Position numbers and translations under genes: made by a program
Part shown: positions 1 to 64,000 of the stretch, one piece after another
Layout of the letters: each line of letters starts with the position of its first letter
How positions within the stretch are numbered: position 1 is the first letter of the stretch
Notes under the pieces: generated by a model
Told to the model about the DNA's origin: nothing
The model's input: the letters and a program-made list of their open reading frames with translations, nothing else
The model's database searches: none
From: Acetobacterium paludosum
GTDB lineage: Bacteria > Bacillota > Clostridia > Eubacteriales > Eubacteriaceae
Reading direction: 5' to 3'
NCBI RefSeq assembly: GCF_008086595.1
Contig: NZ_RXYA01000003.1
Coordinates: 82,129-146,128 of the forward strand
Length of the DNA: 64,000 bases

Positions 1-261
1 GGAGTATCAGACCTCTGGGGGTAATATTACCTTGATTATTAACGCCAACCAAATGATTATTGACTGGCTGACCAAACATATTTCAAATATGGATAAAAAA
101 ATTGGCATCTACGCTAAAACACTTAAATAAGAATAGGATCGTGGATCGTGTGGCTTATGTTGTAAAAGAGCCTTCGATGATAAGATAATTTTGGTGTCAT
201 AAGCCAATCCTAAAAAACATAGCGGCGATCCCAATGGACATCAATTTTATCACATACAGCA

Positions 262-310
262 CTGAAAAATAAAGAAGCTGTTGCAATTAAAAAATTGCAG
301 CAGCTTCTTT
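262..310 (-). terminator. Putative rho-independent terminator of the RiPP/export operon: imperfect 15-bp inverted repeat (aagaagctgttgcaa / ttgcagcagcttctt), T-run on the minus strand
   Basis: Inverted repeat read directly just 3' of the stop of the 313..2463 gene; on the minus strand it is followed by ctttattttt. Confidence 0.45.
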
Positions 311-312
311 TA

Positions 313-2463
313 TCAAAGCAATTGCCGTTTTGCGTATTTATAAAAATAGGACTTGTTTTTCATCAGTTCCTCGTAGGAGCCTTCTTCAACAATATTTCCT
401 TTTTCAAGAACCAAAATCCGGTCACAATCCAGAATCGTGCTGAGGCGGTGAGCAATGACAAGGCGGGTCGCATCCAGATTTTTCATACTTTCCGAAACAA
501 TCTTCTGGGATCGGTTATCCAGAGCGCTGGTAGCTTCATCAAAAAAGATGATGGCTGGAGTGGCCGCAATAGCTCTGGCAATTAAAAGTTTTTGCCGCTG
601 CCCCCCTGACAGGGTACCTGCGCCTTCGGCCACCATGGTTTTAAGACCCATGGGCATTTCCCTGATTTCCTCATCCATCCCCACCTTTTTAAGCAATTCC
701 CAGACATCGTCTTCAGTTAATTCCTTCTTTGAACCAGCAATGTTGGACAGAATATCCCCTGGAATCAGCTGGCTGTCCTGTAGCACGACCCCCATCTGTT
801 TTCTGATTTCCCGGATATCCACACTTTCCAAATCGTAACCCCCACAGTAAATATTGCCGTTTGTTGGTTTTTCAAAACCGAGAAGCAGCCGTAAAAGTGT
901 TGATTTACCACTCCCCGACGCCCCTATAACGGCTACATATTCACCATGCCGGACCGTAATGGAAACATTGTCCAGTATGGTCGGTCCGCCTTCATAATAG
1001 CAAAATCGCAAGTGCGTGATTTCGATATCTCCCAAGATTTTTCCCGGGGTGGTTTTAAACGAATCCACTTCCGGGACACCATCGATAATGGGCTTTGTAT
1101 TCTCATATTGCGGAATCACACTGTTTACGGCAATCAGGGCCTGAACAAGGCCTAATAGAGATGAAATAAAAACAACAAATGCCGAATTGATGGCGACAAA
1201 ATCCCCAGGTGAAATGCTGTTAATACTCACATAATAATAGATGACACACATGCACAAGGTCGGTAGCGCAATGGTTGACAAACGCAGCAGTGCCGTAAGT
1301 TTTCCTCTTTTATACTCAACTTCCCGCTGCGCCGCATAGTCATTGACCCATTTTAAATAGGCCCGACTTTCGGCACCGGCCACCCGCAGTCGGGAAACTG
1401 AGGTAATCAATTCCAAAACCATTCCTGAAATATCGTTAGTCATTTTAATCGACTTTCGCTGACATTTCATCTGCATTTTTCCAATAATCAACGTGAGGAA
1501 AACGCTGAGAGCAGTTAAACCCATTGCGATAAATCCAATCGTCGCATTAATCGAAAAAATATAAAATCCATTAACAATCGAAAATCCCGTTGTAATGATC
1601 ATCGTGATCACATTGACCGATAGTATCTTTTGAATGGTTGCAAATCCGGTTGCCCGAAGTGCCAGAGCTCCTGATGAATACTGCTTGAAAAAAGAAGCCG
1701 GCAGGGACAGCAGTTTATCAAGCAGAGAATTCTGCAGAATTGACAGCTTACCCTGAATTCTCAGAATACACAAACTTTGAACCATTGTAAACAAGCCCCG
1801 ACTGACTGCAACAGCGACCAGTATAAAACCCACGACCAAAATGGTAATGGACTGATTTTGGGGAATCCAGACGTTAAAGGCCTGTTGCATGGCGATTGAA
1901 GGCAGCAGAGATAAAAGCGCAGCCGCCACCGCTAAAACAATCATCCCGATAAAATCTCTTCTTTGAATCAGCTTCGCTCCCAATTTCACCATTTCCCTAA
2001 AGGATACGGGTTCTTTAGGCAGCGGCGGATAAAAAACATAAGCATCTGAAAGCTCCAAACTTCCATCAACCTCTTTCGCCTCACCCTCGTAAGTCTTGCA
2101 TTTATAACGGGTTGGCGAGGACGGTATCAGCGCTACTGCCACTCCTTCTTTGGTGAATGCCAAAATGGGTCCGTTGTCCTTTTTGTACCAGTCATCTTTC
2201 AGTTCCACTAGCCGATAGCGAAAACCAGATTCTTCGGCAATCAATTTGAACTGGTTCTCACCGCTGTACAGCTTTCTGAGCGGCGGAATCTTCACCGCGA
2301 TTCCCATGGCTTCAGCAACTTTAACAACAGCGGAAATCAGGGGATTGTCTTCCAGTGTGACAGATGGCGTTTTTTTCGGGGATAATACTTTGTCAAATGC
2401 TTTTTTGGCACTTTTTTCGTATTTTTCCTTTAACTGTCTCATTTCTTCTAATTTCTTTGCCAT
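313..2463 (-). CDS. Bacteriocin/RiPP export ABC transporter, permease + ATPase; the N-terminal ~160 aa form a peptidase-like domain with no obvious catalytic Cys (NHLP/Nif11-type second exporter subunit)
   Basis: 716 aa; 6 TM region then an NBD with Walker A GASGSGKST, ABC signature LSGGQRQ and Walker B IIFFDEATSALD; no stop-to-start gap with the upstream PCAT gene. Confidence 0.8.
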   Translation of the reverse strand: MAKKLEEMRQLKEKYEKSAKKAFDKVLSPKKTPSVTLEDNPLISAVVKVAEAMGIAVKIPPLRKLYSGENQFKLIAEESGFRYRLVELKDDWYKKDNGPILAFTKEGVAVALIPSSPTRYKCKTYEGEAKEVDGSLELSDAYVFYPPLPKEPVSFREMVKLGAKLIQRRDFIGMIVLAVAAALLSLLPSIAMQQAFNVWIPQNQSITILVVGFILVAVAVSRGLFTMVQSLCILRIQGKLSILQNSLLDKLLSLPASFFKQYSSGALALRATGFATIQKILSVNVITMIITTGFSIVNGFYIFSINATIGFIAMGLTALSVFLTLIIGKMQMKCQRKSIKMTNDISGMVLELITSVSRLRVAGAESRAYLKWVNDYAAQREVEYKRGKLTALLRLSTIALPTLCMCVIYYYVSINSISPGDFVAINSAFVVFISSLLGLVQALIAVNSVIPQYENTKPIIDGVPEVDSFKTTPGKILGDIEITHLRFCYYEGGPTILDNVSITVRHGEYVAVIGASGSGKSTLLRLLLGFEKPTNGNIYCGGYDLESVDIREIRKQMGVVLQDSQLIPGDILSNIAGSKKELTEDDVWELLKKVGMDEEIREMPMGLKTMVAEGAGTLSGGQRQKLLIARAIAATPAIIFFDEATSALDNRSQKIVSESMKNLDATRLVIAHRLSTILDCDRILVLEKGNIVEEGSYEELMKNKSYFYKYAKRQLL

Positions 2464-2466
2464 GGT

Positions 2467-4668
2467 CTATCCCTCGGTTCTAATGAGATTTGCATACTCA
2501 CCGCCCAGTGTCAGCAGTTCGTCATGGGTTCCTCTTTCCGCCACTTCTCCGCCGCTTAAAACAATGATTTCATCACAATCGCGAATCGTTGACAATCGAT
2601 GTGCCACCAGAATGGTGCTGATTCCTCTTTTATTAATATTCTCACTAACCTGGGCTTCCGTTGCTGTATCCAGGGCGCTGGTGGCTTCATCCATAATCAA
2701 TATCCGCGGATTTTTGCACAATGCCCGGGCAATCTCAAGCCGCTGCCGCTGCCCGCCGCTCAAGTTTTTCCCCCCTTCGCTTAAAACATATTCAAAGGCA
2801 TTGGGCAGTGCCAGAATATCTTCATAAATACAGGCATCTTTTGTGGCCTGTATCACATCCGCTACTGGAATGGTTTCATCCCACATGGTGATATTATCCA
2901 AAACCGTCGCCGAATACATCACGATTTCCTGATCTACGGAACTCATGGTGTTATATCTCAGCTCTGCGGGAATATCTTTTATGTTAATGCCATCAATGAG
3001 TATTTCCCCGCTCCACGGTTGATAGAGAGTAGTAATGGTTTTTGCAATCGTTGATTTTCCGCTGCCGGATGACCCCACTAAAGCAATAGAGCCCCCTGCT
3101 TTTAGTTTTAAATTTAGGTCTTTGATGATGGGTTTTGATAAACGGTTATAACCAAAAGTCATATTTATTAGCTCAATCTCCCCATCCAGCTGATCGCAGT
3201 CAAAGCCGTCCAGAGAAATCTTTTCCGTTTCCAGCGCAATATCTTCCGGATATTTTTCAACATCATCTAGCCGTTGAATGTCAGCGATCATCCCCTGTAA
3301 CGCGGCGCTGGTGCTGACCAGTTCACTCATCGGCTGAGTAAATCCTGCCATCAGGGTGTTAAATGCGACAAATGTACCGATGGTCATGGTTCCCATTAAA
3401 ACAAATTCACCCCCAAACATAAATATCAAAGCTGTCAGGATGCTTGTCAGCAGGGTTGGCAGTACCGAGATAATGGCTTCCATCCCCCCCATGCGCTGTT
3501 CCACCGCCAGGGTTTCGGCGCTGAGTCCGGCAATCCGCGTGAAGAAATTGTCTTCCTCGCCAATCGATTTAATCGTTTCAATTGATTTCAGATTCACCAT
3601 GATCCAGCCAATGGATTTTCCCTGATACTGGAGCAGTACCCGGTTGTTGTCCGCATTTTTTTTAGCCGTATACTGGAGCAGCACGATATTAACGGCAGTA
3701 ATGATGATACCGATTAAAGTTAACGGAACATTATATTGAAATAAAAGGATTAAATATAGCCCCGCGGTGACTAGATTAACCAGTATCCGTGCTAAATTGC
3801 TGGATAAAGCTGTTGCAATCGTATTGATGCTCTGCATTCGGCTGTTGATATCACCGGATTGCCGCTGGTTAAAAAACTCCACCGGAAGTCTCAGCACATG
3901 ACGCAGATAGTCTCCGGCACTGTTGATGGCGATATAGTTTTCCATTCGCGCCAAAGCATTTTCTTTTAACCAGTTGAGAATCGCCTGGAGGATCACCGTA
4001 TACAATAAAATACCAAGAAAAATCGAAATATCAAACTGCTCCGAGTTGCTTAAATAATAGTCCACAAATATTTTCGCATAATTTGCAATCACCAACCCCG
4101 GAATAACCAATAAAACCCCAATAATTAAAACATAGATCAATGGCGAAACACCGCTTTGCGAAAGCCTTTTAAACAGTGCTTTCGATACAACCGGTTTTTC
4201 TCCAGCCTTAGTGAATTCTTCGCCCGGACGTGATTCGATGACCACCCCCGTAAACATTTTTTCCAGTTCTTCCTGGGAAACCACCCGCTTTCCTGAGGCC
4301 GGGTCGCATAAATAGACCTTATCGTTTTTAAATCCTTCCAAAACAACAAAGTGGCTGTAGTCCCAGTGAATAATCAATGGCATTTCCATATCCTTTAATT
4401 TATCCACCGTACATACAAATCCCTGGGCCTCTAAGCCATAAAGCCGGGCCGTTCTGGCAATGTTTCCGGCTTTTACACCGTCTCTGGAAACACCACAATC
4501 AATACGCAGCGTTTCCAACGTTTCATATCTACCATAATAGGCTAAAATCATGGAAAGAGATGCCACCCCGCATTCGACAGCCTCCATTTGCAGTACTACC
4601 GGCACTTTCGCTACTTTAGGCAGTTTTTGTTTCTCATCCCGACTTTTCTTGTGTTCTTGATTCGTCAT
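2467..4668 (-). CDS. Peptidase-containing ABC transporter (PCAT; C39 peptidase + permease + ATPase), LagD/SunT/CvaB-like
   Basis: 733 aa; N-terminal C39 motif with catalytic Cys (QMEAVECGVASLSMIL) and the later His/Asp region (HWDYSHFVVL); TM domain; NBD with GSSGSGKST, LSGGQRQR, ILIMDEATSALD. Confidence 0.85.
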   Translation of the reverse strand: MTNQEHKKSRDEKQKLPKVAKVPVVLQMEAVECGVASLSMILAYYGRYETLETLRIDCGVSRDGVKAGNIARTARLYGLEAQGFVCTVDKLKDMEMPLIIHWDYSHFVVLEGFKNDKVYLCDPASGKRVVSQEELEKMFTGVVIESRPGEEFTKAGEKPVVSKALFKRLSQSGVSPLIYVLIIGVLLVIPGLVIANYAKIFVDYYLSNSEQFDISIFLGILLYTVILQAILNWLKENALARMENYIAINSAGDYLRHVLRLPVEFFNQRQSGDINSRMQSINTIATALSSNLARILVNLVTAGLYLILLFQYNVPLTLIGIIITAVNIVLLQYTAKKNADNNRVLLQYQGKSIGWIMVNLKSIETIKSIGEEDNFFTRIAGLSAETLAVEQRMGGMEAIISVLPTLLTSILTALIFMFGGEFVLMGTMTIGTFVAFNTLMAGFTQPMSELVSTSAALQGMIADIQRLDDVEKYPEDIALETEKISLDGFDCDQLDGEIELINMTFGYNRLSKPIIKDLNLKLKAGGSIALVGSSGSGKSTIAKTITTLYQPWSGEILIDGINIKDIPAELRYNTMSSVDQEIVMYSATVLDNITMWDETIPVADVIQATKDACIYEDILALPNAFEYVLSEGGKNLSGGQRQRLEIARALCKNPRILIMDEATSALDTATEAQVSENINKRGISTILVAHRLSTIRDCDEIIVLSGGEVAERGTHDELLTLGGEYANLIRTEG

Positions 4669-4685
4669 GAGTCCTTTCCGCCTTT

Positions 4686-5510
4686 CTAGGAGATAATCAA
4701 ATTAATCAGATAATATTTATCTGTGAAAATGGTGGTTTGACAGGATGTTCCTATTTTTATTTGTCCATTAAAACCATTGTTGTCTTTTGTCCATATATAA
4801 GTTCCTTTATCATCAACCTTCGGATCGATAATAATTTTCATTTGAAGAGGATTCTGAACATCTTCAGTCACCTTGTTAATTTGAACATTTCGAACAACCC
4901 CTTTTAAATATCCATATTCGGCAGTAGGCGCTGTTTCAAGTGCGATATAAACCGCATCTCCCGACTGAATGGTCTGAGCCGCTTCATAAGTGGAATAGGC
5001 AATAATGACCGATGGGGTGTTTTCACCTTCTGTTTTTTCAATCTGGCAGAAAGCCGCGTTTTTTTGCAGCGTTTCGCCTTCCTGATAGTTAAGTTCTTCA
5101 ACAACGCCACTTTCCGTTGCATAAATCATGGTTTGACGTTTGACTTTGCTTTTTTCTTCGTCCGTCAACCCAATCCCTGTGGAAAATTCAGATCCCAGAC
5201 TCTCCATTGTAACCACACCCAGCAAATCCCCTTTATTGACATAATCGCCTTCGGAAACAGTAATTTCTGTCAAAACGCCTTCATTTTGACCCACTACTTC
5301 AACCGCACCTTCTCCATAGGCTATTGTTGCAGCCATGGTTGTTGTGATTTTTATGGGTACGGTGACTGAAAAAATAACCACGCCGATTAAAAAAATCAGA
5401 ATTCCCAATAAAATGAGCAAATTTTTAGGACCGATAACCGTCATTAATGCCGCCTGCTCATTTTTCTTTGTGCTTTTATCTTCTTTTTTTTGAAAGATGG
5501 ATTTACTCAC
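4686..5510 (-). CDS. HlyD-family secretion (membrane-fusion-like) protein, short form
   Basis: 274 aa; single N-terminal TM helix, then a biotin-lipoyl-like beta hybrid segment (ITVSEGDYVNKGDLLGVV); lies between the PCAT and the rest of the operon and overlaps the upstream gene by 8 nt. Confidence 0.6.
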   Translation of the reverse strand: MSKSIFQKKEDKSTKKNEQAALMTVIGPKNLLILLGILIFLIGVVIFSVTVPIKITTTMAATIAYGEGAVEVVGQNEGVLTEITVSEGDYVNKGDLLGVVTMESLGSEFSTGIGLTDEEKSKVKRQTMIYATESGVVEELNYQEGETLQKNAAFCQIEKTEGENTPSVIIAYSTYEAAQTIQSGDAVYIALETAPTAEYGYLKGVVRNVQINKVTEDVQNPLQMKIIIDPKVDDKGTYIWTKDNNGFNGQIKIGTSCQTTIFTDKYYLINLIIS

Positions 5511-6645
5511 TGCTTTGTCCTCCCACAGTCGGCTTGTTGTTTTTCACCAATTGATTTCCGACATAGGTCTTTTGGAATACCGGAATACTACTGACAAGCC
5601 GTTTATCGAAGCTTACGGTACCATAAAGAGTATCAAAACTGTTATCTGCCAAAACTTTTTTTATCTCTTCCACATCAAGACTTTGGGCCTTATTGGCGAC
5701 ATCTGCCGCTAGATGCAAAGCAAAATAGGCCTGGGCTGCCGGTAAATCAGGGTCTGTCCCAAAAGCACTTTTGTAAGCCTTTATGAAATCAGCCTGAGGA
5801 CCTGCTTGAGCGTTATTGTCGAAATAACTGGTCACCTGAATCAGTTTTTTCATGTTTTGGGGAATCGTAACGGGTTGAATTTCAATATCATAACTGAGAT
5901 AAATCGGTCGGGTATTTCCGGTTTTATCCAAATCATCAAAAAGGGTTGTAATGTCATCCCCAACACAGGCAGACACAATGGCCTGTGCCCCGAGGCTATC
6001 CCATTTTTTTACATAATATCTGAAATAATCAAGATTTGGCAGATAGGAAACGGCATCCACAATTTCAATTCCTGCCGCCGTGGCATATTCTTCGAAACTC
6101 TGCATATAATCTTTTCCATAGGTATTGCCGGGACTATGAACAAACACTACCTTGCTGATCCCCTGGACCACCAAACTCTGAACCATCTCGTTGGCCATGG
6201 AATTTTCTGAAGGAGCACAAAGATAGGCCCCCTCATTTCCCGAAAGATTTATTTTCGAAGTGGCGATTATGGGTGAAAAAAGGATCTTATTATTCCGCTG
6301 ATAAATACTGGCCACTTTCAGCACATCATCAGTGCTTCGATGACCGATCACAATGGGAAAGTCATCATTTCCCGCCACCATTGTGGCCACTTCAACAGCC
6401 GTATTAGTGTTATCTCCGTCATTAACATAATTTACTTCAATATTTCTATTCAGGATACCTCCCTGTTCATTGATTTCAATGGCTGCCAGCTTCAGGCCGT
6501 TGGCAAATGTCGCCCCGTAATCTTCAGAAAATGGATAAATGGCATCCACTGACAGGGTCCCGGTGTCCGACGTTTTACCGGTACAGCCGCAGCAGATCAT
6601 CCCACATATTAGCATAGCTGATAGTATCATTAGATATTTTTTCAT
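5503..6645 (-). CDS. Lipoprotein, periplasmic-binding-protein type I fold (Leu/Ile/Val-binding / ANF-receptor-like substrate-binding protein)
   Basis: 380 aa; signal peptide with lipobox (LICGMICCGC); type I periplasmic binding protein fold along its length; embedded in the RiPP operon. Confidence 0.65.
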   Translation of the reverse strand: MKKYLMILSAMLICGMICCGCTGKTSDTGTLSVDAIYPFSEDYGATFANGLKLAAIEINEQGGILNRNIEVNYVNDGDNTNTAVEVATMVAGNDDFPIVIGHRSTDDVLKVASIYQRNNKILFSPIIATSKINLSGNEGAYLCAPSENSMANEMVQSLVVQGISKVVFVHSPGNTYGKDYMQSFEEYATAAGIEIVDAVSYLPNLDYFRYYVKKWDSLGAQAIVSACVGDDITTLFDDLDKTGNTRPIYLSYDIEIQPVTIPQNMKKLIQVTSYFDNNAQAGPQADFIKAYKSAFGTDPDLPAAQAYFALHLAADVANKAQSLDVEEIKKVLADNSFDTLYGTVSFDKRLVSSIPVFQKTYVGNQLVKNNKPTVGGQSSE

Positions 6646-6654
6646 AACGCTCTC

Positions 6655-8358
6655 CTAAATAAACTCAGAAAATAGAATCAGATAATGGTCACTCATTTTC
6701 GTCAACAACTTATTCATGTTCTCGGAAGACAGCTTCAGTTTGTCTGACAGCTCTTTTACTGAAAGTCTTCCCGCATACTTTAGCATGTCTAGCTCGATCT
6801 GATTCATAGCCTTTATATCCAGCATTGAAAAAGCGGGGATTTTTTGAATGATCCAGTTGTCTTTTTCTGCTTTACTTAATTCATACCATTCTTTTAAAAG
6901 GCCATCATATTCAATGAGTTTTGAATAGTAACGAAACATCACTATATTTTTAGCATAGATATATTTAAAGTATCCTCCTGCAATGCCATATTTCAGAGCC
7001 AGTTGAAAGTCCTGCTTGATTCGTTCTTTTGGAATAAGCCCTTTTTCAAACTGTTCCTTCATTCTTTGGGAAATTTTTGTAATAAAACGGGAACGACCCA
7101 TGCAGACTTCTGGCAACGAAAGTCCCCATGTATGATTTACCGGAAAATCCTCAAAGGATGTGATATAGTCACGGTCTTCCAGCACAATCTGAAAATCTTC
7201 GGGATGATTATAAATTTTGGTTCCCGGCAGCGGCATGATAAAGGTGGTGGATAAATCCAGGAGTCCCGGTGCCAAACTCAAAAGTTTCAAAACTGCTTTT
7301 GTTGTCTCTCTAAGGGTTTCTTCTGTCTCCAAAGCTCCGCCAATGATATAATTTCCGGTTAACTGGGGCAGTCCTTCTTCATAACAGATTTCCACCACTT
7401 TTTTGATATCCTCCGGTTTTGCTTGTTTGCCATAGGCCTTCAGCACTTCTTCCACTCCCGATTCCATGCCGATCTGCATGCGAACCATGCCTGAGTCGAT
7501 CATCTCCCGGATCAGTCCCGGATGCTTCACCAGAAATCCGGGATGCCCTTCGCAAAACCATACAAAATCATGTTTTTTTCGAAGCTCTCTTAATCCAGCC
7601 AGGAGTAACTTCAACCTATCCGGATCTGTCGTCAGAGTATCATCAGTAAAAAACAGATACCGTGGCCTGTGACTGTTTGACAAGCGTTGTTCGATTTCTT
7701 CTAACACATCCTCGACGGGACGCATTCTCAATTTTTTTGAATTGCCCCCTTCAAAACAGAAAGCGCAGCGGTAGGGACAGCCTCTGGCTGTAATCACCGA
7801 TAGCAGCGGCCTTTCCCGATAATCCAAGACATCCTCATGACAAGGCAATTGGTACGTTGAAAAATCATTTATCTGAACATAATCGGCATTTTCACCCGTT
7901 CTTATTTCTCCCGGAACCGCCGTTTCGCTACCTGTGATTTTTCCGGTTAGCCACTCGATCAGGGTTTCTTCGCCTTCTCCTTTTATGATGGCATCCGCCT
8001 GGTAAACATCCAAATCTGTTGCTGTCATATGGCGGGTATGAGGGCCTCCCAGAACAACATAAAAGTCATAGCGGCTCTTCAGGTATTTAATCATCGACGC
8101 CACCGCCGATTGATTGTCAAAATCACAGTAAAAACAGACTGCAAAGAGATTATCTTTCATTTTTTCAATGGTTTTCACCGTGTCGGTGGTAATCCCGGTA
8201 TAGGCGTTCGCATCAAAACCATGGGCATTCAGTTGGGCCGCCAGGGTTAAAATCCCCAGATTTTCAATCATTTCAAAGGTCCGACCTCTGACCATTCGCT
8301 GGGTATAGATGAGCAAAACTTTGGGTTTTTCTTTTATGGTTGCCGATATAAAATCCAC
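6655..8358 (-). CDS. Cobalamin (B12)-binding radical SAM enzyme (class B rSAM) with a C-terminal RRE-like extension
   Basis: 567 aa; N-terminal B12-binding Rossmann-like domain; rSAM motif GCPYRCAFCFEG (CxxxCxxC); C-terminal ~190-aa extension shared with the paralogs. Confidence 0.85.
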   Translation of the reverse strand: MDFISATIKEKPKVLLIYTQRMVRGRTFEMIENLGILTLAAQLNAHGFDANAYTGITTDTVKTIEKMKDNLFAVCFYCDFDNQSAVASMIKYLKSRYDFYVVLGGPHTRHMTATDLDVYQADAIIKGEGEETLIEWLTGKITGSETAVPGEIRTGENADYVQINDFSTYQLPCHEDVLDYRERPLLSVITARGCPYRCAFCFEGGNSKKLRMRPVEDVLEEIEQRLSNSHRPRYLFFTDDTLTTDPDRLKLLLAGLRELRKKHDFVWFCEGHPGFLVKHPGLIREMIDSGMVRMQIGMESGVEEVLKAYGKQAKPEDIKKVVEICYEEGLPQLTGNYIIGGALETEETLRETTKAVLKLLSLAPGLLDLSTTFIMPLPGTKIYNHPEDFQIVLEDRDYITSFEDFPVNHTWGLSLPEVCMGRSRFITKISQRMKEQFEKGLIPKERIKQDFQLALKYGIAGGYFKYIYAKNIVMFRYYSKLIEYDGLLKEWYELSKAEKDNWIIQKIPAFSMLDIKAMNQIELDMLKYAGRLSVKELSDKLKLSSENMNKLLTKMSDHYLILFSEFI

Positions 8359-10085
8359 TTATTTCCCTCCATTTTATTTAGGGATCGCTCTGCTTCCGCA
8401 TAGAAATTAAGATTCTGCTCCTGAGGATCGAGATTCTTTCTGCCCTGCTGAAGCACTTCTTTTTTTGAAAGCTTTCCGTTGCACAGCTTCAAGAGCGTAT
8501 AGTCTGTTTCATCCAAAGTCTTGTCAAAAATTTTTGGTTTTTCTCCGCTGACATCCGTGTACAGCCATAATTCAAAAGTTCGATGAATAATCGCCTCTTG
8601 TTCAGCTTTTCCCAATTGATCATTTAAAACATACTCATCCGAAGCGCGCATTTTCCAGTAGGCATCATCAATGGGAATATTTTTATAGACATAATCATTC
8701 CAGCGGGTAAAAACCCCGTATTCCCGACCCAATCGGTAGGAATCCAGAATCACTGCTTCCGGAATTTTTCCGTCAAAATAAATTTTGCGCATTTCATTCT
8801 GGAGGCGCTTATTAGCCTGCAACCGAATATTTGTCAGATCAGTAAAATCCAGCTCTGCTGTTCTGGAAAGCGGAATATCTTCGTTGCAGCAATCAATCAG
8901 ATCTTCATAAATTTCCATGCCAAATTTCTCCGGGTTAAGGGTAATCGGCGTTTTGGGATAGGGTAGAAATGAAAAATAAGCGGTTTCGAATTGCCCCGGG
9001 GCATCGTAGAGAAGTTCCATAATCAAGTCTTCAGATTCTTGAATGGTTTCCCGGGTTTCATGGGGACCGCCGATAATAATATTACCGGAAATGCCATGAA
9101 TACCCGATTCAACGCAATGATTAATCACATTCACTGCCATTTTTCGGGTGATTTTTTTGTTGTAACTTTTTAAGACCTGATCACTTCCGGATTCCAGACC
9201 AAAAAAGATCTTCTTTAGACCGGCATCCGCCAGATTCTTCGCCATATCGCGATGCTTGTCGATGGTTGAAATATGAGCGCTGGCAAACCACACAAAGTCA
9301 TAGTCTGCTCTGATTTTTTTTATTTCATCGCAAATCTGATTCACCCGTTTATTATCTAAGGTAAAGGTATCATCCAGAAAATTAATGTAGTTAATAGCCG
9401 GATTACGCTCAAAATTCCCCCGAATTTCCTTCATCAATGAAGGAACCGAGTGACGACGCACCCGCTTGGCATTGGCCCCTTCATAACAGAAGGTACACCC
9501 AAAGGGACAGCCCCGTCCGGTTAAGATGGGCAGCAGTCCGTAATATTTATAGTCGTTGGTCAGGGTGATATCCGGCCAGGGAATATCGTCCAGGTCTTCT
9601 GGCGGCTTTCTAGGCTCGGTTTCCACCAATTTTCCTTCTTCATCCCGAAAAATAATCCCCCGGATGTCTTTCAGCGCTCCTTTTTGCGCGATAAAAAAAT
9701 CCATTAATTCCAGAATGGTTTCTTCACCCTCGCCAATACAAGCGGCTTCGATGGATGCTTCTTTTAAAAATCCGGCATCCATCCCCGCCGTCTGAGGCCC
9801 TCCCGCCAATAAAGAAACTTCTGGAAAAAGCTTCTTCACTTCTTTAGCAAAAATTGTCACCCAGTGAATGTTGTTGAAGTCGCAGTAAAAGCCAATGATT
9901 TTGGGTTTGTCTTCTTTTTCCATCAATTCTTTGACGTAATTCATGGCTTCTTTGGCATAGCCCTGAAACATCTGGACCTCATAGCCTTTATTCGTTAATA
10001 ATTGGGTCAATATATTCATTCCCAGGTTGCTCCCGGGAATATAACCGCTGACATAGCGATGTGATTTGATCAATAATAGTTCCAT
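8334..10085 (-). CDS. Cobalamin (B12)-binding radical SAM enzyme (class B rSAM) with a C-terminal RRE-like extension
   Basis: 583 aa; rSAM motif GCPFGCTFCYEG; B12-binding N-terminal domain; overlaps the downstream gene by 25 nt (translational coupling). Confidence 0.85.
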   Translation of the reverse strand: MELLLIKSHRYVSGYIPGSNLGMNILTQLLTNKGYEVQMFQGYAKEAMNYVKELMEKEDKPKIIGFYCDFNNIHWVTIFAKEVKKLFPEVSLLAGGPQTAGMDAGFLKEASIEAACIGEGEETILELMDFFIAQKGALKDIRGIIFRDEEGKLVETEPRKPPEDLDDIPWPDITLTNDYKYYGLLPILTGRGCPFGCTFCYEGANAKRVRRHSVPSLMKEIRGNFERNPAINYINFLDDTFTLDNKRVNQICDEIKKIRADYDFVWFASAHISTIDKHRDMAKNLADAGLKKIFFGLESGSDQVLKSYNKKITRKMAVNVINHCVESGIHGISGNIIIGGPHETRETIQESEDLIMELLYDAPGQFETAYFSFLPYPKTPITLNPEKFGMEIYEDLIDCCNEDIPLSRTAELDFTDLTNIRLQANKRLQNEMRKIYFDGKIPEAVILDSYRLGREYGVFTRWNDYVYKNIPIDDAYWKMRASDEYVLNDQLGKAEQEAIIHRTFELWLYTDVSGEKPKIFDKTLDETDYTLLKLCNGKLSKKEVLQQGRKNLDPQEQNLNFYAEAERSLNKMEGNKWILYRQP

Positions 10086-10161
10086 CTTCCACCTATCCCC
10101 CTTGAACTGCCGACTGCAACTTTCTCAGTCAGTACTTCGAAGGGGAAAATCCCCTTCTTTT

Positions 10162-10437
10162 TTATGACATTCTTGTTGTTTGGGTTGCTGTAAATGCGTA
10201 ATCTACACCTACAATACTTAAACCGCCGGCAGCCTGATCCAATTGATCATCACTAATTGGTTGTTTTTCTTTTGCTTCTTTAAAAGCAGCCTTAAATTCG
10301 TCTGCTTTTACGGTGTAACCCAATTTTGCAACAATCGCATCAAATTCTGCTTCTGTTTTAGCATCATTAATTTGTTTTGCCAAGGCCTCATCTGTTAATA
10401 CTTTTGCGGCTAATGCTCTTGCACCATCAATACTCAT
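10162..10437 (-). CDS. RiPP precursor peptide with a Nif11-type leader and double-glycine cleavage motif; predicted core LSIVGVDYAFTATQTTRMS
   Basis: The ORF-track protein begins with a TTG-coded Met; the ATG at 10437 has a strong RBS (AAGGAGGAATAATATG). The 92-aa product has the Nif11-domain pattern (amphipathic helices; ...KQPISDDQLDQAAGG) ending in GG before a 19-aa Thr/Val-rich C-terminus. It sits between B12-rSAM genes, upstream of a C39-PCAT. Confidence 0.8.
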   Translation of the reverse strand: MSIDGARALAAKVLTDEALAKQINDAKTEAEFDAIVAKLGYTVKADEFKAAFKEAKEKQPISDDQLDQAAGGLSIVGVDYAFTATQTTRMS

Positions 10438-10465
10438 ATTATTCCTCCTTTCCAAAGTATTTTGG

Positions 10466-12193
10466 CTAAATCGTAAAATGAGTCAGCCAATATTTAAAAT
10501 TAAATTGATATAAAATATCAACAAATTTTCCATGAAATTCCATCTCATTTTTATAGGCGGTTCCAAACTTTGAATAAAGTTCGGTTTTAATGTCTCCCAG
10601 GCTTCTTTTTCCGGCACAGCGTAAAATCAGCTCATACTCCAAAGGCGAAAGAGCCATGCCATCTAATATGGGAAACCCCTGGGTGAATGTCATCGTGCGC
10701 CATAATTCAAAAGTTCTTTGGGGATAATCTCTGAAGAAATCCAGTGATTCTTCAAAAGCTTGTCCTTCATTTAAATAAAGCACATAGTAGTATTCATAGG
10801 TTCTTGGATTGGCGTAAATTTCCTCAAACCATCGGCTTCTGATTCCATAGGTCAGCGCGGCTTTAAACTGTTTCATCACTACTGCTTCTTCTAGCTCATG
10901 GTTTTTTATTTTTTTTTGCATACTTTGTCTGATGACCTTATTTAATTCCTGTCGGTCTTTCATCACCTGGTCCTGACTTCGCTCTCTCTGGGTCACAAAA
11001 GGGTAGTCATCACCGCAAAGGCAGCCCTCTTCATCATGTAGCTGTAAATTGAATTTTTCAGGATTTTCAAGTATCTGTGTTCCCGGATAGGCTCTTAAAA
11101 ATCCGGTGATGATGTCAATCACACCCGGGGCCTGATTCGTCAGCGTTTCGATAAGTTTTGCAGTGGATCCGACTTTCTCTTCAGGTCCTCCCACAATAAA
11201 GTTGGTGGCAATCTGGGTGAGACCAGTATCTGCAGCATAAGTAACAAATTCAATGATGTCCGAAACCTTTACATGCTTATTATATTGATCAATGACCCTC
11301 TGATCCCCGGACTCAATCCCAATTTGAAGACGGATGAGTCCAGCCTCGATCATGGTTGGGAGGATATCCATCCAATCTTTTATTCGACCCACATGGCATT
11401 CACAATACCAGACAACATCACGTTTTTTTCTGATTTCCTTCATGCCTTCGCAGAATTCTTCAATTCGCTGTCGGTTAATGGTAAAGGTATCATCCATGAT
11501 AATAATATAGTTTAAATCGGGATTGTTTTTTAAATTAAGTCGGATTTCTTCCAGCACCAACGGCATGCTTCTGAGCCGAACTTTCTGTTTTCCGGGACTG
11601 GGAGCACAGTAGGCGCATTGATAGGGACAGCCTCGGCCGGTAAAAATCAACTTGCCGTAGGCATGATTTTTATGGAGGGAACAATGATAGGCCGGTAACG
11701 GCAGACTATCCAGATCTTCAATGATTTCAGGCGGCTCTGTTTCAACAAAAATGTCATCTTTGATCGTGGCCAATCCTTTGATACTGCTTAAATCACCCTG
11801 GAGCTTTAAAATAGCATCTAAAAGTTTAGGCAACGATACTTCAACTTCACCTCTTAAAATATAGTCCACGTTACTTTTTTCCAAAAAATCTTTTTTTAGC
11901 CCAATACTTTGGGGACCTCCAACAATGATGGGAATGTTCCACTTATCTTTTATCTTTTTTGCCAGTTCGGCAATCAATTGAACATTGTCAAAGTCACAGG
12001 AAAAGCCCACTGTATCTGGCTCGTTTTTTTCCATCTCATCCATTAGTTTTTCAGGGTCACCATGAAAAACCAGTGGTTCAAATCCTTCTCTTTCCAGAAC
12101 CCCGGCCAAATAAAACAACCCAACATAATCATGAGCGTTTGTTTCGTATTTTTTTGATACATTACAAAGGAGTATCTTCATTTTCTTACCCAT
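10466..12193 (-). CDS. Cobalamin (B12)-binding radical SAM enzyme (class B rSAM) with a C-terminal RRE-like extension
   Basis: 575 aa; rSAM motif GCPYQCAYCAP; B12-binding N-terminal domain; C-terminal motif LSPLEYELILRCAGKRSLGDI. Confidence 0.85.
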   Translation of the reverse strand: MGKKMKILLCNVSKKYETNAHDYVGLFYLAGVLEREGFEPLVFHGDPEKLMDEMEKNEPDTVGFSCDFDNVQLIAELAKKIKDKWNIPIIVGGPQSIGLKKDFLEKSNVDYILRGEVEVSLPKLLDAILKLQGDLSSIKGLATIKDDIFVETEPPEIIEDLDSLPLPAYHCSLHKNHAYGKLIFTGRGCPYQCAYCAPSPGKQKVRLRSMPLVLEEIRLNLKNNPDLNYIIIMDDTFTINRQRIEEFCEGMKEIRKKRDVVWYCECHVGRIKDWMDILPTMIEAGLIRLQIGIESGDQRVIDQYNKHVKVSDIIEFVTYAADTGLTQIATNFIVGGPEEKVGSTAKLIETLTNQAPGVIDIITGFLRAYPGTQILENPEKFNLQLHDEEGCLCGDDYPFVTQRERSQDQVMKDRQELNKVIRQSMQKKIKNHELEEAVVMKQFKAALTYGIRSRWFEEIYANPRTYEYYYVLYLNEGQAFEESLDFFRDYPQRTFELWRTMTFTQGFPILDGMALSPLEYELILRCAGKRSLGDIKTELYSKFGTAYKNEMEFHGKFVDILYQFNFKYWLTHFTI

Positions 12194-12196
12194 TTT

Positions 12197-15100
12197 CTAA
12201 AACGGAACAACAAGAAGCCAATATTTTTTATCAAAAACTTTCAACGTTTCAATTAGTCGTTCCATAAATTCATCAAAATTTTCTCCAAATGGTTTTCCAA
12301 ATCGGTCATAGAATATTTCAGCAACGGTTTTAATGGTACTTTTGCCGGTACAGTATTTCATCACTTCATATTCAAACGGAGAGAGTGCTTCTCCCCACAA
12401 AACCGGGTAGCCCTCGGAAAAATCAACATCCCGCCACATTTCAATCATCCGTTGCGGCCGCCAATTGGGCAATTCCACCGGGTTCACATCGACAATCCGA
12501 CTGGCGGATTCTCTGGCTAACATGGTATAGTAGGCCGTCAGGGTTGGCTTATGATGCGAAATGATATTAATCCAGTATTTGGGGCCTCTGGCTCCCATGG
12601 CTTTTTTATAGCATCTTAAAATATCCTCATGCTTTAAGTCCCCGTCGTTAAGCATGACTTTTACTTCATCCACAAAACTTTGCAGATATTCCTGATACGC
12701 TCCCATAATTTCCCGGCGATCCATCGTTTCACTGTCCATAATCGGATAATCAGAAATACTGCCTAAACCCTGTTCATCATAGATGGTTAACCCATATTTT
12801 TCAGGATGCAGACCAATATCGGTCATGGGATAGGGCATCACAATACTGGGGGCAATTTCCATCATCCCCGGGCCCAGCCGCAGCAGCTTGGCACCAAAAG
12901 CCTTATTTTTCTCAATGTGTTCACGGTTTTCAAAAGGGCCGCCAACCAGCAGGGCTCCAAAAACCTGTTGAACCCCGGCATCATAGGCTGCTTTAACAAC
13001 CGTTTCGACCATTTCTGGAGATATATTTTTTCGGTATATCTTCAGCATGTCCTTATCCACTGACTCAATGCCGATTTGAAGACGGTTGAGACCAGCATCG
13101 ACCATGACTTCTAACACTTCCGGCCGTCTGCTTAAAGATACTACATCGGCTTCACAATAGAACTGAAAGGGTTTAATCGCTTGAAGGGCCTTTGCCTCCC
13201 GGCAGAAATCATCCAGCCATTTGGGATTGGTGACCAGCGTGTCATCACAAAAGTTAAAATAATTGAGTTCCGGGTATTTAAGCAGAAAATGACGCATTTC
13301 GGCAATGACGTTTGCCACGCTCCGCTGACGCATGGGCCGTTTCAAGGCTCCTTCATGGCAGAAAACGCAGTGGTACGGGCATCCCCGGCTGCTCATCAGA
13401 TAAAGACTGGAGTAATCGATGGGAGTCATGCTTTTATCATAGGCCGGAAATGGCAGATCATCGAGGTTCTCAATAACCGGGCCTTCCCCCCGGTCGATGC
13501 ATTCGTTTTTCTCATTGATATAGAAAATTCCAGGAATGTCATCCAGGTTTTTGTTTTCTTTCAAGGCATCCAGAACCCGGACCATCGCCAGTTCCCCCTC
13601 GCCCCGAACGATGGCGCATGCCTTTGACTGTCTGAGATAATCTTCATTCAGAGAAATAGCTTCAGGGCCGCCGACAAGCACGGGAATGTTAAAGGTTTCG
13701 GTAATGGTCGCACTTACCTTTTTAGCCACATGTTTGTTTTCAAAATCAACCGAAAAACCAATCCCACAGACTTCCTCCCGATTAAATTTTTTCAGAAAAT
13801 CGATGGTCTGATCCGGCCGGCATTCGCATACCGTGGCATCATACCCTTTTGAATCAAGATAGCTTGCCAATCCATAGATCCCCAGGAAAGCTCCATTTCT
13901 GCTGAAGCCGGCAATTTCCATCCCGATGGTTGATAATTTAAAAAGGATGACCTTGTTTTTCACTTTACTTTCCACTGTTTTCTCCTGTTTCACCCATTCT
14001 TTATCTTCGTCTTTGGCTTTTAGAGATCCTGATAACACACACATGCCCACGGATTCCAGTTTTTTGATGGTCTCCAGGAGATAGCATTTAAATTCATGAA
14101 GGTCTCCAAAATTCTGTTCATGTTTTTTAAAGAGTAGTTCTGCCATTTCATTAATGGTTAGCTTGCCTGAGGTATAGGTTAGCACCTCAAATTCAAACGG
14201 CGAATAGACAAATCCGTTTAAAATCGGAATTTCTTCCGCCAGCTCTGGTGTCAGGGAAAGCAGCGCGATCCGCTGGGGATGGGTCTCAAAAACTGTTTCC
14301 GTGTCATAGTCTTTAATGAGCTTATCGCCCCGAATCCGGGCCTTATACTGGGCATCGAAATAGGGATATCGGGAATAAACCAGTCCCTGCCACATCCCAC
14401 TGAGGCTGTATTTTTCACTGAGTGCATAGCTCTCCAGAATCACCTCATCCGGAATCTCACCATCCCTGAGCATTTTTTGCATGAGCTTAATATTCTCTTC
14501 AAAAAACTCATTTCTGGCGGCACAGATTTCCTCGATACTCAGGGTTTCGGTTTCAATCACCGGGAAATCACCCACTGATGTCAGCGCCGCCTCATCTTTC
14601 ACAAAAATCCCAAAAGCCTCAGGATTTTTAGACATGGCGGTTTCCGGGAAAGGCATATAAAAGGTGCTGACCACCTCCACCATCCCCCGACCGGCTCTGA
14701 TCATTTCATTGACTGTGTTGAATGTATAATCCAGGGTTTCCCGGGTCTCCAGAGCTCCTCCGATGATGATATTACCAACCAGCTGGGGCAGCCCCGCTTT
14801 CTTACAGATCTCAACGACTTCGAAAAGACCTTCCCGTTTGATCTTTTTGTTGTAAATATCGATGATATGCTGATTGCAGCTTTCAATACCGATTTGCATC
14901 CGGACCAGGCCGGCCTCGACCATCATTTTCACAATTTCCGGATATTTAATAACAATATTCACATGGGCATCGGCAAACCAGACAAAATCGTGTTCTTTTC
15001 GCAGCTCTTTGAGTTGTTCACAAAAATCTTTGACCCGTTCCTTATCCAGGGTGAAGGTATCATCTCCGAAAAAGATGTATTTCACATTGGGATTCTGGGC

Positions 15101-15787
15101 CAAACGACAGCGGATTTCTTTCATCACATTTTCCACACTGCGGCGCCTGACATTTTTACTGTTCGCACCCTCATAACAAAAAGAGCAGTGGAAAGGACAC
15201 CCTCGTCCTGACATGACTGCCATATGATTAATTCCCTGATGCTGGGAGGATTTAATTTTACCGGTAATAATCGGTAGTTCGTCTAAATTCTCGATAGCCG
15301 GATAAATACCATTGTCATAATAGGTTCCGTCTTTTCTGAATGAACACATTCCTGGAATCTTTTCCCAATTTTCTTCATCTTCGTTTTCAATGTTTCTGAT
15401 GATCTCGTAGAGAGAATACTCCCCTTCTCCTCTGGCAATGCCGTCTGCCCGACTGGTTCTTAAAAAGCCTTCACCTAAGCCAACTGTCTGGGGGCCGCCG
15501 ATAAAAACATAGGCGCCATATCGCTTTTTAATCTCCTGTGAAAAGCTTTCAATTGCCGACTGATTCTCATAATCGCAATACAAAGCCACTACTGTATTTA
15601 CATCACAACCATCAGTTTTGAGAAATTCCAGGCCTTTTAACAGTTCTCCAGAAAATACGGCAACTTCAATACCTTTGCTGGCCATCATTTCAGCTAATGA
15701 CATATGGCCAATGGGCTCAATTTGAGTGATTGAATGGGTTCGCGTTCCTCTATGAATAAGCATCAGCTTCAGATTAATCGTTTTCAA
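12197..15787 (-). CDS. Fused tandem double cobalamin-binding radical SAM enzyme (two complete B12-rSAM modules in one 1196-aa polypeptide)
   Basis: Two separate CxxxCxxC motifs (GCPFHCSFCYEG in the N-terminal half, GCPYHCVFCHEG in the C-terminal half), each preceded by a B12-binding-like domain and followed by an RRE-like segment (LSPFEFEVLTYTSGK... and LSPFEYEVMKYCTGK...). Confidence 0.85.
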   Translation of the reverse strand: MKTINLKLMLIHRGTRTHSITQIEPIGHMSLAEMMASKGIEVAVFSGELLKGLEFLKTDGCDVNTVVALYCDYENQSAIESFSQEIKKRYGAYVFIGGPQTVGLGEGFLRTSRADGIARGEGEYSLYEIIRNIENEDEENWEKIPGMCSFRKDGTYYDNGIYPAIENLDELPIITGKIKSSQHQGINHMAVMSGRGCPFHCSFCYEGANSKNVRRRSVENVMKEIRCRLAQNPNVKYIFFGDDTFTLDKERVKDFCEQLKELRKEHDFVWFADAHVNIVIKYPEIVKMMVEAGLVRMQIGIESCNQHIIDIYNKKIKREGLFEVVEICKKAGLPQLVGNIIIGGALETRETLDYTFNTVNEMIRAGRGMVEVVSTFYMPFPETAMSKNPEAFGIFVKDEAALTSVGDFPVIETETLSIEEICAARNEFFEENIKLMQKMLRDGEIPDEVILESYALSEKYSLSGMWQGLVYSRYPYFDAQYKARIRGDKLIKDYDTETVFETHPQRIALLSLTPELAEEIPILNGFVYSPFEFEVLTYTSGKLTINEMAELLFKKHEQNFGDLHEFKCYLLETIKKLESVGMCVLSGSLKAKDEDKEWVKQEKTVESKVKNKVILFKLSTIGMEIAGFSRNGAFLGIYGLASYLDSKGYDATVCECRPDQTIDFLKKFNREEVCGIGFSVDFENKHVAKKVSATITETFNIPVLVGGPEAISLNEDYLRQSKACAIVRGEGELAMVRVLDALKENKNLDDIPGIFYINEKNECIDRGEGPVIENLDDLPFPAYDKSMTPIDYSSLYLMSSRGCPYHCVFCHEGALKRPMRQRSVANVIAEMRHFLLKYPELNYFNFCDDTLVTNPKWLDDFCREAKALQAIKPFQFYCEADVVSLSRRPEVLEVMVDAGLNRLQIGIESVDKDMLKIYRKNISPEMVETVVKAAYDAGVQQVFGALLVGGPFENREHIEKNKAFGAKLLRLGPGMMEIAPSIVMPYPMTDIGLHPEKYGLTIYDEQGLGSISDYPIMDSETMDRREIMGAYQEYLQSFVDEVKVMLNDGDLKHEDILRCYKKAMGARGPKYWINIISHHKPTLTAYYTMLARESASRIVDVNPVELPNWRPQRMIEMWRDVDFSEGYPVLWGEALSPFEYEVMKYCTGKSTIKTVAEIFYDRFGKPFGENFDEFMERLIETLKVFDKKYWLLVVPF

Positions 15788-15934
15788 TATTTGCCTCCCA
15801 ATTGTATTTTTTGTTTTCAGTACTCCCTATATCGATATAATTTTTTTAAATTTTCATTTTAATATTTTTTTCATTTTATTCTATTTTGTTCACTTTGTCT
15901 ATCGTTTATTTGTTAACTTTTCATGCCTATCTTA

Positions 15935-15987
15935 ACAAAAAAAAGATAGCCAAAACTGCGCTTTTTACCTACCGCAGTTTTGGCTAT
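15935..15987 (-). terminator. Rho-independent terminator (perfect 15-bp stem atagccaaaactgcg / cgcagttttggctat, U-run on the minus strand) ending the antiporter transcript upstream of the RiPP operon
   Basis: Perfect inverted repeat with a 12-nt loop; on the minus strand it is followed by tcttttttttg; lies 40 nt after the stop of the 16025..17263 gene. Confidence 0.65.
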
Positions 15988-16024
15988 TGATTGCTTATGA
16001 TGAACTGATATTGATAATATAACT

Positions 16025-17263
16025 TTATTTTTTCGGTTCGACCTCAAGCTTCAGCACTCTGGCAAAGTATTTTGCCGTGCTCGCCTGAAATGTTAGCGTG
16101 ATAATAATCGCAATTGAAGTGACTGCGGATATCAGCTGGGCATTTGGAATATTCATCGTGATCAGCATGCCTGCCAATGCGGCGGGAATCACGCCCGTTT
16201 CTCTTGTCCAGCATAAATAAGCGATTTCCCTGATATTCCACTTTGCTTTTCGGTCCAGAGGTACCGTGAGCAGAACCGAGATCGGTCGTGCCAGAAAGAC
16301 AAAAGCCAGAATCACCAGCAGTGCCTGTACCCAGTACTGCGAAATGATCACGAAATTCATTTGAATTCCCAGCAGCATGAAGATCAGCATCCTGATTAAG
16401 GATATCGTCACATCCTTGAATTTTTCATGCTTCTCATGACCTTCTTCATGCACCTTTAGGTTGAACATGCGTTTGTTTCCGCAGATCATACCAACGGTGA
16501 ATGCTGCCATAAAGCCGCTGACTCCAATCGACTCTGACAGGACATAAGCCGCCAAAACAGCAGCTATCGCCATCTCAGCCGTAAATCCCCGAAACCGTCC
16601 GAATTTGCCTTCGCAGACAAGCAGGTTTCCAACATAACCGATGATTGCCCCAACCAGGACTCCTCCGCCGGCCGTCTTCAGCAGATCCAGAAGACTGCCT
16701 CCAATTGAAAAACCGCCTCCGGCCGCTATTCCAACAATCGCAAAGGTAATGATGGCTCCCGCGGCATCATTGAATGCCGATTCCGAGATAATGGTCTGCT
16801 TCAATTTAGGGCTGATGTTCATGTTTTTAAACAAAGGCACCAGCACGGAAGGATCTGTTGACGCAATGACCGCACCCAGCAGCAAGGCATAGATAAAATC
16901 GATGTTGAGTATCTTCCAGGCAAAGAAGCCGGTAACAACCGCAGAAATAAGCACGCCGACAGTCGCCAATAACCCGATGGTTACCTTTACTTCATTTAAT
17001 ACCTTGAGCTCAATTTCTCTGCCGCCGTCAAACAGTATGTAAGCCGCACCAAACGATAAAATCAGCTGATTGATTACCGCATATTCACTAAAATCAATGA
17101 TGTTCAAAACCGTTGGTCCTACAATGATACCCGCCGCAATGTACAGCACGACATCTGGTATGTGTATCCGCTTGCTCACTTGCGTTAAAACAATACCAAG
17201 AAAAGTAATGATTGCCAAAATCCGCATCAGATTGTCTGCCAGTTCTACAACATTTCCCGCCAC
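16025..17263 (-). CDS. Cation:proton antiporter (Na+/H+ exchanger, CPA1-type)
   Basis: 412 aa; ~11 predicted TM helices; Gly-rich membrane motifs typical of Na_H_Exchanger family proteins. Confidence 0.7.
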   Translation of the reverse strand: MAGNVVELADNLMRILAIITFLGIVLTQVSKRIHIPDVVLYIAAGIIVGPTVLNIIDFSEYAVINQLILSFGAAYILFDGGREIELKVLNEVKVTIGLLATVGVLISAVVTGFFAWKILNIDFIYALLLGAVIASTDPSVLVPLFKNMNISPKLKQTIISESAFNDAAGAIITFAIVGIAAGGGFSIGGSLLDLLKTAGGGVLVGAIIGYVGNLLVCEGKFGRFRGFTAEMAIAAVLAAYVLSESIGVSGFMAAFTVGMICGNKRMFNLKVHEEGHEKHEKFKDVTISLIRMLIFMLLGIQMNFVIISQYWVQALLVILAFVFLARPISVLLTVPLDRKAKWNIREIAYLCWTRETGVIPAALAGMLITMNIPNAQLISAVTSIAIIITLTFQASTAKYFARVLKLEVEPKK

Positions 17264-17404
17264 TACAGGTCACCTCTTAATTGTATTTTATGCTTAAATT
17301 ATACCTTACGATAAAACATATCTCAATGATCTATTTTACTGTTGACAAACAAGTATGAGCATCCTCCTGTATAATAGAAATCTAATGCCACACTATTTAA
17401 TAGC

Positions 17405-17938
17405 CTAAAAAAGGATCATGCCAAACCAGGTAACGACGTTATAACCATTGAAAAATGACAGGTTATGCTTTTCACATATGTCTGTCACACTGATTGTCTG
17501 GCTTTCAATACAGGGATACATTTTATCTAAATGCCGACAGGCTTGATCCGGGTATGCACATTTTTCACATAGAGCACACGATTCTGCCGTAAGAATAAGG
17601 ATATCGTCATTTTCACTAAAAACATTTTTCTTTATTTGGTTTACAATCTGAATATGTTCTCCTCTGGTTGAAAGCATTTCATCCATATTGAGAATGTCAC
17701 TGACTTCAGATATGGTGCTGAAAATAAAGGCGTGATCGTAACTTGTACACCGGCCTTTACATTCATCCAGGGTTCCAACCGCCGGAGGGCAGGACCACGA
17801 TTTGCCATATTGCGGACATTCATTTTTACAGATAGTTCTCACCGCCTGATGAAAATTGAGTTCAGCGGGATCAAAAAATGCATACTCAACTATCGGATAT
17901 TCCGTAATTTTCTTTTCAATTTCTTCTTTTGTAATCAT
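17405..17938 (-). CDS. Predicted metal-binding protein (DUF2284-like, Cys-rich)
   Basis: 177 aa; Cys clusters CKNECPQYGKSWSCPP, CKGRC and CALCEKC. Confidence 0.45.
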   Translation of the reverse strand: MITKEEIEKKITEYPIVEYAFFDPAELNFHQAVRTICKNECPQYGKSWSCPPAVGTLDECKGRCTSYDHAFIFSTISEVSDILNMDEMLSTRGEHIQIVNQIKKNVFSENDDILILTAESCALCEKCAYPDQACRHLDKMYPCIESQTISVTDICEKHNLSFFNGYNVVTWFGMILF

Positions 17939-18109
17939 CTATTCGTTAACCTCATCAGTAAATTTTATTGTAAAATCAAAAGAACCCGCCACTCTCATAG
18001 CAGGTCGCTCTTACCTCATATTTGATTCATAATCCTGGTAATAGAGAAAGTCATCTTCAAGATGGCTACCACTTCAATATCAATTAACCTTGATTTTACA
18101 AGCCACGCC

Positions 18110-19081
18110 TCACTCGACAATCCTTCCCGTTTCCGATGTGTCGTAATTAAGGATATTTTGAAGGTCCATTTTAAATGATTCTGAAGTTACTATTTCAATA
18201 ACCGTTTTGTACGGCTGCTTATCAGCATCAGACAATCTTATTACAAGATCATAACATTCTGTTTGCAGAGGAATGAATTCAACCCCTTGAATATTCATGC
18301 AGCCTGTTTCACTGCCAATCCCCACATCAGCTCCGCCACGAGACACAATATTTGCTACTGCAAGATGCGACTTGCATTCACGAAAGTACCCCTCAATTTT
18401 TTCGCCATCGATACCCTCAAGCCGAAGTTTTTCATCCAATAAAATTCGAGTTCCGCTACCCTTCTCTCTATTTACAATTGTAAGATCCGAACGCTTTAAG
18501 TCCTTCCAATTATTAATGTTTTTAGGGTTATTTCTTTGCACATAAAGCCCTTGTTGTCGCTTTCCTATTCTCATGATTAAAGCTGGTATACCTGGCATCA
18601 TTTTTTTTATATATGAAATATTATAATCATTAACCTCACCATCCCACATATGAGCGGTTACTAGATTCACTTTCCCTTGATAAAGAGCATAAATGCCGTT
18701 ATAACTGCTTAAATAAGAACGATAAATTTGAAGTGAATCGTTTCTATTGTTCAAGTGATTGATTAATACATCCAGCGAAATATCCTGTCCACAAATGATG
18801 AATCCATTATTACCTCGAATCGTCTCATTCATGTTTTGATTTAATGTTCGATTATTGCTTTCCTCCACCGGAATATTACTTTTTTTCGAAGCTTTTTCCC
18901 GATTTGTATCAATATTCATCGTTCTTTTTAAATAGGATTCAACCTCATCTCTCGAAATTCTAACTTGTTTACCTACCTTTGATGAAGACAATTCTCCCCG
19001 TTTTATAAGCGCGTATACAGTATTTCTGGCAATTTTTAATATGTCGGCAACTTCCTGTGCGCTTAGCAAATCTTTTTCCAC
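18110..19081 (-). CDS. Transcriptional regulator: N-terminal HTH (excisionase/MerR-type) fused to a molybdate/tungstate-binding-like periplasmic-binding-protein domain
   Basis: 323 aa; N-terminal LLSAQEVADILKIARNTVYALIKRGEL HTH; C-terminal domain with NREKGSGTR and GGADVGIG motifs typical of ModA/WtpA/TupA-type oxyanion binders; divergent from anfH. Confidence 0.7.
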   Translation of the reverse strand: MEKDLLSAQEVADILKIARNTVYALIKRGELSSSKVGKQVRISRDEVESYLKRTMNIDTNREKASKKSNIPVEESNNRTLNQNMNETIRGNNGFIICGQDISLDVLINHLNNRNDSLQIYRSYLSSYNGIYALYQGKVNLVTAHMWDGEVNDYNISYIKKMMPGIPALIMRIGKRQQGLYVQRNNPKNINNWKDLKRSDLTIVNREKGSGTRILLDEKLRLEGIDGEKIEGYFRECKSHLAVANIVSRGGADVGIGSETGCMNIQGVEFIPLQTECYDLVIRLSDADKQPYKTVIEIVTSESFKMDLQNILNYDTSETGRIVE

Positions 19082-19282
19082 TTCTTATGCCCCCAAAATA
19101 TTTGAAATAAATTATTTGTCAGCAAACTACATTCAAAATAATCTTTTTTGAATTTTATCACATCCTCATTTTCTTTACAATGGCTGGACAAATGAATTTC
19201 TAAAAAGAAATATACTCGATCCTACTAATTAAGGATGAATCGTCTAAAAACAACTAATCAGTTAATGAATACTTTTTTACCA

Positions 19283-19519
19283 TGTGATAAATGTGACAAA
19301 CGTTAAAATAGCGAATTAAAAAGCTGAAAACGTGTAACAAAAATATTTAATCAAAACGTATTGACAATTCATTTTGATCGTATTAGAATACATAAACAAG
19401 AGCAAAACAAAACGAAACATAATCAAACGTAATAAAAGCGAATAATATATTTGTGAAATTATCCATATCCCGTTTTTACATCGTTAGGCTGAGTTATCAT
19501 TTATCAAATGTGACAAACA
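19283..19519. promoter_or_regulatory. Pair of near-identical direct repeats AT(A/C)AAATGTGACAAAC, ~218 bp apart, in the anfH upstream region; candidate operator sites
   Basis: gtgataaatgtgacaaacg at 19283-19301 and ttatcaaatgtgacaaaca at 19501-19519, within the 603-bp regulator-anfH intergenic region. Confidence 0.3.
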
Positions 19520-19672
19520 TAACATAAATGACGAACCTGAAAATTTTGTTCAAATCAAATATGATGGTAATGAACCATCCAAATTTATAAATAACAAAGA
19601 GGTTATTTGATTTCAGTTCATAGCTGAATTCAAGCAGCCTCTTTTTTATAATTTAAAAAGAAAGACTAATGA

Positions 19673-20509
<837 letters not shown>

Positions 20510-20534
20510 TTCGAAAGGAAAAAGGTGTTAAAAA

Positions 20535-20852
20535 ATGAAAATGATACGAGCAATTATCCGACCGGAGGTCGCTGATACAATCGCGGATGGTCTTGCAGCA
20601 GCAGGTTTTATTTCATTGACCAAAAGCAGCGTTTTTGGTCGCGGTAAGCAAAAAGGCATAACCGTGGGAACCACCCACTATGACGAATTGCCAAAAACAT
20701 CAATCATGCTTGTTGTTGAAGATGAAAATGTAGATGAGGTCATAAAACTGATTAAATGCAAGGCTTACACCGGCAACTTTGGTGATGGAAAGATCTTTAT
20801 CACCCCCGTTGAAAGAGTCGTCGCGGTTCGTACCGGCGATACCGAGCTTTAG
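20535..20852 (+). CDS. nifI1: PII-family nitrogenase regulatory protein NifI1
   Basis: 105 aa GlnB-like protein (MIRAIIRPE..., T-loop GRGKQKG) directly downstream of anfH. Confidence 0.85.
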   Translation: MKMIRAIIRPEVADTIADGLAAAGFISLTKSSVFGRGKQKGITVGTTHYDELPKTSIMLVVEDENVDEVIKLIKCKAYTGNFGDGKIFITPVERVVAVRTGDTEL

Positions 20853-20857
20853 GTGAT

Positions 20858-21226
20858 ATGATGAAGGAAATAATTGCAATCATCCGCCCTAAAAAAGTAG
20901 GCGCCACAAAGAATGCCCTTGACAAATTAGGATACCCGGCGATGACCGCCATCCCCGTTCTCGGCCGGGGCAAGCAACGGGGACTCATTGGGGAAATCAA
21001 TATTGAAATAAGACCAGGTATACTGGAACAACCCCGAGTCATGAAATACATCCCCAAACGTCAGTTTTCAATTATAATCAATGACGCCGATGTCGATCAA
21101 GTACTATCGGCCATTATAGACATTAATCAAACGTCACAATTTGGAGACGGTAAAATTTTCGTTTGTCCCGTTGATAATATTGTCCGAGTCCGAACGGATG
21201 AAGAAGGCGAAGCCGCCATCAATTAA
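20858..21226 (+). CDS. nifI2: PII-family nitrogenase regulatory protein NifI2
   Basis: 122 aa GlnB-like protein with an extended T-loop, paired with nifI1. Confidence 0.85.
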   Translation: MMKEIIAIIRPKKVGATKNALDKLGYPAMTAIPVLGRGKQRGLIGEINIEIRPGILEQPRVMKYIPKRQFSIIINDADVDQVLSAIIDINQTSQFGDGKIFVCPVDNIVRVRTDEEGEAAIN

Positions 21227-21255
21227 AAACTAATCCATTATTAAGGAGGAATTAA

Positions 21256-22824
<1,569 letters not shown>

Positions 22825-22838
22825 TGGAGGGAATGATA

Positions 22839-23189
22839 ATGGATGATTTGACAAAAGACCGCGTCGAACAATTAATTGATTGTATTATGAAAAAGTGTTT
22901 ATGGCAGTTTCATTCCCGAACCTGGGATCGAGAAAGACAAAATGAAAATATTCTCAGAATGACAACCCAAATTCTGTGCGATGAAGCGTTCGATGCTAAA
23001 ACGCTTGAAGATAAATGTTATTGGGTAGATGCCGTTTGTCTGGCAGATGATTACAAAAAAAAATTTACCTGGTTGTTAGGAATAGAGAAATCCGAAATTA
23101 AGCTGATCATGCAAGAAGTAAAAAACCGTTTGGATTATCTGACAATTACCGGATCACTTAATGAAGAATTAAATGATCCACTTTATTAG
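22839..23189 (+). CDS. anfG: Alternative nitrogenase delta subunit (AnfG-like)
   Basis: The ORF-track frame opens at 22824, overlapping the anfD stop; the likely start is the ATG at 22839, 7 nt after GGAGGG. Motifs IMKKCLWQFHSRTWDRERQN, CYWVDAVCLADDY and DYLTITGSLNEEL match my recollection of A. vinelandii AnfG almost residue for residue, and differ from VnfG. Confidence 0.8.
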   Translation: MDDLTKDRVEQLIDCIMKKCLWQFHSRTWDRERQNENILRMTTQILCDEAFDAKTLEDKCYWVDAVCLADDYKKKFTWLLGIEKSEIKLIMQEVKNRLDYLTITGSLNEELNDPLY

Positions 23190-23201
23190 AAAAGGAGTGA
23201 T

Positions 23202-24593
23202 ATGATGTATTGTGAAGTTAACGAGAAAGAACGAACAGGTGTAATCAATCCGATTTTCACCTGTCAGCCCTGCGGGGCACAGTATGCCAGCATTGGCATC
23301 AAGGAATGCATCGGGATTGTTCATGGGGGTCAGGGCTGCGTTATGTTTGTCCGTTTGTTGTTTTCCCAACATTTTAAGGAAAGCTTCGAAATTGCCTCTT
23401 CATCGGTTCACGAAGATGGCGCGATATTTGGTGCTTTAGACCGTGTTGAACAAGCAGTAGACGTTCTTTTAATGCGATATCCAAACGTTAAAGTCATTCC
23501 CATAATTTCAACTTGTTCAACCGAAGTAATTGGCGATGATATTGACGGCGTAGTCATCAAGTTGAATGAAACACTCCTGCCTGAAAAATATCCTGGCCGG
23601 GAAGTCCATCTGATCCCCATCCATACCCCCAGTTTTGTCGGAAGTATGGTCAGTGGTTACGATTTGGCCGTAAAAGATTTTGTCAGCTATTTCGCTAAAA
23701 AAGGCGAATCAAACAACAAAATTAATTTAATCACCGGTTGGGTTAATCCCGGAGATGTAACAGCTTTAAAACATTTACTCTCTGAAATGGATGTTGATGC
23801 AAATGTACTCTTTGAAATTGAAGCTTTTGATTCTCCCCTTATGCCAAGCGGCAACCACGTTTCGCATGGTGATACGACCGTAGAAGATTTAATAGATACC
23901 GCTAATGCCATCGGGACAATCGCTCTGAATCGCTATGAAGGCGGTAAAACAGCCGAATATCTTCAAAAGGAATTTGACATTCCCATGATCATCGGACCAA
24001 CCCCCATTGGAATAAGAAATACGGATACTTTTTTGAAAAATCTCAGCGAGATGACCGGCAAGCCGATACCAGAATCATTGGTTCGGGAAAGAGGCATTGC
24101 TCTTGACGCCATCACGGATGTGACCCATATGTTTTTGGCTGATAAAAAAGTAGCCATCTATGGAAATCCAGATTTAGTCATTGGACTTGCGCAATTCTGT
24201 TTGGATATGGAAATGAAACCCGTGCTTCTTTTACTGGGCGATGATAACCCCAATTATAAAGATGATCCACGAATTCAGGAATTTGAAAAAAATCTTGATT
24301 ACAAAATGGAAATAATCACAAATGCAGATTTATGGGAATTGGAAAACCGGATTAAAAACGATGGTTTGGAAGTCGATCTGATTCTTGGCCATTCGAAAGG
24401 GCGATTTACTGCCATGGACAATAATATTCCAATGGTTCGTGTCGGCTTCCCTGTTTATGACCGTGCTGGCATGTACCGATATCCTGTTGTTGGCTATGCC
24501 GGTGCCATGTGGCTCGCCGAAACAATTGCTAATACCTGGTTTGTAGATATGGAATATAAGAAAAACCGGGAAACAATATTAAATGTCTGGTAG
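23202..24593 (+). CDS. anfK: Alternative (Fe-only type) nitrogenase beta subunit
   Basis: 463 aa NifK-family protein; length matches AnfK (~462 aa); immediately downstream of anfG. Confidence 0.85.
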   Translation: MMYCEVNEKERTGVINPIFTCQPCGAQYASIGIKECIGIVHGGQGCVMFVRLLFSQHFKESFEIASSSVHEDGAIFGALDRVEQAVDVLLMRYPNVKVIPIISTCSTEVIGDDIDGVVIKLNETLLPEKYPGREVHLIPIHTPSFVGSMVSGYDLAVKDFVSYFAKKGESNNKINLITGWVNPGDVTALKHLLSEMDVDANVLFEIEAFDSPLMPSGNHVSHGDTTVEDLIDTANAIGTIALNRYEGGKTAEYLQKEFDIPMIIGPTPIGIRNTDTFLKNLSEMTGKPIPESLVRERGIALDAITDVTHMFLADKKVAIYGNPDLVIGLAQFCLDMEMKPVLLLLGDDNPNYKDDPRIQEFEKNLDYKMEIITNADLWELENRIKNDGLEVDLILGHSKGRFTAMDNNIPMVRVGFPVYDRAGMYRYPVVGYAGAMWLAETIANTWFVDMEYKKNRETILNVW

Positions 24594-24652
24594 TATCAAC
24601 ACTGTTATTGTCTCTATTTAAAAAATCACTGAATTCATGAAAGGGTGATATC

Positions 24653-25600
24653 ATGTTTAACCAAATAAAATATGAAATTCAAGGTATAACAAGTTCCATA
24701 ACCTATGAGAATGGTAATATCAAGGATTGCAGAGTAAATAAACCGAATGTTCTCCATACAAACTACGGTGATTTTACACCTCGCTTTTCACATCCCGACG
24801 AACGAAAGAAGGATACTAAAGCATTGTCCTTCTATGAAAACGGAAATATAAAAAGCATTGCATTGGAAGAACGAAAAAAGGTGGAAACACCAATCGGGGC
24901 CATAAAAGCTGAGTTGATCACCTTTCATGAAAACGGCTCTATTGACAGCCTTTTTCCATCTAATGGTCAAATTGGTTTTGGCTGGTCTATGGAAGACGAA
25001 ACTAAACTCACCGAAAAATATGATTTTCAATTTCCTTTCGGAGAATTTTCCGCAAGAATTATAGCTGTTCGTTTTTATGAAAGCGGACAGTTAAGCAGCC
25101 TAATCCTATGGCCGGGAGAAATAGTTGAAATTGCGACGCCAATCGGAATAATTCCCATTCGAATCGGATTTAAGCTCTATGAAAATGGCTTGTTAGAATC
25201 AGTTGAACCCGCCCATCCAATCATAGTCAATACCCCCATTGGAAATGTGACCGCCTTTGACTACACCGCTTTGGGTATGGATGCCGATTTCAATTCAATC
25301 CATTTTGATGAAAAAGGTAATTTATCCGGTGTTTTTACTAATAGCGATTTCGCAATAAAAAATTTAAACACCAACAAACGCGAAAATATTTTTCAATATT
25401 TGCGTTTAGATATGCTCAGTGACAACTTTCTAAAAGTCCCTACCGTGATCCAATTTGAAAAAGATACCGTTGTTTTTGATACTAACGAAAATACGACTTC
25501 TTATAAAATCAGCGAATGTGAGTTCTTAATCTTATATGATGGGAAATTCGAAGATAACGCCTGCAGTCCAAATGACTGTTCAGAGTGTATCGGATGTTAG
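24653..25600 (+). CDS. anf-operon-associated protein made of MORN-variant-like repeats (xYENGxLxSL ~23-aa repeats), with a C-terminal Cys cluster
   Basis: 315 aa; repeats YENGNIKD, YENGNIKSI, FHENGSIDSL, FYESGQLSSL, LYENGLLESV, FDEKGNLSGV; C-terminal CSPNDCSECIGC; co-oriented 60 nt after anfK. Confidence 0.5.
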   Translation: MFNQIKYEIQGITSSITYENGNIKDCRVNKPNVLHTNYGDFTPRFSHPDERKKDTKALSFYENGNIKSIALEERKKVETPIGAIKAELITFHENGSIDSLFPSNGQIGFGWSMEDETKLTEKYDFQFPFGEFSARIIAVRFYESGQLSSLILWPGEIVEIATPIGIIPIRIGFKLYENGLLESVEPAHPIIVNTPIGNVTAFDYTALGMDADFNSIHFDEKGNLSGVFTNSDFAIKNLNTNKRENIFQYLRLDMLSDNFLKVPTVIQFEKDTVVFDTNENTTSYKISECEFLILYDGKFEDNACSPNDCSECIGC

Positions 25601-25610
25601 GGAGGATGTT

Positions 25611-26213
25611 ATGGATATAGCAGTTCTTGTTAATGCTTCGGGAAAATCATCTGTATTCAATGAAAATGGTATCATTAAAGTTTATTCAAAAAATACGCAA
25701 GGCTGGAATTTGACTAGAGAAAAAGTCTACTCCATCGACCACTTAGAAAACGGAAATGGTTTAAGAGATTATATGAATGAAATTGGTCTCTGGTTGAATA
25801 GTTGCAAGGTTCTCGTTGTTAAACGAATCCGCGGCATTCATTATCTGGCTCTTGAACATTTCCAAATATCAATGTTAGAAATCGAAGGCTATCCTGAAGA
25901 GTTTTTAGAATATATCCAGGATTGTGAGAAACACCAGCGCACTGAGGAAAAAGTTCCTTTAGAAGCAATTGCTATTTTCGAACAACATCCTGGTTATTTT
26001 TACATTGATTTACAAGACGTCATGTCTGGAAAGACATCGTATAATTCCAAACAAATATTACTGCCATTTTTTAAAGAAAAAGCATTCACTCAACTTGAGA
26101 TTGTTTGCGCACATATTCCAAAATGGTTTGAAAAGGAGCTTCCTCTTTTAGGTTTAAAATATAATAGCGGTGAATCCGGTCGTTGCCTAAAGGTCCAAGT
26201 CTCTAAAGTTTAA
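25611..26213 (+). CDS. anf-operon accessory protein (possibly AnfO-like); function unknown
   Basis: ATG at 25611 preceded by GGGAGG; 200 aa; last co-oriented gene after anfK, where anfO/anfR-type genes sit in other anf operons. I did not recognise the sequence itself. Confidence 0.35.
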   Translation: MDIAVLVNASGKSSVFNENGIIKVYSKNTQGWNLTREKVYSIDHLENGNGLRDYMNEIGLWLNSCKVLVVKRIRGIHYLALEHFQISMLEIEGYPEEFLEYIQDCEKHQRTEEKVPLEAIAIFEQHPGYFYIDLQDVMSGKTSYNSKQILLPFFKEKAFTQLEIVCAHIPKWFEKELPLLGLKYNSGESGRCLKVQVSKV

Positions 26214-26586
26214 TATATAGAAAACTAATTATGCTTATAATATTTATTATTATAAAATACCTCCAGTTAACGGGATTAGTTCAAGATCAATCATGCATTC
26301 GATACATATCTTTGCGATTTGTATATGTATTGAATGAAAATCTCCGAGCTAATCCATTTATTTTTTTTGTTCACAGTTCTCATAATTACAAGCCACATAA
26401 ATACATAAATAATTATTGGAAAATACCTCCGATTGTATTTTATTATCAGAGTTTTAATTTCAACAAGTTTTTTCACATAAAAAAAGTGCACCTTCAAACG
26501 TCCGGTTTTCATCTAACATTTGGGGTGCGCTTTTTTATCTGGTTATTTTATCCCTTTTTTCTTTTCAAAAATCCTAAATTTTAAAA

Positions 26587-26796
26587 TTAATCAACCATCA
26601 ACATTACAGAGGTTGCTTTGATTACTGCTGTTGCATCAGAACCGACGGTTAGACCTAATTCTTTAATTGATGCCAATGAAATAGTAGATGAAACAATATT
26701 TCCATTTCCAATATCAATTTTTACAATACCGTTCACAGCGCCTTCTTCAATACTGACAACTTTGCCTTTTAGTTGATTTCTTGCACTTAGTTTCAT
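26587..26796 (-). CDS. mop: Molbindin (single TOBE/Mop domain molybdate-binding protein)
   Basis: 69 aa from the ATG with RBS CAGGAGG; MKLSARNQLKGKV...DIGNG...SSTISLASIKELGLTVGSDATAVIKATSVM fits the Mop/TOBE domain. Confidence 0.75.
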   Translation of the reverse strand: MKLSARNQLKGKVVSIEEGAVNGIVKIDIGNGNIVSSTISLASIKELGLTVGSDATAVIKATSVMLMVD

Positions 26797-27506
26797 AATA
26801 GCCTCCTGATTTAAATTTAATAAGACAATCATTCAGATTATCTTTTGTTATTTATATTGAAACATATTAAACTTAATAATTCCTTAATTTTTTCTTCTTT
26901 TTTCTTTTAATATCTATCTTTGTTCTCAAGCAAATGGCTTTTTAAAGCTATTTATTGAATTTCTTCTATTGTTTAAAATTCAATAACCATTCAGATTATC
27001 CGTATTTTTTATTTTCAATGATTGTTTCATTTTGATCATTTTAATATCTTTTAACTGCGTTTCACTATGATTGATTGCAATTGGTTATATCTAACTATGT
27101 TTAATTAGGTTAAGTTTGTTTTAAAAATTCTGATTTTGTATCGAGACAAGCATCCACATTACAAATAATCTTAATGCCAATGAAAAATGTTATTGAGTTC
27201 TATTTTTGTGATTTTTATTTAACTTACTATTGTATATTTCATCCAGATCAATTAAACTATATAGAAAGCGTTTATCTTTTGTTTTTGTTGAGTTATGACT
27301 TACCATTTTATAAAAGATGGCGCTCTTTTTTATTTTAATAATCATCATTTTCTGTCCAACAACATCGTGTAATAAACAATTCAATTCTAAAAACGAGAAA
27401 ATCACAAATTCTGTATTTTAAAAAAAAATTCCAGGATTTATCTGAATCATAAGTAAAAGCAAACGAATTTTCAACTAACTAAAACGATTAGACGAGGAGA
27501 TATCCT

Positions 27507-29447
27507 ATGACTAACAAAATCTGCAATCCAACAAATGATGAAATAACGAAAATGCCTCTGGGTACAAAAATAAATGAATTTGAAGAGAAAGAAACATCGA
27601 TAACAGCGTTAATCATTGCTAAAGAACAAGCAGAAGCGAAAAATGTCGTCATGATTAAAGAATTAGAGCACTACCGTAATTTTTTCAAAATCAGCCTGGA
27701 TATTTTTTTAACAGTAGGCCCGGATGGCATGATCACAGATGTTAATATGGCTGCTGAAAATGCCGTGGGGATACCGAGAGAAAAGCTGATTGGGAAAGAA
27801 ATTTCAACGTATGTTACCGATTCTCATAAAGTGCAAGCTGGACATCAACAAATAATACGAGAAGGTGTAATCGTTGATCATGAGCTTAATCTCAAACATG
27901 TTAATGGAGCCACTACTCCCTTTTTATTTAATGCATCCTCATACAAAGATAGTGACGGAAAAATAGTCGGCGTGTTTGCTGCTGGAAGAAATATTACCGC
28001 TACCCGGAAAGCTGAAGATGATCTAACCCACCTAAAGAATAATCTTACCCAATTAGTCAAACAACGGGCGGAAGAGCTAATCCTTGTCAATAAAGAGCTT
28101 GCTTTTCAAAATGAAGAGAAAAAGAAACGAGCTGCTGAGTTGATTATTGCCAATAAAGAACTCACCTTTCAAAATGAAGAAAAAGCGGACCGGGCTGCTG
28201 AGTTGATTATTGCTGATAAGGAGCTTGCCTTTCAAAGTGAAGAAAAGGCGGACCGGGCCGCTGAATTAGTTATTGCTGATAAAGAACTCGCCTTTCAAAG
28301 TGAAGAGAAAGCCGACCGAGCCGCTGAGTTGATCATTGCCAATAAAGAGCTTGCCTTTCAAACCGAAGAGAAAGCCGACCGGGCCGCCGAGTTAATTATT
28401 GCTGATAAAGAGCTCGCCTTTCAAAGTGAAGAGAAAGCCGACCGGGCTGCTGAGTTAATCATTGCTAATAAAGAGCTTGCCTTTCAAAATGAAGAAAAAG
28501 ATAAAAGAGCATCTGAGTTAATCATTGCCAATAAGGAGCTTGCCTTTCAAAGTGAAGAGAAAGCCGACCGGGCCGCCGAGTTAATCATTGCCAATAAAGA
28601 GCTTGCCTTTCAAAATGAAGAAAAAGATAAAAGAGCCGCCGAATTAGTACATGCTAATGAAAAGCTTGCCTGTCAAAAAGAAAAAATAGAAAAATTTAAT
28701 AATCAATTAGAATGTCGGGTAATAGAAAGAACGGCAGAACTTGAATCTCTGAATAAAGAATTAGAAGCCTTTTCATATTCCATGTCTCATGACTTAAAGG
28801 CACCTTTAAGGCATATAGCTGGATATATTTCACTTTTGATCAAGAAATATGGCAGCTTATTTCCTAAAGAAGGCGAACATTATCTGGATATGATTTCTTT
28901 TTCTGTCGAAAATATGAATGAATTAATTGAAGGACTACTCCATTTTTCAAGAAGTGGCAGAATCGATATGAATAAAAAGATTCTAAACATGAATGAAATA
29001 GTGAACACTTTGATTCAGCCTATCAAAGAGCAGGAAATTGAACGCAAAATAGAATTTAATATTGAACCGATGCCTTTAGCTTTTGGAGATCTTGAAATGA
29101 TGAAGTCTGTGTGGGCTAATCTTATCGAAAATGCCGTCAAATTTACTAGAAAAGAAGATTTTACAAAAATAGTTATTGGGGCAAATGAAGAAAAGGATGA
29201 AAATATTTACTATATTAAAGACAACGGAGTTGGTTTTGACATGAACTACTCATCAAAATTATTTACTGTTTTTCAACGCTTGCATTTACGTAAGGACTAT
29301 GAAGGTACCGGAATAGGATTAGCAACTGTTAAAAGAGTTATCACAAGACATGGTGGAAAAATATGGGCTGAAAGTAAAGTTGGAGAAGGTGCAAGCTTTT
29401 ATTTCTCACTGATTAATAGAAAGGGAAATGAAAAGACATGGAAATGA
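27507..29447 (+). CDS. Sensor histidine kinase: PAS domain, tandemly repeated signalling helix (10 x 20 aa), HisKA + HATPase
   Basis: 646 aa; PAS region (residues ~60-170); repeats ELIIANKELAFQNEEKADRAA; phosphoacceptor SHDLKAPL; the G1/G2 boxes of the ATPase are present. Confidence 0.85.
   Translation: MTNKICNPTNDEITKMPLGTKINEFEEKETSITALIIAKEQAEAKNVVMIKELEHYRNFFKISLDIFLTVGPDGMITDVNMAAENAVGIPREKLIGKEISTYVTDSHKVQAGHQQIIREGVIVDHELNLKHVNGATTPFLFNASSYKDSDGKIVGVFAAGRNITATRKAEDDLTHLKNNLTQLVKQRAEELILVNKELAFQNEEKKKRAAELIIANKELTFQNEEKADRAAELIIADKELAFQSEEKADRAAELVIADKELAFQSEEKADRAAELIIANKELAFQTEEKADRAAELIIADKELAFQSEEKADRAAELIIANKELAFQNEEKDKRASELIIANKELAFQSEEKADRAAELIIANKELAFQNEEKDKRAAELVHANEKLACQKEKIEKFNNQLECRVIERTAELESLNKELEAFSYSMSHDLKAPLRHIAGYISLLIKKYGSLFPKEGEHYLDMISFSVENMNELIEGLLHFSRSGRIDMNKKILNMNEIVNTLIQPIKEQEIERKIEFNIEPMPLAFGDLEMMKSVWANLIENAVKFTRKEDFTKIVIGANEEKDENIYYIKDNGVGFDMNYSSKLFTVFQRLHLRKDYEGTGIGLATVKRVITRHGGKIWAESKVGEGASFYFSLINRKGNEKTWK
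28066..28680 (+). repeat. In-frame 60-nt tandem repeat (~10 copies) encoding the 20-aa unit RAAELIIA(N/D)KELAFQ(N/S)EEKAD
   Basis: Copies differ mainly at synonymous positions (gcc/gcg/gct; gagttg/gaatta/gagtta) while the peptide repeat is conserved. Confidence 0.85.
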
Positions 29448-29872
29448 AAACAATTCTTTATGTTGACGACAACCCGTTAGATATCGAACTAACTCTGGAA
29501 GCGATAAAAGAAAATCAAATTTTAAATCCGATAATTGTGGCTAATGATGGATTAGAAGCATTAGCGTATTTAAAGTCAGAGGGGATCTATGCGAAACGAA
29601 AGCCCGGAAATCCATGTATGGTTTTGCTTGATTTGAAAATGCCAAGAATGGATGGCCTTGAATTTTTGGCTATTGTTAAAAAGGCTGAAAATTATAAACG
29701 CATACCTGTTATTCTACTTACCTCCTCTCGAGAGGAAAGTGATTTAATCAAAGGGTATAATCTCGGCGTAAATGCCTATGTTGTAAAGCCACTTGATTTT
29801 CTGGCATTAATTGAGGTCGTAAAACAGATTGGAATATTTTGGGCAATTATTAACGAATTGCCGTCGGAATAA
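29438..29872 (+). CDS. Single-domain response regulator (CheY-like receiver)
   Basis: 144 aa; start overlaps the HK stop; conserved receiver Asp (LLDLKMP) and Lys. Confidence 0.85.
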   Translation: MEMKTILYVDDNPLDIELTLEAIKENQILNPIIVANDGLEALAYLKSEGIYAKRKPGNPCMVLLDLKMPRMDGLEFLAIVKKAENYKRIPVILLTSSREESDLIKGYNLGVNAYVVKPLDFLALIEVVKQIGIFWAIINELPSE

Positions 29873-29881
29873 GGTGATAGT

Positions 29882-30916
29882 ATGAATAAGAAATGTTATT
29901 TGAAAATACTTGCATTAGAAGATTCACCAATGGATGCTGAACTGATCGTTGAGTGTTTAAATGAAAACTATGAAGCAGAAATTAAAATGGATGTTGTTGC
30001 GAAAGAAAGAGATTTTGTTTCAGCACTATCTTCAAGAAAATATGATGTGATTTTAGCTGACTTTATGTTGCCTGATTTTAATGGGTTTGCAGCATTAACC
30101 CATGTGAAAAGAATATGCCCGAATATACCATTTATTTGCGTCTCCGGATTTATTGGTGAGGAAACCGCGGTAGAACTTCTGAAGCAAGGCGCCACAGATT
30201 ATGTTTCGAAAGATAAACTGGGTCGATTGGTGCATTCGATCGAAAGAGCTTTAAAAGAATCAAAAGAAAATGAGCAGAATGAAAAAATGGCAATGGAATT
30301 ACTTGAGACCAATGTCTATCTTAAAAATAGTTTGGCAAGTTTTCAACAATTAACTGAAGCGGTAATTAATACAATCGCATTAATTGTTGAAAAAAGAGAT
30401 CCTTATACGGCCGGTCATCAGGAAAGGGTGAGTAAACTCGCCTGTGCAATTGCAGTGGAAATAGGATATGATACCTCATTTGTGGAAGGAATTCGAATAG
30501 CAGGCTTATTGCATGATATTGGGAAGATTGCAATACCAATAGAAATTTTATGTAAACCCGGACAGCTCAGTGAAGATGAGTTTCGTTTGATTAAAATTCA
30601 TCCAAAAGTAAGTTACGAAGTGTTAAAGGAAATTGAATTTAATCGACCTATTGCCGATATCGTTCTGGGACACCATGAAAGACTGGATGGCAGTGGGTAT
30701 CCAAATGGATTAAAAGGTGATGCCATATCAATCGATACAAGAATTCTTTCAGTAGCCGATGTCGTGGAAGCAATGGTTTCATATCGGCCCTATCGACCTG
30801 CACTCGGCTTAAACTGTGCCTTAGCTGAGATAAATAAAAATAGCGGCAACTATTATGACAAAGTTGTTGTCGATACCTGTACTAGGCTCTGTTCCAATGG
30901 GAATTTTAAATTTTAG
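29882..30916 (+). CDS. Response regulator with an HD-GYP phosphodiesterase output domain (c-di-GMP hydrolase family)
   Basis: 344 aa; receiver domain; HD motif LLHDIGKIAIP and HHERLDGSGYP (GYP motif). Confidence 0.85.
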   Translation: MNKKCYLKILALEDSPMDAELIVECLNENYEAEIKMDVVAKERDFVSALSSRKYDVILADFMLPDFNGFAALTHVKRICPNIPFICVSGFIGEETAVELLKQGATDYVSKDKLGRLVHSIERALKESKENEQNEKMAMELLETNVYLKNSLASFQQLTEAVINTIALIVEKRDPYTAGHQERVSKLACAIAVEIGYDTSFVEGIRIAGLLHDIGKIAIPIEILCKPGQLSEDEFRLIKIHPKVSYEVLKEIEFNRPIADIVLGHHERLDGSGYPNGLKGDAISIDTRILSVADVVEAMVSYRPYRPALGLNCALAEINKNSGNYYDKVVVDTCTRLCSNGNFKF

Positions 30917-30930
30917 CATCATTAATCTGC

Positions 30931-30975
30931 ATAAAAAACAGCTGTTGTAGTTTAACATCACAACAGCTGTTTATT
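30931..30975. terminator. Bidirectional rho-independent terminator (12-bp stem aacagctgttgt / acaacagctgtt) between convergent genes
   Basis: Perfect inverted repeat flanked by an A-run on one side and a T-rich run on the other; between the stop at 30916 (+) and the stop at 30986 (-). Confidence 0.6.
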
Positions 30976-30985
30976 TCATTTCTAA

Positions 30986-33016
30986 TTATGAAACCTCTTT
31001 TGGCGGTTCAGTACTTGCCATCGGAACAACCGGTTCTTTTTCCAGTTCCTGTTCCATTCCCCTTATGATCGATTCTTTTATCTTTTTAGCCCGGGGGTCA
31101 TCCACTTTACCTTCCGGATTGAGTTTAACACCCAGCTTTTCACTGATCAGAAGATCAATCAGCATTTCAAAAGCGTTGAATGAGCTGTTCTGGCCTTCTT
31201 TCCCGCCCATACTCATAACGGTTTTGGGAACAATGTCGATTTTCGCCTTTTCGATTGCTGATGTGAACTTGGTCATTACATCCTGAACAACCTGATATTC
31301 CGGGCCGCCGTAAGCTTTAACCTGTTCTTCAATAGCAATGGCCTTACCAATTCCAACCCTCGCTTCTTTCTCGGCTTCCGCCTCAGCCAGGGCTTTTATT
31401 TTAGCCGCTTCCTGGAGCGAACGCTGATAATCCGCTTTACCCACATTGCTCTGAATCTGAATGTTGATATCCGACTCGGTGAGCAGTTTCTGCTGCATGG
31501 CCTTGGATTCAGCTTCTCTTAATTCCTTTTCTTTGCCGGCAGCTTTTTCCTGCTGGGTATAGGTCTCAATTTCTTCGATGGCAATCTGTCTTGACCGGAG
31601 TTGCGTTAAAATGATCTCGATCTTATCGTCAGTGGCAGATGCCGCTGGCGTCCCAATGAGAACCTCCTCTAGTTCCAGATTATAATGTTCAAATTTTGCC
31701 TTCATCTCACTGGATGAAATTCGCTGAATTTCATTTCTATCCTGAATCAGCTGAATTAAGGTTTTAGTCTGACCGATATTTTTGAAATAAGCGGATACCA
31801 TCGGATCCAATGTCTGATCCACCAGCATTTTTACATCACCAAAGCGCTGAATCACAAGCGGTGCTTTCCGATAATCAATGTGCATGACCACAGATAAAGG
31901 TAAAGACGGTTCAAAAGCATCCTTGGTAATCAGACTGACTTCTTTCAAATTTTCATCAAATTTATGAAAGCCGGTCTGGTTGCTGATCCATTTCAGAATA
32001 ATATTCGTTGTGGGAATCCACTTGATTTTTCCAGCATAGGTATTGAACGCATATTTACCAGGCATCAACGGTTCTCTCCAAACACCTCTGAACCCTTTTT
32101 CAACCAACTCGCCATGTTTATAGTCTTCGCCGGTTGAGTCCACACCTTTTGGGCCAATATAGGATACGACCACTCCGACATAACCAACATCGATAATCGT
32201 TTTATCGATTAATTCTACGGTTGCAAAAAATCGATTGATAAAGTAGGTGCCTTCCACCAGAACCTGATACTGCCGTCCTCTAAAGCCTCCAGCTTTAAGG
32301 AATTTTTCCGGATCCTGAAAATTGTTATGATATATTTCCGGATGGGCAGGATCGTTGCCAACCGCCGGAGCGATAATGTCATCCATTGTTAAAGAAAGGC
32401 CATCATGGATCGTCACAATCCCCACCTTGTCATCTGTGCCTTTTATGACAATGGGAGTAAAACCATTTCGGTCTTTTAACAAAGCTGCCATATTCATAAT
32501 GGTCGCTTCTTCAGCCTTTGTACCCATGGACTGATAATAGATCTTATCCTCGGTGATGATAATAAACTGGGCCAGATTAAAGGCATAAGTTCCTTCTCTG
32601 ATGATTCCTCGCTGGGGACCCCTTTGTCCGCCGTTAAGCAAAAAACCTCGGGCATCCTGAAAATTGTTGCATTCGGGAATGATTTTAGCCAATGTCTGGA
32701 TGGGCTCCAGCGGCTGCCCGTCTCTGGCAAATACATATGCAATCTGTCCCTGGGGAACGGTAACCAGGGGAGAAATATGTACCTTATACATCAACGGTGT
32801 CAAAAAATGAATTCCCCCTCGAATGACCTGGGGCTGATAACCCGCTTCGCCATTCAAAGCAATGATCTGCATATCAAGAGAACCTTTCCGTGACCACCAT
32901 TTCTCGATGACGGCAATTTTATTGTTTGAAACGATCCGCAATCCGATCAGCCATAAGAAAAGAACAATGCCGATTAATATTAACAGAATAATCACGAACA
33001 TGGAAAACAACTGCAT
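30986..33016 (-). CDS. Flotillin-like SPFH/band-7 domain membrane protein
   Basis: ~676 aa; N-terminal TM helix, SPFH domain, then a long Ala/Glu/Lys-rich coiled-coil (EAEAEKEARVGIGKA...), flotillin-like. Confidence 0.8.
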   Translation of the reverse strand: MQLFSMFVIILLILIGIVLFLWLIGLRIVSNNKIAVIEKWWSRKGSLDMQIIALNGEAGYQPQVIRGGIHFLTPLMYKVHISPLVTVPQGQIAYVFARDGQPLEPIQTLAKIIPECNNFQDARGFLLNGGQRGPQRGIIREGTYAFNLAQFIIITEDKIYYQSMGTKAEEATIMNMAALLKDRNGFTPIVIKGTDDKVGIVTIHDGLSLTMDDIIAPAVGNDPAHPEIYHNNFQDPEKFLKAGGFRGRQYQVLVEGTYFINRFFATVELIDKTIIDVGYVGVVVSYIGPKGVDSTGEDYKHGELVEKGFRGVWREPLMPGKYAFNTYAGKIKWIPTTNIILKWISNQTGFHKFDENLKEVSLITKDAFEPSLPLSVVMHIDYRKAPLVIQRFGDVKMLVDQTLDPMVSAYFKNIGQTKTLIQLIQDRNEIQRISSSEMKAKFEHYNLELEEVLIGTPAASATDDKIEIILTQLRSRQIAIEEIETYTQQEKAAGKEKELREAESKAMQQKLLTESDINIQIQSNVGKADYQRSLQEAAKIKALAEAEAEKEARVGIGKAIAIEEQVKAYGGPEYQVVQDVMTKFTSAIEKAKIDIVPKTVMSMGGKEGQNSSFNAFEMLIDLLISEKLGVKLNPEGKVDDPRAKKIKESIIRGMEQELEKEPVVPMASTEPPKEVS

Positions 33017-33102
33017 CTCTTTCACCTCATTTCATTTAAGCGTTTCTGATAACTTACCCTGAAACAAATCGATTAAACAGGTGAATAGCGATTATTAACA
33101 AT

Positions 33103-34965
33103 TTATTTTGCAGTTGCCATGAAAACAATTGTTTCAACAAAAGCGTTGACTAAATTCGGATCAAATTGAATTCCCGCATTTTTTCTGATTTCTTCAAGAG
33201 CTTCTTTTTTTGATAATGCATTTCGATAGCTTCGATCACTGATCATGGCATTATAAGCATCTGCAATATTCAAAATTCTTGATTCAAAAGGTATTTCTTC
33301 ACCTTTCAACCCTTTTGGATATCCTTCTCCATTCCACTTTTCATGATGATCCAATACATATTCTGCAATATCAGACAGCTCTTTAACTGTACTCAAAATT
33401 CGATACCCGATCTCTGAATGACGAATTATTTCTTTCCATTCGTCCTCCGTCAGTTTACCGGGTTTATTGAATATGGTTTCATCAATGGCTATTTTTCCGA
33501 TGTCATGTAACAGTCCCGCTGTTTTAAGTTCATCTATTTTATTTTCAGGCAGACCGAGAACCGCTCCTATGTTTTGGCATAACTTCGCGACCCCTTTGGA
33601 ATGTTCTTCTTCTCGCTGGTCTTTTATATAGAGATTTTTTATAATTGCATTAACCGTTTTACTCCGCATATCCGGACTTTCAAAAAGTTTGTGATGATAC
33701 ATCTGCTCATCCGCTTTTTTGATGACGGCTTTCATTGAGTCGGTTTCATCGATTTTTGTATCAATTCCAAAAGAAATCGATACGTTTAAATTTCCGACTT
33801 TTTTTTGGGAAGCGATATTCTGAATCCGGCTGACTATTTTCTCTGCCTTTGAAGCATCCGTTTTTGGAAGCAGAATAATAAATTCATCACCACCGATTCG
33901 GCAGATAATCTCATCTTCCCGGCATCCATTTTTAATTGCCTCGACACTTTTTTTAATTAATTCATCACCCATCCCATGTCCAAATGAATCGTTGATCAGC
34001 TTAAGTCCATTGATATCTCCCAAAATAATGGTCAGTGGCCAGTTTCTTCTGGTATCCAGTCTTTTCAACTCTTCTTCGAAAAATCTGCGATTATAAAGCC
34101 CCGTCAGCTGATCATGGAGACTCAAGTACTTGATTTCATCTTGTCTTTGTTTCTTTTCAGTGACGTCTCTGAAAACTAAAACCATCCCATTGATATGTCC
34201 CAATCTGTCTCTGATTGGCGAAACGCTGTCTTCAATCATTATTTCGGTATTATTCCGGGATATCAAAATGACAGAATCAATCGTATCAATCGTATCCGTT
34301 GAATAATCCGATGAAACTAGTGCATTAAATGAATAGTCGCATTTTTTTCTGGTAAATTCGTTAATGGCATTAAATACGGTCTCTATTGGTTTCCCAACTG
34401 CTTCCGCCCGAGTCCAGCCGGTTAGTTCTTCTGCGACACGATTGATAATTTGCACATGACCACGTTTATCGGTGGAAATAACCCCATCCCCAACGGATAA
34501 TAAAGTTGTCTTGAACTGTTCTTTTTTGGCAAATAGAAGTTGTTCCACATCCTTGCGATTTGCAATTTCCATTTTTAGCGTTTCAACCCGTTTAAACTGA
34601 TTTGTCGTGTCAAAGATCTGAATAAGGATATATTTTTGCTTCCCCATAAAAATTGCATCGATCTGGAGATTCTGTTTTATAATTGATCCTTCCATCGTGT
34701 TTGCCGGATAGACAAAAACAGGATGCAAGCCGCCTGAACAAAACATGCTTTGACCCATTTTAAAAGCCTTCTGGAATAGTTGAAGATAGTAATTTTTTTT
34801 GAATGCCGGAATAATTTCTTTAACATTTTTCCCAATCACCTGGTCTTTTAAAATCCCGGTGTATTGTTCCAGCCATTCATTCCAATGTGATATTAAAAGC
34901 TCTTCATCAAAGATAATGATTCCTGAATTAATCTTTTTCAGAATATTTTTGCATAAGCTATCCAT
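33103..34965 (-). CDS. PAS/PAS-GGDEF-HD-GYP signalling protein (diguanylate cyclase fused to an HD-GYP phosphodiesterase)
   Basis: 620 aa; GGDEF motif (RIGGDEFIILL); HD motif LLHDIGKIAI and HHEKWNGEGYP. Confidence 0.8.
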   Translation of the reverse strand: MDSLCKNILKKINSGIIIFDEELLISHWNEWLEQYTGILKDQVIGKNVKEIIPAFKKNYYLQLFQKAFKMGQSMFCSGGLHPVFVYPANTMEGSIIKQNLQIDAIFMGKQKYILIQIFDTTNQFKRVETLKMEIANRKDVEQLLFAKKEQFKTTLLSVGDGVISTDKRGHVQIINRVAEELTGWTRAEAVGKPIETVFNAINEFTRKKCDYSFNALVSSDYSTDTIDTIDSVILISRNNTEIMIEDSVSPIRDRLGHINGMVLVFRDVTEKKQRQDEIKYLSLHDQLTGLYNRRFFEEELKRLDTRRNWPLTIILGDINGLKLINDSFGHGMGDELIKKSVEAIKNGCREDEIICRIGGDEFIILLPKTDASKAEKIVSRIQNIASQKKVGNLNVSISFGIDTKIDETDSMKAVIKKADEQMYHHKLFESPDMRSKTVNAIIKNLYIKDQREEEHSKGVAKLCQNIGAVLGLPENKIDELKTAGLLHDIGKIAIDETIFNKPGKLTEDEWKEIIRHSEIGYRILSTVKELSDIAEYVLDHHEKWNGEGYPKGLKGEEIPFESRILNIADAYNAMISDRSYRNALSKKEALEEIRKNAGIQFDPNLVNAFVETIVFMATAK

Positions 34966-35593
34966 CGATATCCACCAATACTTCGTCTATTTTCTTAATC
35001 AATTCAATGGTCGAAGACATATTGAAAACCATCACAATCGCTCCATCCAATTGAGTATCTTCAAATGAAAAGGTATTGCAGATAACCATCACATGGGTTT
35101 CTTTATTAAAAAGAATCGCCTCTTCCTCCTCTGGGAAAAAGCAAACCTGCACTTTTGGAAATGTATATTCCAGTTTCAAATCCAATAAATTTCCAATTCC
35201 TCCAAGTACGGAATTCAGAATGACATTTCCGATTTCTCGGATCACATCAAAATCGACATCTGTAAGTTCACCGTCATCAACCGCTTCATAATCTTCACCC
35301 AAACATAAATGCGCCAGCACCTGTGCTTTGTCCTTTGGAAACAGCAATCTTGCATTGCCTGAAAATCTTTTTCCAAATTCAATGATTGAAGATACCACAT
35401 GACTGTTAAAAAGTGTCGGTCTCACTTCAGAATATCTTAAAAGATCTTCTGGCTGTTCCAGATTTAATAACATGATCTGTGGCAATGTCAAAATAATTTT
35501 TTTATCAACAATTTCCGACAAAAGGCTGGATGCCTGGCCGATAAACATATTCATATATTCTTTTAAAGCATCTTCCTGTTGTAAATTTAACAC
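34958..35593 (-). CDS. CheC/CheX-like chemotaxis phosphatase-family protein (tentative)
   Basis: 211 aa; N-terminal motif EYMNMFIGQASSLLSEIV resembles the CheC consensus; overlaps the flanking genes in an operon with a CheY-like receiver. Confidence 0.4.
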   Translation of the reverse strand: MLNLQQEDALKEYMNMFIGQASSLLSEIVDKKIILTLPQIMLLNLEQPEDLLRYSEVRPTLFNSHVVSSIIEFGKRFSGNARLLFPKDKAQVLAHLCLGEDYEAVDDGELTDVDFDVIREIGNVILNSVLGGIGNLLDLKLEYTFPKVQVCFFPEEEEAILFNKETHVMVICNTFSFEDTQLDGAIVMVFNMSSTIELIKKIDEVLVDIDG

Positions 35594-35958
35594 ACCAGTC
35601 CTCCTGTTATAATTTCGGCTAGTTCTTTTGCTTTTTCTGAAGAAAACGGTTTGTTAATAAACTGCAAAGCCCCCAGTTCAAAAACTTCATCCTTCATCTT
35701 CTGCTGTACGTCTGCCGAAACAACAAAAACTTTTGTCTGAATTCCTTCTTTCTTTAAAAGTTTCAGAAATTCAATGCCATCCATTTTCGGCATCAATAGA
35801 TCGAGAGTAATAAAATCGGGTTGTTCTTTCAGGCAAGCCTCGTATCCTTCAAGCCCATCGGAGCAAACATAATAGTCTGCTTCCGGTAAATATTCTTTTA
35901 AATACTTCACGATTATTTTTTTATAAAGCATTGAATCCTCAATAACTAATATTTTCAT
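35587..35958 (-). CDS. Single-domain response regulator (CheY-like)
   Basis: 123 aa; receiver motifs (DDS..., LDLLMPKMDG, K near the C-terminus). Confidence 0.85.
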   Translation of the reverse strand: MKILVIEDSMLYKKIIVKYLKEYLPEADYYVCSDGLEGYEACLKEQPDFITLDLLMPKMDGIEFLKLLKKEGIQTKVFVVSADVQQKMKDEVFELGALQFINKPFSSEKAKELAEIITGGLVC

Positions 35959-36196
35959 TTCAGTCTCCTTAAAGCCAGGTTATTTTAAGTAAATATTGTT
36001 CATATCGTCATTCTTATACGCGCAGCTCATTTTTTTATGATTACAATATGTATATATTAACATTTTCGTCTTTTCATTTCCATAAAAAATTAAATTCAAA
36101 TATAAAAAAACCTGCTACTTACGCAACAGGCTCAGCCAATATCATATTTGGACTCATTCATTTACTTCCAATTCCAAACTTTTCGAAGTTAAGAAG

Positions 36197-37183
36197 TTAA
36201 GAAGTTAAAATGGACTCTATCTGATTTTCCATTCTCTTATAATACCAATTCTGACTCTCATTATAGAACCATTCCACATCATCACTCACGCACTTTTCAT
36301 GCTCTCGCTTTAATTGCAGTGTTGTGCCGTTTACGAAATACTTTTTCTGGATGGGGTTGCCGCAGACCATTCCAAATTCTTCCAGGAATTGCTTCCAATG
36401 CTCCGTTTCGATCAATAATCGGTTCGTTTCAAAAGCATTTATAACATAATCAACATCGATTATCATACATGGGAAAGCTAATATGATTGTTACCCTTTTT
36501 TCATTCTCCATAAGATAAATAGCTCCCGGAATTCTTGTCTGGATGTTGTGCGAAGGAAGATAAAAATAAAGATTTCCGATGATTGTGCCCTTAATTATCA
36601 CATTTCTTTTTTTCATCGATGCGCAACATAAATTCATGAATTTTATATGATCCTTCACGGGTTTTCTAAATTGCGCCGTATTATTTTGGCTGCACATCCA
36701 TTGCTCTCCATCCGCAACTTCACAGTCAGCGATCAGATAAAAGTCACCATCTGGGATGGATCTGGTATTTTGATACAGAACAAACTTTCGAATTTCTTCT
36801 TCTAATTCTTCATCGGTTACCGCTGCACTCATCTCTGTATTATCCGCTATCATTCCGCTATCTTCAGAAGATTTTAGATAGACCCATGCATCAGCCAGAT
36901 CATTGTCGATTCTCACCTTTCGCTTCTCGCGCTCATAAAAAGGAACTTCCTCCCATTTATCAGCTATCCACATTTCATGGGGATATAATTCCAGCACAAA
37001 TCCTTTTGTAATCGCGTTTTCTTCTTCGGAAATGGAAAAGAATCCATCCGCTCCGCAAAATACCCGATACCCTTCCAATGTGGCTGTCTTCATATTGACT
37101 GGTCTTTTGAAAAACGCCTCTTGTATCGTTAAATCGCGAAAAGTGCCATAGGTAAATAACAGCTCCATTTTTTCAGCACCCAT
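36197..37183 (-). CDS. Two-domain protein with an N-terminal gamma-glutamyl cyclotransferase (GGCT/AIG2)-like domain; C-terminal domain unknown
   Basis: 328 aa; N-terminal LLFTYGTFRD...GYRV matches the GGCT-like fold signature (YGTL/YGSNxxxxR). Confidence 0.45.
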   Translation of the reverse strand: MGAEKMELLFTYGTFRDLTIQEAFFKRPVNMKTATLEGYRVFCGADGFFSISEEENAITKGFVLELYPHEMWIADKWEEVPFYEREKRKVRIDNDLADAWVYLKSSEDSGMIADNTEMSAAVTDEELEEEIRKFVLYQNTRSIPDGDFYLIADCEVADGEQWMCSQNNTAQFRKPVKDHIKFMNLCCASMKKRNVIIKGTIIGNLYFYLPSHNIQTRIPGAIYLMENEKRVTIILAFPCMIIDVDYVINAFETNRLLIETEHWKQFLEEFGMVCGNPIQKKYFVNGTTLQLKREHEKCVSDDVEWFYNESQNWYYKRMENQIESILTS

Positions 37184-37920
37184 TATTTTTCATCCTTTTT
37201 ATTTTTAAACTCCACTGCTTTATCAACAAATGCACGAAACAATTTCGCCCATTCTCTATTCTTCTCCAGTAATTTTTCAGGATGCCACTGCACGCCCAAA
37301 ACAAATTCATGCTGAACGGATTCCACCGCTTCAATGATCCCATCTCGTGTTCGTCCAGTCACGATATACCCATCTGGAATTTGCTTAATCGACTGATGAT
37401 GAACGGAATTCGTCATGACCGAATCCTTTTGAAGGATCTCAAAAAGCTTTGTTTTCTTTTGCAGTTCCACCGAATGGGTGTCTGTACAAAATGAGCATTC
37501 CTGAAAATGTTTGATCCGCATTGTTCGATCAATACAGGTGTCGATATCCTGATATAATGTACCGCCACCTGCAATCACAATCGCCTGCAGCCCTCTGCAG
37601 ATTCCTAAAATCGGCATATTATTTTCCAATGCTTTCTTAATCAAAACAAGTTCAAAAGCATCTCTTTCCGGTGTCATCTCAACCATTAGTCGAAATCCTT
37701 CGATTGGTTCTTCCCCATAATAAAGCGGCAATATATCCTGTCCGCCGCTAATCAAAATACCATCCAGCATGGAAAGATATTCGTCATAAAAAGGAAAACA
37801 TTCCAGCGCTGGAATGATCACCGGAATACCACCTCCAGCCACTACCGCATCTGCATATTCTTTCAAAAGTTCCATTTTATCATCTACTTGCGTGGATGTA
37901 ATTCCAATCAAGGCTTTCAT
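37183..37920 (-). CDS. Class I glutamine amidotransferase-like gamma-glutamyl hydrolase (peptidase C26, PuuD-like)
   Basis: 245 aa; catalytic Cys in GICRGLQ; HH and E triad context (VQWHPE). Confidence 0.75.
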   Translation of the reverse strand: MKALIGITSTQVDDKMELLKEYADAVVAGGGIPVIIPALECFPFYDEYLSMLDGILISGGQDILPLYYGEEPIEGFRLMVEMTPERDAFELVLIKKALENNMPILGICRGLQAIVIAGGGTLYQDIDTCIDRTMRIKHFQECSFCTDTHSVELQKKTKLFEILQKDSVMTNSVHHQSIKQIPDGYIVTGRTRDGIIEAVESVQHEFVLGVQWHPEKLLEKNREWAKLFRAFVDKAVEFKNKKDEK

Positions 37921-37947
37921 AATCCCTCACTCCTTATTCTAGCTCTT

Positions 37948-39885
37948 TTACAGTCTGTTTACATTAACTTTTGTCTCATAATAAGGAGTTCCGTTTCCTA
38001 CTTTTGTTACAAGACCTCGGGTCAGTACATTCACATTGCGGCCAACCTGTCCCCATCCTCCTCGATAAATCACAACCAGATCTTCCCTTTGGTCGGGAAC
38101 AAAACAAGCCGTGCACCGAATACTTCCAAACTGATTTTCTACTAGACATTCTTTTCCGTTTACTAAGCCAAGTGCTAATCCTATTTTATCATTAATTTTA
38201 ACCTCTAAAAGTTCAGTCTGACTTTCCAGGGTAACTTCAGAGCAAATCCATTTTTTGGGTGCCACCGACATCAGTTGAAACTGATATTGCAAATCCCATT
38301 TGGCCGGATGCTCAAAGACTGTCATCAGCTGAAACTTTCCTGATTCAGTCGGAAATATCCGATCAAGATAAGGTACTTCCGGTGCATCAGGATTATTGAC
38401 CCCTAATCGGAATATTTCTTCCAGTGAAACGCCTTTTTCCAATGACGGCCGCATGATAATTTCCAGCCAGTTCTCTAATGATTTGACATAGGTATCGGCA
38501 AAATCAAACCGACTTCCCAATTCCATAAAGATTTCAAAATCAGATTTACATTCCCCTACCGGAGCAATAACCGGATTCAGCGGGCCGATGAAATCATGCC
38601 CATATGAAGCTATGATGTCCTTTTCTTCTAAGAAGGTGGTAACCGGCAAGAAAATATCCGCCAGAATTCCGGTATCATCCAGAAAATGTCCGGCAACCAC
38701 AAGAAAAGGTATCTTTTCAAAGGCCTTTTTTGTTACATTTGCATCCGGGACCATCGAAACGGGATTTCCTGCGGTTATAAATGCCAGCTCGATTGCCGGG
38801 TCAGCAGCTAAAAGCTCCGGCCCGATTAATTGCATAAAAAACTTTCGTCTTCCCGGTTGAAGTTCGTCTCCCCACACACTCCAGTCATAGGGAGCATATT
38901 CCTCAAATCCCTGACTGACACCACCGCCGGGAATTCCGATAGAACCAGCCACGGCTCCCAGTGCATCGATGGCGCGTAAGGTTGTATGGGCATATTCCCA
39001 TCGATGCAACCCCCATCCCAGTACAAAAGCAGTTGGTTTTTGTTTAAGTAAAACATCGGCTATTTTCTTGATTTCCGCTATCTTAACATCACACATCGCT
39101 GCATATTCTTCTATGGTATGTGAATAAACTAATTTTCGATATTCCGCATAATTGATACAATGCTTTTCTAAAAATTCGCTATCTTCTGCTCCAGCCTCGT
39201 GTAATAATCGCGACAAAGCCATCGCTAAATAAGAATCGGTACCGGGCTTCGGCTTCACATGCATGGAGCACAATGGCGCCGTCTCGGTATTAACCGGGTC
39301 AATTAATATAACCACTCCGCCTTTTTTTTTGATATCCTTTATATAAGGAAGAACATTAATGCCTGTTGCTGCCGGATTTCTGCCCCACAAGATCATTGAA
39401 TGACTATTTCGATAGTCTCTGACATCATGTGAGATCCTGTTTCCAAAATCCAGATCTTGAGAGCCCTGCCCTGCCCCACCACAGATTGTTCCCTTGGTAA
39501 TCGTGGTATTTCCAAGCAAATTAAAAAATCGGCGGTTTACCAGTTTCAGCGCAGATCTTTCTCCAAATCCCTGATAGTACAAAATGGCTTCCGGCGACTT
39601 CTCCCGACAGATTGTCTTCATTCTTTCGGCGATCTCATCAAGGGCTTCTTCCCAGGATATCTGTTCGAATTGACCGTTCACTTTCTTGAGCGGATGAAGG
39701 ACACGCTCCTTATGGTACACGCGCTCGATAAAATGCGAGCATTTTATGCAGGATTTTCCCTGATTAATGGGATTATCTTTATTTCCAACCAGTTTCACAA
39801 TTTTCCCATCTTTTACATGAGCTAATAATCCACAAGAATTGGGACAATCTCTCGTACATGTTGTAACTACTGTGCTTTCTCCCAT
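37948..39885 (-). CDS. Molybdopterin-dependent oxidoreductase (Mo/W-bis-PGD family catalytic subunit)
   Basis: 645 aa; N-terminal 4Fe-4S motif CTRDCPNSCGL...C; molybdopterin oxidoreductase fold throughout. Confidence 0.8.
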   Translation of the reverse strand: MGESTVVTTCTRDCPNSCGLLAHVKDGKIVKLVGNKDNPINQGKSCIKCSHFIERVYHKERVLHPLKKVNGQFEQISWEEALDEIAERMKTICREKSPEAILYYQGFGERSALKLVNRRFFNLLGNTTITKGTICGGAGQGSQDLDFGNRISHDVRDYRNSHSMILWGRNPAATGINVLPYIKDIKKKGGVVILIDPVNTETAPLCSMHVKPKPGTDSYLAMALSRLLHEAGAEDSEFLEKHCINYAEYRKLVYSHTIEEYAAMCDVKIAEIKKIADVLLKQKPTAFVLGWGLHRWEYAHTTLRAIDALGAVAGSIGIPGGGVSQGFEEYAPYDWSVWGDELQPGRRKFFMQLIGPELLAADPAIELAFITAGNPVSMVPDANVTKKAFEKIPFLVVAGHFLDDTGILADIFLPVTTFLEEKDIIASYGHDFIGPLNPVIAPVGECKSDFEIFMELGSRFDFADTYVKSLENWLEIIMRPSLEKGVSLEEIFRLGVNNPDAPEVPYLDRIFPTESGKFQLMTVFEHPAKWDLQYQFQLMSVAPKKWICSEVTLESQTELLEVKINDKIGLALGLVNGKECLVENQFGSIRCTACFVPDQREDLVVIYRGGWGQVGRNVNVLTRGLVTKVGNGTPYYETKVNVNRL

Positions 39886-39913
39886 AAATGATACTCCTTC
39901 CCGTCCAATTAAG

Positions 39914-40831
39914 TCATTTTAATGCCAAACAGCCACCCTGACACTGTCTTCCAAATTTGTCACAAGCCCCACACCGTTCCTGGGCTGTTTTTGTTCGAAT
40001 TGCTCCCACCTGCTTATTAAAATAAGTCAAAACTTCCAGTTCTCCATTATACTCGGTAATATTTGATAAATTGACTTCCTGCATCGGTATACAATAGGTG
40101 GCGGATAAATCTGTTTGGATATCAATCGATGGATGGCAAACTCCTGAAAATTTCATTGAGATATTCCGCATATACTCGAGTGCTTCTTCGGTAAAGTAAC
40201 ACAACGGAATACAACAATCCAGTCCAGTATGAATGTTTTGTCTTTCGCAGGCTTTTACAAATTCTAAAATCTGCTTTACTAAAACTTTGGAGTCTTCTAA
40301 ATTAAAATAATTATTAGCTTCCAAGGGATTCGGTCGCGAAATGTCATATCGTATGTTGGTAATCCCATATTGTGCTGCCGCTTCAAGAATGTAAGCATAG
40401 CTGATTTTTCCTTTTGAGAAGTTTTTGGAAAAAGATACTCGTGCATCCAGTTCTTTTAGCCCCTCTATATTTTCTTGCAGCCGATCCCATTGTTTTTTCG
40501 TATACATCGATGGATCATTATAATTAATTACAAAATTCACCACCAACTCTGCCAGCGGTTCCTGGAGATCTTTTTCAAACAATCCATTGGTAAACAGCAC
40601 TGGCGCAACACCGCATTCGTTTAGTTGTTCCAGCATCCGAACCAATCCCGGATGAGTGGTCGGTTCACCGCCTAGAATGCCAATCGTTGCAACCTTGTGT
40701 TTTTCTAACCATAAACATAATTTTTCGAAATCTTTGGCTTCCATAAGCATCGGATATTTCTTCCCAAATCCATGAATAAAGCAATAGTCACAATTAAAAT
40801 TACATTGGTACGTAATAAATAAATTCAGCAT
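39914..40831 (-). CDS. Radical SAM protein with a C-terminal SPASM/twitch-like Cys-rich domain (maturase-type)
   Basis: Start at the ATG with RBS AAGGTGG; CNFNCDYC rSAM motif; C-terminal CCIPLC...C...CGACDKFGRQCQGGC. Confidence 0.75.
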   Translation of the reverse strand: MLNLFITYQCNFNCDYCFIHGFGKKYPMLMEAKDFEKLCLWLEKHKVATIGILGGEPTTHPGLVRMLEQLNECGVAPVLFTNGLFEKDLQEPLAELVVNFVINYNDPSMYTKKQWDRLQENIEGLKELDARVSFSKNFSKGKISYAYILEAAAQYGITNIRYDISRPNPLEANNYFNLEDSKVLVKQILEFVKACERQNIHTGLDCCIPLCYFTEEALEYMRNISMKFSGVCHPSIDIQTDLSATYCIPMQEVNLSNITEYNGELEVLTYFNKQVGAIRTKTAQERCGACDKFGRQCQGGCLALK

Positions 40832-40924
40832 GTAAAACCCACCTTTTATTATACACATAAGAGGCTATCCTAAATATGCTATTTAGAACAACCTCATCAT
40901 GCACTATTTTAATATAAAACTATT

Positions 40925-41440
40925 TTACCACCAGCTTGCCAGCAGCATATATCCTGGTATCCAACAGGTCCCGATTGCGACTAACAAAGTAGCCATTGGA
41001 ACGACATTCGAATTAAGCTTGATTTTCGGAAATGCTCCGGCAATCCAGTAGATTCCCCATAGCGCACCCCATAATAACCAAATCACCCCAAATCTGGAAT
41101 CTCCCCCGCTAAAAGCGAGGTAAGAAGATGGGATGGTATTGACTGCGACAAAGAAGCAATACCAAGCCTGAGGTCTTCCGTCCAGATTGAATAAATTGGT
41201 ACATCCGACAAACAGATACGTAAAACCAAATAACATACTTGTGCCAACGCCGTAAAAAGCGCTAATGTCCTGACCGGTAAATACCGCATGACTTAAATTA
41301 ATAATGTTAATAACGACGTATAAACCACCTGTAAAAAAATTCATTACTGCCAGTGCTTTTGAATCAAATTTTTGATACATTCCAATACCGTTAATTAATA
41401 AAACACACCCTACATAAAGTAGACCAATTCCTGTAGCCAT
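40925..41440 (-). CDS. AmiS/UreI-family channel (putative amide/urea transporter)
   Basis: 171 aa from the ATG with RBS GGAGGA; 6 TM helices; N-terminus GIGLLYVGCVLLINGI is typical of UreI/AmiS. Confidence 0.7.
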   Translation of the reverse strand: MATGIGLLYVGCVLLINGIGMYQKFDSKALAVMNFFTGGLYVVINIINLSHAVFTGQDISAFYGVGTSMLFGFTYLFVGCTNLFNLDGRPQAWYCFFVAVNTIPSSYLAFSGGDSRFGVIWLLWGALWGIYWIAGAFPKIKLNSNVVPMATLLVAIGTCWIPGYMLLASWW

Positions 41441-41486
41441 AATTTTTCCTCCTTTAAAGTTGTCTGAGTTTCTCACTCAACTATTT

Positions 41487-42590
41487 TTATAATTTTATTT
41501 GCACATATTCATTGGTGCAGGGATTTTCATGACACACATACATGATGCCTTCCGCCGTATCATAAATGACCGCTGCAACCGTCGCAAAGGCATCCATTTC
41601 ATTTTCCTCTTCAAACCCATGAGCACAAATACACCGCGGATAATTTGTATGATCCCTCGTTACCGTTTTAATTAGTTCAATATCAATTTTCCCCAAATGC
41701 TCCGCTAAGATGTTGGAGCTGACCTGATGTCTCACATAAGACCCGCCATGAGAAAGCCAATTCGCTGTTTCGAATTTTCTCATTCTTGCTGAAAGATAGT
41801 GATTGGTATGTGCAATTGCACCCTGTATCGGAATTAAATCGTAGTCTGTCGCTGAAGCTTCAATACACCAGGCAACACCGTCCTTACAGGATAACTGATA
41901 ATTAATTCCTGCCGCCCGTTCTGTAAAAACGATTGCCCCAAATGCATCGCCAACGCGAACTTGTGCCAAAGCCTTTCGTATGATCAATGGATACAGCACC
42001 CCAAAGCGGGCATCATTGGCAACAATTTTGTTAATTGAAAGGGCAATTCCATTCGAATTCATGCCATTTAGTCCCAGTATTCCGGCCATACTATAGACGA
42101 GTTGATCGGGCCCTTGCTTTGGATGGATCTTAAGCACGATATTGTACTTACTATAATACTGTTCCATATCAAATGTCTGTCCAACATAAGGCTTGTTGTC
42201 TTTTGAGGCCTGGGGCAAAATGTTAAAGGAAGTGCATCCCCATAATCTTTTACTAAGGAGTTTTCCCCCCAGTTCCGGCGGACGAATGTCTTCCAACTCC
42301 AGAAATGAATTCAGAAACACAATTTCTTCGAAAGCCAGGCCGCTGCCATCTGCGATCCCCTGCAATTCCTCATATAACTCAACAGAATAATTCTTTAAAA
42401 AGCCAATGTTTTTTCCAGTATAATCCAGTAATGTATTTTTATCTGTAGCGGCTGTTATATTACGCATATGCAGTTCAAATATCGTATTGTAAAAATCATG
42501 TATTTGATTTTTTAAAATCGTTCCATGTTGATAACCGATATCGTAACTTGTACCACTTAATTCAATTACCGGCATTTGTTTCATTGTCAA
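41487..42590 (-). CDS. Peptidase C45 family acyl-CoA:6-aminopenicillanic acid acyltransferase-like (Ntn-hydrolase) protein
   Basis: 367 aa; N-terminal GTSYDIGYQHG motif and an internal nucleophile Cys (WGCTSF) consistent with C45/Ntn hydrolases. Confidence 0.6.
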   Translation of the reverse strand: MTMKQMPVIELSGTSYDIGYQHGTILKNQIHDFYNTIFELHMRNITAATDKNTLLDYTGKNIGFLKNYSVELYEELQGIADGSGLAFEEIVFLNSFLELEDIRPPELGGKLLSKRLWGCTSFNILPQASKDNKPYVGQTFDMEQYYSKYNIVLKIHPKQGPDQLVYSMAGILGLNGMNSNGIALSINKIVANDARFGVLYPLIIRKALAQVRVGDAFGAIVFTERAAGINYQLSCKDGVAWCIEASATDYDLIPIQGAIAHTNHYLSARMRKFETANWLSHGGSYVRHQVSSNILAEHLGKIDIELIKTVTRDHTNYPRCICAHGFEEENEMDAFATVAAVIYDTAEGIMYVCHENPCTNEYVQIKL

Positions 42591-42604
42591 TACCCTCCTG
42601 CTAA

Positions 42605-43996
42605 TTACAGTACTTCTCTAAACTCGTTTAATTCCCACTCAGAAATATAAGACTTGAATTCAGGCATTTCATAATCAGCACAATTTTCTTTCGCAATTTT
42701 CATATCCCAGGTTTTCATGGCCTGCACAACTTTAACAAACTCAGGTCCATATGCTTCCTGAATCTCCAGGTCTTTATTGAACGCCGCAAAGGCTTCTTCC
42801 ATTGTAGCCGGAAGTTGTTTTGCATTACTGTCCGCCCAGACATCATGGGTACAAGGAGCCGCAGCAACTGTTTTATTTTTAATCCCCAGTAAACCGGCCG
42901 TCAATGTTGATAGGGTTGTCAGGTAAGGACTGGCCGCAGAACAGTTTATTCTTGTCTCAACGTGGGTGCTGTTTCCACGGCATCCCTTGACACGAATACC
43001 AACACTTCTGTTTTCAAATCCCCATGTTGCTGTTGTCGGAGCACAAACGCCAGTTCGATATCGCTTATAGCAGTTCACTGTTGGTGCTGCAAAAACCATA
43101 TTTGCTTCGGCATGATCAGCAATTCCGGCAATAAAATGTTTGCAGATATCGGATAGTCCGTCAGGGCTATTGTTATCTAAAAATACATTTTCTCCTGTTT
43201 CTTTATCAATCAGGCTGATATGGACATGAGCACCGGATGCGCATCTGTCAATAATCGGTTTTGTCATGAAAGTTGCAAGATAGCCGTGCTGCAGCGAAAT
43301 TTCTTTGATCGCATATTTAAAGGCCTGGGCTTCGTCTACTGCATCAATGCCATCCCGGTGTGTCAGGTTAATCTCTTGCTGACCAGGGCCCTGTTCCGAG
43401 TTTTGGGTAATAATTCTGAAGCCACCCTCCTGAAGCTTATCCATCATGTCATAAAGATAGTCAATATCAAAATTATTATACTGGGTAACAAAAATCGGTT
43501 GGGAACCGTATACCGGTTCTTTCGTTACTGCATCAAATAAATAAAATTCAAATTCATAACCCAGACGAACGGTATAACCCAGTTTATCGAATTCCCCAAA
43601 CAGATTTTTCAGCATGATTCGAGGCGTTGGCGTAACTGGTGTTCCATCGTACCAATGCGGATCGACAATAATTCTTGCGGTATTTGGCACCCAGGGAAGC
43701 ACTTGAAATGTACTTAAATCTGGAATTGTGCATGCGTCTCCGTAGGTCACTTCTTCTCCCAGTCCAGTATTTGGTGCACATCTTGTCTGTACATCACAGG
43801 TCAGAATACCGCCATAGAAATTCAACCCATTCTCAATATAATTTTGAAAAAAGTCGACCGGTACGGTTTTGCTTCTTGGAATTCCATAAAGATCAAACTG
43901 CTCAAATCTTACATATTTGATATTGTTTGCTTTAATTTGTTTCTCAATGCTCATTAGCATTGTTTTTTCTTTTGGCGTTCTTTTGATTTTTGCCAT
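42605..43996 (-). CDS. Glutamine synthetase-family gamma-glutamyl ligase (GlnA/PuuA-like)
   Basis: 463 aa; GS catalytic-domain motifs (ATFMTKP, GAHVHISL, NRSVGIRV). Confidence 0.8.
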   Translation of the reverse strand: MAKIKRTPKEKTMLMSIEKQIKANNIKYVRFEQFDLYGIPRSKTVPVDFFQNYIENGLNFYGGILTCDVQTRCAPNTGLGEEVTYGDACTIPDLSTFQVLPWVPNTARIIVDPHWYDGTPVTPTPRIMLKNLFGEFDKLGYTVRLGYEFEFYLFDAVTKEPVYGSQPIFVTQYNNFDIDYLYDMMDKLQEGGFRIITQNSEQGPGQQEINLTHRDGIDAVDEAQAFKYAIKEISLQHGYLATFMTKPIIDRCASGAHVHISLIDKETGENVFLDNNSPDGLSDICKHFIAGIADHAEANMVFAAPTVNCYKRYRTGVCAPTTATWGFENRSVGIRVKGCRGNSTHVETRINCSAASPYLTTLSTLTAGLLGIKNKTVAAAPCTHDVWADSNAKQLPATMEEAFAAFNKDLEIQEAYGPEFVKVVQAMKTWDMKIAKENCADYEMPEFKSYISEWELNEFREVL

Positions 43997-44196
43997 AAAA
44001 ACATCCTCCTTAAAAATAACAAAAACGGCAATCAGTTTTTACTGACACCGTTTCTATGTTTCGAAACATCGCCGGTAATGACATCGCCCTTGATGTTTAA
44101 CTTGAAACCATCATACCTGATAAATTCAAATTAACGAGGTACCAATTATTAAGAAAGAATAAAGTTTTATCTAAAAATCAAATTCTGTTCATTAAC

Positions 44197-45336
44197 TTAA
44201 CAAACGTTAAAGGGAATACTGATATAAAATATCGAGCCTTTTCCTAGCTCGCTTTCTGCCCAAATAAGCCCGCCATGCTGTACTACAATCGTCTTACAGA
44301 TATGTAACCCGAGACCGCTGTGGACACTTTCATACTCTTTACTGCCAGGCTGGTAAAATCGATTAAATATATATTTTAAATCTTCCGGTGCAATGCCAAA
44401 ACCAGAATCGGACACGGCAATCATCAAATTGTCATCCTGAGTATAGACCTTAATATTGATATCATCCCCTTTTTCGGTATAGCGTACTGAATTATCAATA
44501 ATATTCACTAACGCTTCAATCAGCAGCTCAAAGTCAACCTCCATCAGCGGCAGATCATCCTGAATATGATAGGTGAAATTCTGATCCTTATCACTAAAAT
44601 AAAATGCCTGTTCATCTAAAAAATCTTCAAAACACTGGCTTGGTTCAACCACTTTTATATTTAGCACATCTCTTGTTTCTAATTTTGATAATTCAAATAA
44701 ATCATCCACCAATTTCACCAGCGCTTGTGAATTTCTAAAAATACACTGGGCATACTTTTGACTTTCATCCGATGTATATGATACATCGATTAAGGCTTCA
44801 GAATACCCCATTATTTTTGTGATCGGCGTTCTAAGATCATGTGAGATATTCGCATAAAGATTTAGTCTGCTGTCTTCATTTTTCTGATCTGCCGTAATAT
44901 CAATTCCCATTTCCAGCACTAGCGCCGTTCCCTCATAATCAACAAAGGGATAATCATAGATGCGATAAATTTTACCACTCAGCTGATCCCGATGCATCCA
45001 TATTTGCGGCTCATCTGTTTCAAATACACGAAACGTCATGCAATTCTCACATGGGATATCTCTATTATGCAATACTTTGTAGCAGGGTTTAATATCATAA
45101 CCGCCATACAATTCATAAAACATTTTATTGGCATATTTTATCGAATAATCATCTGCTTGAAGATACACATATGCGGGTATGCCGTCGATCAGCGAGAATA
45201 AAAAGTTCCGCTCTTTTTGCAGTTTTGTTTGTGCCTCATCGAGTATTTTTTTTAAATGATTGTTTTCCTGCTGCAATTTTTTGATTTCATTTTTTAAAAA
45301 TTTCACCTGATTTTCAATTTGTCTCGTCATACTCAC
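44197..45336 (-). CDS. Cytoplasmic sensor histidine kinase
   Basis: 379 aa; N-terminal coiled coil, HisKA (SHDLRTPIT), HATPase_c (GLGLHICKT...). Confidence 0.8.
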   Translation of the reverse strand: MSMTRQIENQVKFLKNEIKKLQQENNHLKKILDEAQTKLQKERNFLFSLIDGIPAYVYLQADDYSIKYANKMFYELYGGYDIKPCYKVLHNRDIPCENCMTFRVFETDEPQIWMHRDQLSGKIYRIYDYPFVDYEGTALVLEMGIDITADQKNEDSRLNLYANISHDLRTPITKIMGYSEALIDVSYTSDESQKYAQCIFRNSQALVKLVDDLFELSKLETRDVLNIKVVEPSQCFEDFLDEQAFYFSDKDQNFTYHIQDDLPLMEVDFELLIEALVNIIDNSVRYTEKGDDINIKVYTQDDNLMIAVSDSGFGIAPEDLKYIFNRFYQPGSKEYESVHSGLGLHICKTIVVQHGGLIWAESELGKGSIFYISIPFNVC

Positions 45337-45382
45337 CTTCTATTCTGCTGCATCAACGCAGTTCACAATTTACTTCTACCAA

Positions 45383-46093
45383 CTACAAGATCCCGCTGAC
45401 AGTAAATTTATAGCCAACTCCCCAAACATTTACAATGATCTGGGGTTTTTTCGGATTTTTTTCAATCTTTTCTCTAATCTTTCGAATATGAACCGTCACC
45501 GTTCTGCTGTCACCGCTTGACTCATACCCCCAAATAGATTCATATAAGAAGTCTTTACTGAAAACCCGATCTTTATTTTTTGCCATAAAGGTAAGCAAAT
45601 CAAATTCCTTGGCCGTTAAGAGAATTTTCTTTTCTCGGCAAAAAGCAGTTCTGGATTCAATATTAATAACAATTGGGCCTGCCACAATTGAGTCATTGTG
45701 TTTTCTATTTTCTTTTTTTAAATCTTCAATAAATTCATTTCGTCTTATTTGAGCCTTTACGCGAGCAACTAATTCATTGATACTAAATGGTTTTGTAATA
45801 AAATCATCTGCACCTAAACCAAGCCCCAACACCTTATCTGATTCGTCTCCTTTTGCACTGATTAATGTAATTGGGATTTTCGAAGTGCTCCTGATTTTTT
45901 TACAGACCTCGAGACCATTGCCATCTGGAAGAAATATATCCAAAATAATCAGATCTAACTTCTTTTCATTAATAATTTCCAATCCTTCACTCGAACGGGT
46001 CGTGCAATAAACGCCAAAGCCTTCTCTTTCAAGATAAGTTTTAATTAATTGTTGCACTTCAAGATCATCATCAATAATTAATACCGTTTTCAT
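45383..46093 (-). CDS. OmpR-family response regulator
   Basis: 236 aa; receiver + winged-helix domain (VWGVGYKF). Confidence 0.85.
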   Translation of the reverse strand: MKTVLIIDDDLEVQQLIKTYLEREGFGVYCTTRSSEGLEIINEKKLDLIILDIFLPDGNGLEVCKKIRSTSKIPITLISAKGDESDKVLGLGLGADDFITKPFSINELVARVKAQIRRNEFIEDLKKENRKHNDSIVAGPIVINIESRTAFCREKKILLTAKEFDLLTFMAKNKDRVFSKDFLYESIWGYESSGDSRTVTVHIRKIREKIEKNPKKPQIIVNVWGVGYKFTVSGIL

Positions 46094-46511
46094 TTTACAT
46101 CACATTTCTTTCTCTTCGCTCAAGACTCCGTCGCAATGAAAAAGCTAAAGCAAATTTTTTGTTTTCCAGTTATCATTAACTTGAAAATACAACCACACCT
46201 CCAAGCACAAGCGGAAACAAAATTGGTTCCTTCTGTAAAATAATGAAAGCACAGATAATATCCAAGTTAACATCAAAAAAAAATAAATTTGACAAGGGGG
46301 GTGACACCTTTGTCAAATTCATTTTACTTAATTTATTGTTTTGATGATACTACAAATCTTTGAAATTGTAAACAGCTTTATAATGGATCTTACATAAATA
46401 TACTTTAAACTCATGTTCAAAGAAATCATGACAGAGAAACGTCTGCTTTTTTTCCATCATGATAAGTGGTTGCATTATCATATATTTACTGCTCAAAAGT
46501 CCAATTTTATT

Positions 46512-46976
46512 TTAAAAGAAACTCTTAACAACTTCAACAGGCAGCATGGTTCGCTCGACTATCTCTTCCACGGTCATCCCCTGGTCATGAAACCGCCGAC
46601 AGACCATCGCCAAGCTTTCGCCGACTTCAATGATATGATAATCCAGATCATAAAACCGGATGGCCCGCTGTCCCCAAGTGGCTTCCTTTACCCCATGCAA
46701 ATATTCAAGCTCTTCAAATTTTTTTAAATGCTCTAAAAAATCATCAAAATTCTCTTCTTCAAAGTACAATTCCATATCGTTTCCATGATAGATGATATCC
46801 TTTTCTTTCGCATCGATAAATTTCGTCCAAAGTGCCTTATCCTGCAGGGAAAATCCTGCATTAAAGGTAATATTCTCTCCAAAATCCATCACCACCTCTA
46901 AACCAAAAACATCACAATAAAAAGCCCGTGAACGATTGATATCATCCACCACCAGCATGGGTGCTTCAAACTTCAT
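46512..46976 (-). CDS. VOC/glyoxalase-bleomycin resistance family protein
   Basis: 154 aa; MLVVDDINRSRAFYCDVFGLEV is typical of the glyoxalase fold. Confidence 0.6.
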   Translation of the reverse strand: MKFEAPMLVVDDINRSRAFYCDVFGLEVVMDFGENITFNAGFSLQDKALWTKFIDAKEKDIIYHGNDMELYFEEENFDDFLEHLKKFEELEYLHGVKEATWGQRAIRFYDLDYHIIEVGESLAMVCRRFHDQGMTVEEIVERTMLPVEVVKSFF

Positions 46977-47004
46977 TTCTTTTCCTCCTCATTTTTCATC
47001 CATT

Positions 47005-47457
47005 CTATTCCAGAAATGCGATCACCTTATCAATAAACACTTCCCCATCCAGATGATCCAGTTCATGACAAAAGCATTTCGCCAGGTCATCTTCTCCAGT
47101 GATAATGATTTCTTCCCCTTTTTCATTGAGTGCTTTGACCGTCACTTTTTGAGGCCGGATGGTTGTTCCAAACTTTCCGGGAAAGCTCAAACATCCCTCG
47201 ATACATTCCTGTTCTCCACTGGAGTCGATTATTTCCGGATTAACCAGCTTCATCACAACTTCTTCCATATCAATGACCACCAGTCTTTTTAGTATGCCCA
47301 CCTGATTGGCGGCAATTGCAGCACTGTTGGGAATACTATGCAAAGTTTCGAGCATATCATTTAAAATCATTTCTATTTTTTCATCAATTTCTGTTACTTC
47401 TTTGCATTTTTTTCTGAGTATTGCATCCTCATCCTGTCGAAGTTGTCGTATTGCCAT
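47005..47457 (-). CDS. def: Peptide deformylase
   Basis: Start at the ATG with RBS GGAGGAAGCAATG; motifs GIAANQVG-like (AAIAANQVGI), EGCLSFPG, HELDHLDG. Confidence 0.85.
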   Translation of the reverse strand: MAIRQLRQDEDAILRKKCKEVTEIDEKIEMILNDMLETLHSIPNSAAIAANQVGILKRLVVIDMEEVVMKLVNPEIIDSSGEQECIEGCLSFPGKFGTTIRPQKVTVKALNEKGEEIIITGEDDLAKCFCHELDHLDGEVFIDKVIAFLE

Positions 47458-47565
47458 TGCTTCCTCCTGATTCATATTACTTGTTTTTTTAAGTATATTG
47501 CGAAAATAAAGTACTGTCAATAGACTCCGTTCTTCAAATAATATGGGACTGAATTCTTGGAACTT

Positions 47566-48297
47566 TTACCCCTCATTTTTCTCACCATCAATACCGCTTA
47601 TTTTTTTGTAGAAAAGCAAACCCATCAAGCTGATTATGGCGGTTAATCCAAAGACCCAAATGGCAATGGTATAGTTTTCTATACCCAATGCATCGCCACA
47701 CATTGTTGAGGTAATGACCGAGGGAATCCGGGCTATCCCAGTAATGAGTAACCATGTGGAGAATTTCATCTTCGTCATCCCAATGAAATAGGTCATAATA
47801 TCTTTTGGTGTTCCAGGAATAAGAAAGAGAAGAAAGACAATGCTGTTTAGTTTTCTTGTATTCTTCAAAAATTTGAGGGATTGTATCTTTTCCCTGGAAA
47901 CAAAGACTTCTACCGCTCTCATACCGATGTGGCGAACAAACAAAAAAACGATGGCACTTCCAATCACAGCCCCAATTAAGCATAATAGACTCCCTTCCCA
48001 GAATCCAAATGCATATCCGGCAGCTATCTCAAGGGGTTCCCCCGGAATAAAAGCAACAACAATCTGAAGTATCATCATCCCAACAAAAACTAACCGGCTA
48101 ATGAATCCATTATCATCCACCCATCCCCTGTATTGCGGCAGCTCAGACACAAAAGCGATCATCGGTTTGCCAACCAGGCCGAGAATTACAATTGAAAGCA
48201 CAATAAAAGTTAAAATCGCCCCTAAGCTGATGATCTTTTTCTGTCGAACTGACCGATCCTTGATTTGTTTTTCTTTAGGTTTTATATCTAATGCCAA
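47566..48297 (-). CDS. TVP38/TMEM64 (DedA/SNARE-associated) family membrane protein
   Basis: 243 aa; multi-TM with VVAFIPGEPLEIAAGYAFG signature. Confidence 0.75.
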   Translation of the reverse strand: MALDIKPKEKQIKDRSVRQKKIISLGAILTFIVLSIVILGLVGKPMIAFVSELPQYRGWVDDNGFISRLVFVGMMILQIVVAFIPGEPLEIAAGYAFGFWEGSLLCLIGAVIGSAIVFLFVRHIGMRAVEVFVSREKIQSLKFLKNTRKLNSIVFLLFLIPGTPKDIMTYFIGMTKMKFSTWLLITGIARIPSVITSTMCGDALGIENYTIAIWVFGLTAIISLMGLLFYKKISGIDGEKNEG

Positions 48298-48370
48298 TAA
48301 AAGCGCTCCTTTCAGATCGGAATATTTTCCGATTTTTTTAAGTAGAATAGATGTTTCATTTTTCTACTTT

Positions 48371-48712
48371 TTATAAACTAACGGAATCATTAATATTTTT
48401 GGAAAATTTTGCAGTGACCAATCCACCACCACTGATGTCATTCTTGATGATCAGTAAACCACCATGTTTTTCGCATAATATTCTGCAAATATGCAAACCT
48501 AATCCAAAATGGTTATCCTTATTACCCTGTTTTCCATTTTTCCCGGTATAGAATGGATCTGATACCCTTTTTATTTCATTCTTTCTAATGGTCGCTGCCA
48601 GCAGCGTCAGAACGGTTAAAAACATGAATGCCTGGGAAATAGTCATGTTTCTGAACCTGAATTTTCGCCATATGCCGGATCTTATTTCACCCATTTGTAT
48701 CCCACTCCCCAT
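48371..48712 (-). pseudogene. Truncated histidine kinase remnant (one TM + partial HATPase_c only; no HisKA/phosphoacceptor) downstream of an OmpR-type regulator
   Basis: 113-aa ORF with HFGLGLHICRILCEKHGGLLIIKND (G2 box); lacks a DHp domain; overlaps the regulator gene by 31 nt. Confidence 0.45.
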
Positions 48713-49356
48713 ACCGTTTCAATATATTGCCGACTTCCGGCGGCAATGAATTTTCCTCGGATTCGTCGAATATGTTCCACCACAACAGAGCTGTCACCTT
48801 CACTCTCCCATCCCCAAAGCCCCTCGTAAATGCGTTCTTTGTCAAAAACCTGACCTCGATTCATTGATAAAAGCTCAATGATATCAAACTCTTTTTTTGC
48901 AAAAAAAATAAACTCGTCACAATAATAAACTCCGCGTTCCATATAATCAATAACCAAATTTCCGTCAAATTTCGTTTTCGTTTTAACCTGGTTCCTGTTT
49001 TCCCGCCGCAAATGTGCTTCTACCCGAGCCCCCAATTCATCGATACTGAATGGCTTTTCGATGTAGTCATCTCCTCCCACCTGAAAGCCATTGATCTTAT
49101 CCGATTCTTCCACCTTTGCGGTTAAAAACAAAATAGGGCAGGGAATAAAATCTCTGATTTTTTTACAAACTTCCAGTCCATCCATATCCGGCATATTAAT
49201 ATCCAATATGATCAAATCCGGTTGTTTTTCAGCTTTATTTATGGCTTCTTCTCCATTTTCTGCAGTCATAACCTGATAGTCATTTATTTCAAAATAGTCC
49301 TGAAGCAATCCCACAATATCAGGTTCATCATCAACGATTAAAATTATGTTTTGCAT
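48682..49356 (-). CDS. OmpR-family response regulator
   Basis: 224 aa; receiver + winged helix (VWGVGYKWV). Confidence 0.85.
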   Translation of the reverse strand: MQNIILIVDDEPDIVGLLQDYFEINDYQVMTAENGEEAINKAEKQPDLIILDINMPDMDGLEVCKKIRDFIPCPILFLTAKVEESDKINGFQVGGDDYIEKPFSIDELGARVEAHLRRENRNQVKTKTKFDGNLVIDYMERGVYYCDEFIFFAKKEFDIIELLSMNRGQVFDKERIYEGLWGWESEGDSSVVVEHIRRIRGKFIAAGSRQYIETVWGVGYKWVK

Positions 49357-49687
49357 ATGATCGACCTCCCATTCCCATTTCTATTTTTATTATAACAGTT
49401 ATTTATCAATTTTTTATCAACTATTCACACATAAATAGTCATTGTGAACTGGTTAATCAAACGATCCACTATATATGGCTTATTTAGGAAAAAAGTTGGA
49501 TCATGAAGCAACATTTTTAAAAAGGATCTTCTTAATTTTTCTCCAAAAGCGATGAAAAAAGCATCATTTTTCTACCGTCTTTTTAAAAACCTTCCCGCCG
49601 GATAGATGGGGAAATAATAATCGTCCTTGCTGTAGATTACTGATTAATACCAAGTAATCTGTGTCCATGGCAACATGTCGCGCGAAG

Positions 49688-49733
49688 CAAAAAAGAACGG
49701 CAAATTGCCGTTCTAATTGCCGTTCTTTTTTAT
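49688..49733 (-). terminator. Rho-independent terminator (stem gaacggcaa / ttgccgttc with a duplicated right arm, flanked by A- and T-runs) downstream of the enoate reductase gene
   Basis: aaaaaagaacggcaaattgccgttctaattgccgttcttttttat, 115 nt after the stop of 49849..51843 (-). Confidence 0.55.
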
Positions 49734-49848
49734 GTGTAATTTATAACCGGATACCTTATTAATTATGGAATCCATCTGCATTTTTGAACTATATTGCGAT
49801 GTTTTTTAAAATTGTCACCATGACTAATCTGACAGGATAATACTACCG

Positions 49849-51843
49849 TTAAATGTTTGACGCTACTTCAAAAGCATCCCAAATAGCATACATAATATTG
49901 GAAACCTTACGCGCATCGCCAAGCAAATGGATGTCCTCAATTTCGAATTTTAGAGCGTTGTAAAGATCGTTTTCCGGACTATACCCCACTGCCAGGACAA
50001 CAGAATCGGCCTTCAGCTCTTGCTCTCCCGTTTTGGTTGCGATAACAACACCTTGATCCGTTGTACGGGATGCTTTGGAATCGGTATATACTTTGATTTT
50101 TTTGTAATTAATCAGCGACAAAAGCATATCGGAATTTGCAAAACAAAGCGGTGCGTTCAGCTTGAGCAGACTATCCTCGGCTTCGACGATGGAAACATCC
50201 TTACCGTTATTTCTAAGCCACAGCGCAAGCTCGCAGCCGACAAGTCCGCCGCCAAGAACAACAACCTGTTCCCCCGGATTTTTCCTGCCGAGAAGCACAT
50301 CTTCTGCAGTAAAGACTTTGTCATTGTTTCCGAGGATACAAATATTCGGTGTGGAACCGGTAGCTACAATCACCGTGTCCGGTTTAGCCGCTTTTACCAT
50401 ATCGGGAGTAATCTGCACATTGAAGTAAACCGGTACCTGTAAATCTTTCAACGTGTTTTCATACCACGTAGCAAGGGCGTGATCATCTTCTTTGAAATCC
50501 GGCATTCCGCCAGGAATCAGATTGCCACCCAGACGGTCGCCTTTCTCGTAAACTTCCGGAAAATGACCGCGTAGACTGAGTACCCGGGCTGCTTCACAAC
50601 CAGCAACACCGCCGCCGATGATCATAATCTTTTTCGCTTTTAAAGCCGGTTTCAATTCAGTAATGCGTTCTCGCGCGCAGGTTGGATTGACCGCGCAGTT
50701 CAGCCAACCATAATGTACCATCCGTCCAAGGCAACCTTCATGGCAGGAAAGACAGGGACGAATTAGTTCTATTTGTCCTGAACGCAGCTTGTTGACATAA
50801 TCCGCATCGGCAAGTAGAGGACGACCAAGTCCAATCATATCACAGGCGCCGTCATCCAGAGCGGAAAGGGCAAGATCCGGATTATCCATCCGTCCGGCGC
50901 AGATCACCGGAACATTTACCACTTCTTTGATCGCTTTGGCGTAGGGAATATACAATCCCTTTTTCTGATACATTGGCGGATGATTCCAAAACCACGCGTC
51001 GTAACAGCCTACATCGACATCGAGGGAATCATAGCCATACTGCACGAGAAGCTTTGCCGTTTCGATACCTTCTGGCAGATCCCGACCTTTTTCTTCAAAT
51101 TCTTCATCCGGAAGCCCGCCGACGCGCCAGTCCTTAATAAACGATTTTGGGCTGTAGCGAAGGGTGACGACGAAATCTTTGCCACAGGTCTTTTTAATTT
51201 CATCAAGCACCTCGCGTGCGAAACGCAGACGGTTTTCAAGGCTGCCGCCGTACTCATCGGTTCTGTTGTTGAAAAAAGAGATAGCAAACTGATCAAGAAG
51301 ATATCCTTCATGCACAGCATGAATCTGGATACCGTCAAAGCCGGCGTTCTTTGCGGTGGCGGCACCTTCTCCGAATTTTTTGACAATGTGACGAATTTCT
51401 TCTTTGGTCAATGCCCGGCACGGAATATCGGCCCAGCGGTTCATTATTGCGGAGGCCGAAACCGGCTGTACGTCCGGGTTAACTGGTGGCGCGACGCGAC
51501 CAAAGCCAGCACTTAACTGAAGGAACACCTTAGCATCATAGGCATGGATGCGTTCCGTCATCTCTCTGGCCGTACGTGTGAAATGCACGGGGTTAACGGT
51601 AGGGCTAGGTGTGCTGGGCATTTCATGAGGTTCCACTTCATTGTCGACAAAGCAGACTCCCGTTATTATCAGTCCGGTGCCGCCCTTTGCACGTTCGACA
51701 TAATAATCAATACCCCTCTGGTTGAATCCGCCAACTGCATCCCCTAGGCCAATGGGTCCCATTGGCGCCATCGCGAACCGGTTCTTGATTGTGACATTAC
51801 CAATTTGCATTGGCTCAAAAAGTTTCTGATATTTGTATGACAT
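49849..51843 (-). CDS. 2-enoate reductase-type Fe-S flavoenzyme (OYE-like FMN domain + 4Fe-4S + FAD/NAD(P)-binding domain)
   Basis: 664 aa; N-terminal OYE motif (NRFAMAPM); CLSCHEGCLGR...C cluster; C-terminal GGGVAGCEAA dinucleotide-binding motif. Confidence 0.8.
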   Translation of the reverse strand: MSYKYQKLFEPMQIGNVTIKNRFAMAPMGPIGLGDAVGGFNQRGIDYYVERAKGGTGLIITGVCFVDNEVEPHEMPSTPSPTVNPVHFTRTAREMTERIHAYDAKVFLQLSAGFGRVAPPVNPDVQPVSASAIMNRWADIPCRALTKEEIRHIVKKFGEGAATAKNAGFDGIQIHAVHEGYLLDQFAISFFNNRTDEYGGSLENRLRFAREVLDEIKKTCGKDFVVTLRYSPKSFIKDWRVGGLPDEEFEEKGRDLPEGIETAKLLVQYGYDSLDVDVGCYDAWFWNHPPMYQKKGLYIPYAKAIKEVVNVPVICAGRMDNPDLALSALDDGACDMIGLGRPLLADADYVNKLRSGQIELIRPCLSCHEGCLGRMVHYGWLNCAVNPTCARERITELKPALKAKKIMIIGGGVAGCEAARVLSLRGHFPEVYEKGDRLGGNLIPGGMPDFKEDDHALATWYENTLKDLQVPVYFNVQITPDMVKAAKPDTVIVATGSTPNICILGNNDKVFTAEDVLLGRKNPGEQVVVLGGGLVGCELALWLRNNGKDVSIVEAEDSLLKLNAPLCFANSDMLLSLINYKKIKVYTDSKASRTTDQGVVIATKTGEQELKADSVVLAVGYSPENDLYNALKFEIEDIHLLGDARKVSNIMYAIWDAFEVASNI

Positions 51844-51997
51844 AGTTTACCTCCATAATAAAATCTTTTTATCGTACTTTTGGTTAAGTTGCTGAATCCA
51901 TGCAACAGTTTGGTTTTGTTGATCCTCATTTTGGGCAAAAGGATGAACGCTTTATTTCTCAATTATAAACGGACTTTCTGTAATAAATAGGGGTTTT

Positions 51998-53194
51998 TTA
52001 TATCTCTTCGATTAACGTATTTTTTCTGCTGTTAAGTGCTATGAAAATCATTGAGATAACACTTCCGGCGATAAGGAACAATGCGGCAATTTCCCAATCT
52101 GCACGGGTTGAGGTTAAGTTCAATGCTCCTCGAATAAATTTCAGAGCATAAGGGGAAAAGAATTGACCAAGCCCAGTTCCACAAACATAGACTGAAATAG
52201 CGAGTGCCGTGTATTTTGGCTGAGCCGCACTGGCTGCCACCGCAATTGTAATGGCGGGATTGAAGGTTCCAAAACCAATACCAAAAATAACCGCCCCTAC
52301 AATGAGCATTGTCATGCTGTTTGCAAATATAAATAGGATAAAGGATAACCCCACAAATAATGCTCCAATCGAAGCACTGTATTGTTTAAGAAGCTTTGAG
52401 GTGTTTCCATATAAAAGACCAAACACAAATGCGCCAGCGGTGAAAACGGTGAGTACCGTTGCTGATTGAGCTGCGTTTCCAATTTTATCGGCATTCATTA
52501 CCATGGCGATATTGGTCATAAAGCTAAATTGAACAATATTAATTAGGGCACAGGCAATAGTTAAAACAAAGGTCAGTATTGTTAATTTCTTTTCTTTTAT
52601 TCCTGAAGTTTTAACTTTTTCATGTTTTACAACTCCGGCATCTGGAAGTTTAACCCAAATGATAATGGCAATTGGAATGACCAGTAAAAATCCCAAGAAT
52701 GAAAATCTCCAGTTATAGCCAGCCAATAAACCGCCCATCATTTGGAATACCATACCTGCAGCAGCACCAACGGCACCTTTTATTCCCATCATTTTATTAC
52801 ATTCCGGGCCTGTAAATAAAACAGCAATAATGGCCGATGCCATTGGGAAGATCATGCCGTAACCGGCACCAAAGATTACTCGGGTGAAGATCATAAAATT
52901 TAAATCTCCAACAAATGCGGATGGGATACCACCAACAAAGATAAGAATCATGGCAATCGTAATCACTTTTTTGATGCTCATATACTGAGTCATTTTTCCA
53001 GCAATTAATGAAAAGAATACCATCATAAGAGAAGGAATAGTGGATAATAGTTTAATTGTTTCTGGCGCCGCAGTTGGAAAAGCTTTTGCAATTTCTGCTA
53101 ATGCCGGGGTTGTCATACTGGTTGTATACATGAGTAGTGCCACCGACAAGGATGCCACTTGAACCCATAAATTACCATTCTTTTTTTCACTCAT
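51998..53194 (-). CDS. MFS transporter
   Basis: Start at the ATG with RBS AAGGAG; 12 predicted TM helices. Confidence 0.8.
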   Translation of the reverse strand: MSEKKNGNLWVQVASLSVALLMYTTSMTTPALAEIAKAFPTAAPETIKLLSTIPSLMMVFFSLIAGKMTQYMSIKKVITIAMILIFVGGIPSAFVGDLNFMIFTRVIFGAGYGMIFPMASAIIAVLFTGPECNKMMGIKGAVGAAAGMVFQMMGGLLAGYNWRFSFLGFLLVIPIAIIIWVKLPDAGVVKHEKVKTSGIKEKKLTILTFVLTIACALINIVQFSFMTNIAMVMNADKIGNAAQSATVLTVFTAGAFVFGLLYGNTSKLLKQYSASIGALFVGLSFILFIFANSMTMLIVGAVIFGIGFGTFNPAITIAVAASAAQPKYTALAISVYVCGTGLGQFFSPYALKFIRGALNLTSTRADWEIAALFLIAGSVISMIFIALNSRKNTLIEEI

Positions 53195-53906
53195 AAATTT
53201 CACTCCTTTAATGTAATAATTTTCGGTTATCTTCCCGAAAAGCTTCTCAATTCTTTTCATTTAATCTAACCTTGTTTAATTATAACCGCGTTTAACTTTA
53301 ATCAATCATAGCATCCATATATTGATCTGTCACTGTTTATTTTTAGTTTTATAATAATAAACATAGTTTTTAAACAAATTCCCATTCTAAAACGCCTTTT
53401 TAAAAGGATATAGATGTTTACTATTTTTTTTATTCGTAAATTTTTAACATTATCATGAAAAACGTTGATATTTCATTTTTTAAGTTTTATACTTGTAATG
53501 AATTAATCGTGGTTAACTTTCTCGTGAACAGAAGCAATGCTATAGATAAAATGATTTAAATATTAAGGAGAAATATGATAATTCCGGTGAAAAGGTATGG
53601 ACGCATCCTCAAGAAGCTTCCATTGACCCTGTGCTTAAAATATACCTGAATTTAAAAGCAAATATTATACCCCCTATGCTGAATTCAAAAAGCAAATCCT
53701 GCACCGACAACCCGATCTTGATGGGGTTGTCGGTGAAAAAATGCAGCAATACGAAGAATCGTTTTTCGGTATGCTCATGATGCTGTGCTAATCTCCAACT
53801 AAAAAAAGACTCAGAGAACTGAGCCGTTTGAGTTTATTAACAAAACCTTTCTGGGGACAATAGTAAATCATATCTGCTGTTACGCTTGTCCCTGGGCTTT
53901 ACTTTT

Positions 53907-54569
53907 CTATTTAACAGTAAAGTCTTTTCCAACCTGAAGATCTATTTTTTCAACCATCTGAAGGGATTCCTCAATGCATTCATCGATAAAATCATTATCA
54001 AAACGCAAACTCTGAAACAATAATCGGATTTCCATTTCTGCTAAATATTCGCTGGAGCAGTCCAAATATCCTTCGTTTCGAGCCACATGAAGCCCATGAA
54101 CCGTAGCAAGATTGGCCAATGCCAACGCTTTAACGGTTAAACGATCAAGCCCCAGCTTATAGGCCCGATTAATATTTTCCACAAATCCAATGGAAGCACT
54201 TTCTGTTTTCATAAAAACATTCGACTCACAAAGTTCATGATAAAATCGGTTCAACTGCCGATTCAATCGACAATTTCGGTTTTGAATTCGGTATTCTATG
54301 GCCGTTTTCAGCACATGATTACAGCCCGGGAACTGTTCATTAATTGCATTTTGAATTCTCACTTTATTAACTACCATATATTCATTATAAACCTCTAATG
54401 CCAGTTTACTTTTATTTTCAAAATAATAAGCCACCATGGCCTTATTGGTTTCAGACTCTTTTGCAATTTCTGAAAGGGTTGTTTTGACATAACCATTTTC
54501 ATAAAATAATCTTTTTGCGGTTTTATATATCTTTTCTTTTGTCTCAATGCCTGTTTTATAGTTTGCCAA
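53907..54569 (-). CDS. TetR/AcrR-family transcriptional regulator
   Basis: 220 aa; N-terminal HTH KEKIYKTAKRLFYENGYVKTTLSEIAKESETNKAMVAYYF. Confidence 0.8.
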   Translation of the reverse strand: MANYKTGIETKEKIYKTAKRLFYENGYVKTTLSEIAKESETNKAMVAYYFENKSKLALEVYNEYMVVNKVRIQNAINEQFPGCNHVLKTAIEYRIQNRNCRLNRQLNRFYHELCESNVFMKTESASIGFVENINRAYKLGLDRLTVKALALANLATVHGLHVARNEGYLDCSSEYLAEMEIRLLFQSLRFDNDFIDECIEESLQMVEKIDLQVGKDFTVK

Positions 54570-54787
54570 AAATCATTTCTCACTTTCCATTTTTATTTTT
54601 TATTTATTTTACCACAACGCTCTGATTTCAGGGGCTTTTATCTCATTTATTTCTCGACATTTCTTCCCCCCTTATTCTGCAGAAATAAACTATTGTTTCG
54701 TAAATTTATAAAAGTTCCTTGACGCTATCCAATGTTGGATATATAATGGATTTTGTATTTAAATACTTTTAGGAATGGTTAATAATT

Positions 54788-55369
54788 ATGGTTCAATTAT
54801 TTATTTTATACTATCTAAGCATAAAGCAAACTCATGGATATGAGATACAAAAATTTATACAAATGAATCAAATGAACGAATGGAATAATATTAAGTCGGG
54901 TTCTATATACTATGCAATTAATAAACTTGAACGTTCAGGTTTTATTTCGATCGTTGATAAATCCAACGCCGGTGAAAAAGCAAAATGTATATATGGAATT
55001 ACGGAGAAAGGTCAATTAGAACTGCATAAAATAGCCTTGCAAGAAATGAAAAAGCCCTTGGGTAGTATCACTGCAGAAAAGTTTTTAATTTATCCGATAG
55101 TAGCTAATCTTAATAAAAGTGAAATTATAGAATCTGTTACAGCACATTTGCATCAGTTAGAAAATGAAAAAGCAAAGATAATAAAATGGGAACAGGAAAA
55201 ACAGGATACGTCAAAAAGTGTTGAAAAAGCAACCCTTAGCATGATGAAAGAAACGATAAATTTGCAGATAAAATGGCATATGGCTCTACTGGATAATATC
55301 GATGAAACAATTTCAGTGGTCGATAAAATACATCAAATGATTAAAACCACAGATTATTCCCAGAACTAA
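54788..55369 (+). CDS. PadR-family transcriptional regulator with a C-terminal coiled-coil extension
   Basis: 193 aa; LFILYYLSIKQTHGYEIQKFI...SGSIYYAINKLERSGFI PadR winged-helix signature. Confidence 0.75.
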   Translation: MVQLFILYYLSIKQTHGYEIQKFIQMNQMNEWNNIKSGSIYYAINKLERSGFISIVDKSNAGEKAKCIYGITEKGQLELHKIALQEMKKPLGSITAEKFLIYPIVANLNKSEIIESVTAHLHQLENEKAKIIKWEQEKQDTSKSVEKATLSMMKETINLQIKWHMALLDNIDETISVVDKIHQMIKTTDYSQN

Positions 55370-55460
55370 GAGAATATTATAGAACAATATCCGCATCTTT
55401 TATGAGATGCGGAAAAAAATAAAGTTGCTATCCAACATTGGATATATAAAGGAGATTATT

Positions 55461-56267
55461 ATGAAAATAGCAGTACTACTTGGAAGTCCAAGAAAACAGG
55501 ACAGTTATACCGTTTGCAAACAAATTGAAAATCAGATAAAAGAGATGGATAACGACATTGAATTTGACTACATTTATTTAAGCAAATATAATATTCAGGA
55601 CTGTAAAGGCTGTTGCCTATGCTTTCAAAAAAGTGAAAATTGCTGTCCTTGTCGTGATGATGATTTGACTGAAATTAAGGCCCGTCTGTTTTCAGCAGAT
55701 GGATTGATTGTTGCCAGTCCCGTATATGCATATCAGGTAACAGGCCAATTGAAGCGGTTTATTGATAGGATGTCCTATCTGTTTCATCGGCAGGAGATGG
55801 TGGGAAAACCGGCAATTATTGTTATCACAACAGATGGCGGTGGAAGTAAACAGGTGTACAAATATTTAAAAATGACTCTTTCAGGCTGGAGTATGGATAT
55901 TGTCGGAAATATTCAAATTACTGCTCCCCTATATTTTGAAAACCGTACACCGAAAAGTGTTTTTGGTTATGATCCATATTATTTCCAACAATGCAGCCAA
56001 AAAATAAAAACGGTTTCTTTAAATCTTTTTAAAAGACTAAAAGCCACGGATAAAAGAGTTCCAACTTTCTATGATATTTTTATGTTCAACTGTCTAAGAA
56101 GTAAAACATACACTTCTAAGATCGATAGAGATTATTGGATCAAAAAAGGATGGATAGAAAGTGATTATTTCTATGCTATAAAGCTTAATCCATTAAAAAA
56201 AGCATTTGGTCAAATTATAAAAAATATGGTTCACTTGGCAGGAAAAAGATATTTAAAATTAGATTAA
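55461..56267 (+). CDS. Flavodoxin-like fold NAD(P)H-dependent FMN reductase / iron-sulfur flavoprotein-like protein
   Basis: Start at the ATG with RBS AGGAG; MKIAVLLGSPRKQDSYT N-terminus; Cys cluster CKGCCLCFQKSENCCPC. Confidence 0.6.
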   Translation: MKIAVLLGSPRKQDSYTVCKQIENQIKEMDNDIEFDYIYLSKYNIQDCKGCCLCFQKSENCCPCRDDDLTEIKARLFSADGLIVASPVYAYQVTGQLKRFIDRMSYLFHRQEMVGKPAIIVITTDGGGSKQVYKYLKMTLSGWSMDIVGNIQITAPLYFENRTPKSVFGYDPYYFQQCSQKIKTVSLNLFKRLKATDKRVPTFYDIFMFNCLRSKTYTSKIDRDYWIKKGWIESDYFYAIKLNPLKKAFGQIIKNMVHLAGKRYLKLD

Positions 56268-56752
56268 CATATTTTGTCTGCTATCTTGTAGCAGTAAAAT
56301 ACCTTTAGCTTGAAATATTTATTGTCTAACTAAATTCTAAAACATCTCAAAAACAGACTAGCATGATATAAGTGGTCTGTTTTTTGTTGCCTGAAGCTAA
56401 ATCATCTTGATCGTTAAATTTTCAACCGTTAAGTGTCCAATTATTACACGCATATTCTCTTTATCTGTCAATCTAACTTAGCTTACATTATAAATTCTAT
56501 TGATATATCTAAATTAGTCTCGTAAAAACTAATTTTTTATGATATAATTGCAAAATTCCGTACACCAAACAGCGATGTTTCTCTTAAAAAATCGTAAATA
56601 TTTTTTTATGTGCAATTTTTGAGCATCTTCAGGTATTTTGACCGATTGGAATCGATGTCCAACATTGATCTGATAAATTCAAATAAATTATCATCTTTAA
56701 TCCCAATATTAACCAGACCAGATTCCCATTTTAAAGGAGTGACTTAACTTAA

Positions 56753-57784
56753 ATGAATTCTTTTTTATATCAAACCTCAGAGGAACTGATTTCTTCAATC
56801 TGCAAAAACGATAGCCTGTCCTATGTTGTTTTTGCCGGTATCTCAATGGTGCATGAATTAGCCGGAAAGTTTGGCGATAATGTCATTCTCTGTTCTACTT
56901 CAGGCGAATTTACACCAAAGGGCTTTCAAGATTCTGCCATCACCGGTTTTTCATACGATCCCGACAGTGTCGATGTCGTTGAATTATTATATCCGCCTGC
57001 AAAAGGTTTACGTGCTCTTCAAAAAGCTTATGCCAAAGTCAAACATAATCCCAATGCTTTTGCTTTGTTACTCTGCGACGGACTCTCTGCAATGGAAGAA
57101 AGCATTATCACAACATTTTTTTTCACAGAACCTGATTTTAAGATCATCGGCGGCAGTGCCGGCGATAATTTGAAATTTGAAGCAACAGCCATCTATATTG
57201 GATCAAAAAAAGTACATAGTGCCGCCTTATTTTTCAATTCTAGAACAAGAACGCAGCTCATCAAAGAGAATTTATTTGAGCCCTGTGGTAAAAAAATGCT
57301 GGTTACTGATGCTGATCCCATCAAACGAACCGTCAAAACTTTTAATAACAAACCTGCGTCAACCGAATATGCCAGGATGTTGGATGTCAGTGAATCACAA
57401 TTAGATAAGTCTTTCATGTCAAATCCACTTGGAAAAAGTTCTGAAAACGATATTTTCATTGCCTCTCCAATGAAAATAAATTCGGACAAATCGATCACTT
57501 TTTATGCTCAAATTATTCCAAACACATTTGTTGACATCTTAGAGTTGCAAGATCATAGGTCGATCATTCAAAATACATTGAATGCGGTCCAATTCAGGCC
57601 CAATTTCGTCCTTTCCATCAATTGCATCCTTCGCAGTTTATATTTTATTGAAAACAGTTTATGGCGTGATGTGGATGCTGAATTGCTGTCCATCTGCAAA
57701 AACCAGACCGGATTTATCAGTTACGGCGAGCAATATTACAAGAACCATTTTAATCAAACCATGGTTCTTTTGGTAGTAGAATAG
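56753..57784 (+). CDS. FIST-domain sensory protein (tentative)
   Basis: 343 aa; domain organisation and Gly-rich segments (IIGGSAGDN) resemble FIST_N/FIST_C; immediately upstream of an MCP signalling-domain gene. Confidence 0.45.
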
Positions 57785-57791
57785 GAGATCT

Positions 57792-58760
57792 ATGATGATA
57801 AATGAAATAACCAATTCTCAGGCAATAATAACCCCGGATGAGACCGGAAATCAAGGAATCGAAGCAACGGAACCCTTTGTCTTTCTGGAAGAAATCTACG
57901 AATTATCCGGTGATGTCAATCAGCAAATTCATAATTTACTTAAAGAAGAAGGCATCGTCACTTACAATCTGAATAATCTGTTGAGTGGTTCAGGATATAC
58001 GACACTACAAATCGAACAAATTGAGACGCACCTGGGTTCTCTTTCCGAAAATACGCAACAAACCCAAGATCAGGTACAGAGTGTATATAAAAGTTTGGAG
58101 CAGACCTCACAGGAAATCCAGACAGCTAAATTGGGGATCGGCGACCTGGTCCAGCAGATGAATCAGGTTAACGAAGTCTTTGAAGAATTCTCGGTCATGA
58201 TAGTTGAAACACAAAAACAATTCCGTAACATTCGAAACTTTTCAACCATTATTAACCGAATCGCAAGCCAGACAAATCTTCTTTCTTTAAATGCCTCCAT
58301 CGAAGCCGCACATGTCGGTGCCGCCGGCCGCGGATTTACGGTCATTGCGGATGAAATAAAAAAGCTGGCTGATACATCAAAGAAAAATGCAACGGACATT
58401 CTGGATGCTTTAAATAATATGAATCTCGATATGGAAAAACTGAATGCAAAATCAGCGGATGGAAAAAAGGTCATTCATGCGGTTACCAAAACAACGGACG
58501 AATCCATTGGATTGCTCAATAATATCGTTCAGGCGGAAAACATTGTTCATGAACATATAAACATGGTACAACGATCACAAAACACAAATATCGAAAAAAT
58601 GGAAATGATTTCAAATAATCTGGCCAATGTCGTTGATCGTTCAAAGACTGAAAATCAGCAATTTGAAAAATTAATCTCTGCCGTCCAGGTAAAATCCGAT
58701 TACTATTTAAGGATTCTAAACCATTTGAATCAGATAAAAATATTCAGCGAACAAAAATAA
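57792..58760 (+). CDS. Soluble methyl-accepting chemotaxis protein (MCP signalling domain only)
   Basis: 322 aa; highly conserved MCP hairpin region [33 protein letters not shown]; no TM segment. Confidence 0.8.
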
Positions 58761-58871
58761 ATTGCAGCGGATTATTTTAAATAGTTACCATATTATATTA
58801 TGCGGAATGAGTTGTTTTCATAAATTCTGTTCAGTTAAGCTGAGCCCAGTGCCAATTTTATAAAGCAGATT

Positions 58872-59117
58872 TCATCTTTCTATCTCAATCAAAGGCAGGT
58901 ATTTTCTGTTCTGGCTGCGCCATATTCGATTCTGAATGATCTTTATATCTTTGGCATTAACCAGTTTTGCCAACTCACAAGCTCCAGTAATCTGACGGAT
59001 TTCTACCATTTTCTGAATAATCTTCAGGGTTTCTTTTTTTATAATCTCTTTATGAAACTGTAGGTCCGCGTTATGTTCGAAGTATTTATCACATCCAAAA
59101 TGCCCAACTAATTTCAC
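58872..59117 (-). CDS. Hypothetical small protein
   Basis: 81-aa ORF translationally coupled (ATGA overlap) to the upstream flavoprotein gene; no recognisable domain. Confidence 0.3.
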   Translation of the reverse strand: MKLVGHFGCDKYFEHNADLQFHKEIIKKETLKIIQKMVEIRQITGACELAKLVNAKDIKIIQNRIWRSQNRKYLPLIEIER

Positions 59118-59692
59118 AGCTTCTTTGTTCTCTCCAATGCTTTGCTCATTTGCGCATCCACATCCATACCAATAATATCCAATCCTTCCGCAGCAATCAT
59201 TTCTGTGTTTTTGATGCCATAAAGCATCGATAACCCTTTGATATAATCATAACCAAAATTAAAATTTCCAATGAATCCGCCGCAAGAAGTCACATAATAC
59301 AGTTTCTCTGCATGGCACATTCCCATCGGAATTCCATCTGCGCCATATTGAAATGTGATACCACATACACTCACTGCTTCAAAATATACTTTTATCAATG
59401 CTGGAAAAGACAAATCCCAATAGGGTGCCCCAACAACAATACTATCTGCCTCCGCAAACTTTTTTGCATAGATAAACATTTCATCAGTGTATTTTTCGAC
59501 TTCCAACAATTGATTTCGTCTGATCAATGATTCCGACTTCATTGGTGTTATTTTTTCACATTCCAAATTACACTCATCAATCTGATATTCTTCCTTGTTA
59601 TTTAACCACTTAATAAATTCATCACACAACTTTTTTGTTCTGGATTCACTTCCACGCACACACGCATTCACAAACAATAAATTTTTCATCAT
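59114..59692 (-). CDS. Flavodoxin-like fold NAD(P)H:quinone oxidoreductase / azoreductase-family protein
   Basis: 192 aa; N-terminus LLFVNACVRGSESRTKKL and architecture typical of the Flavodoxin_2/FMN_red family. Confidence 0.65.
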   Translation of the reverse strand: MMKNLLFVNACVRGSESRTKKLCDEFIKWLNNKEEYQIDECNLECEKITPMKSESLIRRNQLLEVEKYTDEMFIYAKKFAEADSIVVGAPYWDLSFPALIKVYFEAVSVCGITFQYGADGIPMGMCHAEKLYYVTSCGGFIGNFNFGYDYIKGLSMLYGIKNTEMIAAEGLDIIGMDVDAQMSKALERTKKL

Positions 59693-59932
59693 ACTTTCCC
59701 TTCAGCTAGACTATTAATATTTCTATCTGCAAATTTTACTGCTTTTCAATTAGTTGACGACCTGCTTCGCAGATTATCGCATTTTCTATCCGATCTCAAA
59801 TTTAAGTTACATCTTTGCATTAATTATACTCTATAATAACTGTTTTAACCTGTTTGATTTTATATCTTTTTTGTTTAGCTCTCTGTTTTTTGGAATATAC
59901 TAATAAAAACGAAAGCCTAATCTTCCTGGTTG

Positions 59933-60226
59933 TTACCATTTGCCATTTCGATTAGTTTCCGGTTTCCAGTAACGGGATCCATCTTGCTCACGGCACAACA
60001 AACCGTAATCGACGAGTTCGCGTCTCAATAGAAAATAATCCCCAAATGTATGCCATTTGCTACAGATTTCATTGACAGCTCGCTCACTATAATCGCAATC
60101 TGGCTCAAATTTTTCAGCCAGATATTCAAGTAACGCCCGACGCTTCTTCTTATTTTCCGATAATTGTACTATTTTTCCTGACTCATCAAGAAATTGTTTA
60201 ACATCAAGCTTTTTCTCCATTTTCAT
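59933..60226 (-). CDS. DUF2087-domain protein
   Basis: Start at the ATG of MKMEKK; C-terminal SERAVNEICSKWHTFGDYFLLRRELVDYGLL matches the DUF2087 signature. Confidence 0.5.
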   Translation of the reverse strand: MKMEKKLDVKQFLDESGKIVQLSENKKKRRALLEYLAEKFEPDCDYSERAVNEICSKWHTFGDYFLLRRELVDYGLLCREQDGSRYWKPETNRNGKW

Positions 60227-60237
60227 TTCATCACCTA

Positions 60238-60840
60238 TTATAATACCCACAGCCCATGCTGACTGCAATAATAATACAGCCTTCCACTGCTCTTTTTCAT
60301 TAGGTTTCCGCCAACTATTTTTGACAGATGTACCGAAGCGGTCTGTTCGGGATAAAGTTTAATGAACAAGCTTCTGTCACTTGTAACATAGGCCACAAAA
60401 GAAAGAAAATGTGTCTTGCTCATTTCATGATCAAAGGTAATATAATATTCCCCATCAACATCTTCCACTTTGGCCGCATGTTTTTTATCTGTCGGTTTGG
60501 CAACCAGTGGAGCCAATTTTCGTCCACAGCAGGAAATATCTGCGCCTCCGATGTTGCTAATTACATTTCCGCAGTTTGGACACACATAAAATTTCATTCG
60601 TTTCAGATTTCCCGTTTCCATATCATTCGATTTCAAATCTCCCAAAAGTATTTTTTCAATATTCACTTCAAATAGTTCCGAAAGCTCGCCAAGAAGTGAT
60701 ACATCTGGACAACCCAGACCACGCTCCCATTTGGAAATTGTTTTATCACTGATGTTCATCTGATCGGCGACCTGTTTTTGGGTCATTTCTTTTTCTTTTC
60801 GTAACGCTTTCAGTAATGCACCTACCTTATTGCAATCCAT
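60238..60840 (-). CDS. XRE-family HTH transcriptional regulator with a C-terminal Cys-rich (zinc-ribbon-like) domain
   Basis: 200 aa; N-terminal LRKEKEMTQKQVADQMNISDKTISKWERG HTH; CPNCGN...CCGRK pairs. Confidence 0.7.
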   Translation of the reverse strand: MDCNKVGALLKALRKEKEMTQKQVADQMNISDKTISKWERGLGCPDVSLLGELSELFEVNIEKILLGDLKSNDMETGNLKRMKFYVCPNCGNVISNIGGADISCCGRKLAPLVAKPTDKKHAAKVEDVDGEYYITFDHEMSKTHFLSFVAYVTSDRSLFIKLYPEQTASVHLSKIVGGNLMKKSSGRLYYYCSQHGLWVL

Positions 60841-60962
60841 TTTTTTACCTCCATGATCTTTATTTTAACCAACTACCTTTGACTATTCAATCAACGCTCC
60901 GTCGAGTTTATATCGATTCTGCCATTACTATCCGTTTTAAAAAAGCAGTGGAAGACTCCCGA

Positions 60963-62129
60963 TTAGGATTCCACCCGTCTTTGTTTGATCAGCACCAGTG
61001 TTACCCCGAGGACAGCAACCCCGAAAGCAAGCACCAGAACCATACTGGTGAAAATGGAACTCAGATTGCCAGTATTGAAGCTGACGGCAGCGGTGATTTC
61101 GTTATTGGCTTTGACATACCAGTAGGTGGGAGTAAAGCTGGCAATGGTCAGCACATTGGCTCCCAGCAGTTCCTGGGGGACAAACACCCCGCTGATAAAG
61201 CTGGTACCCAGCGCAAAAACATTGGCTATGGCTGACATGGCGCCCCGGCTTTTGACAAGATTGCCGATTAAATAGCTGATGCTTAAGACCGCCAGGGTGA
61301 ACACAAAGGAGTTTAAAAGCAGCAGTAGGCCGGTGGCGGTAAACATGAAGCTGCCGTACATGATAAAACTTGCCGAGATCAGAACCAGCCAGGTCAGAAT
61401 GGCAAAACTGAGATTTCCGAGAACCATCTGCATATTCATATTGGCTGATCGAATCGGGGAACAGAGATTTCGCCGTTTCAAATCTGTATCATTGAAAACC
61501 AGCATCACTGAGCAGACTCCCAGAATCAGAATGGCAAATAAGGAATAGGACAGATAATTGAAATAGTATCCCGATTTTTCGGCATAGATTGAGTGCGTTC
61601 CATTGCTGATCATCGTCACTTTGCTTTGTTCGGCCAGATCCTTTTCCAGATTCTGGGAAAGATCATCCTGACTGAGACCGGGTAGATAGGTTGTGTAGGT
61701 TTTAACCGTGTTCAGATATTTATTGATCAGCAGATCCATATAGATATTGCTGGTGGAATCAGGGACTGTTGTTTTTTCCAGCTGAACTTCTTTACCGTTT
61801 AGCATATCCTCGGTAAATCCGGCCGGAACTCTGAGGATGTATTCCACCTGTCTGAAAAACAATGCATCCTGGAGTTTTTGGGTTTCGTCGGGAATAGCCA
61901 CCAGATTGGCATTTTCACCCAGATAGGTTTTGAGCCCAGCCACTAGCTGAGAATCACCATCGTCATTAATGAAGGCGATATTGACCTTGACTTTGGTAAA
62001 ATCGGTATCTTGTGGCGGGTTATAGGCACCACTGAGAATCAGCGCCAGGGCCATGAAAACCACCAGGTAAATCAAGATCTGAGCGCGATTTTTCTGGATT
62101 ACTTTGAAAAAAGCTTTATAAACTTGCAT
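60963..62129 (-). CDS. ABC-2 family transporter permease
   Basis: 388 aa; N-terminal TM, large extracytoplasmic loop, then 5 C-terminal TM helices; overlaps its partner permease. Confidence 0.7.
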   Translation of the reverse strand: MQVYKAFFKVIQKNRAQILIYLVVFMALALILSGAYNPPQDTDFTKVKVNIAFINDDGDSQLVAGLKTYLGENANLVAIPDETQKLQDALFFRQVEYILRVPAGFTEDMLNGKEVQLEKTTVPDSTSNIYMDLLINKYLNTVKTYTTYLPGLSQDDLSQNLEKDLAEQSKVTMISNGTHSIYAEKSGYYFNYLSYSLFAILILGVCSVMLVFNDTDLKRRNLCSPIRSANMNMQMVLGNLSFAILTWLVLISASFIMYGSFMFTATGLLLLLNSFVFTLAVLSISYLIGNLVKSRGAMSAIANVFALGTSFISGVFVPQELLGANVLTIASFTPTYWYVKANNEITAAVSFNTGNLSSIFTSMVLVLAFGVAVLGVTLVLIKQRRVES

Positions 62130-63243
62130 ATTTCTGTCTCCTTAAAACAAAATAGGTAACTGAACTGAAGAACAGCGTAAAGCCGCACAGCAAGAGGATG
62201 TCAGTAAAAAACTGGGTATGGGTATTGTAGTAGTACAGGGCATAAAAACTGTCAGTGATCAAGTTGGCCGGATTGAGGTAGCCCAGGATGGGGGCTTTGG
62301 TCATCACCGTATATTTAATGTTGGCAGACATCATCCCGGCCAGAAAGCACATGATCATAGTCGAACCAATCAGGATGCCAATTTTGAGGCCCTCGCCCTT
62401 TTTTATAATGGCCGCAATGCAAGTTCCGAAGGTCACGCCGGTCAAGCTCCCCACCACACAGGTCAGGGCGATATAGCCAAGCTGGTCACCAAAACTGATG
62501 CCCAGAACCCCGATGATAAAGGCCAGCAGAATTAGTAGTTCCAACAGCTGAACCGTCGTGGCGGCCATGATCGAGGCAAGAAAGACCGTCAGTTTATTGG
62601 TGGGAGCCAGATTGATGCGGGCGCCCACATCAGAGAGATCGGCCTGAATGGCCACCACCTCTTTTACTCCGAGAAACCCGCCATATAAACAGGTCATGGC
62701 AATCATTGCGTAGAAATAATTGACAACCGGATCCGGGTTGGACTGGTTGGCAGCTACCGCTTTCAGATATTCGGTCCGACTGGAAATTCCTTCAAGGTTT
62801 CCGTTTGCCAGAGCCGAAGGATTCTGGGTGATAATGGTTGTGATGGTAGCTGAAGATTGCTTGAAATCATCCAAAAATCCCCGGATGATGGTCTGATTGA
62901 GACTGGACTGGTTGACCACCAGGTTGAGATCCGGATCGAAAGTGATATAGCCGTCAATGTCATGATCAGAAAGGAGCACGGCCGCTTGATCCTGAGTTGT
63001 GTACTTGACAACAAATAGATTGTCAGCCCCATCCAGAGCCTTGACGAAAGCCGGATTCTGATCCAGCTGCTCGTTTTGAACCACAGCAACATTCACCTTT
63101 TTGAAATTATCTGAGCTTGAAAGGTTGGCAAAGGCCAAATTGAACAGGGTTGCCAGAAGAATCGGAAACATAAAAGTCCAGAACATTAATTGCCGGTCTT
63201 TAAAGATGCACTTGAGACGATAGCGATAATTAAATAAAAACAT
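62116..63243 (-). CDS. ABC-2 family transporter permease
   Basis: 375 aa; same topology as the neighbouring permease; downstream of the ABC ATPase. Confidence 0.7.
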   Translation of the reverse strand: MFLFNYRYRLKCIFKDRQLMFWTFMFPILLATLFNLAFANLSSSDNFKKVNVAVVQNEQLDQNPAFVKALDGADNLFVVKYTTQDQAAVLLSDHDIDGYITFDPDLNLVVNQSSLNQTIIRGFLDDFKQSSATITTIITQNPSALANGNLEGISSRTEYLKAVAANQSNPDPVVNYFYAMIAMTCLYGGFLGVKEVVAIQADLSDVGARINLAPTNKLTVFLASIMAATTVQLLELLILLAFIIGVLGISFGDQLGYIALTCVVGSLTGVTFGTCIAAIIKKGEGLKIGILIGSTMIMCFLAGMMSANIKYTVMTKAPILGYLNPANLITDSFYALYYYNTHTQFFTDILLLCGFTLFFSSVTYFVLRRQKYASL

Positions 63244-63253
63244 GGTTTTCCTC

Positions 63254-64000
63254 CTAATCTCTGAGTTCTTTGCCGGTTATTTCCAGAAAAACATCATTAA
63301 GGGTCGGCGGTTCCGAATAAATTTTACCGATACCAATATTCTGATCCTTCAAGTGATCGAGAATCATAATCAGATTATTTTTCCCCCGGCTTGATTTCAC
63401 CACCAGCTGATGGTCCGTTAGTTCGGCAGAAATAACATGTGGCAGTGATTTGATTTCGGATAGCTCCATCTCCTCGGGATTCAGCAGTTCAAGGTTGATA
63501 TGCTCGCCGGATTTGATCATCTTCTTCAGATCTTCATTGGTTCCCATGGCAATGATCTTGCCCTTATCCATGATGGCGATACGGCTGCAGATTTGTTCAA
63601 CCTCTTCCATATAATGAGAAGTATAGATGATGGTGGCACCCTGTCGGTTCAACTCCATGATCCCTTCCAGAATATTGTTTCGACTCTGCGGATCGACAGC
63701 TACTGTGGGTTCATCCAGAATGATCAGCTTTGGCTTATGGGCAATGCCGCAGGCGATGTTCAGACGACGGAGCAAACCACCGCTGAGTTTCTTCGGGTAG
63801 AATTTTTTAAAATCATTGAGCCCCACAAAATCGATGGCCTCTGCCACCAGTTTTTTTCGGGTTTGTTTATCGGAAACATAGAGACCACAGAAGTAGTCAA
63901 TATTTTCATATACGGTCAGCTCATTGAATACCGCCACGTTTTGCATCACAACACCGATGTTGCGTTTGATGGCGTAGGCCTCCGGGGACATCGGCTGATC
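63254..64000 (-). CDS. ABC transporter ATP-binding protein (partial; N-terminus with Walker A lies beyond the window end)
   Basis: Q-loop, signature LSGGLLRR, Walker B IILDEPTVAVD and H-loop present; the reading frame runs off the window at 64000. Confidence 0.8.
   Translation of the reverse strand, partial: DQPMSPEAYAIKRNIGVVMQNVAVFNELTVYENIDYFCGLYVSDKQTRKKLVAEAIDFVGLNDFKKFYPKKLSGGLLRRLNIACGIAHKPKLIILDEPTVAVDPQSRNNILEGIMELNRQGATIIYTSHYMEEVEQICSRIAIMDKGKIIAMGTNEDLKKMIKSGEHINLELLNPEEMELSEIKSLPHVISAELTDHQLVVKSSRGKNNLIMILDHLKDQNIGIGKIYSEPPTLNDVFLEITGKELRD

Follow-up and report, generated by a model that had tools for sequence, protein, structure and literature searches.

What is made by an operon in which five radical SAM (rSAM) modules accompany one short peptide gene is the question raised by this locus in the acetogen Acetobacterium paludosum. 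An earlier note on the 64-kb stretch of DNA analysed here (the window) had read the locus as a RiPP cluster with a Nif11-type leader, five rSAM modules of class-B type and export of the NHLP/Nif11 kind, and this identification is upheld by scores above cutoff for the leader model and for both ABC transporter models. We consider it fairly probable that the operon directs the synthesis of a RiPP of an uncharacterised family, in which leader-guided and residue-specific radical modification of a core decapeptide, mainly C-methylation, would be followed by cleavage at a double glycine and export.

Organisation of the operon

The nine genes lie on the minus strand at approximately 264-15901 of the window, a span of ~15.6 kb, and comprise all five of the component types previously claimed in a co-directional, tightly packed arrangement, with intergenic spacing of 3-76 nt or overlaps of 8-25 nt. 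In order of transcription they encode the fused rSAM protein, rSAM2, the precursor, rSAM3, rSAM4 (whose gene overlaps that of rSAM3 by 25 nt), a lipoprotein, an HlyD-like protein, a peptidase-containing ABC transporter (PCAT) and a second ABC subunit (ABC2). No tailoring-enzyme genes other than the rSAM genes are found in the operon. The limits of 313-15787 given in the earlier note are too narrow, as the unit extends from a promoter-like site to a terminator. The former, TAGACA-17-TAAAAT (15873-15901, minus strand), is a candidate promoter by match to the consensus and lies just downstream of the inverted repeat and T-run with which the Na+/H+ exchanger gene before the operon terminates (15936-15987). 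At the other end an intrinsic-terminator-like hairpin with a T-run (264-309, minus strand) stands right behind the ABC2 gene. On the evidence of the promoter-like site, the tight gene spacing and the flanking terminators, all read from sequence, the operon is self-contained. A convergent hemerythrin gene is located downstream of it and a nitrogenase-like gene set ~4 kb away.

Two tandem stem-loops without a T-run are predicted immediately 3' of the precursor stop codon (10104-10157, minus strand). Strong hairpins are also predicted behind the precursor in nearly all related loci, being weaker in three (L019-L021), and in distant loci they occupy the equivalent place with different sequences. 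This element is probably transcript-stabilising or attenuating and may set the ratio of precursor to enzyme.

The precursor and the radical SAM modules

The precursor gene (10162-10437, minus strand) encodes 91 aa, not 92 as first reported, from an ATG with an AGGAGG ribosome-binding site; an upstream TTG would give 97 aa. The protein matches TIGR03798 with 43.3 bits (cutoff 32.3) over profile positions 1-68 of 68 and the Pfam family Nif11 (PF07862) with 41.7 bits (cutoff 23.8; 1.4e-10). The end of the TIGR03798 model coincides exactly with the double glycine (...DQAAGG/LSIVG..., the slash marking the end of the leader), in agreement with the leader end proposed earlier. The Nif11-type leader comprises residues 1-72 (nt 10222-10437, minus strand) and the core residues 73-91, LSIVGVDYAFTATQTTRMS (nt 10165-10221, minus strand). 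Approximately 95 distinct precursors retain a strongly conserved leader and the motif GG/[LI][ST]x[VL]G[VIL]DYxF, represented here by LSIVGVDYAF. Within this motif G5, D7, Y8 and F10 are nearly invariant, aliphatic positions accept the swaps L/T, I/M/F and V/I/F, and a few precursors have Ile at position 10 (DYAI, DYVI). In a few distant relatives VG or AG replaces GG at the cleavage motif. The earlier argument for methylation from a core rich in V, I, T and Q is weakened because the conserved part is LSIVGVDYAF and the T/Q-rich tail is the part that varies among related precursors.

The modules are likewise encoded on the minus strand. The fused rSAM gene (12197-15787) specifies 1196 aa and two modules, of which the N-terminal half, M1a (13988-15787; start codon TTG, ribosome-binding site GGGAGG), has a Radical_SAM Pfam match and an RRE-like domain at its C-terminus, and the C-terminal half, M1b (12197-13987), has a B12-binding domain (PF02310 at residues 635-738), an rSAM core and an RRE-like domain. 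The same three domains are present in rSAM2 (M2; 10466-12193, 575 aa), where the RRE-like domain is C-terminal, and in rSAM3 (M3; 8334-10085, 583 aa), while rSAM4 (M4; 6655-8358, 567 aa) combines a borderline B12-binding domain and an rSAM core with a shorter winged-helix C-terminal domain. That there are five B12-rSAM modules holds fully for the rSAM part of the claim, since CxxxCxxC and a Radical_SAM match are present in all five, and for the B12 part in four: against a PF02310 cutoff of 32.1 bits, M1b scores 49, M2 47.3, M3 42.1 and M4, only just, 32.4, but M1a scores 18. This sub-cutoff N-terminal domain of M1a speaks against its assignment to class B. M1a has a divergent Rossmann (B12-like) domain, yet its whole length can be aligned with the other modules (32-35% identity with M1b and M4), and GGP and GEGE are retained in it as motifs. 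All five modules align full-length with each other (identity 25-35%, E values from 1e-49 to 1e-104), matches far better than those of any module to any curated family, and on these alignments they are paralogues.

In a profile search every module stayed below the cutoffs of all curated rSAM families. TIGR03975, the PoyB/PoyC-type RiPP C-methyltransferases, gave 39-130 bits across all the proteins against a cutoff of 281.85. NF050148 (ApyD) gave 50-198 bits against 750; it ranks first for rSAM2 and within the first three for the fusion and for rSAM3, with the alignment confined to the common B12-rSAM core (profile positions ~67-390 of 645). A match to a primary-metabolism rSAM family, which the earlier note had named as evidence that would tell against it, did not emerge: the best score per module for HpnJ was ~120 bits (87-122 for the single-module proteins and 241.5 for the whole fusion) against 577.6, and BchE and HpnR gave at most 116 bits against 481 and 82 bits against 650 respectively.

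The solved folds nearest to an AF2 model of rSAM2 (pLDDT 93) are class-B rSAMs, and the top four include the C-methyltransferases CysS, MgmA and TsrM, with AprD4, a diol dehydratase and no methylase, in second place. The modelled C-terminal domain is RRE-like (a PqqD-like winged helix) and the corresponding region aligns in all five modules; the C-terminus of rSAM4 gives weak MarR/wHTH matches. Sequence, and for rSAM2 the fold, support the view that the modules are of the class-B (cobalamin-type) rSAM kind, with cobalamin binding and methyl transfer as predicted properties, and the C-terminal RRE-like domains may bind the leader.

Export genes and related loci

The PCAT (2467-4668, minus strand) consists of a C39 domain, a permease and an ATPase, exceeds the TIGR03796 cutoff (903 bits versus 853.3) and matches Peptidase_C39 at 1.2e-34. 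Its catalytic residues Q27, C33, H106 and D122 lie in the expected motifs, confirming the intact C39 domain claimed for it, and it matches PCAT1 (4ry2) over its full length. It is predicted to cut after Gly-Gly72 and to export the peptide. ABC2, the partner permease/ATPase (313-2463, minus strand), exceeds the TIGR03797 cutoff (749.7 bits versus 709.4) and by Pfam has no C39 domain and no active peptidase domain. The locus thereby shares with the NHLP/Nif11 export cassette (TIGR03794/TIGR03796/TIGR03797) an ABC1 with C39 and an ABC2 above the equivalog cutoffs, together with the GG motif. The earlier assignment of the HlyD-like protein to the same system fares less well than that of ABC2. This short membrane-fusion adaptor (4686-5510, minus strand; Biotin_lipoyl_2, HlyD_D23, HlyD_3) has 274 aa against the 421 of the TIGR03794 model, to which it gives 56.5 bits (cutoff 156.2), with the best matched stretch at profile positions 248-343, and so falls outside the equivalog. 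The cassette here differs further by the insertion of a gene for a probable LivJ/Peripla_BP_6 substrate-binding lipoprotein (5503-6645, minus strand; Peripla_BP_6 1.6e-43), in accordance with the embedded lipoprotein described earlier. Its closest solved relative is 4mlc (8e-28), followed by Leu/Ile/Val-binding proteins, and the operon encodes no cognate permease for it. Neither the lipoprotein nor the short HlyD belongs to the conserved core of the cluster, since both are found only in Acetobacterium/Eubacteriaceae loci; the loci of Formimonas, Thermoclostridium and Synergistaceae lack the lipoprotein.

In each of the 21 related loci examined the rSAM genes adjoin a Nif11 precursor, across phyla and in permuted gene orders, and anaerobes of several phyla share the gene set (Bacillota, Synergistota, Wallbacteria and others). 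The five-module set and the precursor are 73-90% identical in Acetobacterium, Formimonas, Thermoclostridium, Lachnospiraceae and Synergistaceae, a range that covers four families of Bacillota and Synergistaceae. More distant clusters (Heliomicrobium, Wallbacteria and a Clostridia MAG) have one ortholog of each module, with that of M1b as a separate gene adjoining that of M1a, and one or two extra modules. The presence of one ortholog each of M1a, M1b, M2, M3 and M4 in these clusters indicates that the modules are old, distinct lineages, and the five lineages appear by sequence to have non-redundant roles. The transporters vary, related clusters having a replacement cassette (34-43% identical) or none, and several related loci have no adjacent transporter; secretion is therefore not established family-wide. 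A 2019 antiSMASH survey of Acetobacterium genomes had already listed the cluster as a bacteriocin cluster (PMC6925170). The survey (PMC6925170) and the rSAM2 homolog of Acetobacterium woodii both place it in that species. The cluster itself was thus not wholly unnoticed, while for its product no report of characterisation was found in the literature.

This pattern bears on the role of the product. Bacteriocins tend to diversify, and the extreme conservation of leader and core across phyla would be unusual for them. It is possible, if on balance doubtful, that instead of an antimicrobial bacteriocin the product is a peptide with a physiological role in corrinoid-rich anaerobes, whether as surfactant or morphogen, as signal or as cell-associated factor, and that the lipoprotein is its receptor. 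The orphan LivJ-type lipoprotein inside the operon and the family members without an adjacent exporter are consistent with such a role, as is the finding that clavusporins, hypermethylated hydrophobic RiPPs, can be surfactants and morphogens (PMC10849626). Against it, the export cassette is of the kind defined for NHLP/Nif11 bacteriocin systems and the nine genes of the operon include none for a regulator or sensor kinase.

Proposed chemistry of the putative product

Under the RiPP pathway favoured here, the 72-residue Nif11-type leader of the 91-aa precursor would be the shared docking site on which each of the five class-B-type modules assembles through its C-terminal RRE-type domain, each then modifying, by means of a 5'-deoxyadenosyl radical, a site of its own in the L-S-I-V-G-V-D-Y-A-F part of the 19-residue core. 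The likeliest chemistry would be transfer of a methyl group from methylcobalamin to unactivated side-chain carbons, and one or more modules may form a C-C cross-link instead. The C39 peptidase ABC transporter would cleave after Gly-Gly72, and PCAT, ABC2 and the short HlyD-like adaptor would together export a small, very hydrophobic peptide; the LivJ-type lipoprotein would be an accessory specific to the lineage, perhaps with a part in self-protection or sensing. Heavy C-methylation of the core is suggested by analogy, as the majority of characterised RiPP-pathway B12-rSAMs are C-methyltransferases, among them the residue-specific BotRMT1-3 of bottromycin and PoyB/C of polytheonamide (PMC11285071), and ApyD, a B12-rSAM with a fused RRE, beta-methylates Tyr (PMC11002830). 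Pointing away from methylation are the failure of every module to reach a methyltransferase family cutoff, the second place of AprD4 among the closest folds and the nature of the most invariant residues, G5, D7, Y8 and F10, which are not classic aliphatic methylation targets.

Comparison with known systems sets the locus apart from each. The proteusins (polytheonamide/aeronamide) share a large NHLP/Nif11-type leader and cobalamin-type rSAMs acting on a hydrophobic, Val/Ile-rich ribosomal core (PMC11285071), but their core has ~48 residues, in contrast to 19 with ~10 conserved, and they employ two iterative enzymes of the TIGR03975 type where five to seven specialised paralogues below that cutoff, each with its own RRE-like domain, occur here; the present operon also lacks an rSAM epimerase, an N-methyltransferase and a dehydratase. 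Bottromycin resembles the locus in having several B12-rSAMs, each specific for a residue (Phe, Val, Pro), and a short core (PMC11285071). That system is actinobacterial, uses a follower peptide in place of a Nif11 leader, has three methylases to the five modules here and needs a YcaO protein, amidohydrolases and a P450. The aminopyruvatide pathway, with ApyD as an RRE-fused B12-rSAM acting on a RiPP (PMC11002830), requires an MNIO, a P450 and a methyltransferase, none of which is present here. Clavusporins are also hydrophobic RiPPs and receive up to 8 leader-dependent C-methylations at unactivated carbons (PMC10849626), but this actinobacterial system has one iterative enzyme, MpcB (motif Cx7Cx2C), with a DUF5825 partner (MpcC), an S9 peptidase and an MFS exporter, whereas the locus here combines a PCAT exporter with five paralogues that have the motif CxxxCxxC and RRE-like domains fused to them.

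A more far-reaching interpretation, which we put forward tentatively and with less confidence than the pathway above, is that of a new RiPP class in which five to seven ancient, RRE-fused cobalamin-type rSAM paralogues would act sequentially on the invariant x-S-x-V-G-x-D-Y-x-F, at least one of them with a reaction new for B12-rSAMs on peptides, and in which the product, found mainly in corrinoid-rich anaerobes, would have a conserved, physiological and non-bacteriocin role. That would be approximately one radical enzyme per two residues of this single decapeptide. The new reaction might be a cyclopropanation, an aryl-alkyl cross-link or a modification that falls on the invariant Gly, Asp or Tyr or close to it.

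Somewhat more unlikely still is a cluster of the same kind in which methylation is not the main reaction and C-C cross-links or rings are formed instead by some or all modules, such as a Tyr8-x-Phe10 cyclophane or aryl link or a cyclopropanated Val or Ile, to give a small constrained macrocycle. The invariant G5, D7, Y8 and F10 with their Y-x-F arrangement would suit this, and the modules do lie outside every curated methyltransferase family, but three of the four closest folds are those of methyltransferases, and the Ile at position 10 in some members argues against an obligatory biaryl link. There is precedent in the B12-rSAM PbsB, which forms an aryl cross-link between the aromatic residues of an aromatic-x-aromatic RiPP motif, but its authors suggested that coupling of this type needs phenolic rings on both partners (PMC12257519). 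Ring contraction, ring formation and thioether formation are also known for B12-rSAMs (PMC13331322), against the predominance of C-methyltransferases among those characterised from RiPP pathways (PMC11285071). Finally, an assignment of the rSAM genes to primary or cofactor metabolism, with an unrelated Nif11 gene adjacent by chance, as the place of HpnJ, BchE and HpnR among the top NCBIfam matches by E-value and the nearby nitrogenase-like genes might suggest, is effectively refuted and highly improbable, given that these matches fall far under the cutoffs and cover the common B12-rSAM core only, that the modules bear RRE-like domains and that the precursor adjoins them in every one of the related loci.

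Cobalamin-dependent rSAM enzymes carry out some of the hardest known C-H functionalisations, and to our knowledge only a small number of those with peptide substrates have been characterised. Here five to seven anciently diverged paralogues appear to work on the same leader, apparently via fused recognition domains, and on the same 10-residue motif, and with leader and motif shared they lend themselves naturally to a comparison of what governs site selectivity and reaction outcome among class-B rSAMs. The module family may also serve as a compact toolbox for peptide engineering. Acetobacterium woodii is an acetogen in industrial use; the small size of the cluster and its presence in this species make the proposals directly testable. 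The conservation of the cluster across phyla gives a hint that its function goes further than the usual antagonism between strains.

The precursor and its core

The precursor gene (window 10162-10437) carries an AGGAGG ribosome-binding site ahead of its ATG and encodes 91 amino acids, not the 92 given in an earlier note on this DNA. The Nif11-type leader with a terminal double glycine that the same note had proposed was borne out by TIGR03798, which the protein passes with 43.3 bits (cutoff 32.3); the model stops exactly at Gly-Gly72, leaving LSIVGVDYAFTATQTTRMS as the core. A profile search at E < 1e-12 recovered a family of about 105 clusters (90% identity), past which scores fall sharply, and close homologs were named from Sporomusa malonica, Anoxynatronum sibiricum and Aminivibrio. 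The motif [VIL]G[VIL]DY is present in 92 of these clusters, with close variants in several others. The consensus after the double glycine reads [LI][ST][ILMF][VL]G[VIL]DY[ATSVP][FYI][TVA]..., and then come 4-10 residues that vary. G5, D7, Y8 and F10 of the core are nearly invariant, and positions 1, 3, 4 and 6 remain hydrophobic with the identity of the residue swapping. An argument had previously been built on the richness of the core in V, I, T and Q. A T/Q-rich tail is indeed present, but it is the least conserved part of the precursor and the conserved positions lie elsewhere. The leader is also strongly conserved across the family, which fits with a single leader serving five recognition domains.

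One Acetobacterium-like MAG (locus L003) has two tandem precursor genes (5991-6260 and 6406-6678 of that locus). One has a canonical core while the other has GG followed by TSMIGFDYPFVMTPIVP, retaining only S, G, D, Y and F. The same variant core was also seen in several metagenomic precursors (P0017, P0030, P0033 and P0036-P0038).

Radical SAM modules and their C-terminal domain

In the 1196-amino acid radical SAM protein two modules, M1a and M1b, are joined head to tail, and together with the separate proteins M2, M3 and M4 this gives five modules, all of which contain CxxxCxxC. The modules align pairwise over their full length (about 570-600 amino acids) with 25-35% identity and E values of 1e-49 to 1e-104, a similarity far exceeding the match of any module to a curated family. 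In NCBIfam, which holds no model specific to these enzymes, the best matches (HpnJ, ApyD, BchE, PhpK and TIGR03975) all fall far under their cutoffs, with alignments confined to the shared B12-radical SAM core. The cobalamin-binding domain itself is less evenly recognised. M1b, M2 and M3 pass the Pfam B12-binding model (PF02310) and M4 barely does so, while the Rossmann domain of M1a (window 13988-15787 (-), fusion residues 1-172) scores 18 bits against a cutoff of 32.1. The claim of five B12-radical SAM modules therefore stands as regards five paralogous radical SAM modules, but their B12-binding character is supported by homology and not uniformly by HMM scores. Several orthologs in distant clusters likewise have no recorded B12-binding match.

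The last ~100 residues of all five modules are mutually alignable. When the isolated domains were compared with Pfam (E up to 10) no PqqD or RRE match was obtained, with weak MarR/wHTH matches for M4, and a profile of the domain found nothing significant among PDB sequences. It is therefore from predicted structure alone that the domain is described as RRE-like, and the predicted fold suggests that each module may dock on the leader independently. In a search of 1.84 billion proteins a profile of the domain picked up only 75 representatives, and almost all of these are the C-termini of about 570-610-amino acid proteins, of fusions of about 835-1246 amino acids, or fragments. The domain is therefore uncommon and particular to this family of enzymes.

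A role for the radical SAM proteins in primary metabolism, an outcome that the earlier note had named as refuting its RiPP reading, was rejected on the basis of the NCBIfam cutoffs (matches to HpnJ and BchE being far below them), of synteny and of the RRE-like domains.

Operon limits, export genes and surroundings

Nine co-directional ORFs lie on the minus strand of the window with gaps of 3-76 nt or overlaps of 8-25 nt, confirming a tightly packed operon. On the upstream side the Na+/H+ exchanger gene that precedes the operon ends in a terminator-like hairpin plus T-run (15936-15987). After it come a promoter-like site, TAGACA-17-TAAAAT (15873-15901), and a GGGAGG ribosome-binding site before the TTG start at 15787. 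On the downstream side a further hairpin and T-run (about 264-309) follows the last operon gene, and a hemerythrin gene is convergent with the operon. These hairpins and the promoter-like site place the unit at about 264-15901, slightly wider than the limits of 313-15787 first proposed. A search of the whole window against Rfam at gathering thresholds gave zero matches, and therefore no cobalamin or other riboswitch upstream. Directly 3' of the precursor stop are two tandem stem-loops with no T-run (10104-10157 (-)). Predicted hairpins occupy this position in nearly all related loci, strong ones in L001-L018 and weaker ones in L019-L021, with sequences that differ in the distant clusters; they may act in transcript stabilisation or attenuation.

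The peptidase-containing ABC transporter (PCAT) passes TIGR03796 (903 against 853.3 bits) and aligns over its full length with the solved PCAT1. Its C39 domain is complete (1.2e-34), Q27, C33, H106 and D122 all being present, in agreement with the intact peptidase originally described. Of the remaining export pair, the second ABC protein (ABC2) was upheld by TIGR03797 (749.7 against 709.4 bits), but the 274-amino acid HlyD-like protein is short and reaches just 56.5 bits on TIGR03794, far under the cutoff of 156.2; it is HlyD-like yet lies outside that equivalog. The embedded substrate-binding lipoprotein was likewise recovered, as a 380-amino acid member of the Peripla_BP_6/LivJ family (1.6e-43) whose N-terminus resembles a signal with a lipobox. 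Among solved structures 4mlc ('extracellular ligand-binding receptor') is the closest to it, followed by Leu/Ile/Val-binding proteins. No importer permease is encoded in the operon, and the lipoprotein may serve in self-protection, in sensing or as an export accessory. Among the related loci compared, the lipoprotein and short HlyD-like protein occur only in those of Acetobacterium/Eubacteriaceae. Formimonas and Synergistaceae have ABC pairs that are 34-43% identical and located elsewhere, and in Thermoclostridium the locus lacks a transporter and is followed by an IS66 transposase.

A nitrogenase-like set and its neighbours occupy window 19685-24593 (+), 18110-19081 (-) and 17405-17938 (-). 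The set, about 4 kb from the operon, comprises NifH (Fer4_NifH, 1.7e-118) together with two NifD/K-like Oxidored_nitro proteins; its neighbours encode a regulator (HTH_17 + PBP_like) and a metal-binding DUF2284 protein. The name Nif11 derives from nif clusters, and the proximity here is probably coincidence. GC content falls to a local minimum of 0.30 at window 26001-28000, where most other 2-kb bins have 0.35-0.46; this low-GC stretch separates the nif-like genes from a PAS histidine kinase.

Distribution and proposed chemistry

M2 is 100% identical to a protein of Acetobacterium paludosum, which places the window in that species or one very closely related to it. The block of M1a-M1b fusion, M2, precursor, M3 and M4 was found in sixteen species-level genomes at 73-90% protein identity, including Acetobacterium species, other Eubacteriaceae, Candidatus Formimonas warabiya, Thermoclostridium, a Lachnospiraceae MAG and two Synergistaceae MAGs. 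The Synergistaceae genes are rearranged and run precursor, M3, M4, fusion, M2. More distant loci, ~40% identical, are those of Heliomicrobium undosum (L017), a Clostridia MAG, Candidatus Wallbacteria (L019/L020) and another MAG. Here the Nif11 precursor shares the core motif and has six or seven separate radical SAM genes placed on both sides of it, and stand-alone cysteine peptidase genes (Peptidase_C39_2 or C1) lie nearby in place of a PCAT. By best-hit analysis each of these loci has one ortholog each of M1a, M1b, M2, M3 and M4, those of M1a and M1b being adjacent and unfused, plus one or two extra M1a-like genes; the radical SAM proteins of this distant group (L017, L018, L019/L020 and L021) include members of 876-909 amino acids. 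It follows that the five modules diverged long ago and have stayed together as separate lineages, which suggests five non-redundant steps. No pattern was apparent by eye between the extra modules and differences in core sequence. A 371-amino acid protein among the radical SAM genes of L018 (15823-16938 (-)) has no Pfam match and resembles the modules weakly, at 21-25% identity; perhaps it is a partner protein or a paralogue that has degenerated.

As to whether the cluster is an island, its GC content shows no difference from its surroundings, but it has other flanks in A. bakii than in A. paludosum/tundrae, and A. bacchi is without it (PMC6925170). Transposases lie directly downstream in two unrelated hosts (IS66, L012 15488-17071; ISL3, L017 18977-20203), which fits with horizontal mobility. 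The cluster therefore looks accessory and was probably transferred; the high identity across phyla, together with the variable flanks and the absence from A. bacchi, would point to horizontal spread.

From what is known of related families, each module would bind the leader of the translated precursor via its C-terminal domain. A [4Fe-4S] cluster would cleave SAM to give a 5'-deoxyadenosyl radical, hydrogen would be abstracted from one site in core residues 1-11, and methylcobalamin would donate a methyl group. After five or more modifications the PCAT would cleave behind GG72 and export the product with ABC2 and the adaptor. Precedents for such a mechanism are the residue-specific BotRMT1-3 and PoyB/C (PMC11285071), ApyD, which has a fused RRE and carries out Tyr beta-methylation (PMC11002830), and MpcBC (PMC10849626). 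Methylation has roughly an even or slightly better chance of being the main chemistry. The main rival is that at least some modules carry out cross-linking or ring formation instead. The invariant Y-x-F of the core, the precedent of PbsB (PMC12257519) and the position of the modules outside all methylase families favour this rival.

The cluster was listed as an Acetobacterium 'bacteriocin' cluster in a 2019 antiSMASH survey (PMC6925170). In literature available without subscription we found nothing on the product beyond that mention and no match to the exact core string. The parts are of known kinds, namely a Nif11-leader RiPP, class-B-type radical SAM maturases, RRE-guided recognition and an NHLP-type export cassette, but the modules fail membership of the proteusin-type methylases (TIGR03975), of the ApyD family and of the primary-metabolism B12-radical SAM families. 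What is new is the number of enzymes, about 10 conserved residues being matched by 5-7 radical enzymes that are paralogues, and a fused, family-specific domain that, from its predicted structure, would serve in recognition. Also new are a core motif conserved over deep distances and a phyletic pattern in anaerobes, among which Acetobacterium and Sporomusa are known as corrinoid producers according to references cited in PMC13331322.

Follow-up and report, generated by a model that had tools for sequence, protein, structure and literature searches.

The 64 kb stretch of DNA analysed here (the window) comes from Acetobacterium paludosum, and its positions 6655-15787 hold, on the minus strand, four genes for B12-binding radical-SAM (rSAM) proteins. 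These four open reading frames had been listed in the preliminary description and were present as given. They encode protein A of 567 aa (6655..8358, minus strand; Pfam B12-binding and Radical_SAM, motif CPYRCAFC), protein B of 583 aa (8334..10085, minus strand; Pfam, motif CPFGCTFC), protein C of 575 aa (10466..12193, minus strand; Pfam), which matches a protein of Acetobacterium paludosum at 100% identity and has MgmA, AprD4, TokK, CysS and TsrM as its nearest solved folds, and protein D of 1196 aa (12197..15787, minus strand), which has two B12-binding and two Radical_SAM stretches and two CxxxCxxC motifs. As gene D is double, the four genes amount to five modules, the two halves of D being referred to as D1 and D2.

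The rSAM genes enclose a gene for a Nif11-leader precursor peptide (10162..10455, minus strand) that is matched above cutoff by both PF07862 (Nif11, E 1.4e-10) and TIGR03798 (E 3.2e-11, 43.3 bits against a cutoff of 32.3). Translation probably starts at the ATG at 10437, which gives a 72-aa Nif11 leader, with ISDDQLDQAAGG as a stretch within its residues 1-72, followed by a conserved 19-aa core, LSIVGVDYAFTATQTTRMS. Alignment with four orthologous precursors predicts cleavage between ...DQAAGG and LSIVGVDYAFTATQTTRMS, the ...AAGG motif lying directly before the core. The precursor has the long NHLP/Nif11-type leader with a GG site that is expected of a proteusin, and no PoyD-type radical SAM epimerase was found; the operon contains no rSAM genes beyond the four for B12-binding proteins. 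A C39-peptidase ABC exporter (2467..4668, minus strand; Pfam Peptidase_C39, ABC_membrane and ABC_tran) is predicted to cut after the GG of the leader and to export the product. The other genes there encode transporters and a solute-binding protein, or are unrelated neighbours. From its genes the cluster is predicted to be of the peptide-antibiotic (RiPP) type.

In the window, and likewise in four distant clusters (L001-L004), a Nif11 precursor whose core is conserved is surrounded by five or six modules of this kind; the distant clusters are those of Heliomicrobium, a Wallbacteria MAG and a Clostridia MAG, and L004. The context supports the RiPP assignment originally proposed for the enzymes, in that a Nif11 precursor is adjacent to them in the window and in all four of the distant clusters examined; a RiPP cluster with a precursor peptide is also the setting expected of an RRE. 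The Nif11 leader domain is conserved in five of five clusters and the core is strongly conserved across phyla (L-S/T-x-V-G-V/I-D-Y/F-A-F). The hydrophobic-x4-Leu segment before the GG reads ISDDQL in the window but is not universal among the five clusters, as VSGDGP in the L001 precursor shows. Acetogens are among the anaerobes that have this cluster family, of which no description was found in the searchable literature.

Class B radical-SAM modules

All five modules have the architecture of class B, an N-terminal B12-binding Rossmann domain and an rSAM barrel with CxxxCxxC; PF02310 and PF04055 were detected in each by a Pfam scan, and a motif search found CxxxCxxC intact in each. The Pfam Radical_SAM match ends at about residue 350 and the modelled barrel at about residue 385, leaving ~190 aa beyond it, in agreement with the extension of that length described earlier for every module. 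The closest solved structures to the full-length model (pTM 0.89) are MgmA, AprD4, TokK, CysS, TsrM and OxsB. MgmA, TokK, CysS and TsrM (E 5e-20 to 1e-17) share the B12-binding domain and the rSAM barrel with the window enzymes, but alignments to the model extend over no more than ~440-540 columns (TMq 0.5-0.6), and MgmA and AprD4, the closest at 417-454 aa, are too short to contain a counterpart of the last ~90 residues. AprD4 and BchE are class B members with chemistry other than methyl transfer.

None of the window modules reached an NCBIfam equivalog cutoff in the NCBIfam scan. The PoyB/PoyC-type RiPP C-methyltransferases (TIGR03975, rSAM_ocin_1) have the B12-binding domain and rSAM barrel in common with the window modules, which match that model partially, but no score reaches its 281.85-bit cutoff and the alignments end near profile position 454 of 606. 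ApyD of aminopyruvatide biosynthesis (NCBIfam NF050148) is a B12-binding radical-SAM peptide C-methyltransferase described with an RRE (PMC11117315). The B12 and rSAM part of its HMM is matched by the window modules with E 1e-13 to 1e-58, though far below the 750-bit family cutoff. As the match is confined to profile positions ~67-390 of 645, no likeness is detectable between ApyD and the window modules in their C-terminal regions. Unlike the window enzymes, ApyD acts with a short precursor, an MNIO and a P450, and no Nif11 leader.

A conserved domain at the C-terminus

To describe the C-terminal region an HMM was built from the last ~100 aa of 47 homologues, with the window sequences excluded, and scored on 800 ORFs. 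The homologues had been gathered with full-length queries, the C-terminal 199 aa alone having returned just three fragments. The HMM identified an RRE-like winged-helix domain in protein C (residues 484-575; 10469..10744, minus strand; 123 bits, E 1.6e-37), in D2 (residues 1099-1196 of protein D; 12200..12493, minus strand; 94.9 bits, E 1e-28), where it includes LSPFEYEVMKYCTGK, and in D1 (residues 492-582; 14042..14314, minus strand; 56.4 bits, E 1e-16), where it includes YSPFEFEVLTYTSGK and is followed by a linker leading into the second module. A divergent version is found in protein B (residues 501-583; 8337..8585, minus strand; 28.5 bits, E 5e-8) and includes LDETDYTLLKLCNGK. Nothing else among the 800 ORFs of the window was matched, and a loose regular expression for the motif matched the six-frame translation of the 64 kb in four places only. 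The conserved C-terminal block is genuine and homologous among the modules. The strings first quoted for it were all recovered except that of D1, which begins YSPFEFEV and not LSPFEFEV.

The domain is under constraint: its conservation is similar to that of the B12 domain and exceeds that of the helical linker that precedes it. Conservation is highest at a P-x-R in strand beta-1 and in the LSPLE/GK block, which starts at the end of strand beta-3 and extends through helix alpha-1. A search of 1.84 billion proteins with the family profile found the domain in only ~75 clusters at 50% identity, and the HMM can serve as a specific marker for the cluster family. In full-length proteins the domain is placed at the C-terminal end with one exception, P0188, an rSAM-SPASM maturase whose N-terminal residues 35-92 are matched by the family profile (E 7e-4 in the 1.84 billion proteins). 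Since the rSAM core of P0188 starts as in SkfB and AlbA (PMC8326336), the matched stretch lies at the position of their RRE. It had been proposed that finding the same domain in rSAM proteins outside a peptide context would speak against a link to peptides, and P0301, a 26%-identical B12-rSAM protein from a locus without a called Nif11 gene, was examined as a candidate; as the domain HMM does not match it, it provides no counterexample.

Module A departs from this pattern. It was not matched by the domain HMM, even after one iteration, and its C-terminus holds a shortened RRE-like or winged-helix remnant (residues 490-567; 6658..6891, minus strand), recognised with hhalign and accompanied by a weak Pfam MarR/HTH_24 match at residues 523-561. 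An alignment of A-type C-termini gave an hhalign probability of 98.2% (E 3.5e-14) against the family profile and 94.1% (E 1.2e-7) against a profile stripped of all window sequences. Relative to the family ~10 aa are deleted in the N-terminal hairpin and ~11 aa between helices 2 and 3, and judged from this alignment the domain of module A is without part of the beta-sheet or beta-hairpin. Given the missed HMM match and the two deletions, the original statement that the motif is common to all four proteins is correct for three of them (four modules by HMM), with A having a shortened relative only. The rSAM motif of A is intact and the protein is conserved, and its cut-down domain may no longer bind in the canonical manner.

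The predicted fold of the domain and its possible relation to PqqD

RREs, which bind the leader peptide and typically take it up between beta-3 and alpha-3 as a fourth strand, have a winged-helix fold of ~80-90 aa made of three helices and an antiparallel sheet of three strands. The AF2 model of the window domain (pLDDT 94.3) has these elements in the order beta-beta-beta-alpha1-alpha2-alpha3-beta, and the RRE reading is supported at the level of the predicted fold. The structural check suggested in the preliminary description thus returned a winged helix. Foldseek matches to the model were weak, with none at E<=0.001. A profile search of all PDB sequences yielded chance matches only and no RRE.

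Membership of PqqD (PF05402) at the level of sequence is below threshold and not established. Scanning the five modules with Pfam and NCBIfam gave no match to a PqqD or RRE model, PF05402 included, at E<=1, and the "PqqD-type" label applied earlier stands for the predicted fold but not for a sequence match. Among 52 family members five matched PF05402 weakly, the best at E 0.003 and none reaching the 23.4-bit cutoff; no other Pfam family was matched by more than one of them. The known PqqD-like RREs comprise stand-alone PqqD, the lasso B1 proteins TfuB1 and TbiB1, the RRE of PbtF and those embedded in NisB, MibB, LynD and TigE. The window domain differs from these in that it reaches none of the curated sequence thresholds, has one more strand at its C-terminal end, closing with a conserved Y-W, and is placed at the C-terminus of a B12-rSAM protein, with leader binding putative. 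It would add a divergent RRE subfamily, one that PF05402 detects only below threshold and that no NCBIfam model covers.

Fusion of an RRE to a radical-SAM RiPP enzyme, C-terminal and B12-rSAM cases included, is already an established concept. ApyD has been described as an RRE-containing B12-rSAM protein (PMC11117315), and proteusin epimerases of the PoyD/OspD type are likewise radical-SAM enzymes that have a precursor with a long NHLP/Nif11-type leader and a C-terminally fused RRE (PMC8326336, PMC7470986). Unlike the window enzymes, the epimerases have no B12 domain and catalyse epimerisation.

Proposed leader docking and its alternatives

The favoured reading, put at roughly 60%, is that each of the five class B modules ends in a ~90-residue RRE-fold domain that docks the Nif11 leader, the binding itself, the leader segment bound and the chemistry of the enzymes all being putative. 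The C-terminal domain would dock the 72-aa leader of the single precursor, most probably through the hydrophobic-x4-Leu segment before the GG, which would lie as an additional strand along beta-3 and helix alpha-3. An NHLP leader engages the RRE of the cyclodehydratase MprC through an LxxxxL motif (PMC12455567). Docking would keep the 19-aa core, LSIVGVDYAFTATQTTRMS, close to the active site with its [4Fe-4S] cluster and cobalamin, where each paralogue would modify its own core position, probably by C-methylation, before the C39 ABC transporter cleaves after the GG and exports the product. With its boundaries defined and a predicted 72-aa leader as partner, the domain offers a testable handle on how otherwise unannotated B12-rSAM enzymes find their substrate.

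The principal alternative, a serious one although clearly the less probable, is that the RRE fold has been kept while leader recognition has been lost, the domain now acting as a structural cap, or mediating contact among the five or six paralogues, and the substrate being recognised through its core or by the catalytic domains. Precedents exist, as an embedded RRE can be dispensable: the epimerase OspD has one yet processes its substrates independently of a leader (PMC10858898), and in SuiB the leader is located outside the RRE (PMC8326336). The very strong conservation of the core across phyla would suit recognition by way of the core itself. Module A, with its truncated domain, is nonetheless conserved and has an intact rSAM motif, and the pTM of 0.89 for the full-length model is consistent with a domain packed at a fixed position on the enzyme. 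Against this, the residues most conserved in the domain are the beta-1 P-x-R and the LSPLE/GK block, and since beta-3 and alpha-3 form the leader site of known RREs (PMC8326336), part of that block would border it. Nor would a leader without a role be predicted to have its Nif11 domain conserved in five clusters.

It is improbable that the nearest kin of the domain is the winged-helix domain of protein lysine methyltransferases (Pfam PKMT_2nd), as in PKMT and Rv2067c, and that it recognises a folded surface, the helical Nif11 domain, rather than a linear strand; the lysine-methyltransferase matches have only 10-15% sequence identity and the Pfam match was obtained with one of the 52 family members, as against five for PqqD. 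An ordinary winged-helix DNA-binding domain, through which the enzymes would regulate their own operon, is very unlikely and was rejected on charge, ranking and context; with pI values of 4.7-8.0 the domains are neutral to acidic, which is not typical of DNA binders.

A more far-reaching and tentative suggestion is that the cluster defines an undescribed RiPP class, in which a short core conserved across phyla would pass through an ordered relay of five or six B12-rSAM modules with private RREs for the same Nif11 leader, module A being leader-independent or dependent on a partner. The double-module fusion seen in protein D is also present in cluster L004.

The C-terminal domain in the radical-SAM modules

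A minus-strand operon running from ~15.8 kb down to 0.3 kb of the window contains four genes for B12-binding radical-SAM (B12-rSAM) proteins: D (12197-15787, a double-module protein of 1196 aa with modules D1 and D2), C (10466-12193, 575 aa, 100% identical to an Acetobacterium paludosum protein in a homologue search), B (8334-10085) and A (6655-8358). The CxxxCxxC motif is intact in all five modules. A preliminary description reported a C-terminal motif resembling the PqqD-type RiPP recognition element (RRE) in all four proteins, and this observation is largely real. The strings it quoted were all found, with a single residue different in D1, which reads YSPFEFEV and not LSPFEFEV. A domain HMM was made from the last ~100 residues of an alignment of 113 full-length C homologues, window sequences excluded, and searched against 800 six-frame ORFs from the window and four related loci. 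Among window ORFs it matched only C (123 bits), D2 (95 bits), D1 (56 bits) and B (28.5 bits, E 5e-8), which confirms the motif in three of the proteins (four modules), A having only a degraded relative.

A was missed by the HMM, also after one iteration, because the C-terminal region is shortened in Acetobacterium-type A orthologues (550-573 aa); in more distant members of the A clade (581-592 aa) the block is of full length, with scores of 47-72 bits. When 30 A-type C-termini were aligned, the alignment matched the family profile (hhalign 98.2%, E 3.5e-14), as it did when the profile contained no window sequence (94.1%, E 1.2e-7), and located deletions of ~10 residues in the N-terminal hairpin and ~11 residues between helices 2 and 3.

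Among orthologues and distant homologues, conservation of the domain is similar to that of the B12 domain and exceeds that of the preceding linker. Identity to C in close orthologues was 74% for the domain, against 72% for the B12 domain and 77% for the linker, and in distant homologues 33-37% against 36-42% and 22-29%. Near-invariant are P-x-R in strand 1, S-P-x-E from the end of strand 3 into helix 1, G-K following that helix and W in the last strand.

Relationship to known RREs

Assignment of the domain as an RRE is supported at the level of predicted fold. The AlphaFold2 model of C residues 478-575 (alignment of 52 sequences, pLDDT 94.3) has a strand (12-16), two strands (25-27, 30-33), a short bridge (36-37), three helices (40-48, 55-69, 73-89) and a final strand (93-97). 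The same elements recur in the full-length model of C (pLDDT 92.8, pTM 0.89), in which a helical linker of ~100 residues separates them from the rSAM barrel. Foldseek against the PDB returned nothing at E<=0.001, its weak matches including TfuB1, TbiB1, PqqD, TbtB and MadB. Fold-comparison scores were 7.9 for TigE and MibB, 7.8 for MadB, 7.7 for TfuB1 and TbiB1, 7.2 for NisB, 7.1 for the PbtF RRE, 6.9 for PqqD 5sxy (87/94 residues aligned), 6.8 for ThcOx, 6.7 for MccB, 6.6 for TbtB, 6.5 for LynD, 6.3 for TglI and 5.9 for PqqD 3g2b.

The link in sequence is weak but specific. No window module matched Pfam PqqD at E<=1, and a profile search of PDB sequences with the domain found no RRE. PqqD (PF05402) was the only family matched by more than one of the 52 alignment members (five, best E 0.003, all under the gathering score). 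A search of 1.84 billion representatives with the domain family profile gave 75 proteins at E<=0.001. In full-length matches (~580 or ~1200 aa) the domain runs to the C-terminus, and most others are shorter proteins, apparently fragments. Only P0188 departs from this pattern: in this rSAM-SPASM protein of 484 aa the match covers residues 35-92 (E 7e-4), and the rSAM core starts at residue ~131, aligned to residue ~107-111 of SkfB and AlbA. The matched stretch thus takes the position of the N-terminal RRE of those maturases (PMC8326336). No case was found of the domain in rSAMs outside peptide contexts; P0301, the only candidate, was rejected, having no domain HMM match.

C-terminal RREs are known from proteusin rSAM epimerases (PMC8326336, PMC7470986), and ApyD is a characterised B12-rSAM containing an RRE (PMC11117315). 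The ApyD and TIGR03975 models match the window modules over the B12/rSAM part only and far under cutoff. Solved class-B rSAMs gave no match to the full-length model above TMq ~0.6, the closest being too short to reach its last ~90 residues. We therefore regard the domain as a new and divergent representative of a known kind, in a type of fusion that is likewise known.

The precursor and its putative docking

Between C and B lies a 97-aa Nif11-leader ORF (10162-10455, minus strand; PF07862 E 1.4e-10, TIGR03798 E 3.2e-11), whose start, judged from orthologue alignment, is probably an ATG seven codons inside the listed ORF. It ends in ...ISDDQLDQAAGG before the predicted cleavage site and LSIVGVDYAFTATQTTRMS after it. 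We infer that the C-terminal domain binds this leader. Each module's own RRE would dock the Nif11 leader, and the short core would then be offered to that module's active site for site-specific modification. This would most probably be C-methylation, the chemistry to which the nearest families point (MgmA, TokK, CysS, TsrM, PoyB/C-type and ApyD). In known RREs the leader is added as a strand beside beta-3 and alpha-3 (PMC8326336, PMC11117315). The RRE of the cyclodehydratase MprC is engaged by a folded NHLP leader via LxxxxL near the cleavage site (PMC12455567, PMC10858898). ISDDQL directly precedes AAGG in the window leader, and LxxxxL stands at that position in two of four other clusters, the other two being without it.

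The main rival is that the fold was kept and leader recognition lost, as documented for OspD and SuiB (PMC10858898, PMC8326336); the truncated domain of A would fit such a loss. The resemblance of the domain to PKMT/Rv2067c would also allow it to hold the leader by the folded Nif11 domain instead of a linear strand.

Related clusters and neighbouring genes

The four comparison loci (L001-L004; Heliomicrobium undosum, a Wallbacteria MAG, a Clostridia MAG and one further assembly; C homologues 34-48% identical) each have a single Nif11 precursor (L001 11809-12078, L002 15647-15925, L003 11808-12119, L004 11785-12057), surrounded by five or six B12-rSAM modules. The domain HMM matches all their modules except the A-type orthologue in L004. 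The Nif11 helical domain is common to all five precursors, and the core is nearly fixed across clusters of very different anaerobes, reading L-S/T-x-V-G-V/I-D-Y/F-A-F directly after GG. This motif was absent from the literature searched, and the group therefore looks like an uncharacterised RiPP family. Of greater interest than the domain is the cluster family, which brings together numerous paralogous B12-rSAMs and a single conserved short core and is widely distributed in anaerobes.

Module architecture varies. Two complete B12-rSAM-RRE modules are fused in ~1200 aa in D, in at least one other cluster (L004 6441-9989) and in several database representatives (P0126, P0130). In L002 19664-21811 (minus strand), P0125, P0296 and P0297 (872-882 aa) two RRE-like domains lie only ~215 residues apart, so that the module between these recognition domains is much shortened. 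A 371-aa protein in L003 (15823-16938, minus strand) carries a C-terminal RRE-like domain (113 bits) and no B12-binding or Radical_SAM Pfam match, between neighbours that are both full B12-rSAM genes.

Downstream of A the operon continues with a Peripla_BP_6 (Leu/Ile/Val-type) solute-binding, lipoprotein-like gene (5503-6645, minus strand), an HlyD-like protein, a C39-peptidase ABC exporter (2467-4668) and a second ABC exporter (313-2463, minus strand) with no recognisable C39 peptidase domain. Just past the operon's neighbours a plus-strand block begins with a NifH-like ATPase gene (19685-20509), and GC falls to 0.30 at ~26-28 kb (26001-28000).

Follow-up and report, generated by a model that had tools for sequence, protein, structure and literature searches.

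Organization of the operon

The window, a 64,000-nt stretch of an Acetobacterium paludosum contig (NZ_RXYA01000003.1), contains a RiPP operon of nine genes with five B12-radical SAM (rSAM) modules (Table 1). Two of the modules, designated H1 and H2, are joined in the product of the first gene, and the other three (R2, R3, and R4) stand alone. The fusion open reading frame (ORF) is preceded by an RBS, and the promoter-like site upstream of it lies downstream of the terminator hairpin that closes the preceding Na+/H+ exchanger gene. The genes for R3 and R4 overlap by 25 nt, an arrangement that is kept in related loci and suggests translational coupling. The hairpin that follows the precursor gene lacks a T-run on its sense strand and, from its sequence, may possibly serve in mRNA stabilization or attenuation. 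The Peripla_BP_6 gene is found only in Acetobacterium-type clusters. No rSAM beyond the five B12-type modules is encoded in the operon.

Table 1. Positions in the window of the operon's genes, the domains of the fusion protein, and associated sites
Feature	Position	Strand	Support or remark
Promoter-like site TAGACA-17-TAAAAT, upstream of fusion gene	15873..15901	-	Consensus scan, 10/12 matches; consensus match only
Fusion gene, 1196 aa, H1-linker-H2, first gene of operon	12197..15787	-	Single continuous ORF
H1 cobalamin-binding Rossmann-like domain, aa ~1-150	15338..15787	-	Pfam B12-binding, 14.9-18.2 bits; model
H1 radical-SAM barrel, aa ~185-400	14588..15235	-	Pfam Radical_SAM at 193-356, 81 bits
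H1 [4Fe-4S] motif C197-x3-C201-x2-C204	15176..15199	-	Unchanged in 31 orthologues
H1 C-terminal winged-helix (RRE-like) domain, aa ~495-587	14027..14305	-	Alignment; model
Inter-module linker, aa ~588-611, hydrophilic	13955..14026	-	Low pLDDT; hypervariable length and sequence
H2 cobalamin-binding domain, aa ~612-760	13508..13954	-	Pfam B12-binding at aa 635-738, 49 bits
H2 radical-SAM barrel, aa ~790-1005	12773..13420	-	Pfam Radical_SAM, 82 bits
H2 [4Fe-4S] motif C803-x3-C807-x2-C810	13358..13381	-	Unchanged in 31 orthologues
H2 C-terminal RRE-type winged helix, aa 1098-1196	12200..12496	-	
R2, single B12-rSAM module, 575 aa, 3 nt past fusion gene	10466..12193	-	
Precursor peptide, 91 aa	10162..10437	-	TIGR03798; Pfam Nif11
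Perfect 8-bp hairpin directly 3' of precursor stop codon	10139..10157	.	
R3, single B12-rSAM module, 583 aa	8334..10085	-	
R4, single B12-rSAM module, 567 aa	6655..8358	-	
Periplasmic-binding-protein family gene (Peripla_BP_6)	5503..6645	-	
HlyD-type membrane-fusion adaptor, short, 274 aa	4686..5510	-	
C39-peptidase/ABC exporter (NHLM_micro_ABC1)	2467..4668	-	TIGR03796, 903 bits vs 853.3; Pfam Peptidase_C39
Partner ABC exporter subunit (NHLM_micro_ABC2)	313..2463	-	TIGR03797, 749.7 bits vs 709.4

The precursor consists of a Nif11-type leader (aa 1 to 72), which ends in AAGG, and the core LSIVGVDYAFTATQTTRMS behind it. The leader scores 43.6 bits against leader_Nif11 (TIGR03798; cutoff, 32.3 bits) and carries a Gly-Gly cleavage site, after which the C39-peptidase/ABC exporter is predicted from sequence to cleave, exporting the peptide. 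The precursor, ABC1, and ABC2 thus have the features of a Nif11-leader peptide with NHLM-type export, but the HlyD-type adaptor does not, scoring 56.5 bits against NHLM_micro_HlyD (TIGR03794; cutoff, 156.2 bits). The core is hydrophobic and is conserved across all loci as the near-invariant sequence LSxVGVD(Y/F)AF(T/V)x(T/V), even where the enzymes are only 39% identical. It is about 17 to 19 aa long, and its invariant part spans about 15 residues.

Predicted chemistry of the modules

None of the five modules reaches the curated NCBIfam cutoff of any named family. Partial matches to HpnJ, ApyD, BchE, PhpK, and rSAM_ocin_1 have similar scores; for example, each module scores 50 to 120 bits over partial alignments with ApyD (NF050148), whose cutoff is 750 bits. 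Assignment of the chemistry by homology was therefore rejected, because methylase and non-methylase families score alike and none is above its cutoff.

Analogy suggests that multi-site C-methylation is the most likely chemistry. B12-rSAM enzymes carry out multi-site C-methylation of the hydrophobic RiPP cores of clavusporins, polytheonamides, and bottromycins, and the RiPP B12-rSAMs characterized so far are mostly C-methyltransferases (PMC10849626). The core in the window has many beta-branched and aliphatic residues, kinds that are typically methylated.

It is rather unlikely, though worth serious consideration, that some or all of the modules are instead non-methylating and form C-C or C-heteroatom cross-links or catalyze radical rearrangements, such as a link within Y8-x-F10 of the core. 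Class B rSAMs are also known to form C-C cross-links, thioethers, and rings and to contract rings (PMC12257519; PMC13331322), with ThnL, BchE, and OxsB as examples of non-methylating enzymes (PMC13331322), and the modules are equidistant from the two kinds of families in their NCBIfam scores. The core invariants, present in all loci, comprise G5, D7, and the [YF]-x-[FY] motif to which Y8 and F10 belong, and the B12-rSAM PbsB, likewise a RiPP maturase that acts on an aromatic-x-aromatic motif, joins aromatic side chains two residues apart in biphenomycin-like peptides (PMC12257519). However, PbsB requires prior ortho-hydroxylation by an MNIO and makes its C-C cross-link from the resulting ortho-tyrosines (PMC12257519), whereas Pfam and NCBIfam scans of the operon found no MNIO or other oxidase.

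Comparison with characterized systems is also instructive for the type of product expected. PoyB/PoyC-type enzymes of proteusin clusters (rSAM_ocin_1, TIGR03975) are also class B rSAMs that act on a leader-bearing ribosomal peptide, and their clusters also have several paralogous methylases, NHLP/Nif11-type precursors, and NHLM C39-ABC export. Their products are heavily C-methylated hydrophobic peptides. In contrast, the modules in the window score 39 to 95 bits against TIGR03975 (H1, 55.3; H2, 77.4; R2, 76.0; R3, 94.7; R4, 39.3), compared with a cutoff of 281.85 bits; the core is short; and two of the five modules are fused. Nor is the operon of the proteusin type, as its leader is Nif11 rather than NHLP, its rSAMs include no PoyD-like epimerase, and it has no other proteusin tailoring gene.

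For the type of product predicted, the best functional parallel is the clavusporin system of Streptomyces, in which MpcB/MpcC (B12-rSAM plus DUF5825) introduce multiple beta-C-methylations into a short hydrophobic core rich in Val, Ile, Thr, and Pro (PMC10849626). There, one promiscuous CX7CX2C enzyme with a separate DUF5825 partner makes up to eight methylations (PMC10849626), whereas the operon in the window has five distinct CX3CX2C modules with their own fused RRE-like domains and no DUF5825. The proposed logic of one module for one site, on one short peptide, is like that of bottromycin biosynthesis. The paralogous class B rSAM methylases BotRMT1 to BotRMT3 each modify one residue (the beta-carbons of Phe, Val, and Pro). 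The bottromycin enzymes are encoded by separate genes with no fusion, the precursor carries a follower peptide in place of a Nif11 leader, and the hosts are actinomycetes.

Two modules in one polypeptide

The initial annotation described two complete units, each with a B12-binding domain, an rSAM domain, and an RRE-like domain, in one chain, and this description was borne out: both halves of the fusion are complete. Both exceed the Pfam cutoff for Radical_SAM (PF04055; 81 and 82 bits versus 29.5). The expectation that B12-binding (PF02310; cutoff, 32.1 bits) would also be found twice held only for H2 (36.7 to 49 bits), so that the second B12-binding domain, whose absence would have spoken against a tandem arrangement, is present, whereas H1 of the window protein falls below the threshold (14.9 to 18.2 bits in the Pfam scan).

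The AlphaFold2 (AF2) model of the fusion has a pLDDT of 89.9 and a pTM of 0.85, a value that for a two-module chain indicates confident relative placement of the modules. Disorder (pLDDT < 50) is limited to residues 602 to 607. The top Foldseek matches are exclusively cobalamin-rSAM structures, and each half superposes on MgmA (9ccb), TsrM (6wte), AprD4 (6fd2), CysS (9n1b), OxsB (5ul3), and TokK (7kdx) with TM scores of up to 0.74 (normalized to the target) at 13 to 18% identity. A PDB sequence search gave only distant matches. All six of these solved structures are single-module, and none has the C-terminal RRE-type arrangement of the fusion. The C-terminal domain folds in the model as a winged helix that superposes on solved leader-binding, PqqD-like RREs, and we infer from this that the RRE-like domains bind the leader. 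The C-terminal domain of H1 can be aligned with those of H2 and the single modules and is modeled with a like secondary-structure pattern. The fold alone does not prove that H1 and H2 use cobalamin, because the structural neighbor AprD4 is known not to use it.

The subthreshold B12-binding score of H1, and a C-terminal region that is less conserved than that of H2, might suggest that the fusion has one noncatalytic half, a scaffold or pseudoenzyme, with H1, for example, merely presenting the leader or peptide. This appears quite improbable. The B12-binding profile is matched by 14 of 16 H1 orthologue domains (best E value, 1e-11), the N-terminal H1 profile aligns to the cobalamin domains of CysS and TokK, and the modeled topology, with a beta-alpha pattern running from E5-12 to E116-118, is identical; a degenerate B12 domain was rejected on these grounds. 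Furthermore, the Cys triads and SAM-motif residues of both halves, as well as the H1 motifs GGP, GEGE, IGIES, and IIGG, are invariant in 31 orthologues; the rSAM core of H1 is the most conserved stretch of the whole protein (column identity, 0.7 to 0.83); and stand-alone H1 orthologues exist as full-length enzymes. Both halves look catalytically intact from their sequences.

The region between the two modules has the opposite character. In the alignment, orthologues have between 33 and 87 residues at the junction (query residues 572 to 612), and conservation is lower here than anywhere else in the protein; linker length varies, yet the frame is kept. The linker, of about 25 aa, is disordered and flexible.

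Origin and distribution of the fusion

The initial annotation asked whether the halves are recent duplicates, and alignment and phylogeny answered that they are not. H1 and H2 share 32.6% identity, much as other pairs among the five modules do, and neither is nearer to the other than to the stand-alone paralogues R2, R3, and R4. The tree has five deep orthologous clades, one for each module, which are coinherited with the precursor; H1 and H2 fall in different clades, and H2 is the sister of R2.

Instead, the evidence points to fusion of neighboring genes. In two loci, L026 and L031, H1 and H2 are encoded by separate, adjacent genes with the gene order unchanged. A short N-run lies exactly between H1 and H2 in L026, a Wallbacteria locus, making its unfused state uncertain when taken alone. 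The unfused state is settled by L031, in which a 164-nt spacer between the two genes corresponds to the linker of the fused form. The fused H1 parts and the fused H2 parts are each monophyletic (bootstraps of 100/100, computed with a distance method), and the L026 and L031 orthologues are their sister group. Unfused orthologues in matching gene order as the sister group indicate one ancient fusion of adjacent genes, which came about once, when the stop codon and spacer between H1 and H2 were lost.

The existence of lineages with unfused, adjacent H1 and H2 genes might also be taken to mean that the long ORF is an artifact in which a frameshift from sequencing or assembly, or the loss of a stop codon, joined two ordinary neighbors, but the chance of this is negligible. 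The continuous ORF recurs in all 24 complete, independent genomic loci, some of them in complete genomes that belong to several genera, and also in about 53 protein clusters drawn from many samples, down to 37% identity. The fused forms are monophyletic, and their linkers preserve the reading frame despite differing in length. The reading of the ORF as a single gene is thus secure.

The judgment that tandem class B rSAM fusions are uncommon also stands: of the 50%-identity clusters in a set of 1.84 billion representatives, just three carry this fusion. The di-module is not the most extreme fusion, because class B rSAM fusions with three to five rSAM domains exist. These giants, seen in candidate phyla, are rarer still, and with them the fusion of modules becomes a recurrent and apparently undescribed theme.

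The unfused lineages bear directly on the meaning of the fusion, which the initial annotation took to signify obligate cooperation. L026 and L031 encode the same core peptide as the fused systems, and therefore the chemistry does not depend on the fusion and obligate cooperation is not borne out. The fusion points to cooperation and 1:1 stoichiometry of the halves, yet it is dispensable for the pathway. A Rosetta-stone situation like that of H1-H2 is found in FbiC, the F0 synthase, a natural CofG-CofH fusion whose two rSAM domains act successively and are encoded by separate genes in other lineages. The domains of FbiC are not cobalamin-dependent, act on a small-molecule substrate, and have no RRE.

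Proposed pathway and implications

The reading that we favor, with a probability of roughly 0.7, is that the gene is a natural fusion of anciently diverged class B maturase modules that heads a RiPP operon with the following pathway. The C-terminal RRE-type winged helix of each module (H1, H2, R2, R3, and R4) would hold the Nif11-type leader, and each module would use its [4Fe-4S]/SAM site and cobalamin for its own site-specific modification of the core, most likely C-methylation of unactivated side-chain carbons. The flexible linker would tether H1 to H2, providing 1:1 stoichiometry and proximity, and the two would probably form a compact pseudo-heterodimer that makes two modifications per leader-binding event. 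The C39-peptidase ABC transporter would then cut after Gly-Gly and, together with ABC2 and HlyD, export the product. The analysis establishes the architecture, conservation, and origin of the fusion, the genes of the operon, the class of the precursor, and the folds, whereas leader binding by the RRE-like domains, cobalamin use, methylation, the assignment of one module to each site, and kinetic cooperation between H1 and H2 are what we infer. Sequential or processive action of the halves is plausible.

A full-text literature search that covered papers other than subscription-only ones found no report on the cluster or on tandem class B fusions, and every solved or characterized class B rSAM that we found is single-module. 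Class B rSAMs catalyze some of the hardest C-H functionalizations in biology and are difficult to study. H1-H2 offers a conserved natural di-module with a confidently predicted inter-module arrangement, and the five nonredundant modules acting on an invariant core of about 15 residues promise a densely modified new peptide scaffold.

More tentatively, and with the odds against it, the operon may represent a new RiPP family of strict anaerobes, defined by the invariant core LSxVGVD(Y/F)AF, in which the five modules work as an ordered assembly and the two active sites of the H1-H2 pseudo-heterodimer process one leader-bound peptide without release. If so, cobalamin-rSAM modules would here be documented for the first time as cooperating with one another, and such cooperation could also explain the three- to five-module giants of candidate phyla. 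The cluster occurs in acetogens, Synergistaceae, and rumen and groundwater anaerobes, a host range that suggests a role in the ecology of anoxic communities. The unfused sister lineages with the same core are a ready-made control for whether tethering serves channeling, ordering, or only stoichiometry. Comparison of the fusion with its unfused relatives would be well suited to probing the reason for which enzymes of this kind become fused.

Two complete modules in one reading frame

The initial annotation proposed that two complete cobalamin (B12)-dependent radical SAM (class-B rSAM) units are joined in one polypeptide, and this was borne out. The 1196-aa protein is encoded by a single open reading frame that starts with TTG, six bases downstream of GGGAGG, and it carries both cysteine motifs that the initial annotation had cited, CPFHCSFC at residue 197, in the first module (H1), and CPYHCVFC at residue 803, in the second (H2). 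When the halves were scanned separately against Pfam, Radical_SAM was matched twice (81 and 82 bits). The B12-binding match was clear for H2 (36.7 to 49 bits) and fell under the gathering score of 32.1 bits for H1 (14.9 to 18.2 bits). However, PF02310 was matched by 14 of 16 orthologous H1 N-terminal domains (best E value, 1e-11), a profile of these domains aligned with the Rossmann domains that bind cobalamin in CysS and TokK, and a five-strand beta-alpha pattern is common to both halves of the AlphaFold2 model. Therefore, the H1 B12-binding domain is real, merely divergent in the Acetobacterium subclade, and the domain is present in both halves.

The Cys triads and the GGP, GEGE, IGIES, and IIGG motifs were invariant across 31 orthologues, and constraint on the two halves is comparable. 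The junction (query residues 572 to 612) is hydrophilic, hypervariable, and the least conserved stretch in the orthologue alignment, ranging from 33 to 87 residues. The AlphaFold2 model, for which 31 fused orthologues were aligned, had a mean pLDDT of 89.9 and a pTM of 0.85, with pLDDT below 50 only at residues 602 to 607. The top Foldseek matches in the PDB were exclusively cobalamin-type radical SAM proteins (MgmA, TsrM, AprD4, CysS, OxsB, and TokK), with target-normalised TM scores up to 0.74 and identities of 13 to 18%.

Recurrence and origin of the fusion

The full-length architecture (1180 to 1290 aa, 100% coverage, identity down to 37%) was found in about 53 protein clusters. Carriers include Acetobacterium tundrae (95%), A. 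bakii, A. wieringae, Ca. Formimonas warabiya, Sporomusa malonica, Anoxynatronum sibiricum, Thermoclostridium, Synergistaceae, and many metagenomes. This recurrence, together with an uninterrupted frame in all 24 complete genomic loci, rules out an assembly or sequencing artefact, such as a frameshift joining two genes.

The halves are not recent duplicates, a possibility that the initial annotation had raised. H1 and H2 are 32.6% identical, within the 24.8 to 34.5% spanned by all pairs among the two modules and the single-module paralogues R2, R3, and R4. In a neighbour-joining tree the five modules formed deep orthologous clades with identical internal branching, and the sister of H2 was R2, not H1.

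Two lineages, a Wallbacteria MAG (L026) and a metagenomic contig (L031), have separate, adjacent H1 and H2 genes in the order H1-H2-R2-precursor, as in fused loci. In L031, H1 ends in KHWIVFVPS* like a stand-alone module and is followed by a 164-nt spacer with its own ribosome binding site before the H2 start. The fused H1 parts are monophyletic, as are the fused H2 parts (each 100/100 bootstraps), and the unfused orthologues are the sister group. The simplest reading is one ancient fusion in which the stop codon was lost and the spacer became the linker.

A Nif11-leader RiPP operon

The fusion gene lies in a tightly packed operon, downstream of a promoter-like site in an AT-rich stretch and of the hairpin terminator of the Na+/H+ exchanger gene before it.

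Features of the operon and its surroundings (window coordinates)
Feature	Position	Strand	Remarks
ABC partner	313-2463	minus	TIGR03797, 749.7 bits, above cut-off
C39-peptidase ABC	2467-4668	minus	TIGR03796, 903 bits, above cut-off
HlyD-like adaptor	4686-5510	minus	
Peripla_BP_6 protein	5503-6645	minus	branched-chain amino-acid/urea-type
R4	6655-8358	minus	single module
R3	8334-10085	minus	single module; 25-nt overlap with R4 (8334-8358)
Hairpin	10139-10157		directly 3' of precursor stop
Precursor	10162-10437	minus	91 aa
R2	10466-12193	minus	single module
H1-H2 fusion	12197-15787	minus	1196 aa
Promoter-like site	15901-15873		
DUF2284 metal-binding protein	17405-17938		beyond operon
HTH_17 + PBP_like regulator	18110-19081		beyond operon
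NifH	19685-20509	plus	

The precursor exceeds the curated cut-off of TIGR03798 (Nif11-like leader RiPP precursor). Its leader (residues 1 to 72) ends in AAGG and is followed by the core LSIVGVDYAFTATQTTRMS. The core pattern over all related loci, x-[ST]-[ILM]-[VI]-G-[VIF]-D-[YF]-x-[FY]-[TV]-x-[TV], is near-invariant even at 39% enzyme identity, for example in a bovine metagenome contig. In Synergistaceae and Anoxynatronum the genes follow a different order (precursor-R3-R4-H1H2-R2), yet the five modules and the precursor always occur together. The operon encodes a RiPP pathway of the Nif11-leader type. Its five class-B rSAM modules are non-redundant, each has a RiPP recognition element (RRE)-type domain, and machinery for Gly-Gly-dependent cleavage and export is present.

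Some A. wieringae-type loci have two or three precursors, among them one form with the variant core (T/I)(S/T)(M/L)(I/V)G(F/I)DYPFVMTPIVP. Precursor genes of these clusters lie at L007:5991-6245, L009:15347-15601 and 16265-16525, and L012:15852-16112; a duplicated remnant of the R2 3' end adjoins the extra precursor, and one divergent core (TSMIGFDYPFVMTPIVP / ITLVGIDYPFVMTPIVP) retains only the G-x-D-Y-x-F skeleton. The hairpin after the precursor is a perfect 8-bp GC-rich stem (GAAGGGGA-loop-TCCCCTTC) without a T-tract on the sense strand, and may govern the ratio of precursor to enzyme transcript. The R3/R4 overlap is conserved (about 22 nt in all related loci), which hints that R3-R4 may be a second, translationally coupled module pair, analogous to the fusion. 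The Peripla_BP_6 gene, which separates the HlyD gene from the last of the rSAM genes, is limited to Acetobacterium-type clusters; other genes take its place in L028 and L029.

Beyond the operon (region 18110-22824), NifH is followed by two ORFs of about 105 to 122 aa and a 521-aa ORF, a layout suggestive of the beginning of a nitrogenase cluster. G+C is 0.30 at 26001-28000 versus about 0.40 elsewhere in the window.

Probable chemistry and proposed role of the fusion

Each module would bind the precursor leader and act on a given residue within the short hydrophobic core. The most probable reaction is C-methylation of unactivated carbons, because it is the usual chemistry of RiPP-associated B12-rSAMs, as in polytheonamide PoyB/C, bottromycin BotRMT1-3, and clavusporin MpcB (PMC10849626), and also ApyD, and because Val, Ile, Thr, Phe, and Tyr are abundant in the core. 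Homology does not settle the matter, since none of the five modules reached a curated NCBIfam family cut-off and methylases (PhpK, HpnR, rSAM_ocin_1, and ApyD) scored no better than non-methylases (BchE, HpnJ, and AprD4). A C-C cross-link between core aromatic residues two positions apart is still a live alternative: the B12-rSAM PbsB forms such a link (PMC12257519), and the core has an invariant [YF]-x-[FY] motif. However, PbsB depends on an MNIO hydroxylase, which is absent from the operon.

The initial annotation suggested obligate cooperation between the modules. Cooperation is likely: Rosetta-stone logic, the preserved adjacency of the two genes in unfused relatives, and the high pTM all point to H1 and H2 working next to each other on one substrate. 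Obligate cooperation is not supported, because the core peptide encoded by the unfused systems (LSIVGVDYAFTAAETASH in L031 and LSLVGVDYAFVGVQTSKK in L026) is the same, and fusion is thus no requirement for the chemistry. A flexible linker and the existence of viable unfused systems also speak for stoichiometry, proximity, or ordering, and against a shared active site, as the benefit of fusion.

Rarity and significance

As initially supposed, such tandem fusions are uncommon. When 1.84 billion representatives were scanned exhaustively with HMMER, 41,401 proteins matched at E <= 1e-3, but the H1-H2-type fusion was confined to three clusters at 50% identity. The scan also surfaced unrelated multi-module proteins; fusions of class-B rSAM modules are thus rare, yet they recur. 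No account of such fusions was found in the literature that could be searched, which included a 2025 structural review.

These multi-module giants (1029 to 2331 aa; P0119, P0122, P0136, P0180, P0186, P0188, P0204, and P0206; locus L032:8001-14840) are all unnamed proteins from candidate phyla and metagenomes, in several independent samples. The largest number of Radical_SAM domains is five, in P0119 and P0122 (about 2300 aa), which combine one SPASM-type module with four of the B12 type; P0180 (Calescamantes, 1497 aa) has three modules and P0206 (1029 aa) two, and P0204 (Omnitrophota) has 1820 aa. P0119 lies in a glycosyltransferase/carbamoyltransferase/SPASM-rSAM cluster, not a RiPP cluster, without a Nif11 precursor. 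'1.5-module' relatives (L026:7211-9880, 889 aa; P0055-P0061, 870 to 912 aa) have one complete H1-like module and then about 300 extra residues weakly like a second post-barrel/RRE copy (tblastn, residues 324 to 567 of H1 and 481 to 592 of H2).

The fusion protein belongs among the RiPP class-B rSAM maturases and would not astonish a specialist. It represents a widely distributed, apparently uncharacterised RiPP family of anaerobes, and with its fused and unfused natural controls it offers a well-defined, experimentally attractive system.

Follow-up and report, generated by a model that had tools for sequence, protein, structure and literature searches.

The 64-kb window analyzed here, that is, the whole stretch of Acetobacterium paludosum DNA, carries on its plus strand a gene for a sensor histidine kinase with a tandem array of short units between its PAS and HisKA domains, followed by genes for two proteins with response regulator (REC) domains. 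The features of the locus are as follows, with the evidence for each in brackets.

27507-29447, plus strand: sensor histidine kinase gene, 646 aa, PAS-HisKA-HATPase_c (ORF list, Pfam).
27582-27641, plus strand: vestigial repeat unit, aa 26-45, EEKETSITALIIAKEQAEAK, on the N-terminal side of PAS (compared with the unit consensus and A. tundrae NEEKEKWTAALIIAKELAEEK).
27699-28007, plus strand: PAS sensor domain, aa 65-167, with a C-terminal DIT-like motif N162-I163-T164 (Pfam PAS_4 / PAS_9 / PAS, alignment).
27996-28064, plus strand: helical connector, aa 164-186, joining the PAS C-terminus to unit 1 (AF2 helix from residue 164, distances).
28065-28694, plus strand: array of ten 63-nt / 21-aa units, aa 187-396 (TRF, register table).
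28695-28727, plus strand: hendecad (stutter-type) insert FNNQLECRVIE, 11 residues, between the array and the terminal S-helix core (register table).
28728-28790, plus strand: terminal S-helix and start of DHp helix 1, RTAELESLNKELEAFSYSMSH (sequence, bacteriophytochrome alignment, unit-profile match).
28764-28955, plus strand: HisKA (DHp) domain, aa 420-483 (Pfam PF00512, 1.4e-9).
29088-29411, plus strand: HATPase_c catalytic domain, aa 528-635 (Pfam PF02518, 4.5e-20).
29438-29872, plus strand: single-domain response regulator, 144 aa (ORF list, Pfam Response_reg).
29882-30916, plus strand: third cassette gene, encoding a REC + HD_5 (HD-GYP-type) protein (Pfam, synteny).

The kinase is 100% identical to the A. 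paludosum protein WP_148566127.1 / MBC3888840.1. The PAS_4 match (4.4e-11) and a SHDLKAPLR box with the phospho-acceptor His428 (cat codon, 28788-28790) identify it as a HisKA-type PAS sensor histidine kinase. It has no TM-like segment (19-residue Kyte-Doolittle mean of at most 1.06), which points to a soluble protein. The start of the response regulator gene overlaps the kinase stop by 10 nt, and the order kinase then response regulator was also found in A. tundrae and in Bacteroidota loci; this 144-aa regulator is probably the cognate partner of the kinase. The vestigial unit upstream of the PAS domain sits inside an AF2-predicted helix (residues 18-62).

The original prediction described ten in-frame copies of a 60-nt, 20-aa unit between PAS and DHp. 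The register table and the Pfam matches confirmed the ten in-frame copies and their location between the PAS and HisKA domains, as the placement of an S-helix requires, but the period is 63 nt / 21 aa, and the consensus given earlier itself counts 21 letters. This difference matters since 21 is 3 x 7, so that each unit adds exactly three heptads, whereas a 20-aa period would break the heptad register. The unit consensus is RAAELIIA(N/D)KELAFQ(N/S/T)EEK(A/D)(D/K), with units 1 and 10 divergent. TRF placed the repeat at 28074-28686 (8.8-9.5 copies, 82% matches, 0% indels, score 604-788), and it is the sole tandem repeat with a score of at least 80 in the window. A six-frame motif scan of the window detected the unit in no ORF besides the kinase, and an Rfam scan of the window gave no match.

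Distances along the protein follow the heptad. N162 of the PAS 'NIT' motif and His428 are separated by 266 residues (38 x 7); the connector brings 28 residues (four heptads) between N162 and E190, and the roughly 34 heptads from E190 to His428 comprise the ten units, the 11-residue insert and the terminal copy. The array would measure an estimated 31 nm or so if it is a continuous coiled coil. Among 267 array proteins, 2,350 of 2,377 unit spacings are multiples of 21 and 2,369 are multiples of 7; 19 of the 27 that are not multiples of 21 are still multiples of 7 (p about 1e-13). Conservation in 804 units, a sample drawn without motif constraint, was 4.05 bits at positions a, d, e and g versus 2.52 at b, c and f (4.26 at a, 4.17 at d, 4.13 at g and 3.62 at e; 2.22 at b, 3.22 at c and 2.12 at f), and among the seven possible registers the one with R1 at d fitted best. 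Mutual information is highest for residue pairs at i+4, i+3, i+7 and i+11, a helix-like pattern. For a sequence with an exact 21-residue period, Fourier power at 3.5 residues carries no information.

Across the family, L5 and L12 are 99-100% conserved and A8 100%. Conserved as well are I7 (78%) and F14 (85%), which would occupy the outward-facing position c and which a simple coiled coil leaves unexplained. By hydrophobicity, none of the registers yields a fully hydrophobic a/d core, R1, Q15 and K19 forming its polar half. Both observations speak against a two-stranded coiled-coil stalk, the reading developed below.

The published S-helix is one module of five heptads, ~40 residues in all (PMC1592074; Anantharaman, Balaji & Aravind 2006), with ERT at heptad positions c-d-e and with g, a, d and e most conserved (PMC1592074). 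In the window kinase, the ERT signature is E407-R408-T409, the E407 codon being the last codon of the preceding insert. A profile of unit positions 1-12 (RAAELIIANKEL) aligned only to positions -20 to -9 before the phospho-His (RTAQLESANKEL), with a score of 29.4 against -6.8 +/- 4.1 at other offsets (z 8.9). In homologues such as P0051, P0066 and P0038, the last unit itself turns into ...RAAELIIANKELEAFSYSVSHDL, and the array runs straight into DHp. This single offset and the merging of array and DHp bear out the proposal that the unit reiterates the S-helix, and the array is best explained as a ten-fold tandem amplification of a three-heptad module from the S-helix core. The 'final copy' RTAELESLNKELEAF... 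of the original prediction is out of the 21-residue phase of the array, the distance from R376 (unit 10) to R408 being 32 (21 + 11), with FNNQLECRVIE as the extra 11. The FNNQLECRVIE insert is common to all Acetobacterium-clade homologues and has a 4-4-3 hydrophobic spacing, judged on the family consensus. The terminal copy has ERT with a 3/4 hydrophobic spacing that places R at d, and the ten units have a partial form of the signature, [K/D]-R-A; family-wide, the R of this site is kept in 98% and T is replaced by A in 98%, while E becomes K, N or D.

Among units 2-9, pS is 0.54 and pN 0.066. The resulting pN/pS of 0.12 is below that of the kinase core (0.18) and of the N-terminal part (0.36), in agreement with the earlier remark that the copies differ mainly at synonymous sites. 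Unit pS (0.4-0.8) exceeds that of the A. paludosum/A. tundrae split (0.31-0.37), so most units are older than this split. An old array under purifying selection, as first suggested, is therefore supported.

We found the module in 1,329 protein clusters and at least 572 genome loci from several phyla, with 3 to about 20 copies. The kinase has 10 units in A. paludosum and 6 in the syntenic A. tundrae orthologue. Four are present in P0053, a related kinase from Acetobacterium; both relatives keep the same frame relative to PAS and His as the window kinase, the distance from the N of 'NIT' to His in A. tundrae being 182 (26 x 7). Copy number also varies within 90%-identity clusters, and indels in the family are nearly always multiples of 7. 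Close relatives do differ in copy number; the idea that this tunes signalling found no support. The distance from array to His, taken modulo 7, is mostly 0 in the family, with classes 3, 6 and 1 also present; the lack of a single class is a point against a stalk. Most array proteins have PAS, GAF or CHASE3 sensors upstream, and outputs comprise HisKA, GGDEF, HD-GYP and SpoIIE/PP2C. In 48 of the 267, the protein is soluble and consists of Met, fewer than 45 residues, the array and HisKA/HATPase, as in P0028 from a complete Mucilaginibacter chromosome. No upstream sensor being present there, the array of these proteins cannot serve just as a wire from sensor to kinase. When the kinase was scanned with Pfam and NCBIfam, no model covered the array; a weak match to PF24081 PH_SLA1 was rejected as spurious. 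PDB searches gave no match to aa 187-417 (array and terminal helix) at E up to 1, nor to a 3-unit profile at E up to 10. We found no description of this widespread 21-residue module in the open-access literature; an earlier one elsewhere is possible.

The AF2 monomer model of the window kinase has helices at 164-291 and 299-451 (array pLDDT about 65-77), and that of the 6-unit orthologue has helices at 164-242 and 250-367. In both, the helix doubles back through a turn whose pLDDT is below 50. The two orthologues are broken at different places within the unit, RAAELII in one and QSEEKAD in the other, and the break shifts with array length. Monomer modelling of a dimeric coiled coil often produces self-pairing as an artefact, and the fold-back is probably such a case, given that the in-unit position of the break differs in the 6-unit orthologue. 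PAS/LOV-coiled-coil-HK proteins (YF1 4gcz, SB2F1) gave the best matches by fold. Apart from the one low-confidence break, the predicted helix spans aa 164-451, and proline (about 0) and glycine (1.3%) are nearly missing from the units; these findings and the unit spacings support the long continuous helix of the original prediction.

We think it probable, with reservations, that the array is a phase-preserving coiled-coil stalk of S-helix-derived units, continuous, parallel and two-stranded in the homodimer. Heptad statistics and homology to dimeric histidine kinases suggest the parallel homodimeric arrangement. The array would be the middle part of an unbroken helix running from the PAS C-terminus (residue 164) into DHp helix 1 (about residue 451), with L5, L12 and K19 at the proposed a positions, R1, A8 and Q15 at d, E4, E11 and E18 at g, and A2, N9 and N16 at e. 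Each unit would then be a short leucine/alanine zipper alternating with the invariant polar core Q15-K19-R1', which recalls the ERT core of a lone S-helix. Because a unit equals three heptads, its gain or loss would alter the length of the stalk and leave the angular phase between the PAS dimer and DHp/His unchanged, so that the number of units is free to drift or to come under selection while the kinase stays intact. The PAS domain may rotate the paired helices, scissor them or change their register; this motion would pass through the marginally stable units to DHp and there control autophosphorylation, and phosphotransfer would follow to the neighbouring single-domain REC and to the REC-HD-GYP protein. 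A rotation or scissoring signal may not survive some 31-43 nm of marginally stable coiled coil, which weighs against a stalk. The suggestion of a molecular ruler found no support, the protein being soluble and having nothing evident to measure.

How signals travel along the coiled-coil linkers of sensor kinases is debated, with rotation, scissoring, register-shift and dynamic-bundle models. The family offers a natural length series, the same kinase core standing behind 3 to about 20 three-heptad units, in some cases without a sensor. It lets one test the reach of a signal, the effect of phase (7n) versus length, and the repeated S-helix core as a sensor. For protein engineering, the unit is a ready phase-neutral extension module for synthetic receptors. 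For annotation, the absence of a Pfam or NCBIfam model leaves the module open to spurious hits, the PH_SLA1 match above being one.

Known systems resemble the array to different degrees. With the S-helix it shares a coiled-coil segment between sensor and DHp (parallel in the S-helix and proposed to be so here), an R-x-x-E-L pattern with R at core position d, Glu three residues on at g and Leu at the next a, far stronger conservation of a, d, e and g than of b, c and f, a terminal copy with the full ERT, and the four output partners listed for the family. It differs in that a 21-residue sub-module is iterated, 10 times here and in homologues as many as about 20 times, in that the array units read [K/D/N]-R-A and not E-R-T, and in the extra invariant polar core residues Q15 and K19. 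The YF1 linker is about 20-30 residues long. Like the PAS/LOV linkers of FixL and YF1 (4gcz), the array belongs to a PAS-helix-DHp-CA protein and is continuous with DHp helix 1, but those linkers have unique sequence, whereas the helix here is ~288 residues long and built on a conserved repeated unit; heptad periodicity of length is common to both, the function of YF1 depending on linker length in this way (PMC6798134). Poly-HAMP kinases and chemoreceptors (AskA/AskB, Aer2) likewise are soluble proteins with long tandem coiled-coil signalling arrays, often without an input domain, and their copy number is variable, up to 31 HAMPs in AskB (PMC13446029). A HAMP is, however, a ~50-residue two-helix module with a connector, forming a four-helix bundle, whereas the array unit is a 21-residue single helix without a connector; Pfam found no HAMP in the window kinase, and one of 74 family members scanned has one. 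Bacteriophytochrome kinases (PsBphP1 8u8z; 8uph / 9ys3) provide the closest solved kinase cores, with E values reaching 4e-35, and the alignment to 9ys3 / 8uph spans the S-helix/DHp junction ELERLSE-ALSRSNAELDAFGHTVAHDL. They have a single S-helix, no repeat array, and a PAS-GAF-PHY photosensory module. In a homologous phytochrome kinase, S-helices transmit by scissoring (PMC11316798).

It is rather unlikely that the array is itself an input or regulatory device, a metastable coiled coil with folding, register or partner binding sensitive to a docking protein or to a physical cue (temperature, ionic strength). The threshold or cooperativity would then depend on copy number, and the PAS domain of the window kinase would be a second input. 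The 48 array-only soluble kinases are in line with such a role, as are the invariance of the Q15/K19/R1 polar triple and the strong conservation of the non-core residues F14 and I7. Poly-HAMP arrays, the nearest analogue, typically have no input domain either (PMC13446029). Cold-habitat taxa make up many of the best genome hits (Clostridium lacusfryxellense, C. frigoriphilum, C. psychrophilum, Flavipsychrobacter, Paraglaciecola), an impression that may however reflect sampling. Against an input role, a PAS, GAF or CHASE3 domain precedes the array in most of the proteins, and no conserved partner gene apart from response regulators was seen at the loci examined. A wider proposal, which we regard as speculative and hold with little confidence, treats the 21-residue unit as a previously undescribed 'poly-S-helix' module, in which identical three-heptad elements of marginal stability form a chain and undergo cooperative rotation or register switching. 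It would act as a length-independent wire and, in array-only kinases, as a sensor (e.g., of temperature or ionic conditions); copy number would set sensitivity or cooperativity, and copy-number polymorphism would be adaptive tuning of a threshold.

The array could instead form an antiparallel hairpin, the dimer being a four-helix bundle like the cytoplasmic domain of chemoreceptors, with PAS placed beside DHp at any copy number. Both AF2 monomers break the helix near its middle into two roughly equal arms that could pair, and hydrophobic residues lie on two faces, a/d (L5, A8, L12) and b/c (I6, I7, A13, F14), both of which a four-helix bundle would bury. We nevertheless consider this arrangement improbable, given the low pLDDT of the break and its movement with array length; moreover, none of the units has a turn motif, Gly and Pro are virtually absent, and units are gained or lost singly and not as symmetric pairs. 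Alexander and Zhulin reportedly defined, in 2007, chemoreceptor classes by heptad number; these receptors form an antiparallel hairpin whose tip is conserved, and their indels come in symmetric pairs. Chemoreceptors and the array share a long signalling coiled coil that changes length by whole heptads, but here the change is by single 21-residue units, most likely in a parallel two-stranded stalk.

It is quite improbable that the array is a functionally neutral spacer, persisting since 21-residue insertions are phase-neutral and kept uniform by gene conversion or unequal crossing-over and not by selection. Interior units of A. paludosum and A. tundrae do not pair off one to one as orthologues, identity between units 7/9 and between units 4/6 is 94-95% and exceeds that of the orthologous flanks, exact internal repeats of 44, 32, 31 and 28 nt could support recombination, and copy number varies even between close relatives (the 90%-identity clusters). 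However, the same residues are conserved across several phyla, and constraint on the array is at least as tight as on the catalytic core. With so much synonymous and so little nonsynonymous divergence among units, the peptide is kept by selection and not by homogenisation.

It is very improbable that the array is an artefact of assembly or a contingency locus of the classical, phase-variable kind: short-read assemblies can collapse or expand tandem repeats, and copy-number differences in metagenome-derived cluster members could partly be such errors, but no two units are identical and no exact internal repeat exceeds 44 nt, so the path through the array is unique once k-mers or reads exceed about 45 nt, the identical 646-aa protein occurs on two contigs under two NCBI accessions, two A. 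tundrae assemblies carry the same 6-unit gene, and hundreds of independent genomes, a complete chromosome among them, carry arrays. The contingency locus of the original prediction is further contradicted by the divergence of the units (82% matches) and by length changes that all stay in frame; diverged, in-frame 63-nt units provide no frameshift switch.

Other candidates were discarded on the unit sequence. A single alpha-helix (SAH / ER-K) domain is ruled out by the conserved L5, L12, A8, I7 and F14, SAH-like sequence being limited to unit positions 16-21 (NEEKEK). A leucine-rich-repeat-like beta-alpha unit was rejected since the Asn is one residue off LxxLxLxxN and both composition and AF2 indicate helix. 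Promoter and terminator consensus matches inside the array come back in each unit, one per unit, and reflect the repeat itself.

A tandem repeat with a period of 63 nt (8.8-9.5 copies, 82% matches, no indels, TRF score 604-788) was found at positions 28074-28686, and no other tandem repeat scoring >=80 was detected in the whole 64-kb window. The gene enclosing it encodes a kinase that is 100% identical to the A. paludosum "PAS domain S-box protein" (WP_148566127.1 / MBC3888840.1) and carries no TM-like segment. The features of this gene are the following:

27507-29447, + strand: kinase ORF, 646 aa, enclosing the repeat (ORF list)
aa 65-167: PAS domain (Pfam)
aa 420-483: HisKA domain (Pfam)
aa 528-635: HATPase_c domain (Pfam)
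28065-28694, + strand: ten-unit array, aa 187-396 (repeat cut in the reading frame, exactly 21 residues per unit)

The unit had originally been predicted to span 20 aa (60 nt), a miscount, the consensus then proposed being itself 21 letters long. The correction to 21 aa (63 nt) is important because 21 residues make exactly three heptads (3 x 7). Units 2-9 read RAAELIIA(N/D)KELAFQ(N/S/T)EEK(A/D)(D/K), and units 1 and 10 have diverged further. Two unit subtypes were observed in units 2-9 (28128-28631) and in clade homologues, an N-type (A-N-KELAFQ-N-EEK-[DE]K) and a D-type (A-D-KELAFQ-[ST]-[EG]EK-AD); unit positions 9, 16, 20 and 21 covary, with the highest mutual information for the pair 16-20. 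Sigma-70-like and terminator-like consensus matches also recur once per unit on both strands (28143-28616); we rejected them as real signals and regard them as a consequence of the repetition itself. N-terminal of the PAS domain (27582-27641, aa 26-45), within a predicted helix covering residues 18-62, lies a further, degenerate unit (EEKETSITALIIAKEQAEAK; NEEKEKWTAALIIAKELAEEK in A. tundrae). The PAS domain therefore looks like an insertion into a repeat-derived helical spine.

The module derives from the signalling helix (S-helix), as had been proposed from the sequence. A profile built from unit positions 1-12 (RAAELIIANKEL) fits the pre-His segment of the family solely at offset -20..-9 (RTAQLESANKEL), with a score of 29.4 against -6.8 +/- 4.1 elsewhere. 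In four homologues (P0051, P0066, P0038 and P0006), the last unit doubles as the DHp entry (...RAAELIIANKELEAFSYSVSHDL), the sole difference being one residue (KEL-AF vs KELEAF). The pre-His segment aligns to the S-helix/DHp junction of solved bacteriophytochrome kinases (E 4e-35), among which the helices of PsBphP1 have been termed S-helices and a scissoring mechanism described (PMC11316798). Numbered relative to the His, the hydrophobic positions are -23, -20 (R), -16, -13, -9, -6 and -2, and this 3/4 alternation with R at "d" agrees with the S-helix definition, in which ERT occupies c-d-e (PMC1592074). The array departs from the definition as a single 40-residue module and, in part, from the ERT signature. 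The predicted final copy (RTAELESLNKELEAF...) does exist, but it lies 32 residues (21 + 11) off unit 10, the 11 extra residues being FNNQLECRVIE. Positions -31, -27 and -23 before the His are spaced 4-4, and the 11-residue insert is therefore a hendecad or stutter.

The number of units varies among related kinases. The A. tundrae orthologue has 6 units, with identical DNA in two assemblies, the related Acetobacterium kinase P0053, located in a different genomic neighbourhood, has 4, and other members of the Acetobacterium-kinase clade have 6 to 14. The frame is constant in all clade members: the first unit begins 25 residues past the DIT motif of the PAS domain; after the array come one degenerate unit, the 11-residue insert and then the ERT helix, and the position of the His is fixed and in frame. 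Edge units are orthologous between A. paludosum and A. tundrae (86% nt identity), and interior units lack one-to-one orthology between these species. The distance from the first unit to the His differs by whole units in six of the seven multi-member 90%-identity clusters examined (112, 196, 217, 238, 280 and 301 residues in Cluster 3; 154, 175, 259, 301 and 322 in Cluster 4; one unit in four further clusters), many members coming from metagenome assemblies, so that some length differences could be assembly artefacts. This explanation does not hold for copy-number differences between isolate genomes. The module grows and shrinks by whole heptads.

Within the array, units 2-9 show a pS of 0.54 and a pN of 0.066 (pN/pS 0.12), compared between A. 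paludosum and A. tundrae with 0.31 and 0.055 (0.18) for the kinase part and 0.37 and 0.13 (0.36) for the N-terminal part. Most unit pairs therefore predate the split of the two species, and constraint on the array peptide equals or exceeds that on the catalytic core. The array is a real, ancient and selected feature, as anticipated, and the module is under purifying selection. The younger unit pairs 7/9 (pS 0.24) and 4/6 (pS 0.23) are recent internal duplications or conversions. The longest exact repeats inside the array (44, 32, 31 and 28 nt) are sufficient for occasional homologous unequal exchange; they do not fit slippage-type phase variation, and the suggested contingency locus found no support, nor did the suggested molecular ruler.

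The array belongs to a widespread "poly-S-helix" repeat family. We found no Pfam or NCBIfam model for it, no PDB relative and, within a limited literature corpus that gives no proof of novelty, no earlier description. The unit is present in nearly all of the best 120 full-length homologues. Searched with three units, a set of 1.84 billion cluster representatives yielded 1329 proteins at E <= 1e-3, of which 838 reached <= 1e-10 and 321 <= 1e-30. Scanning one genome per species with a profile confirmed at least 572 stretches; the longest contiguous arrays have ~20 units. Bacteroidota form the majority among the scan matches listed, which also include Clostridium, Ignavibacteriaceae, Atribacterota, Lentisphaeria, Verrucomicrobia, Spirochaetes, Anaerolineaceae, Paraglaciecola and Methylophilaceae. 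Many of the best genome matches listed belong to cold-habitat organisms, such as Clostridium lacusfryxellense, C. frigoriphilum, C. psychrophilum, Flavipsychrobacter and Paraglaciecola (loci L006, L007, L008, L018, L032, L077 and others); A. paludosum and A. tundrae are psychrotolerant species. Domains found among 74 representatives are HisKA (50), HD_5 (5), GGDEF (4) and SpoIIE (2), with PAS, GAF and CHASE3 among those upstream. Conceptually, the array is a variant of the S-helix, of heptad-periodic PAS-kinase linkers and of transducer-module arrays such as poly-HAMP (PMC13446029); it is not a HAMP. PF24081 (PH_SLA1) gives a spurious match to the repeat (28065-28694) and its homologues; P0121 aa 231-296 scores 34.1 bits, above the gathering threshold of 27 bits. 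In the window protein, PF24820 gives a weak sub-threshold match over the PAS region. PF24820 and PF15286 also recur among the precomputed annotations for many homologues.

The module is helical, with heptad phasing, and several observations favour a continuous heptad coiled coil. Across 267 proteins, 2350 of 2377 successive unit spacings are divisible by 21, and 19 of the 27 irregular ones are multiples of 7 (~3 expected, p about 1e-13). The hybrid kinase P0121 (1220 aa) carries at aa ~140-160 a 14-residue unit (KRAAELAFQNDEKEK), exactly seven residues fewer, a heptad-preserving indel. Units contain almost no Pro (~0) and 1.3% Gly. In 804 units sampled irrespective of motif, conservation has a heptad period (a 4.26, d 4.17, g 4.13, e 3.62, b 2.22, c 3.22 and f 2.12 bits), and the S-helix register (R1 = d) ranks first of seven; the strongest covarying pairs are i+4, i+3, i+7 and i+11. 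AF2 predicted helices at 164-291 and 299-451 (26-sequence MSA, mean pLDDT 71), and N162 lies 266 (38 x 7) residues from His428. Over the whole family, array-to-His and PAS-to-array distances modulo 7 fall into a few discrete classes, not one, with a strongly non-uniform distribution (chi-square p 2e-24). Along with these several distance classes, residue patterns argue against a textbook zipper: the invariant polar residues R1, Q15 and K19 take up half of the a/d positions, no register gives a hydrophobic core, and the conserved residues I7 and F14 lie at outward "c" positions.

The array would form a parallel dimeric stalk of ~31 nm within a helix of ~43 nm, and added units would alter its length, not the PAS-to-His phase. 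By analogy with the heptad rule for the YF1 linker (PMC6798134) and with phytochrome-kinase S-helices, the signal may travel as rotation, scissoring or register change through identical, marginally stable units. The main alternative is that the array itself could act in dimerisation or regulation, or as a sensor. It is favoured by array-only soluble kinases, which start directly with the array and lack any sensor domain (48 of 267 array proteins), including one in the complete chromosome of Mucilaginibacter sp. X5P1 (CP183230.1, locus L084, 5001-6503, MKKNDADELVIANRELAFQ...) and others at L085 and L086. Given these kinases, the module must also serve a function in its own right. AF2 monomer models of the window protein and of the 6-unit orthologue fold the helix back near its middle, but a chemoreceptor-like fold-back bundle is improbable: pLDDT at the break is below 50 and its in-unit position differs between the orthologues, so that we read it as a probable monomer artefact.

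The neighbourhood of the kinase gene contains the following features:

24653-26832, upstream: genes for TOBE (molybdate-binding type; minus strand), AnfO (Fe-only nitrogenase associated) and MORN-repeat-variant proteins
directly 3' of the kinase, overlapping its stop: single-domain response regulator, 144 aa
after the response regulator: REC-HD_5 (HD-GYP-type) protein (ORF list and Pfam)

A cassette of array kinase, ~145-aa single-domain REC and second REC-containing gene recurs in Bacillota and Bacteroidota (window 27507-30916, A. tundrae locus L001, another Acetobacterium locus L003, and L084, L085 and L086). The second gene encodes REC-HD_5 in the window, REC-PAS-kinase in Mucilaginibacter and Pedobacter, REC-PAS-GGDEF-HD in another Acetobacterium, and a 212-aa REC-only protein in L086. 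The A. tundrae locus is syntenic, with TOBE upstream and REC, REC-HD_5 and Band_7 downstream. It also carries a DUF772 transposase-like gene (3516-4358) between the TOBE gene and the kinase, missing from the window at 26833-27506, and a dCache-MCP gene (8606-10120) after the REC-HD gene, likewise missing from the window at 30917-30985.
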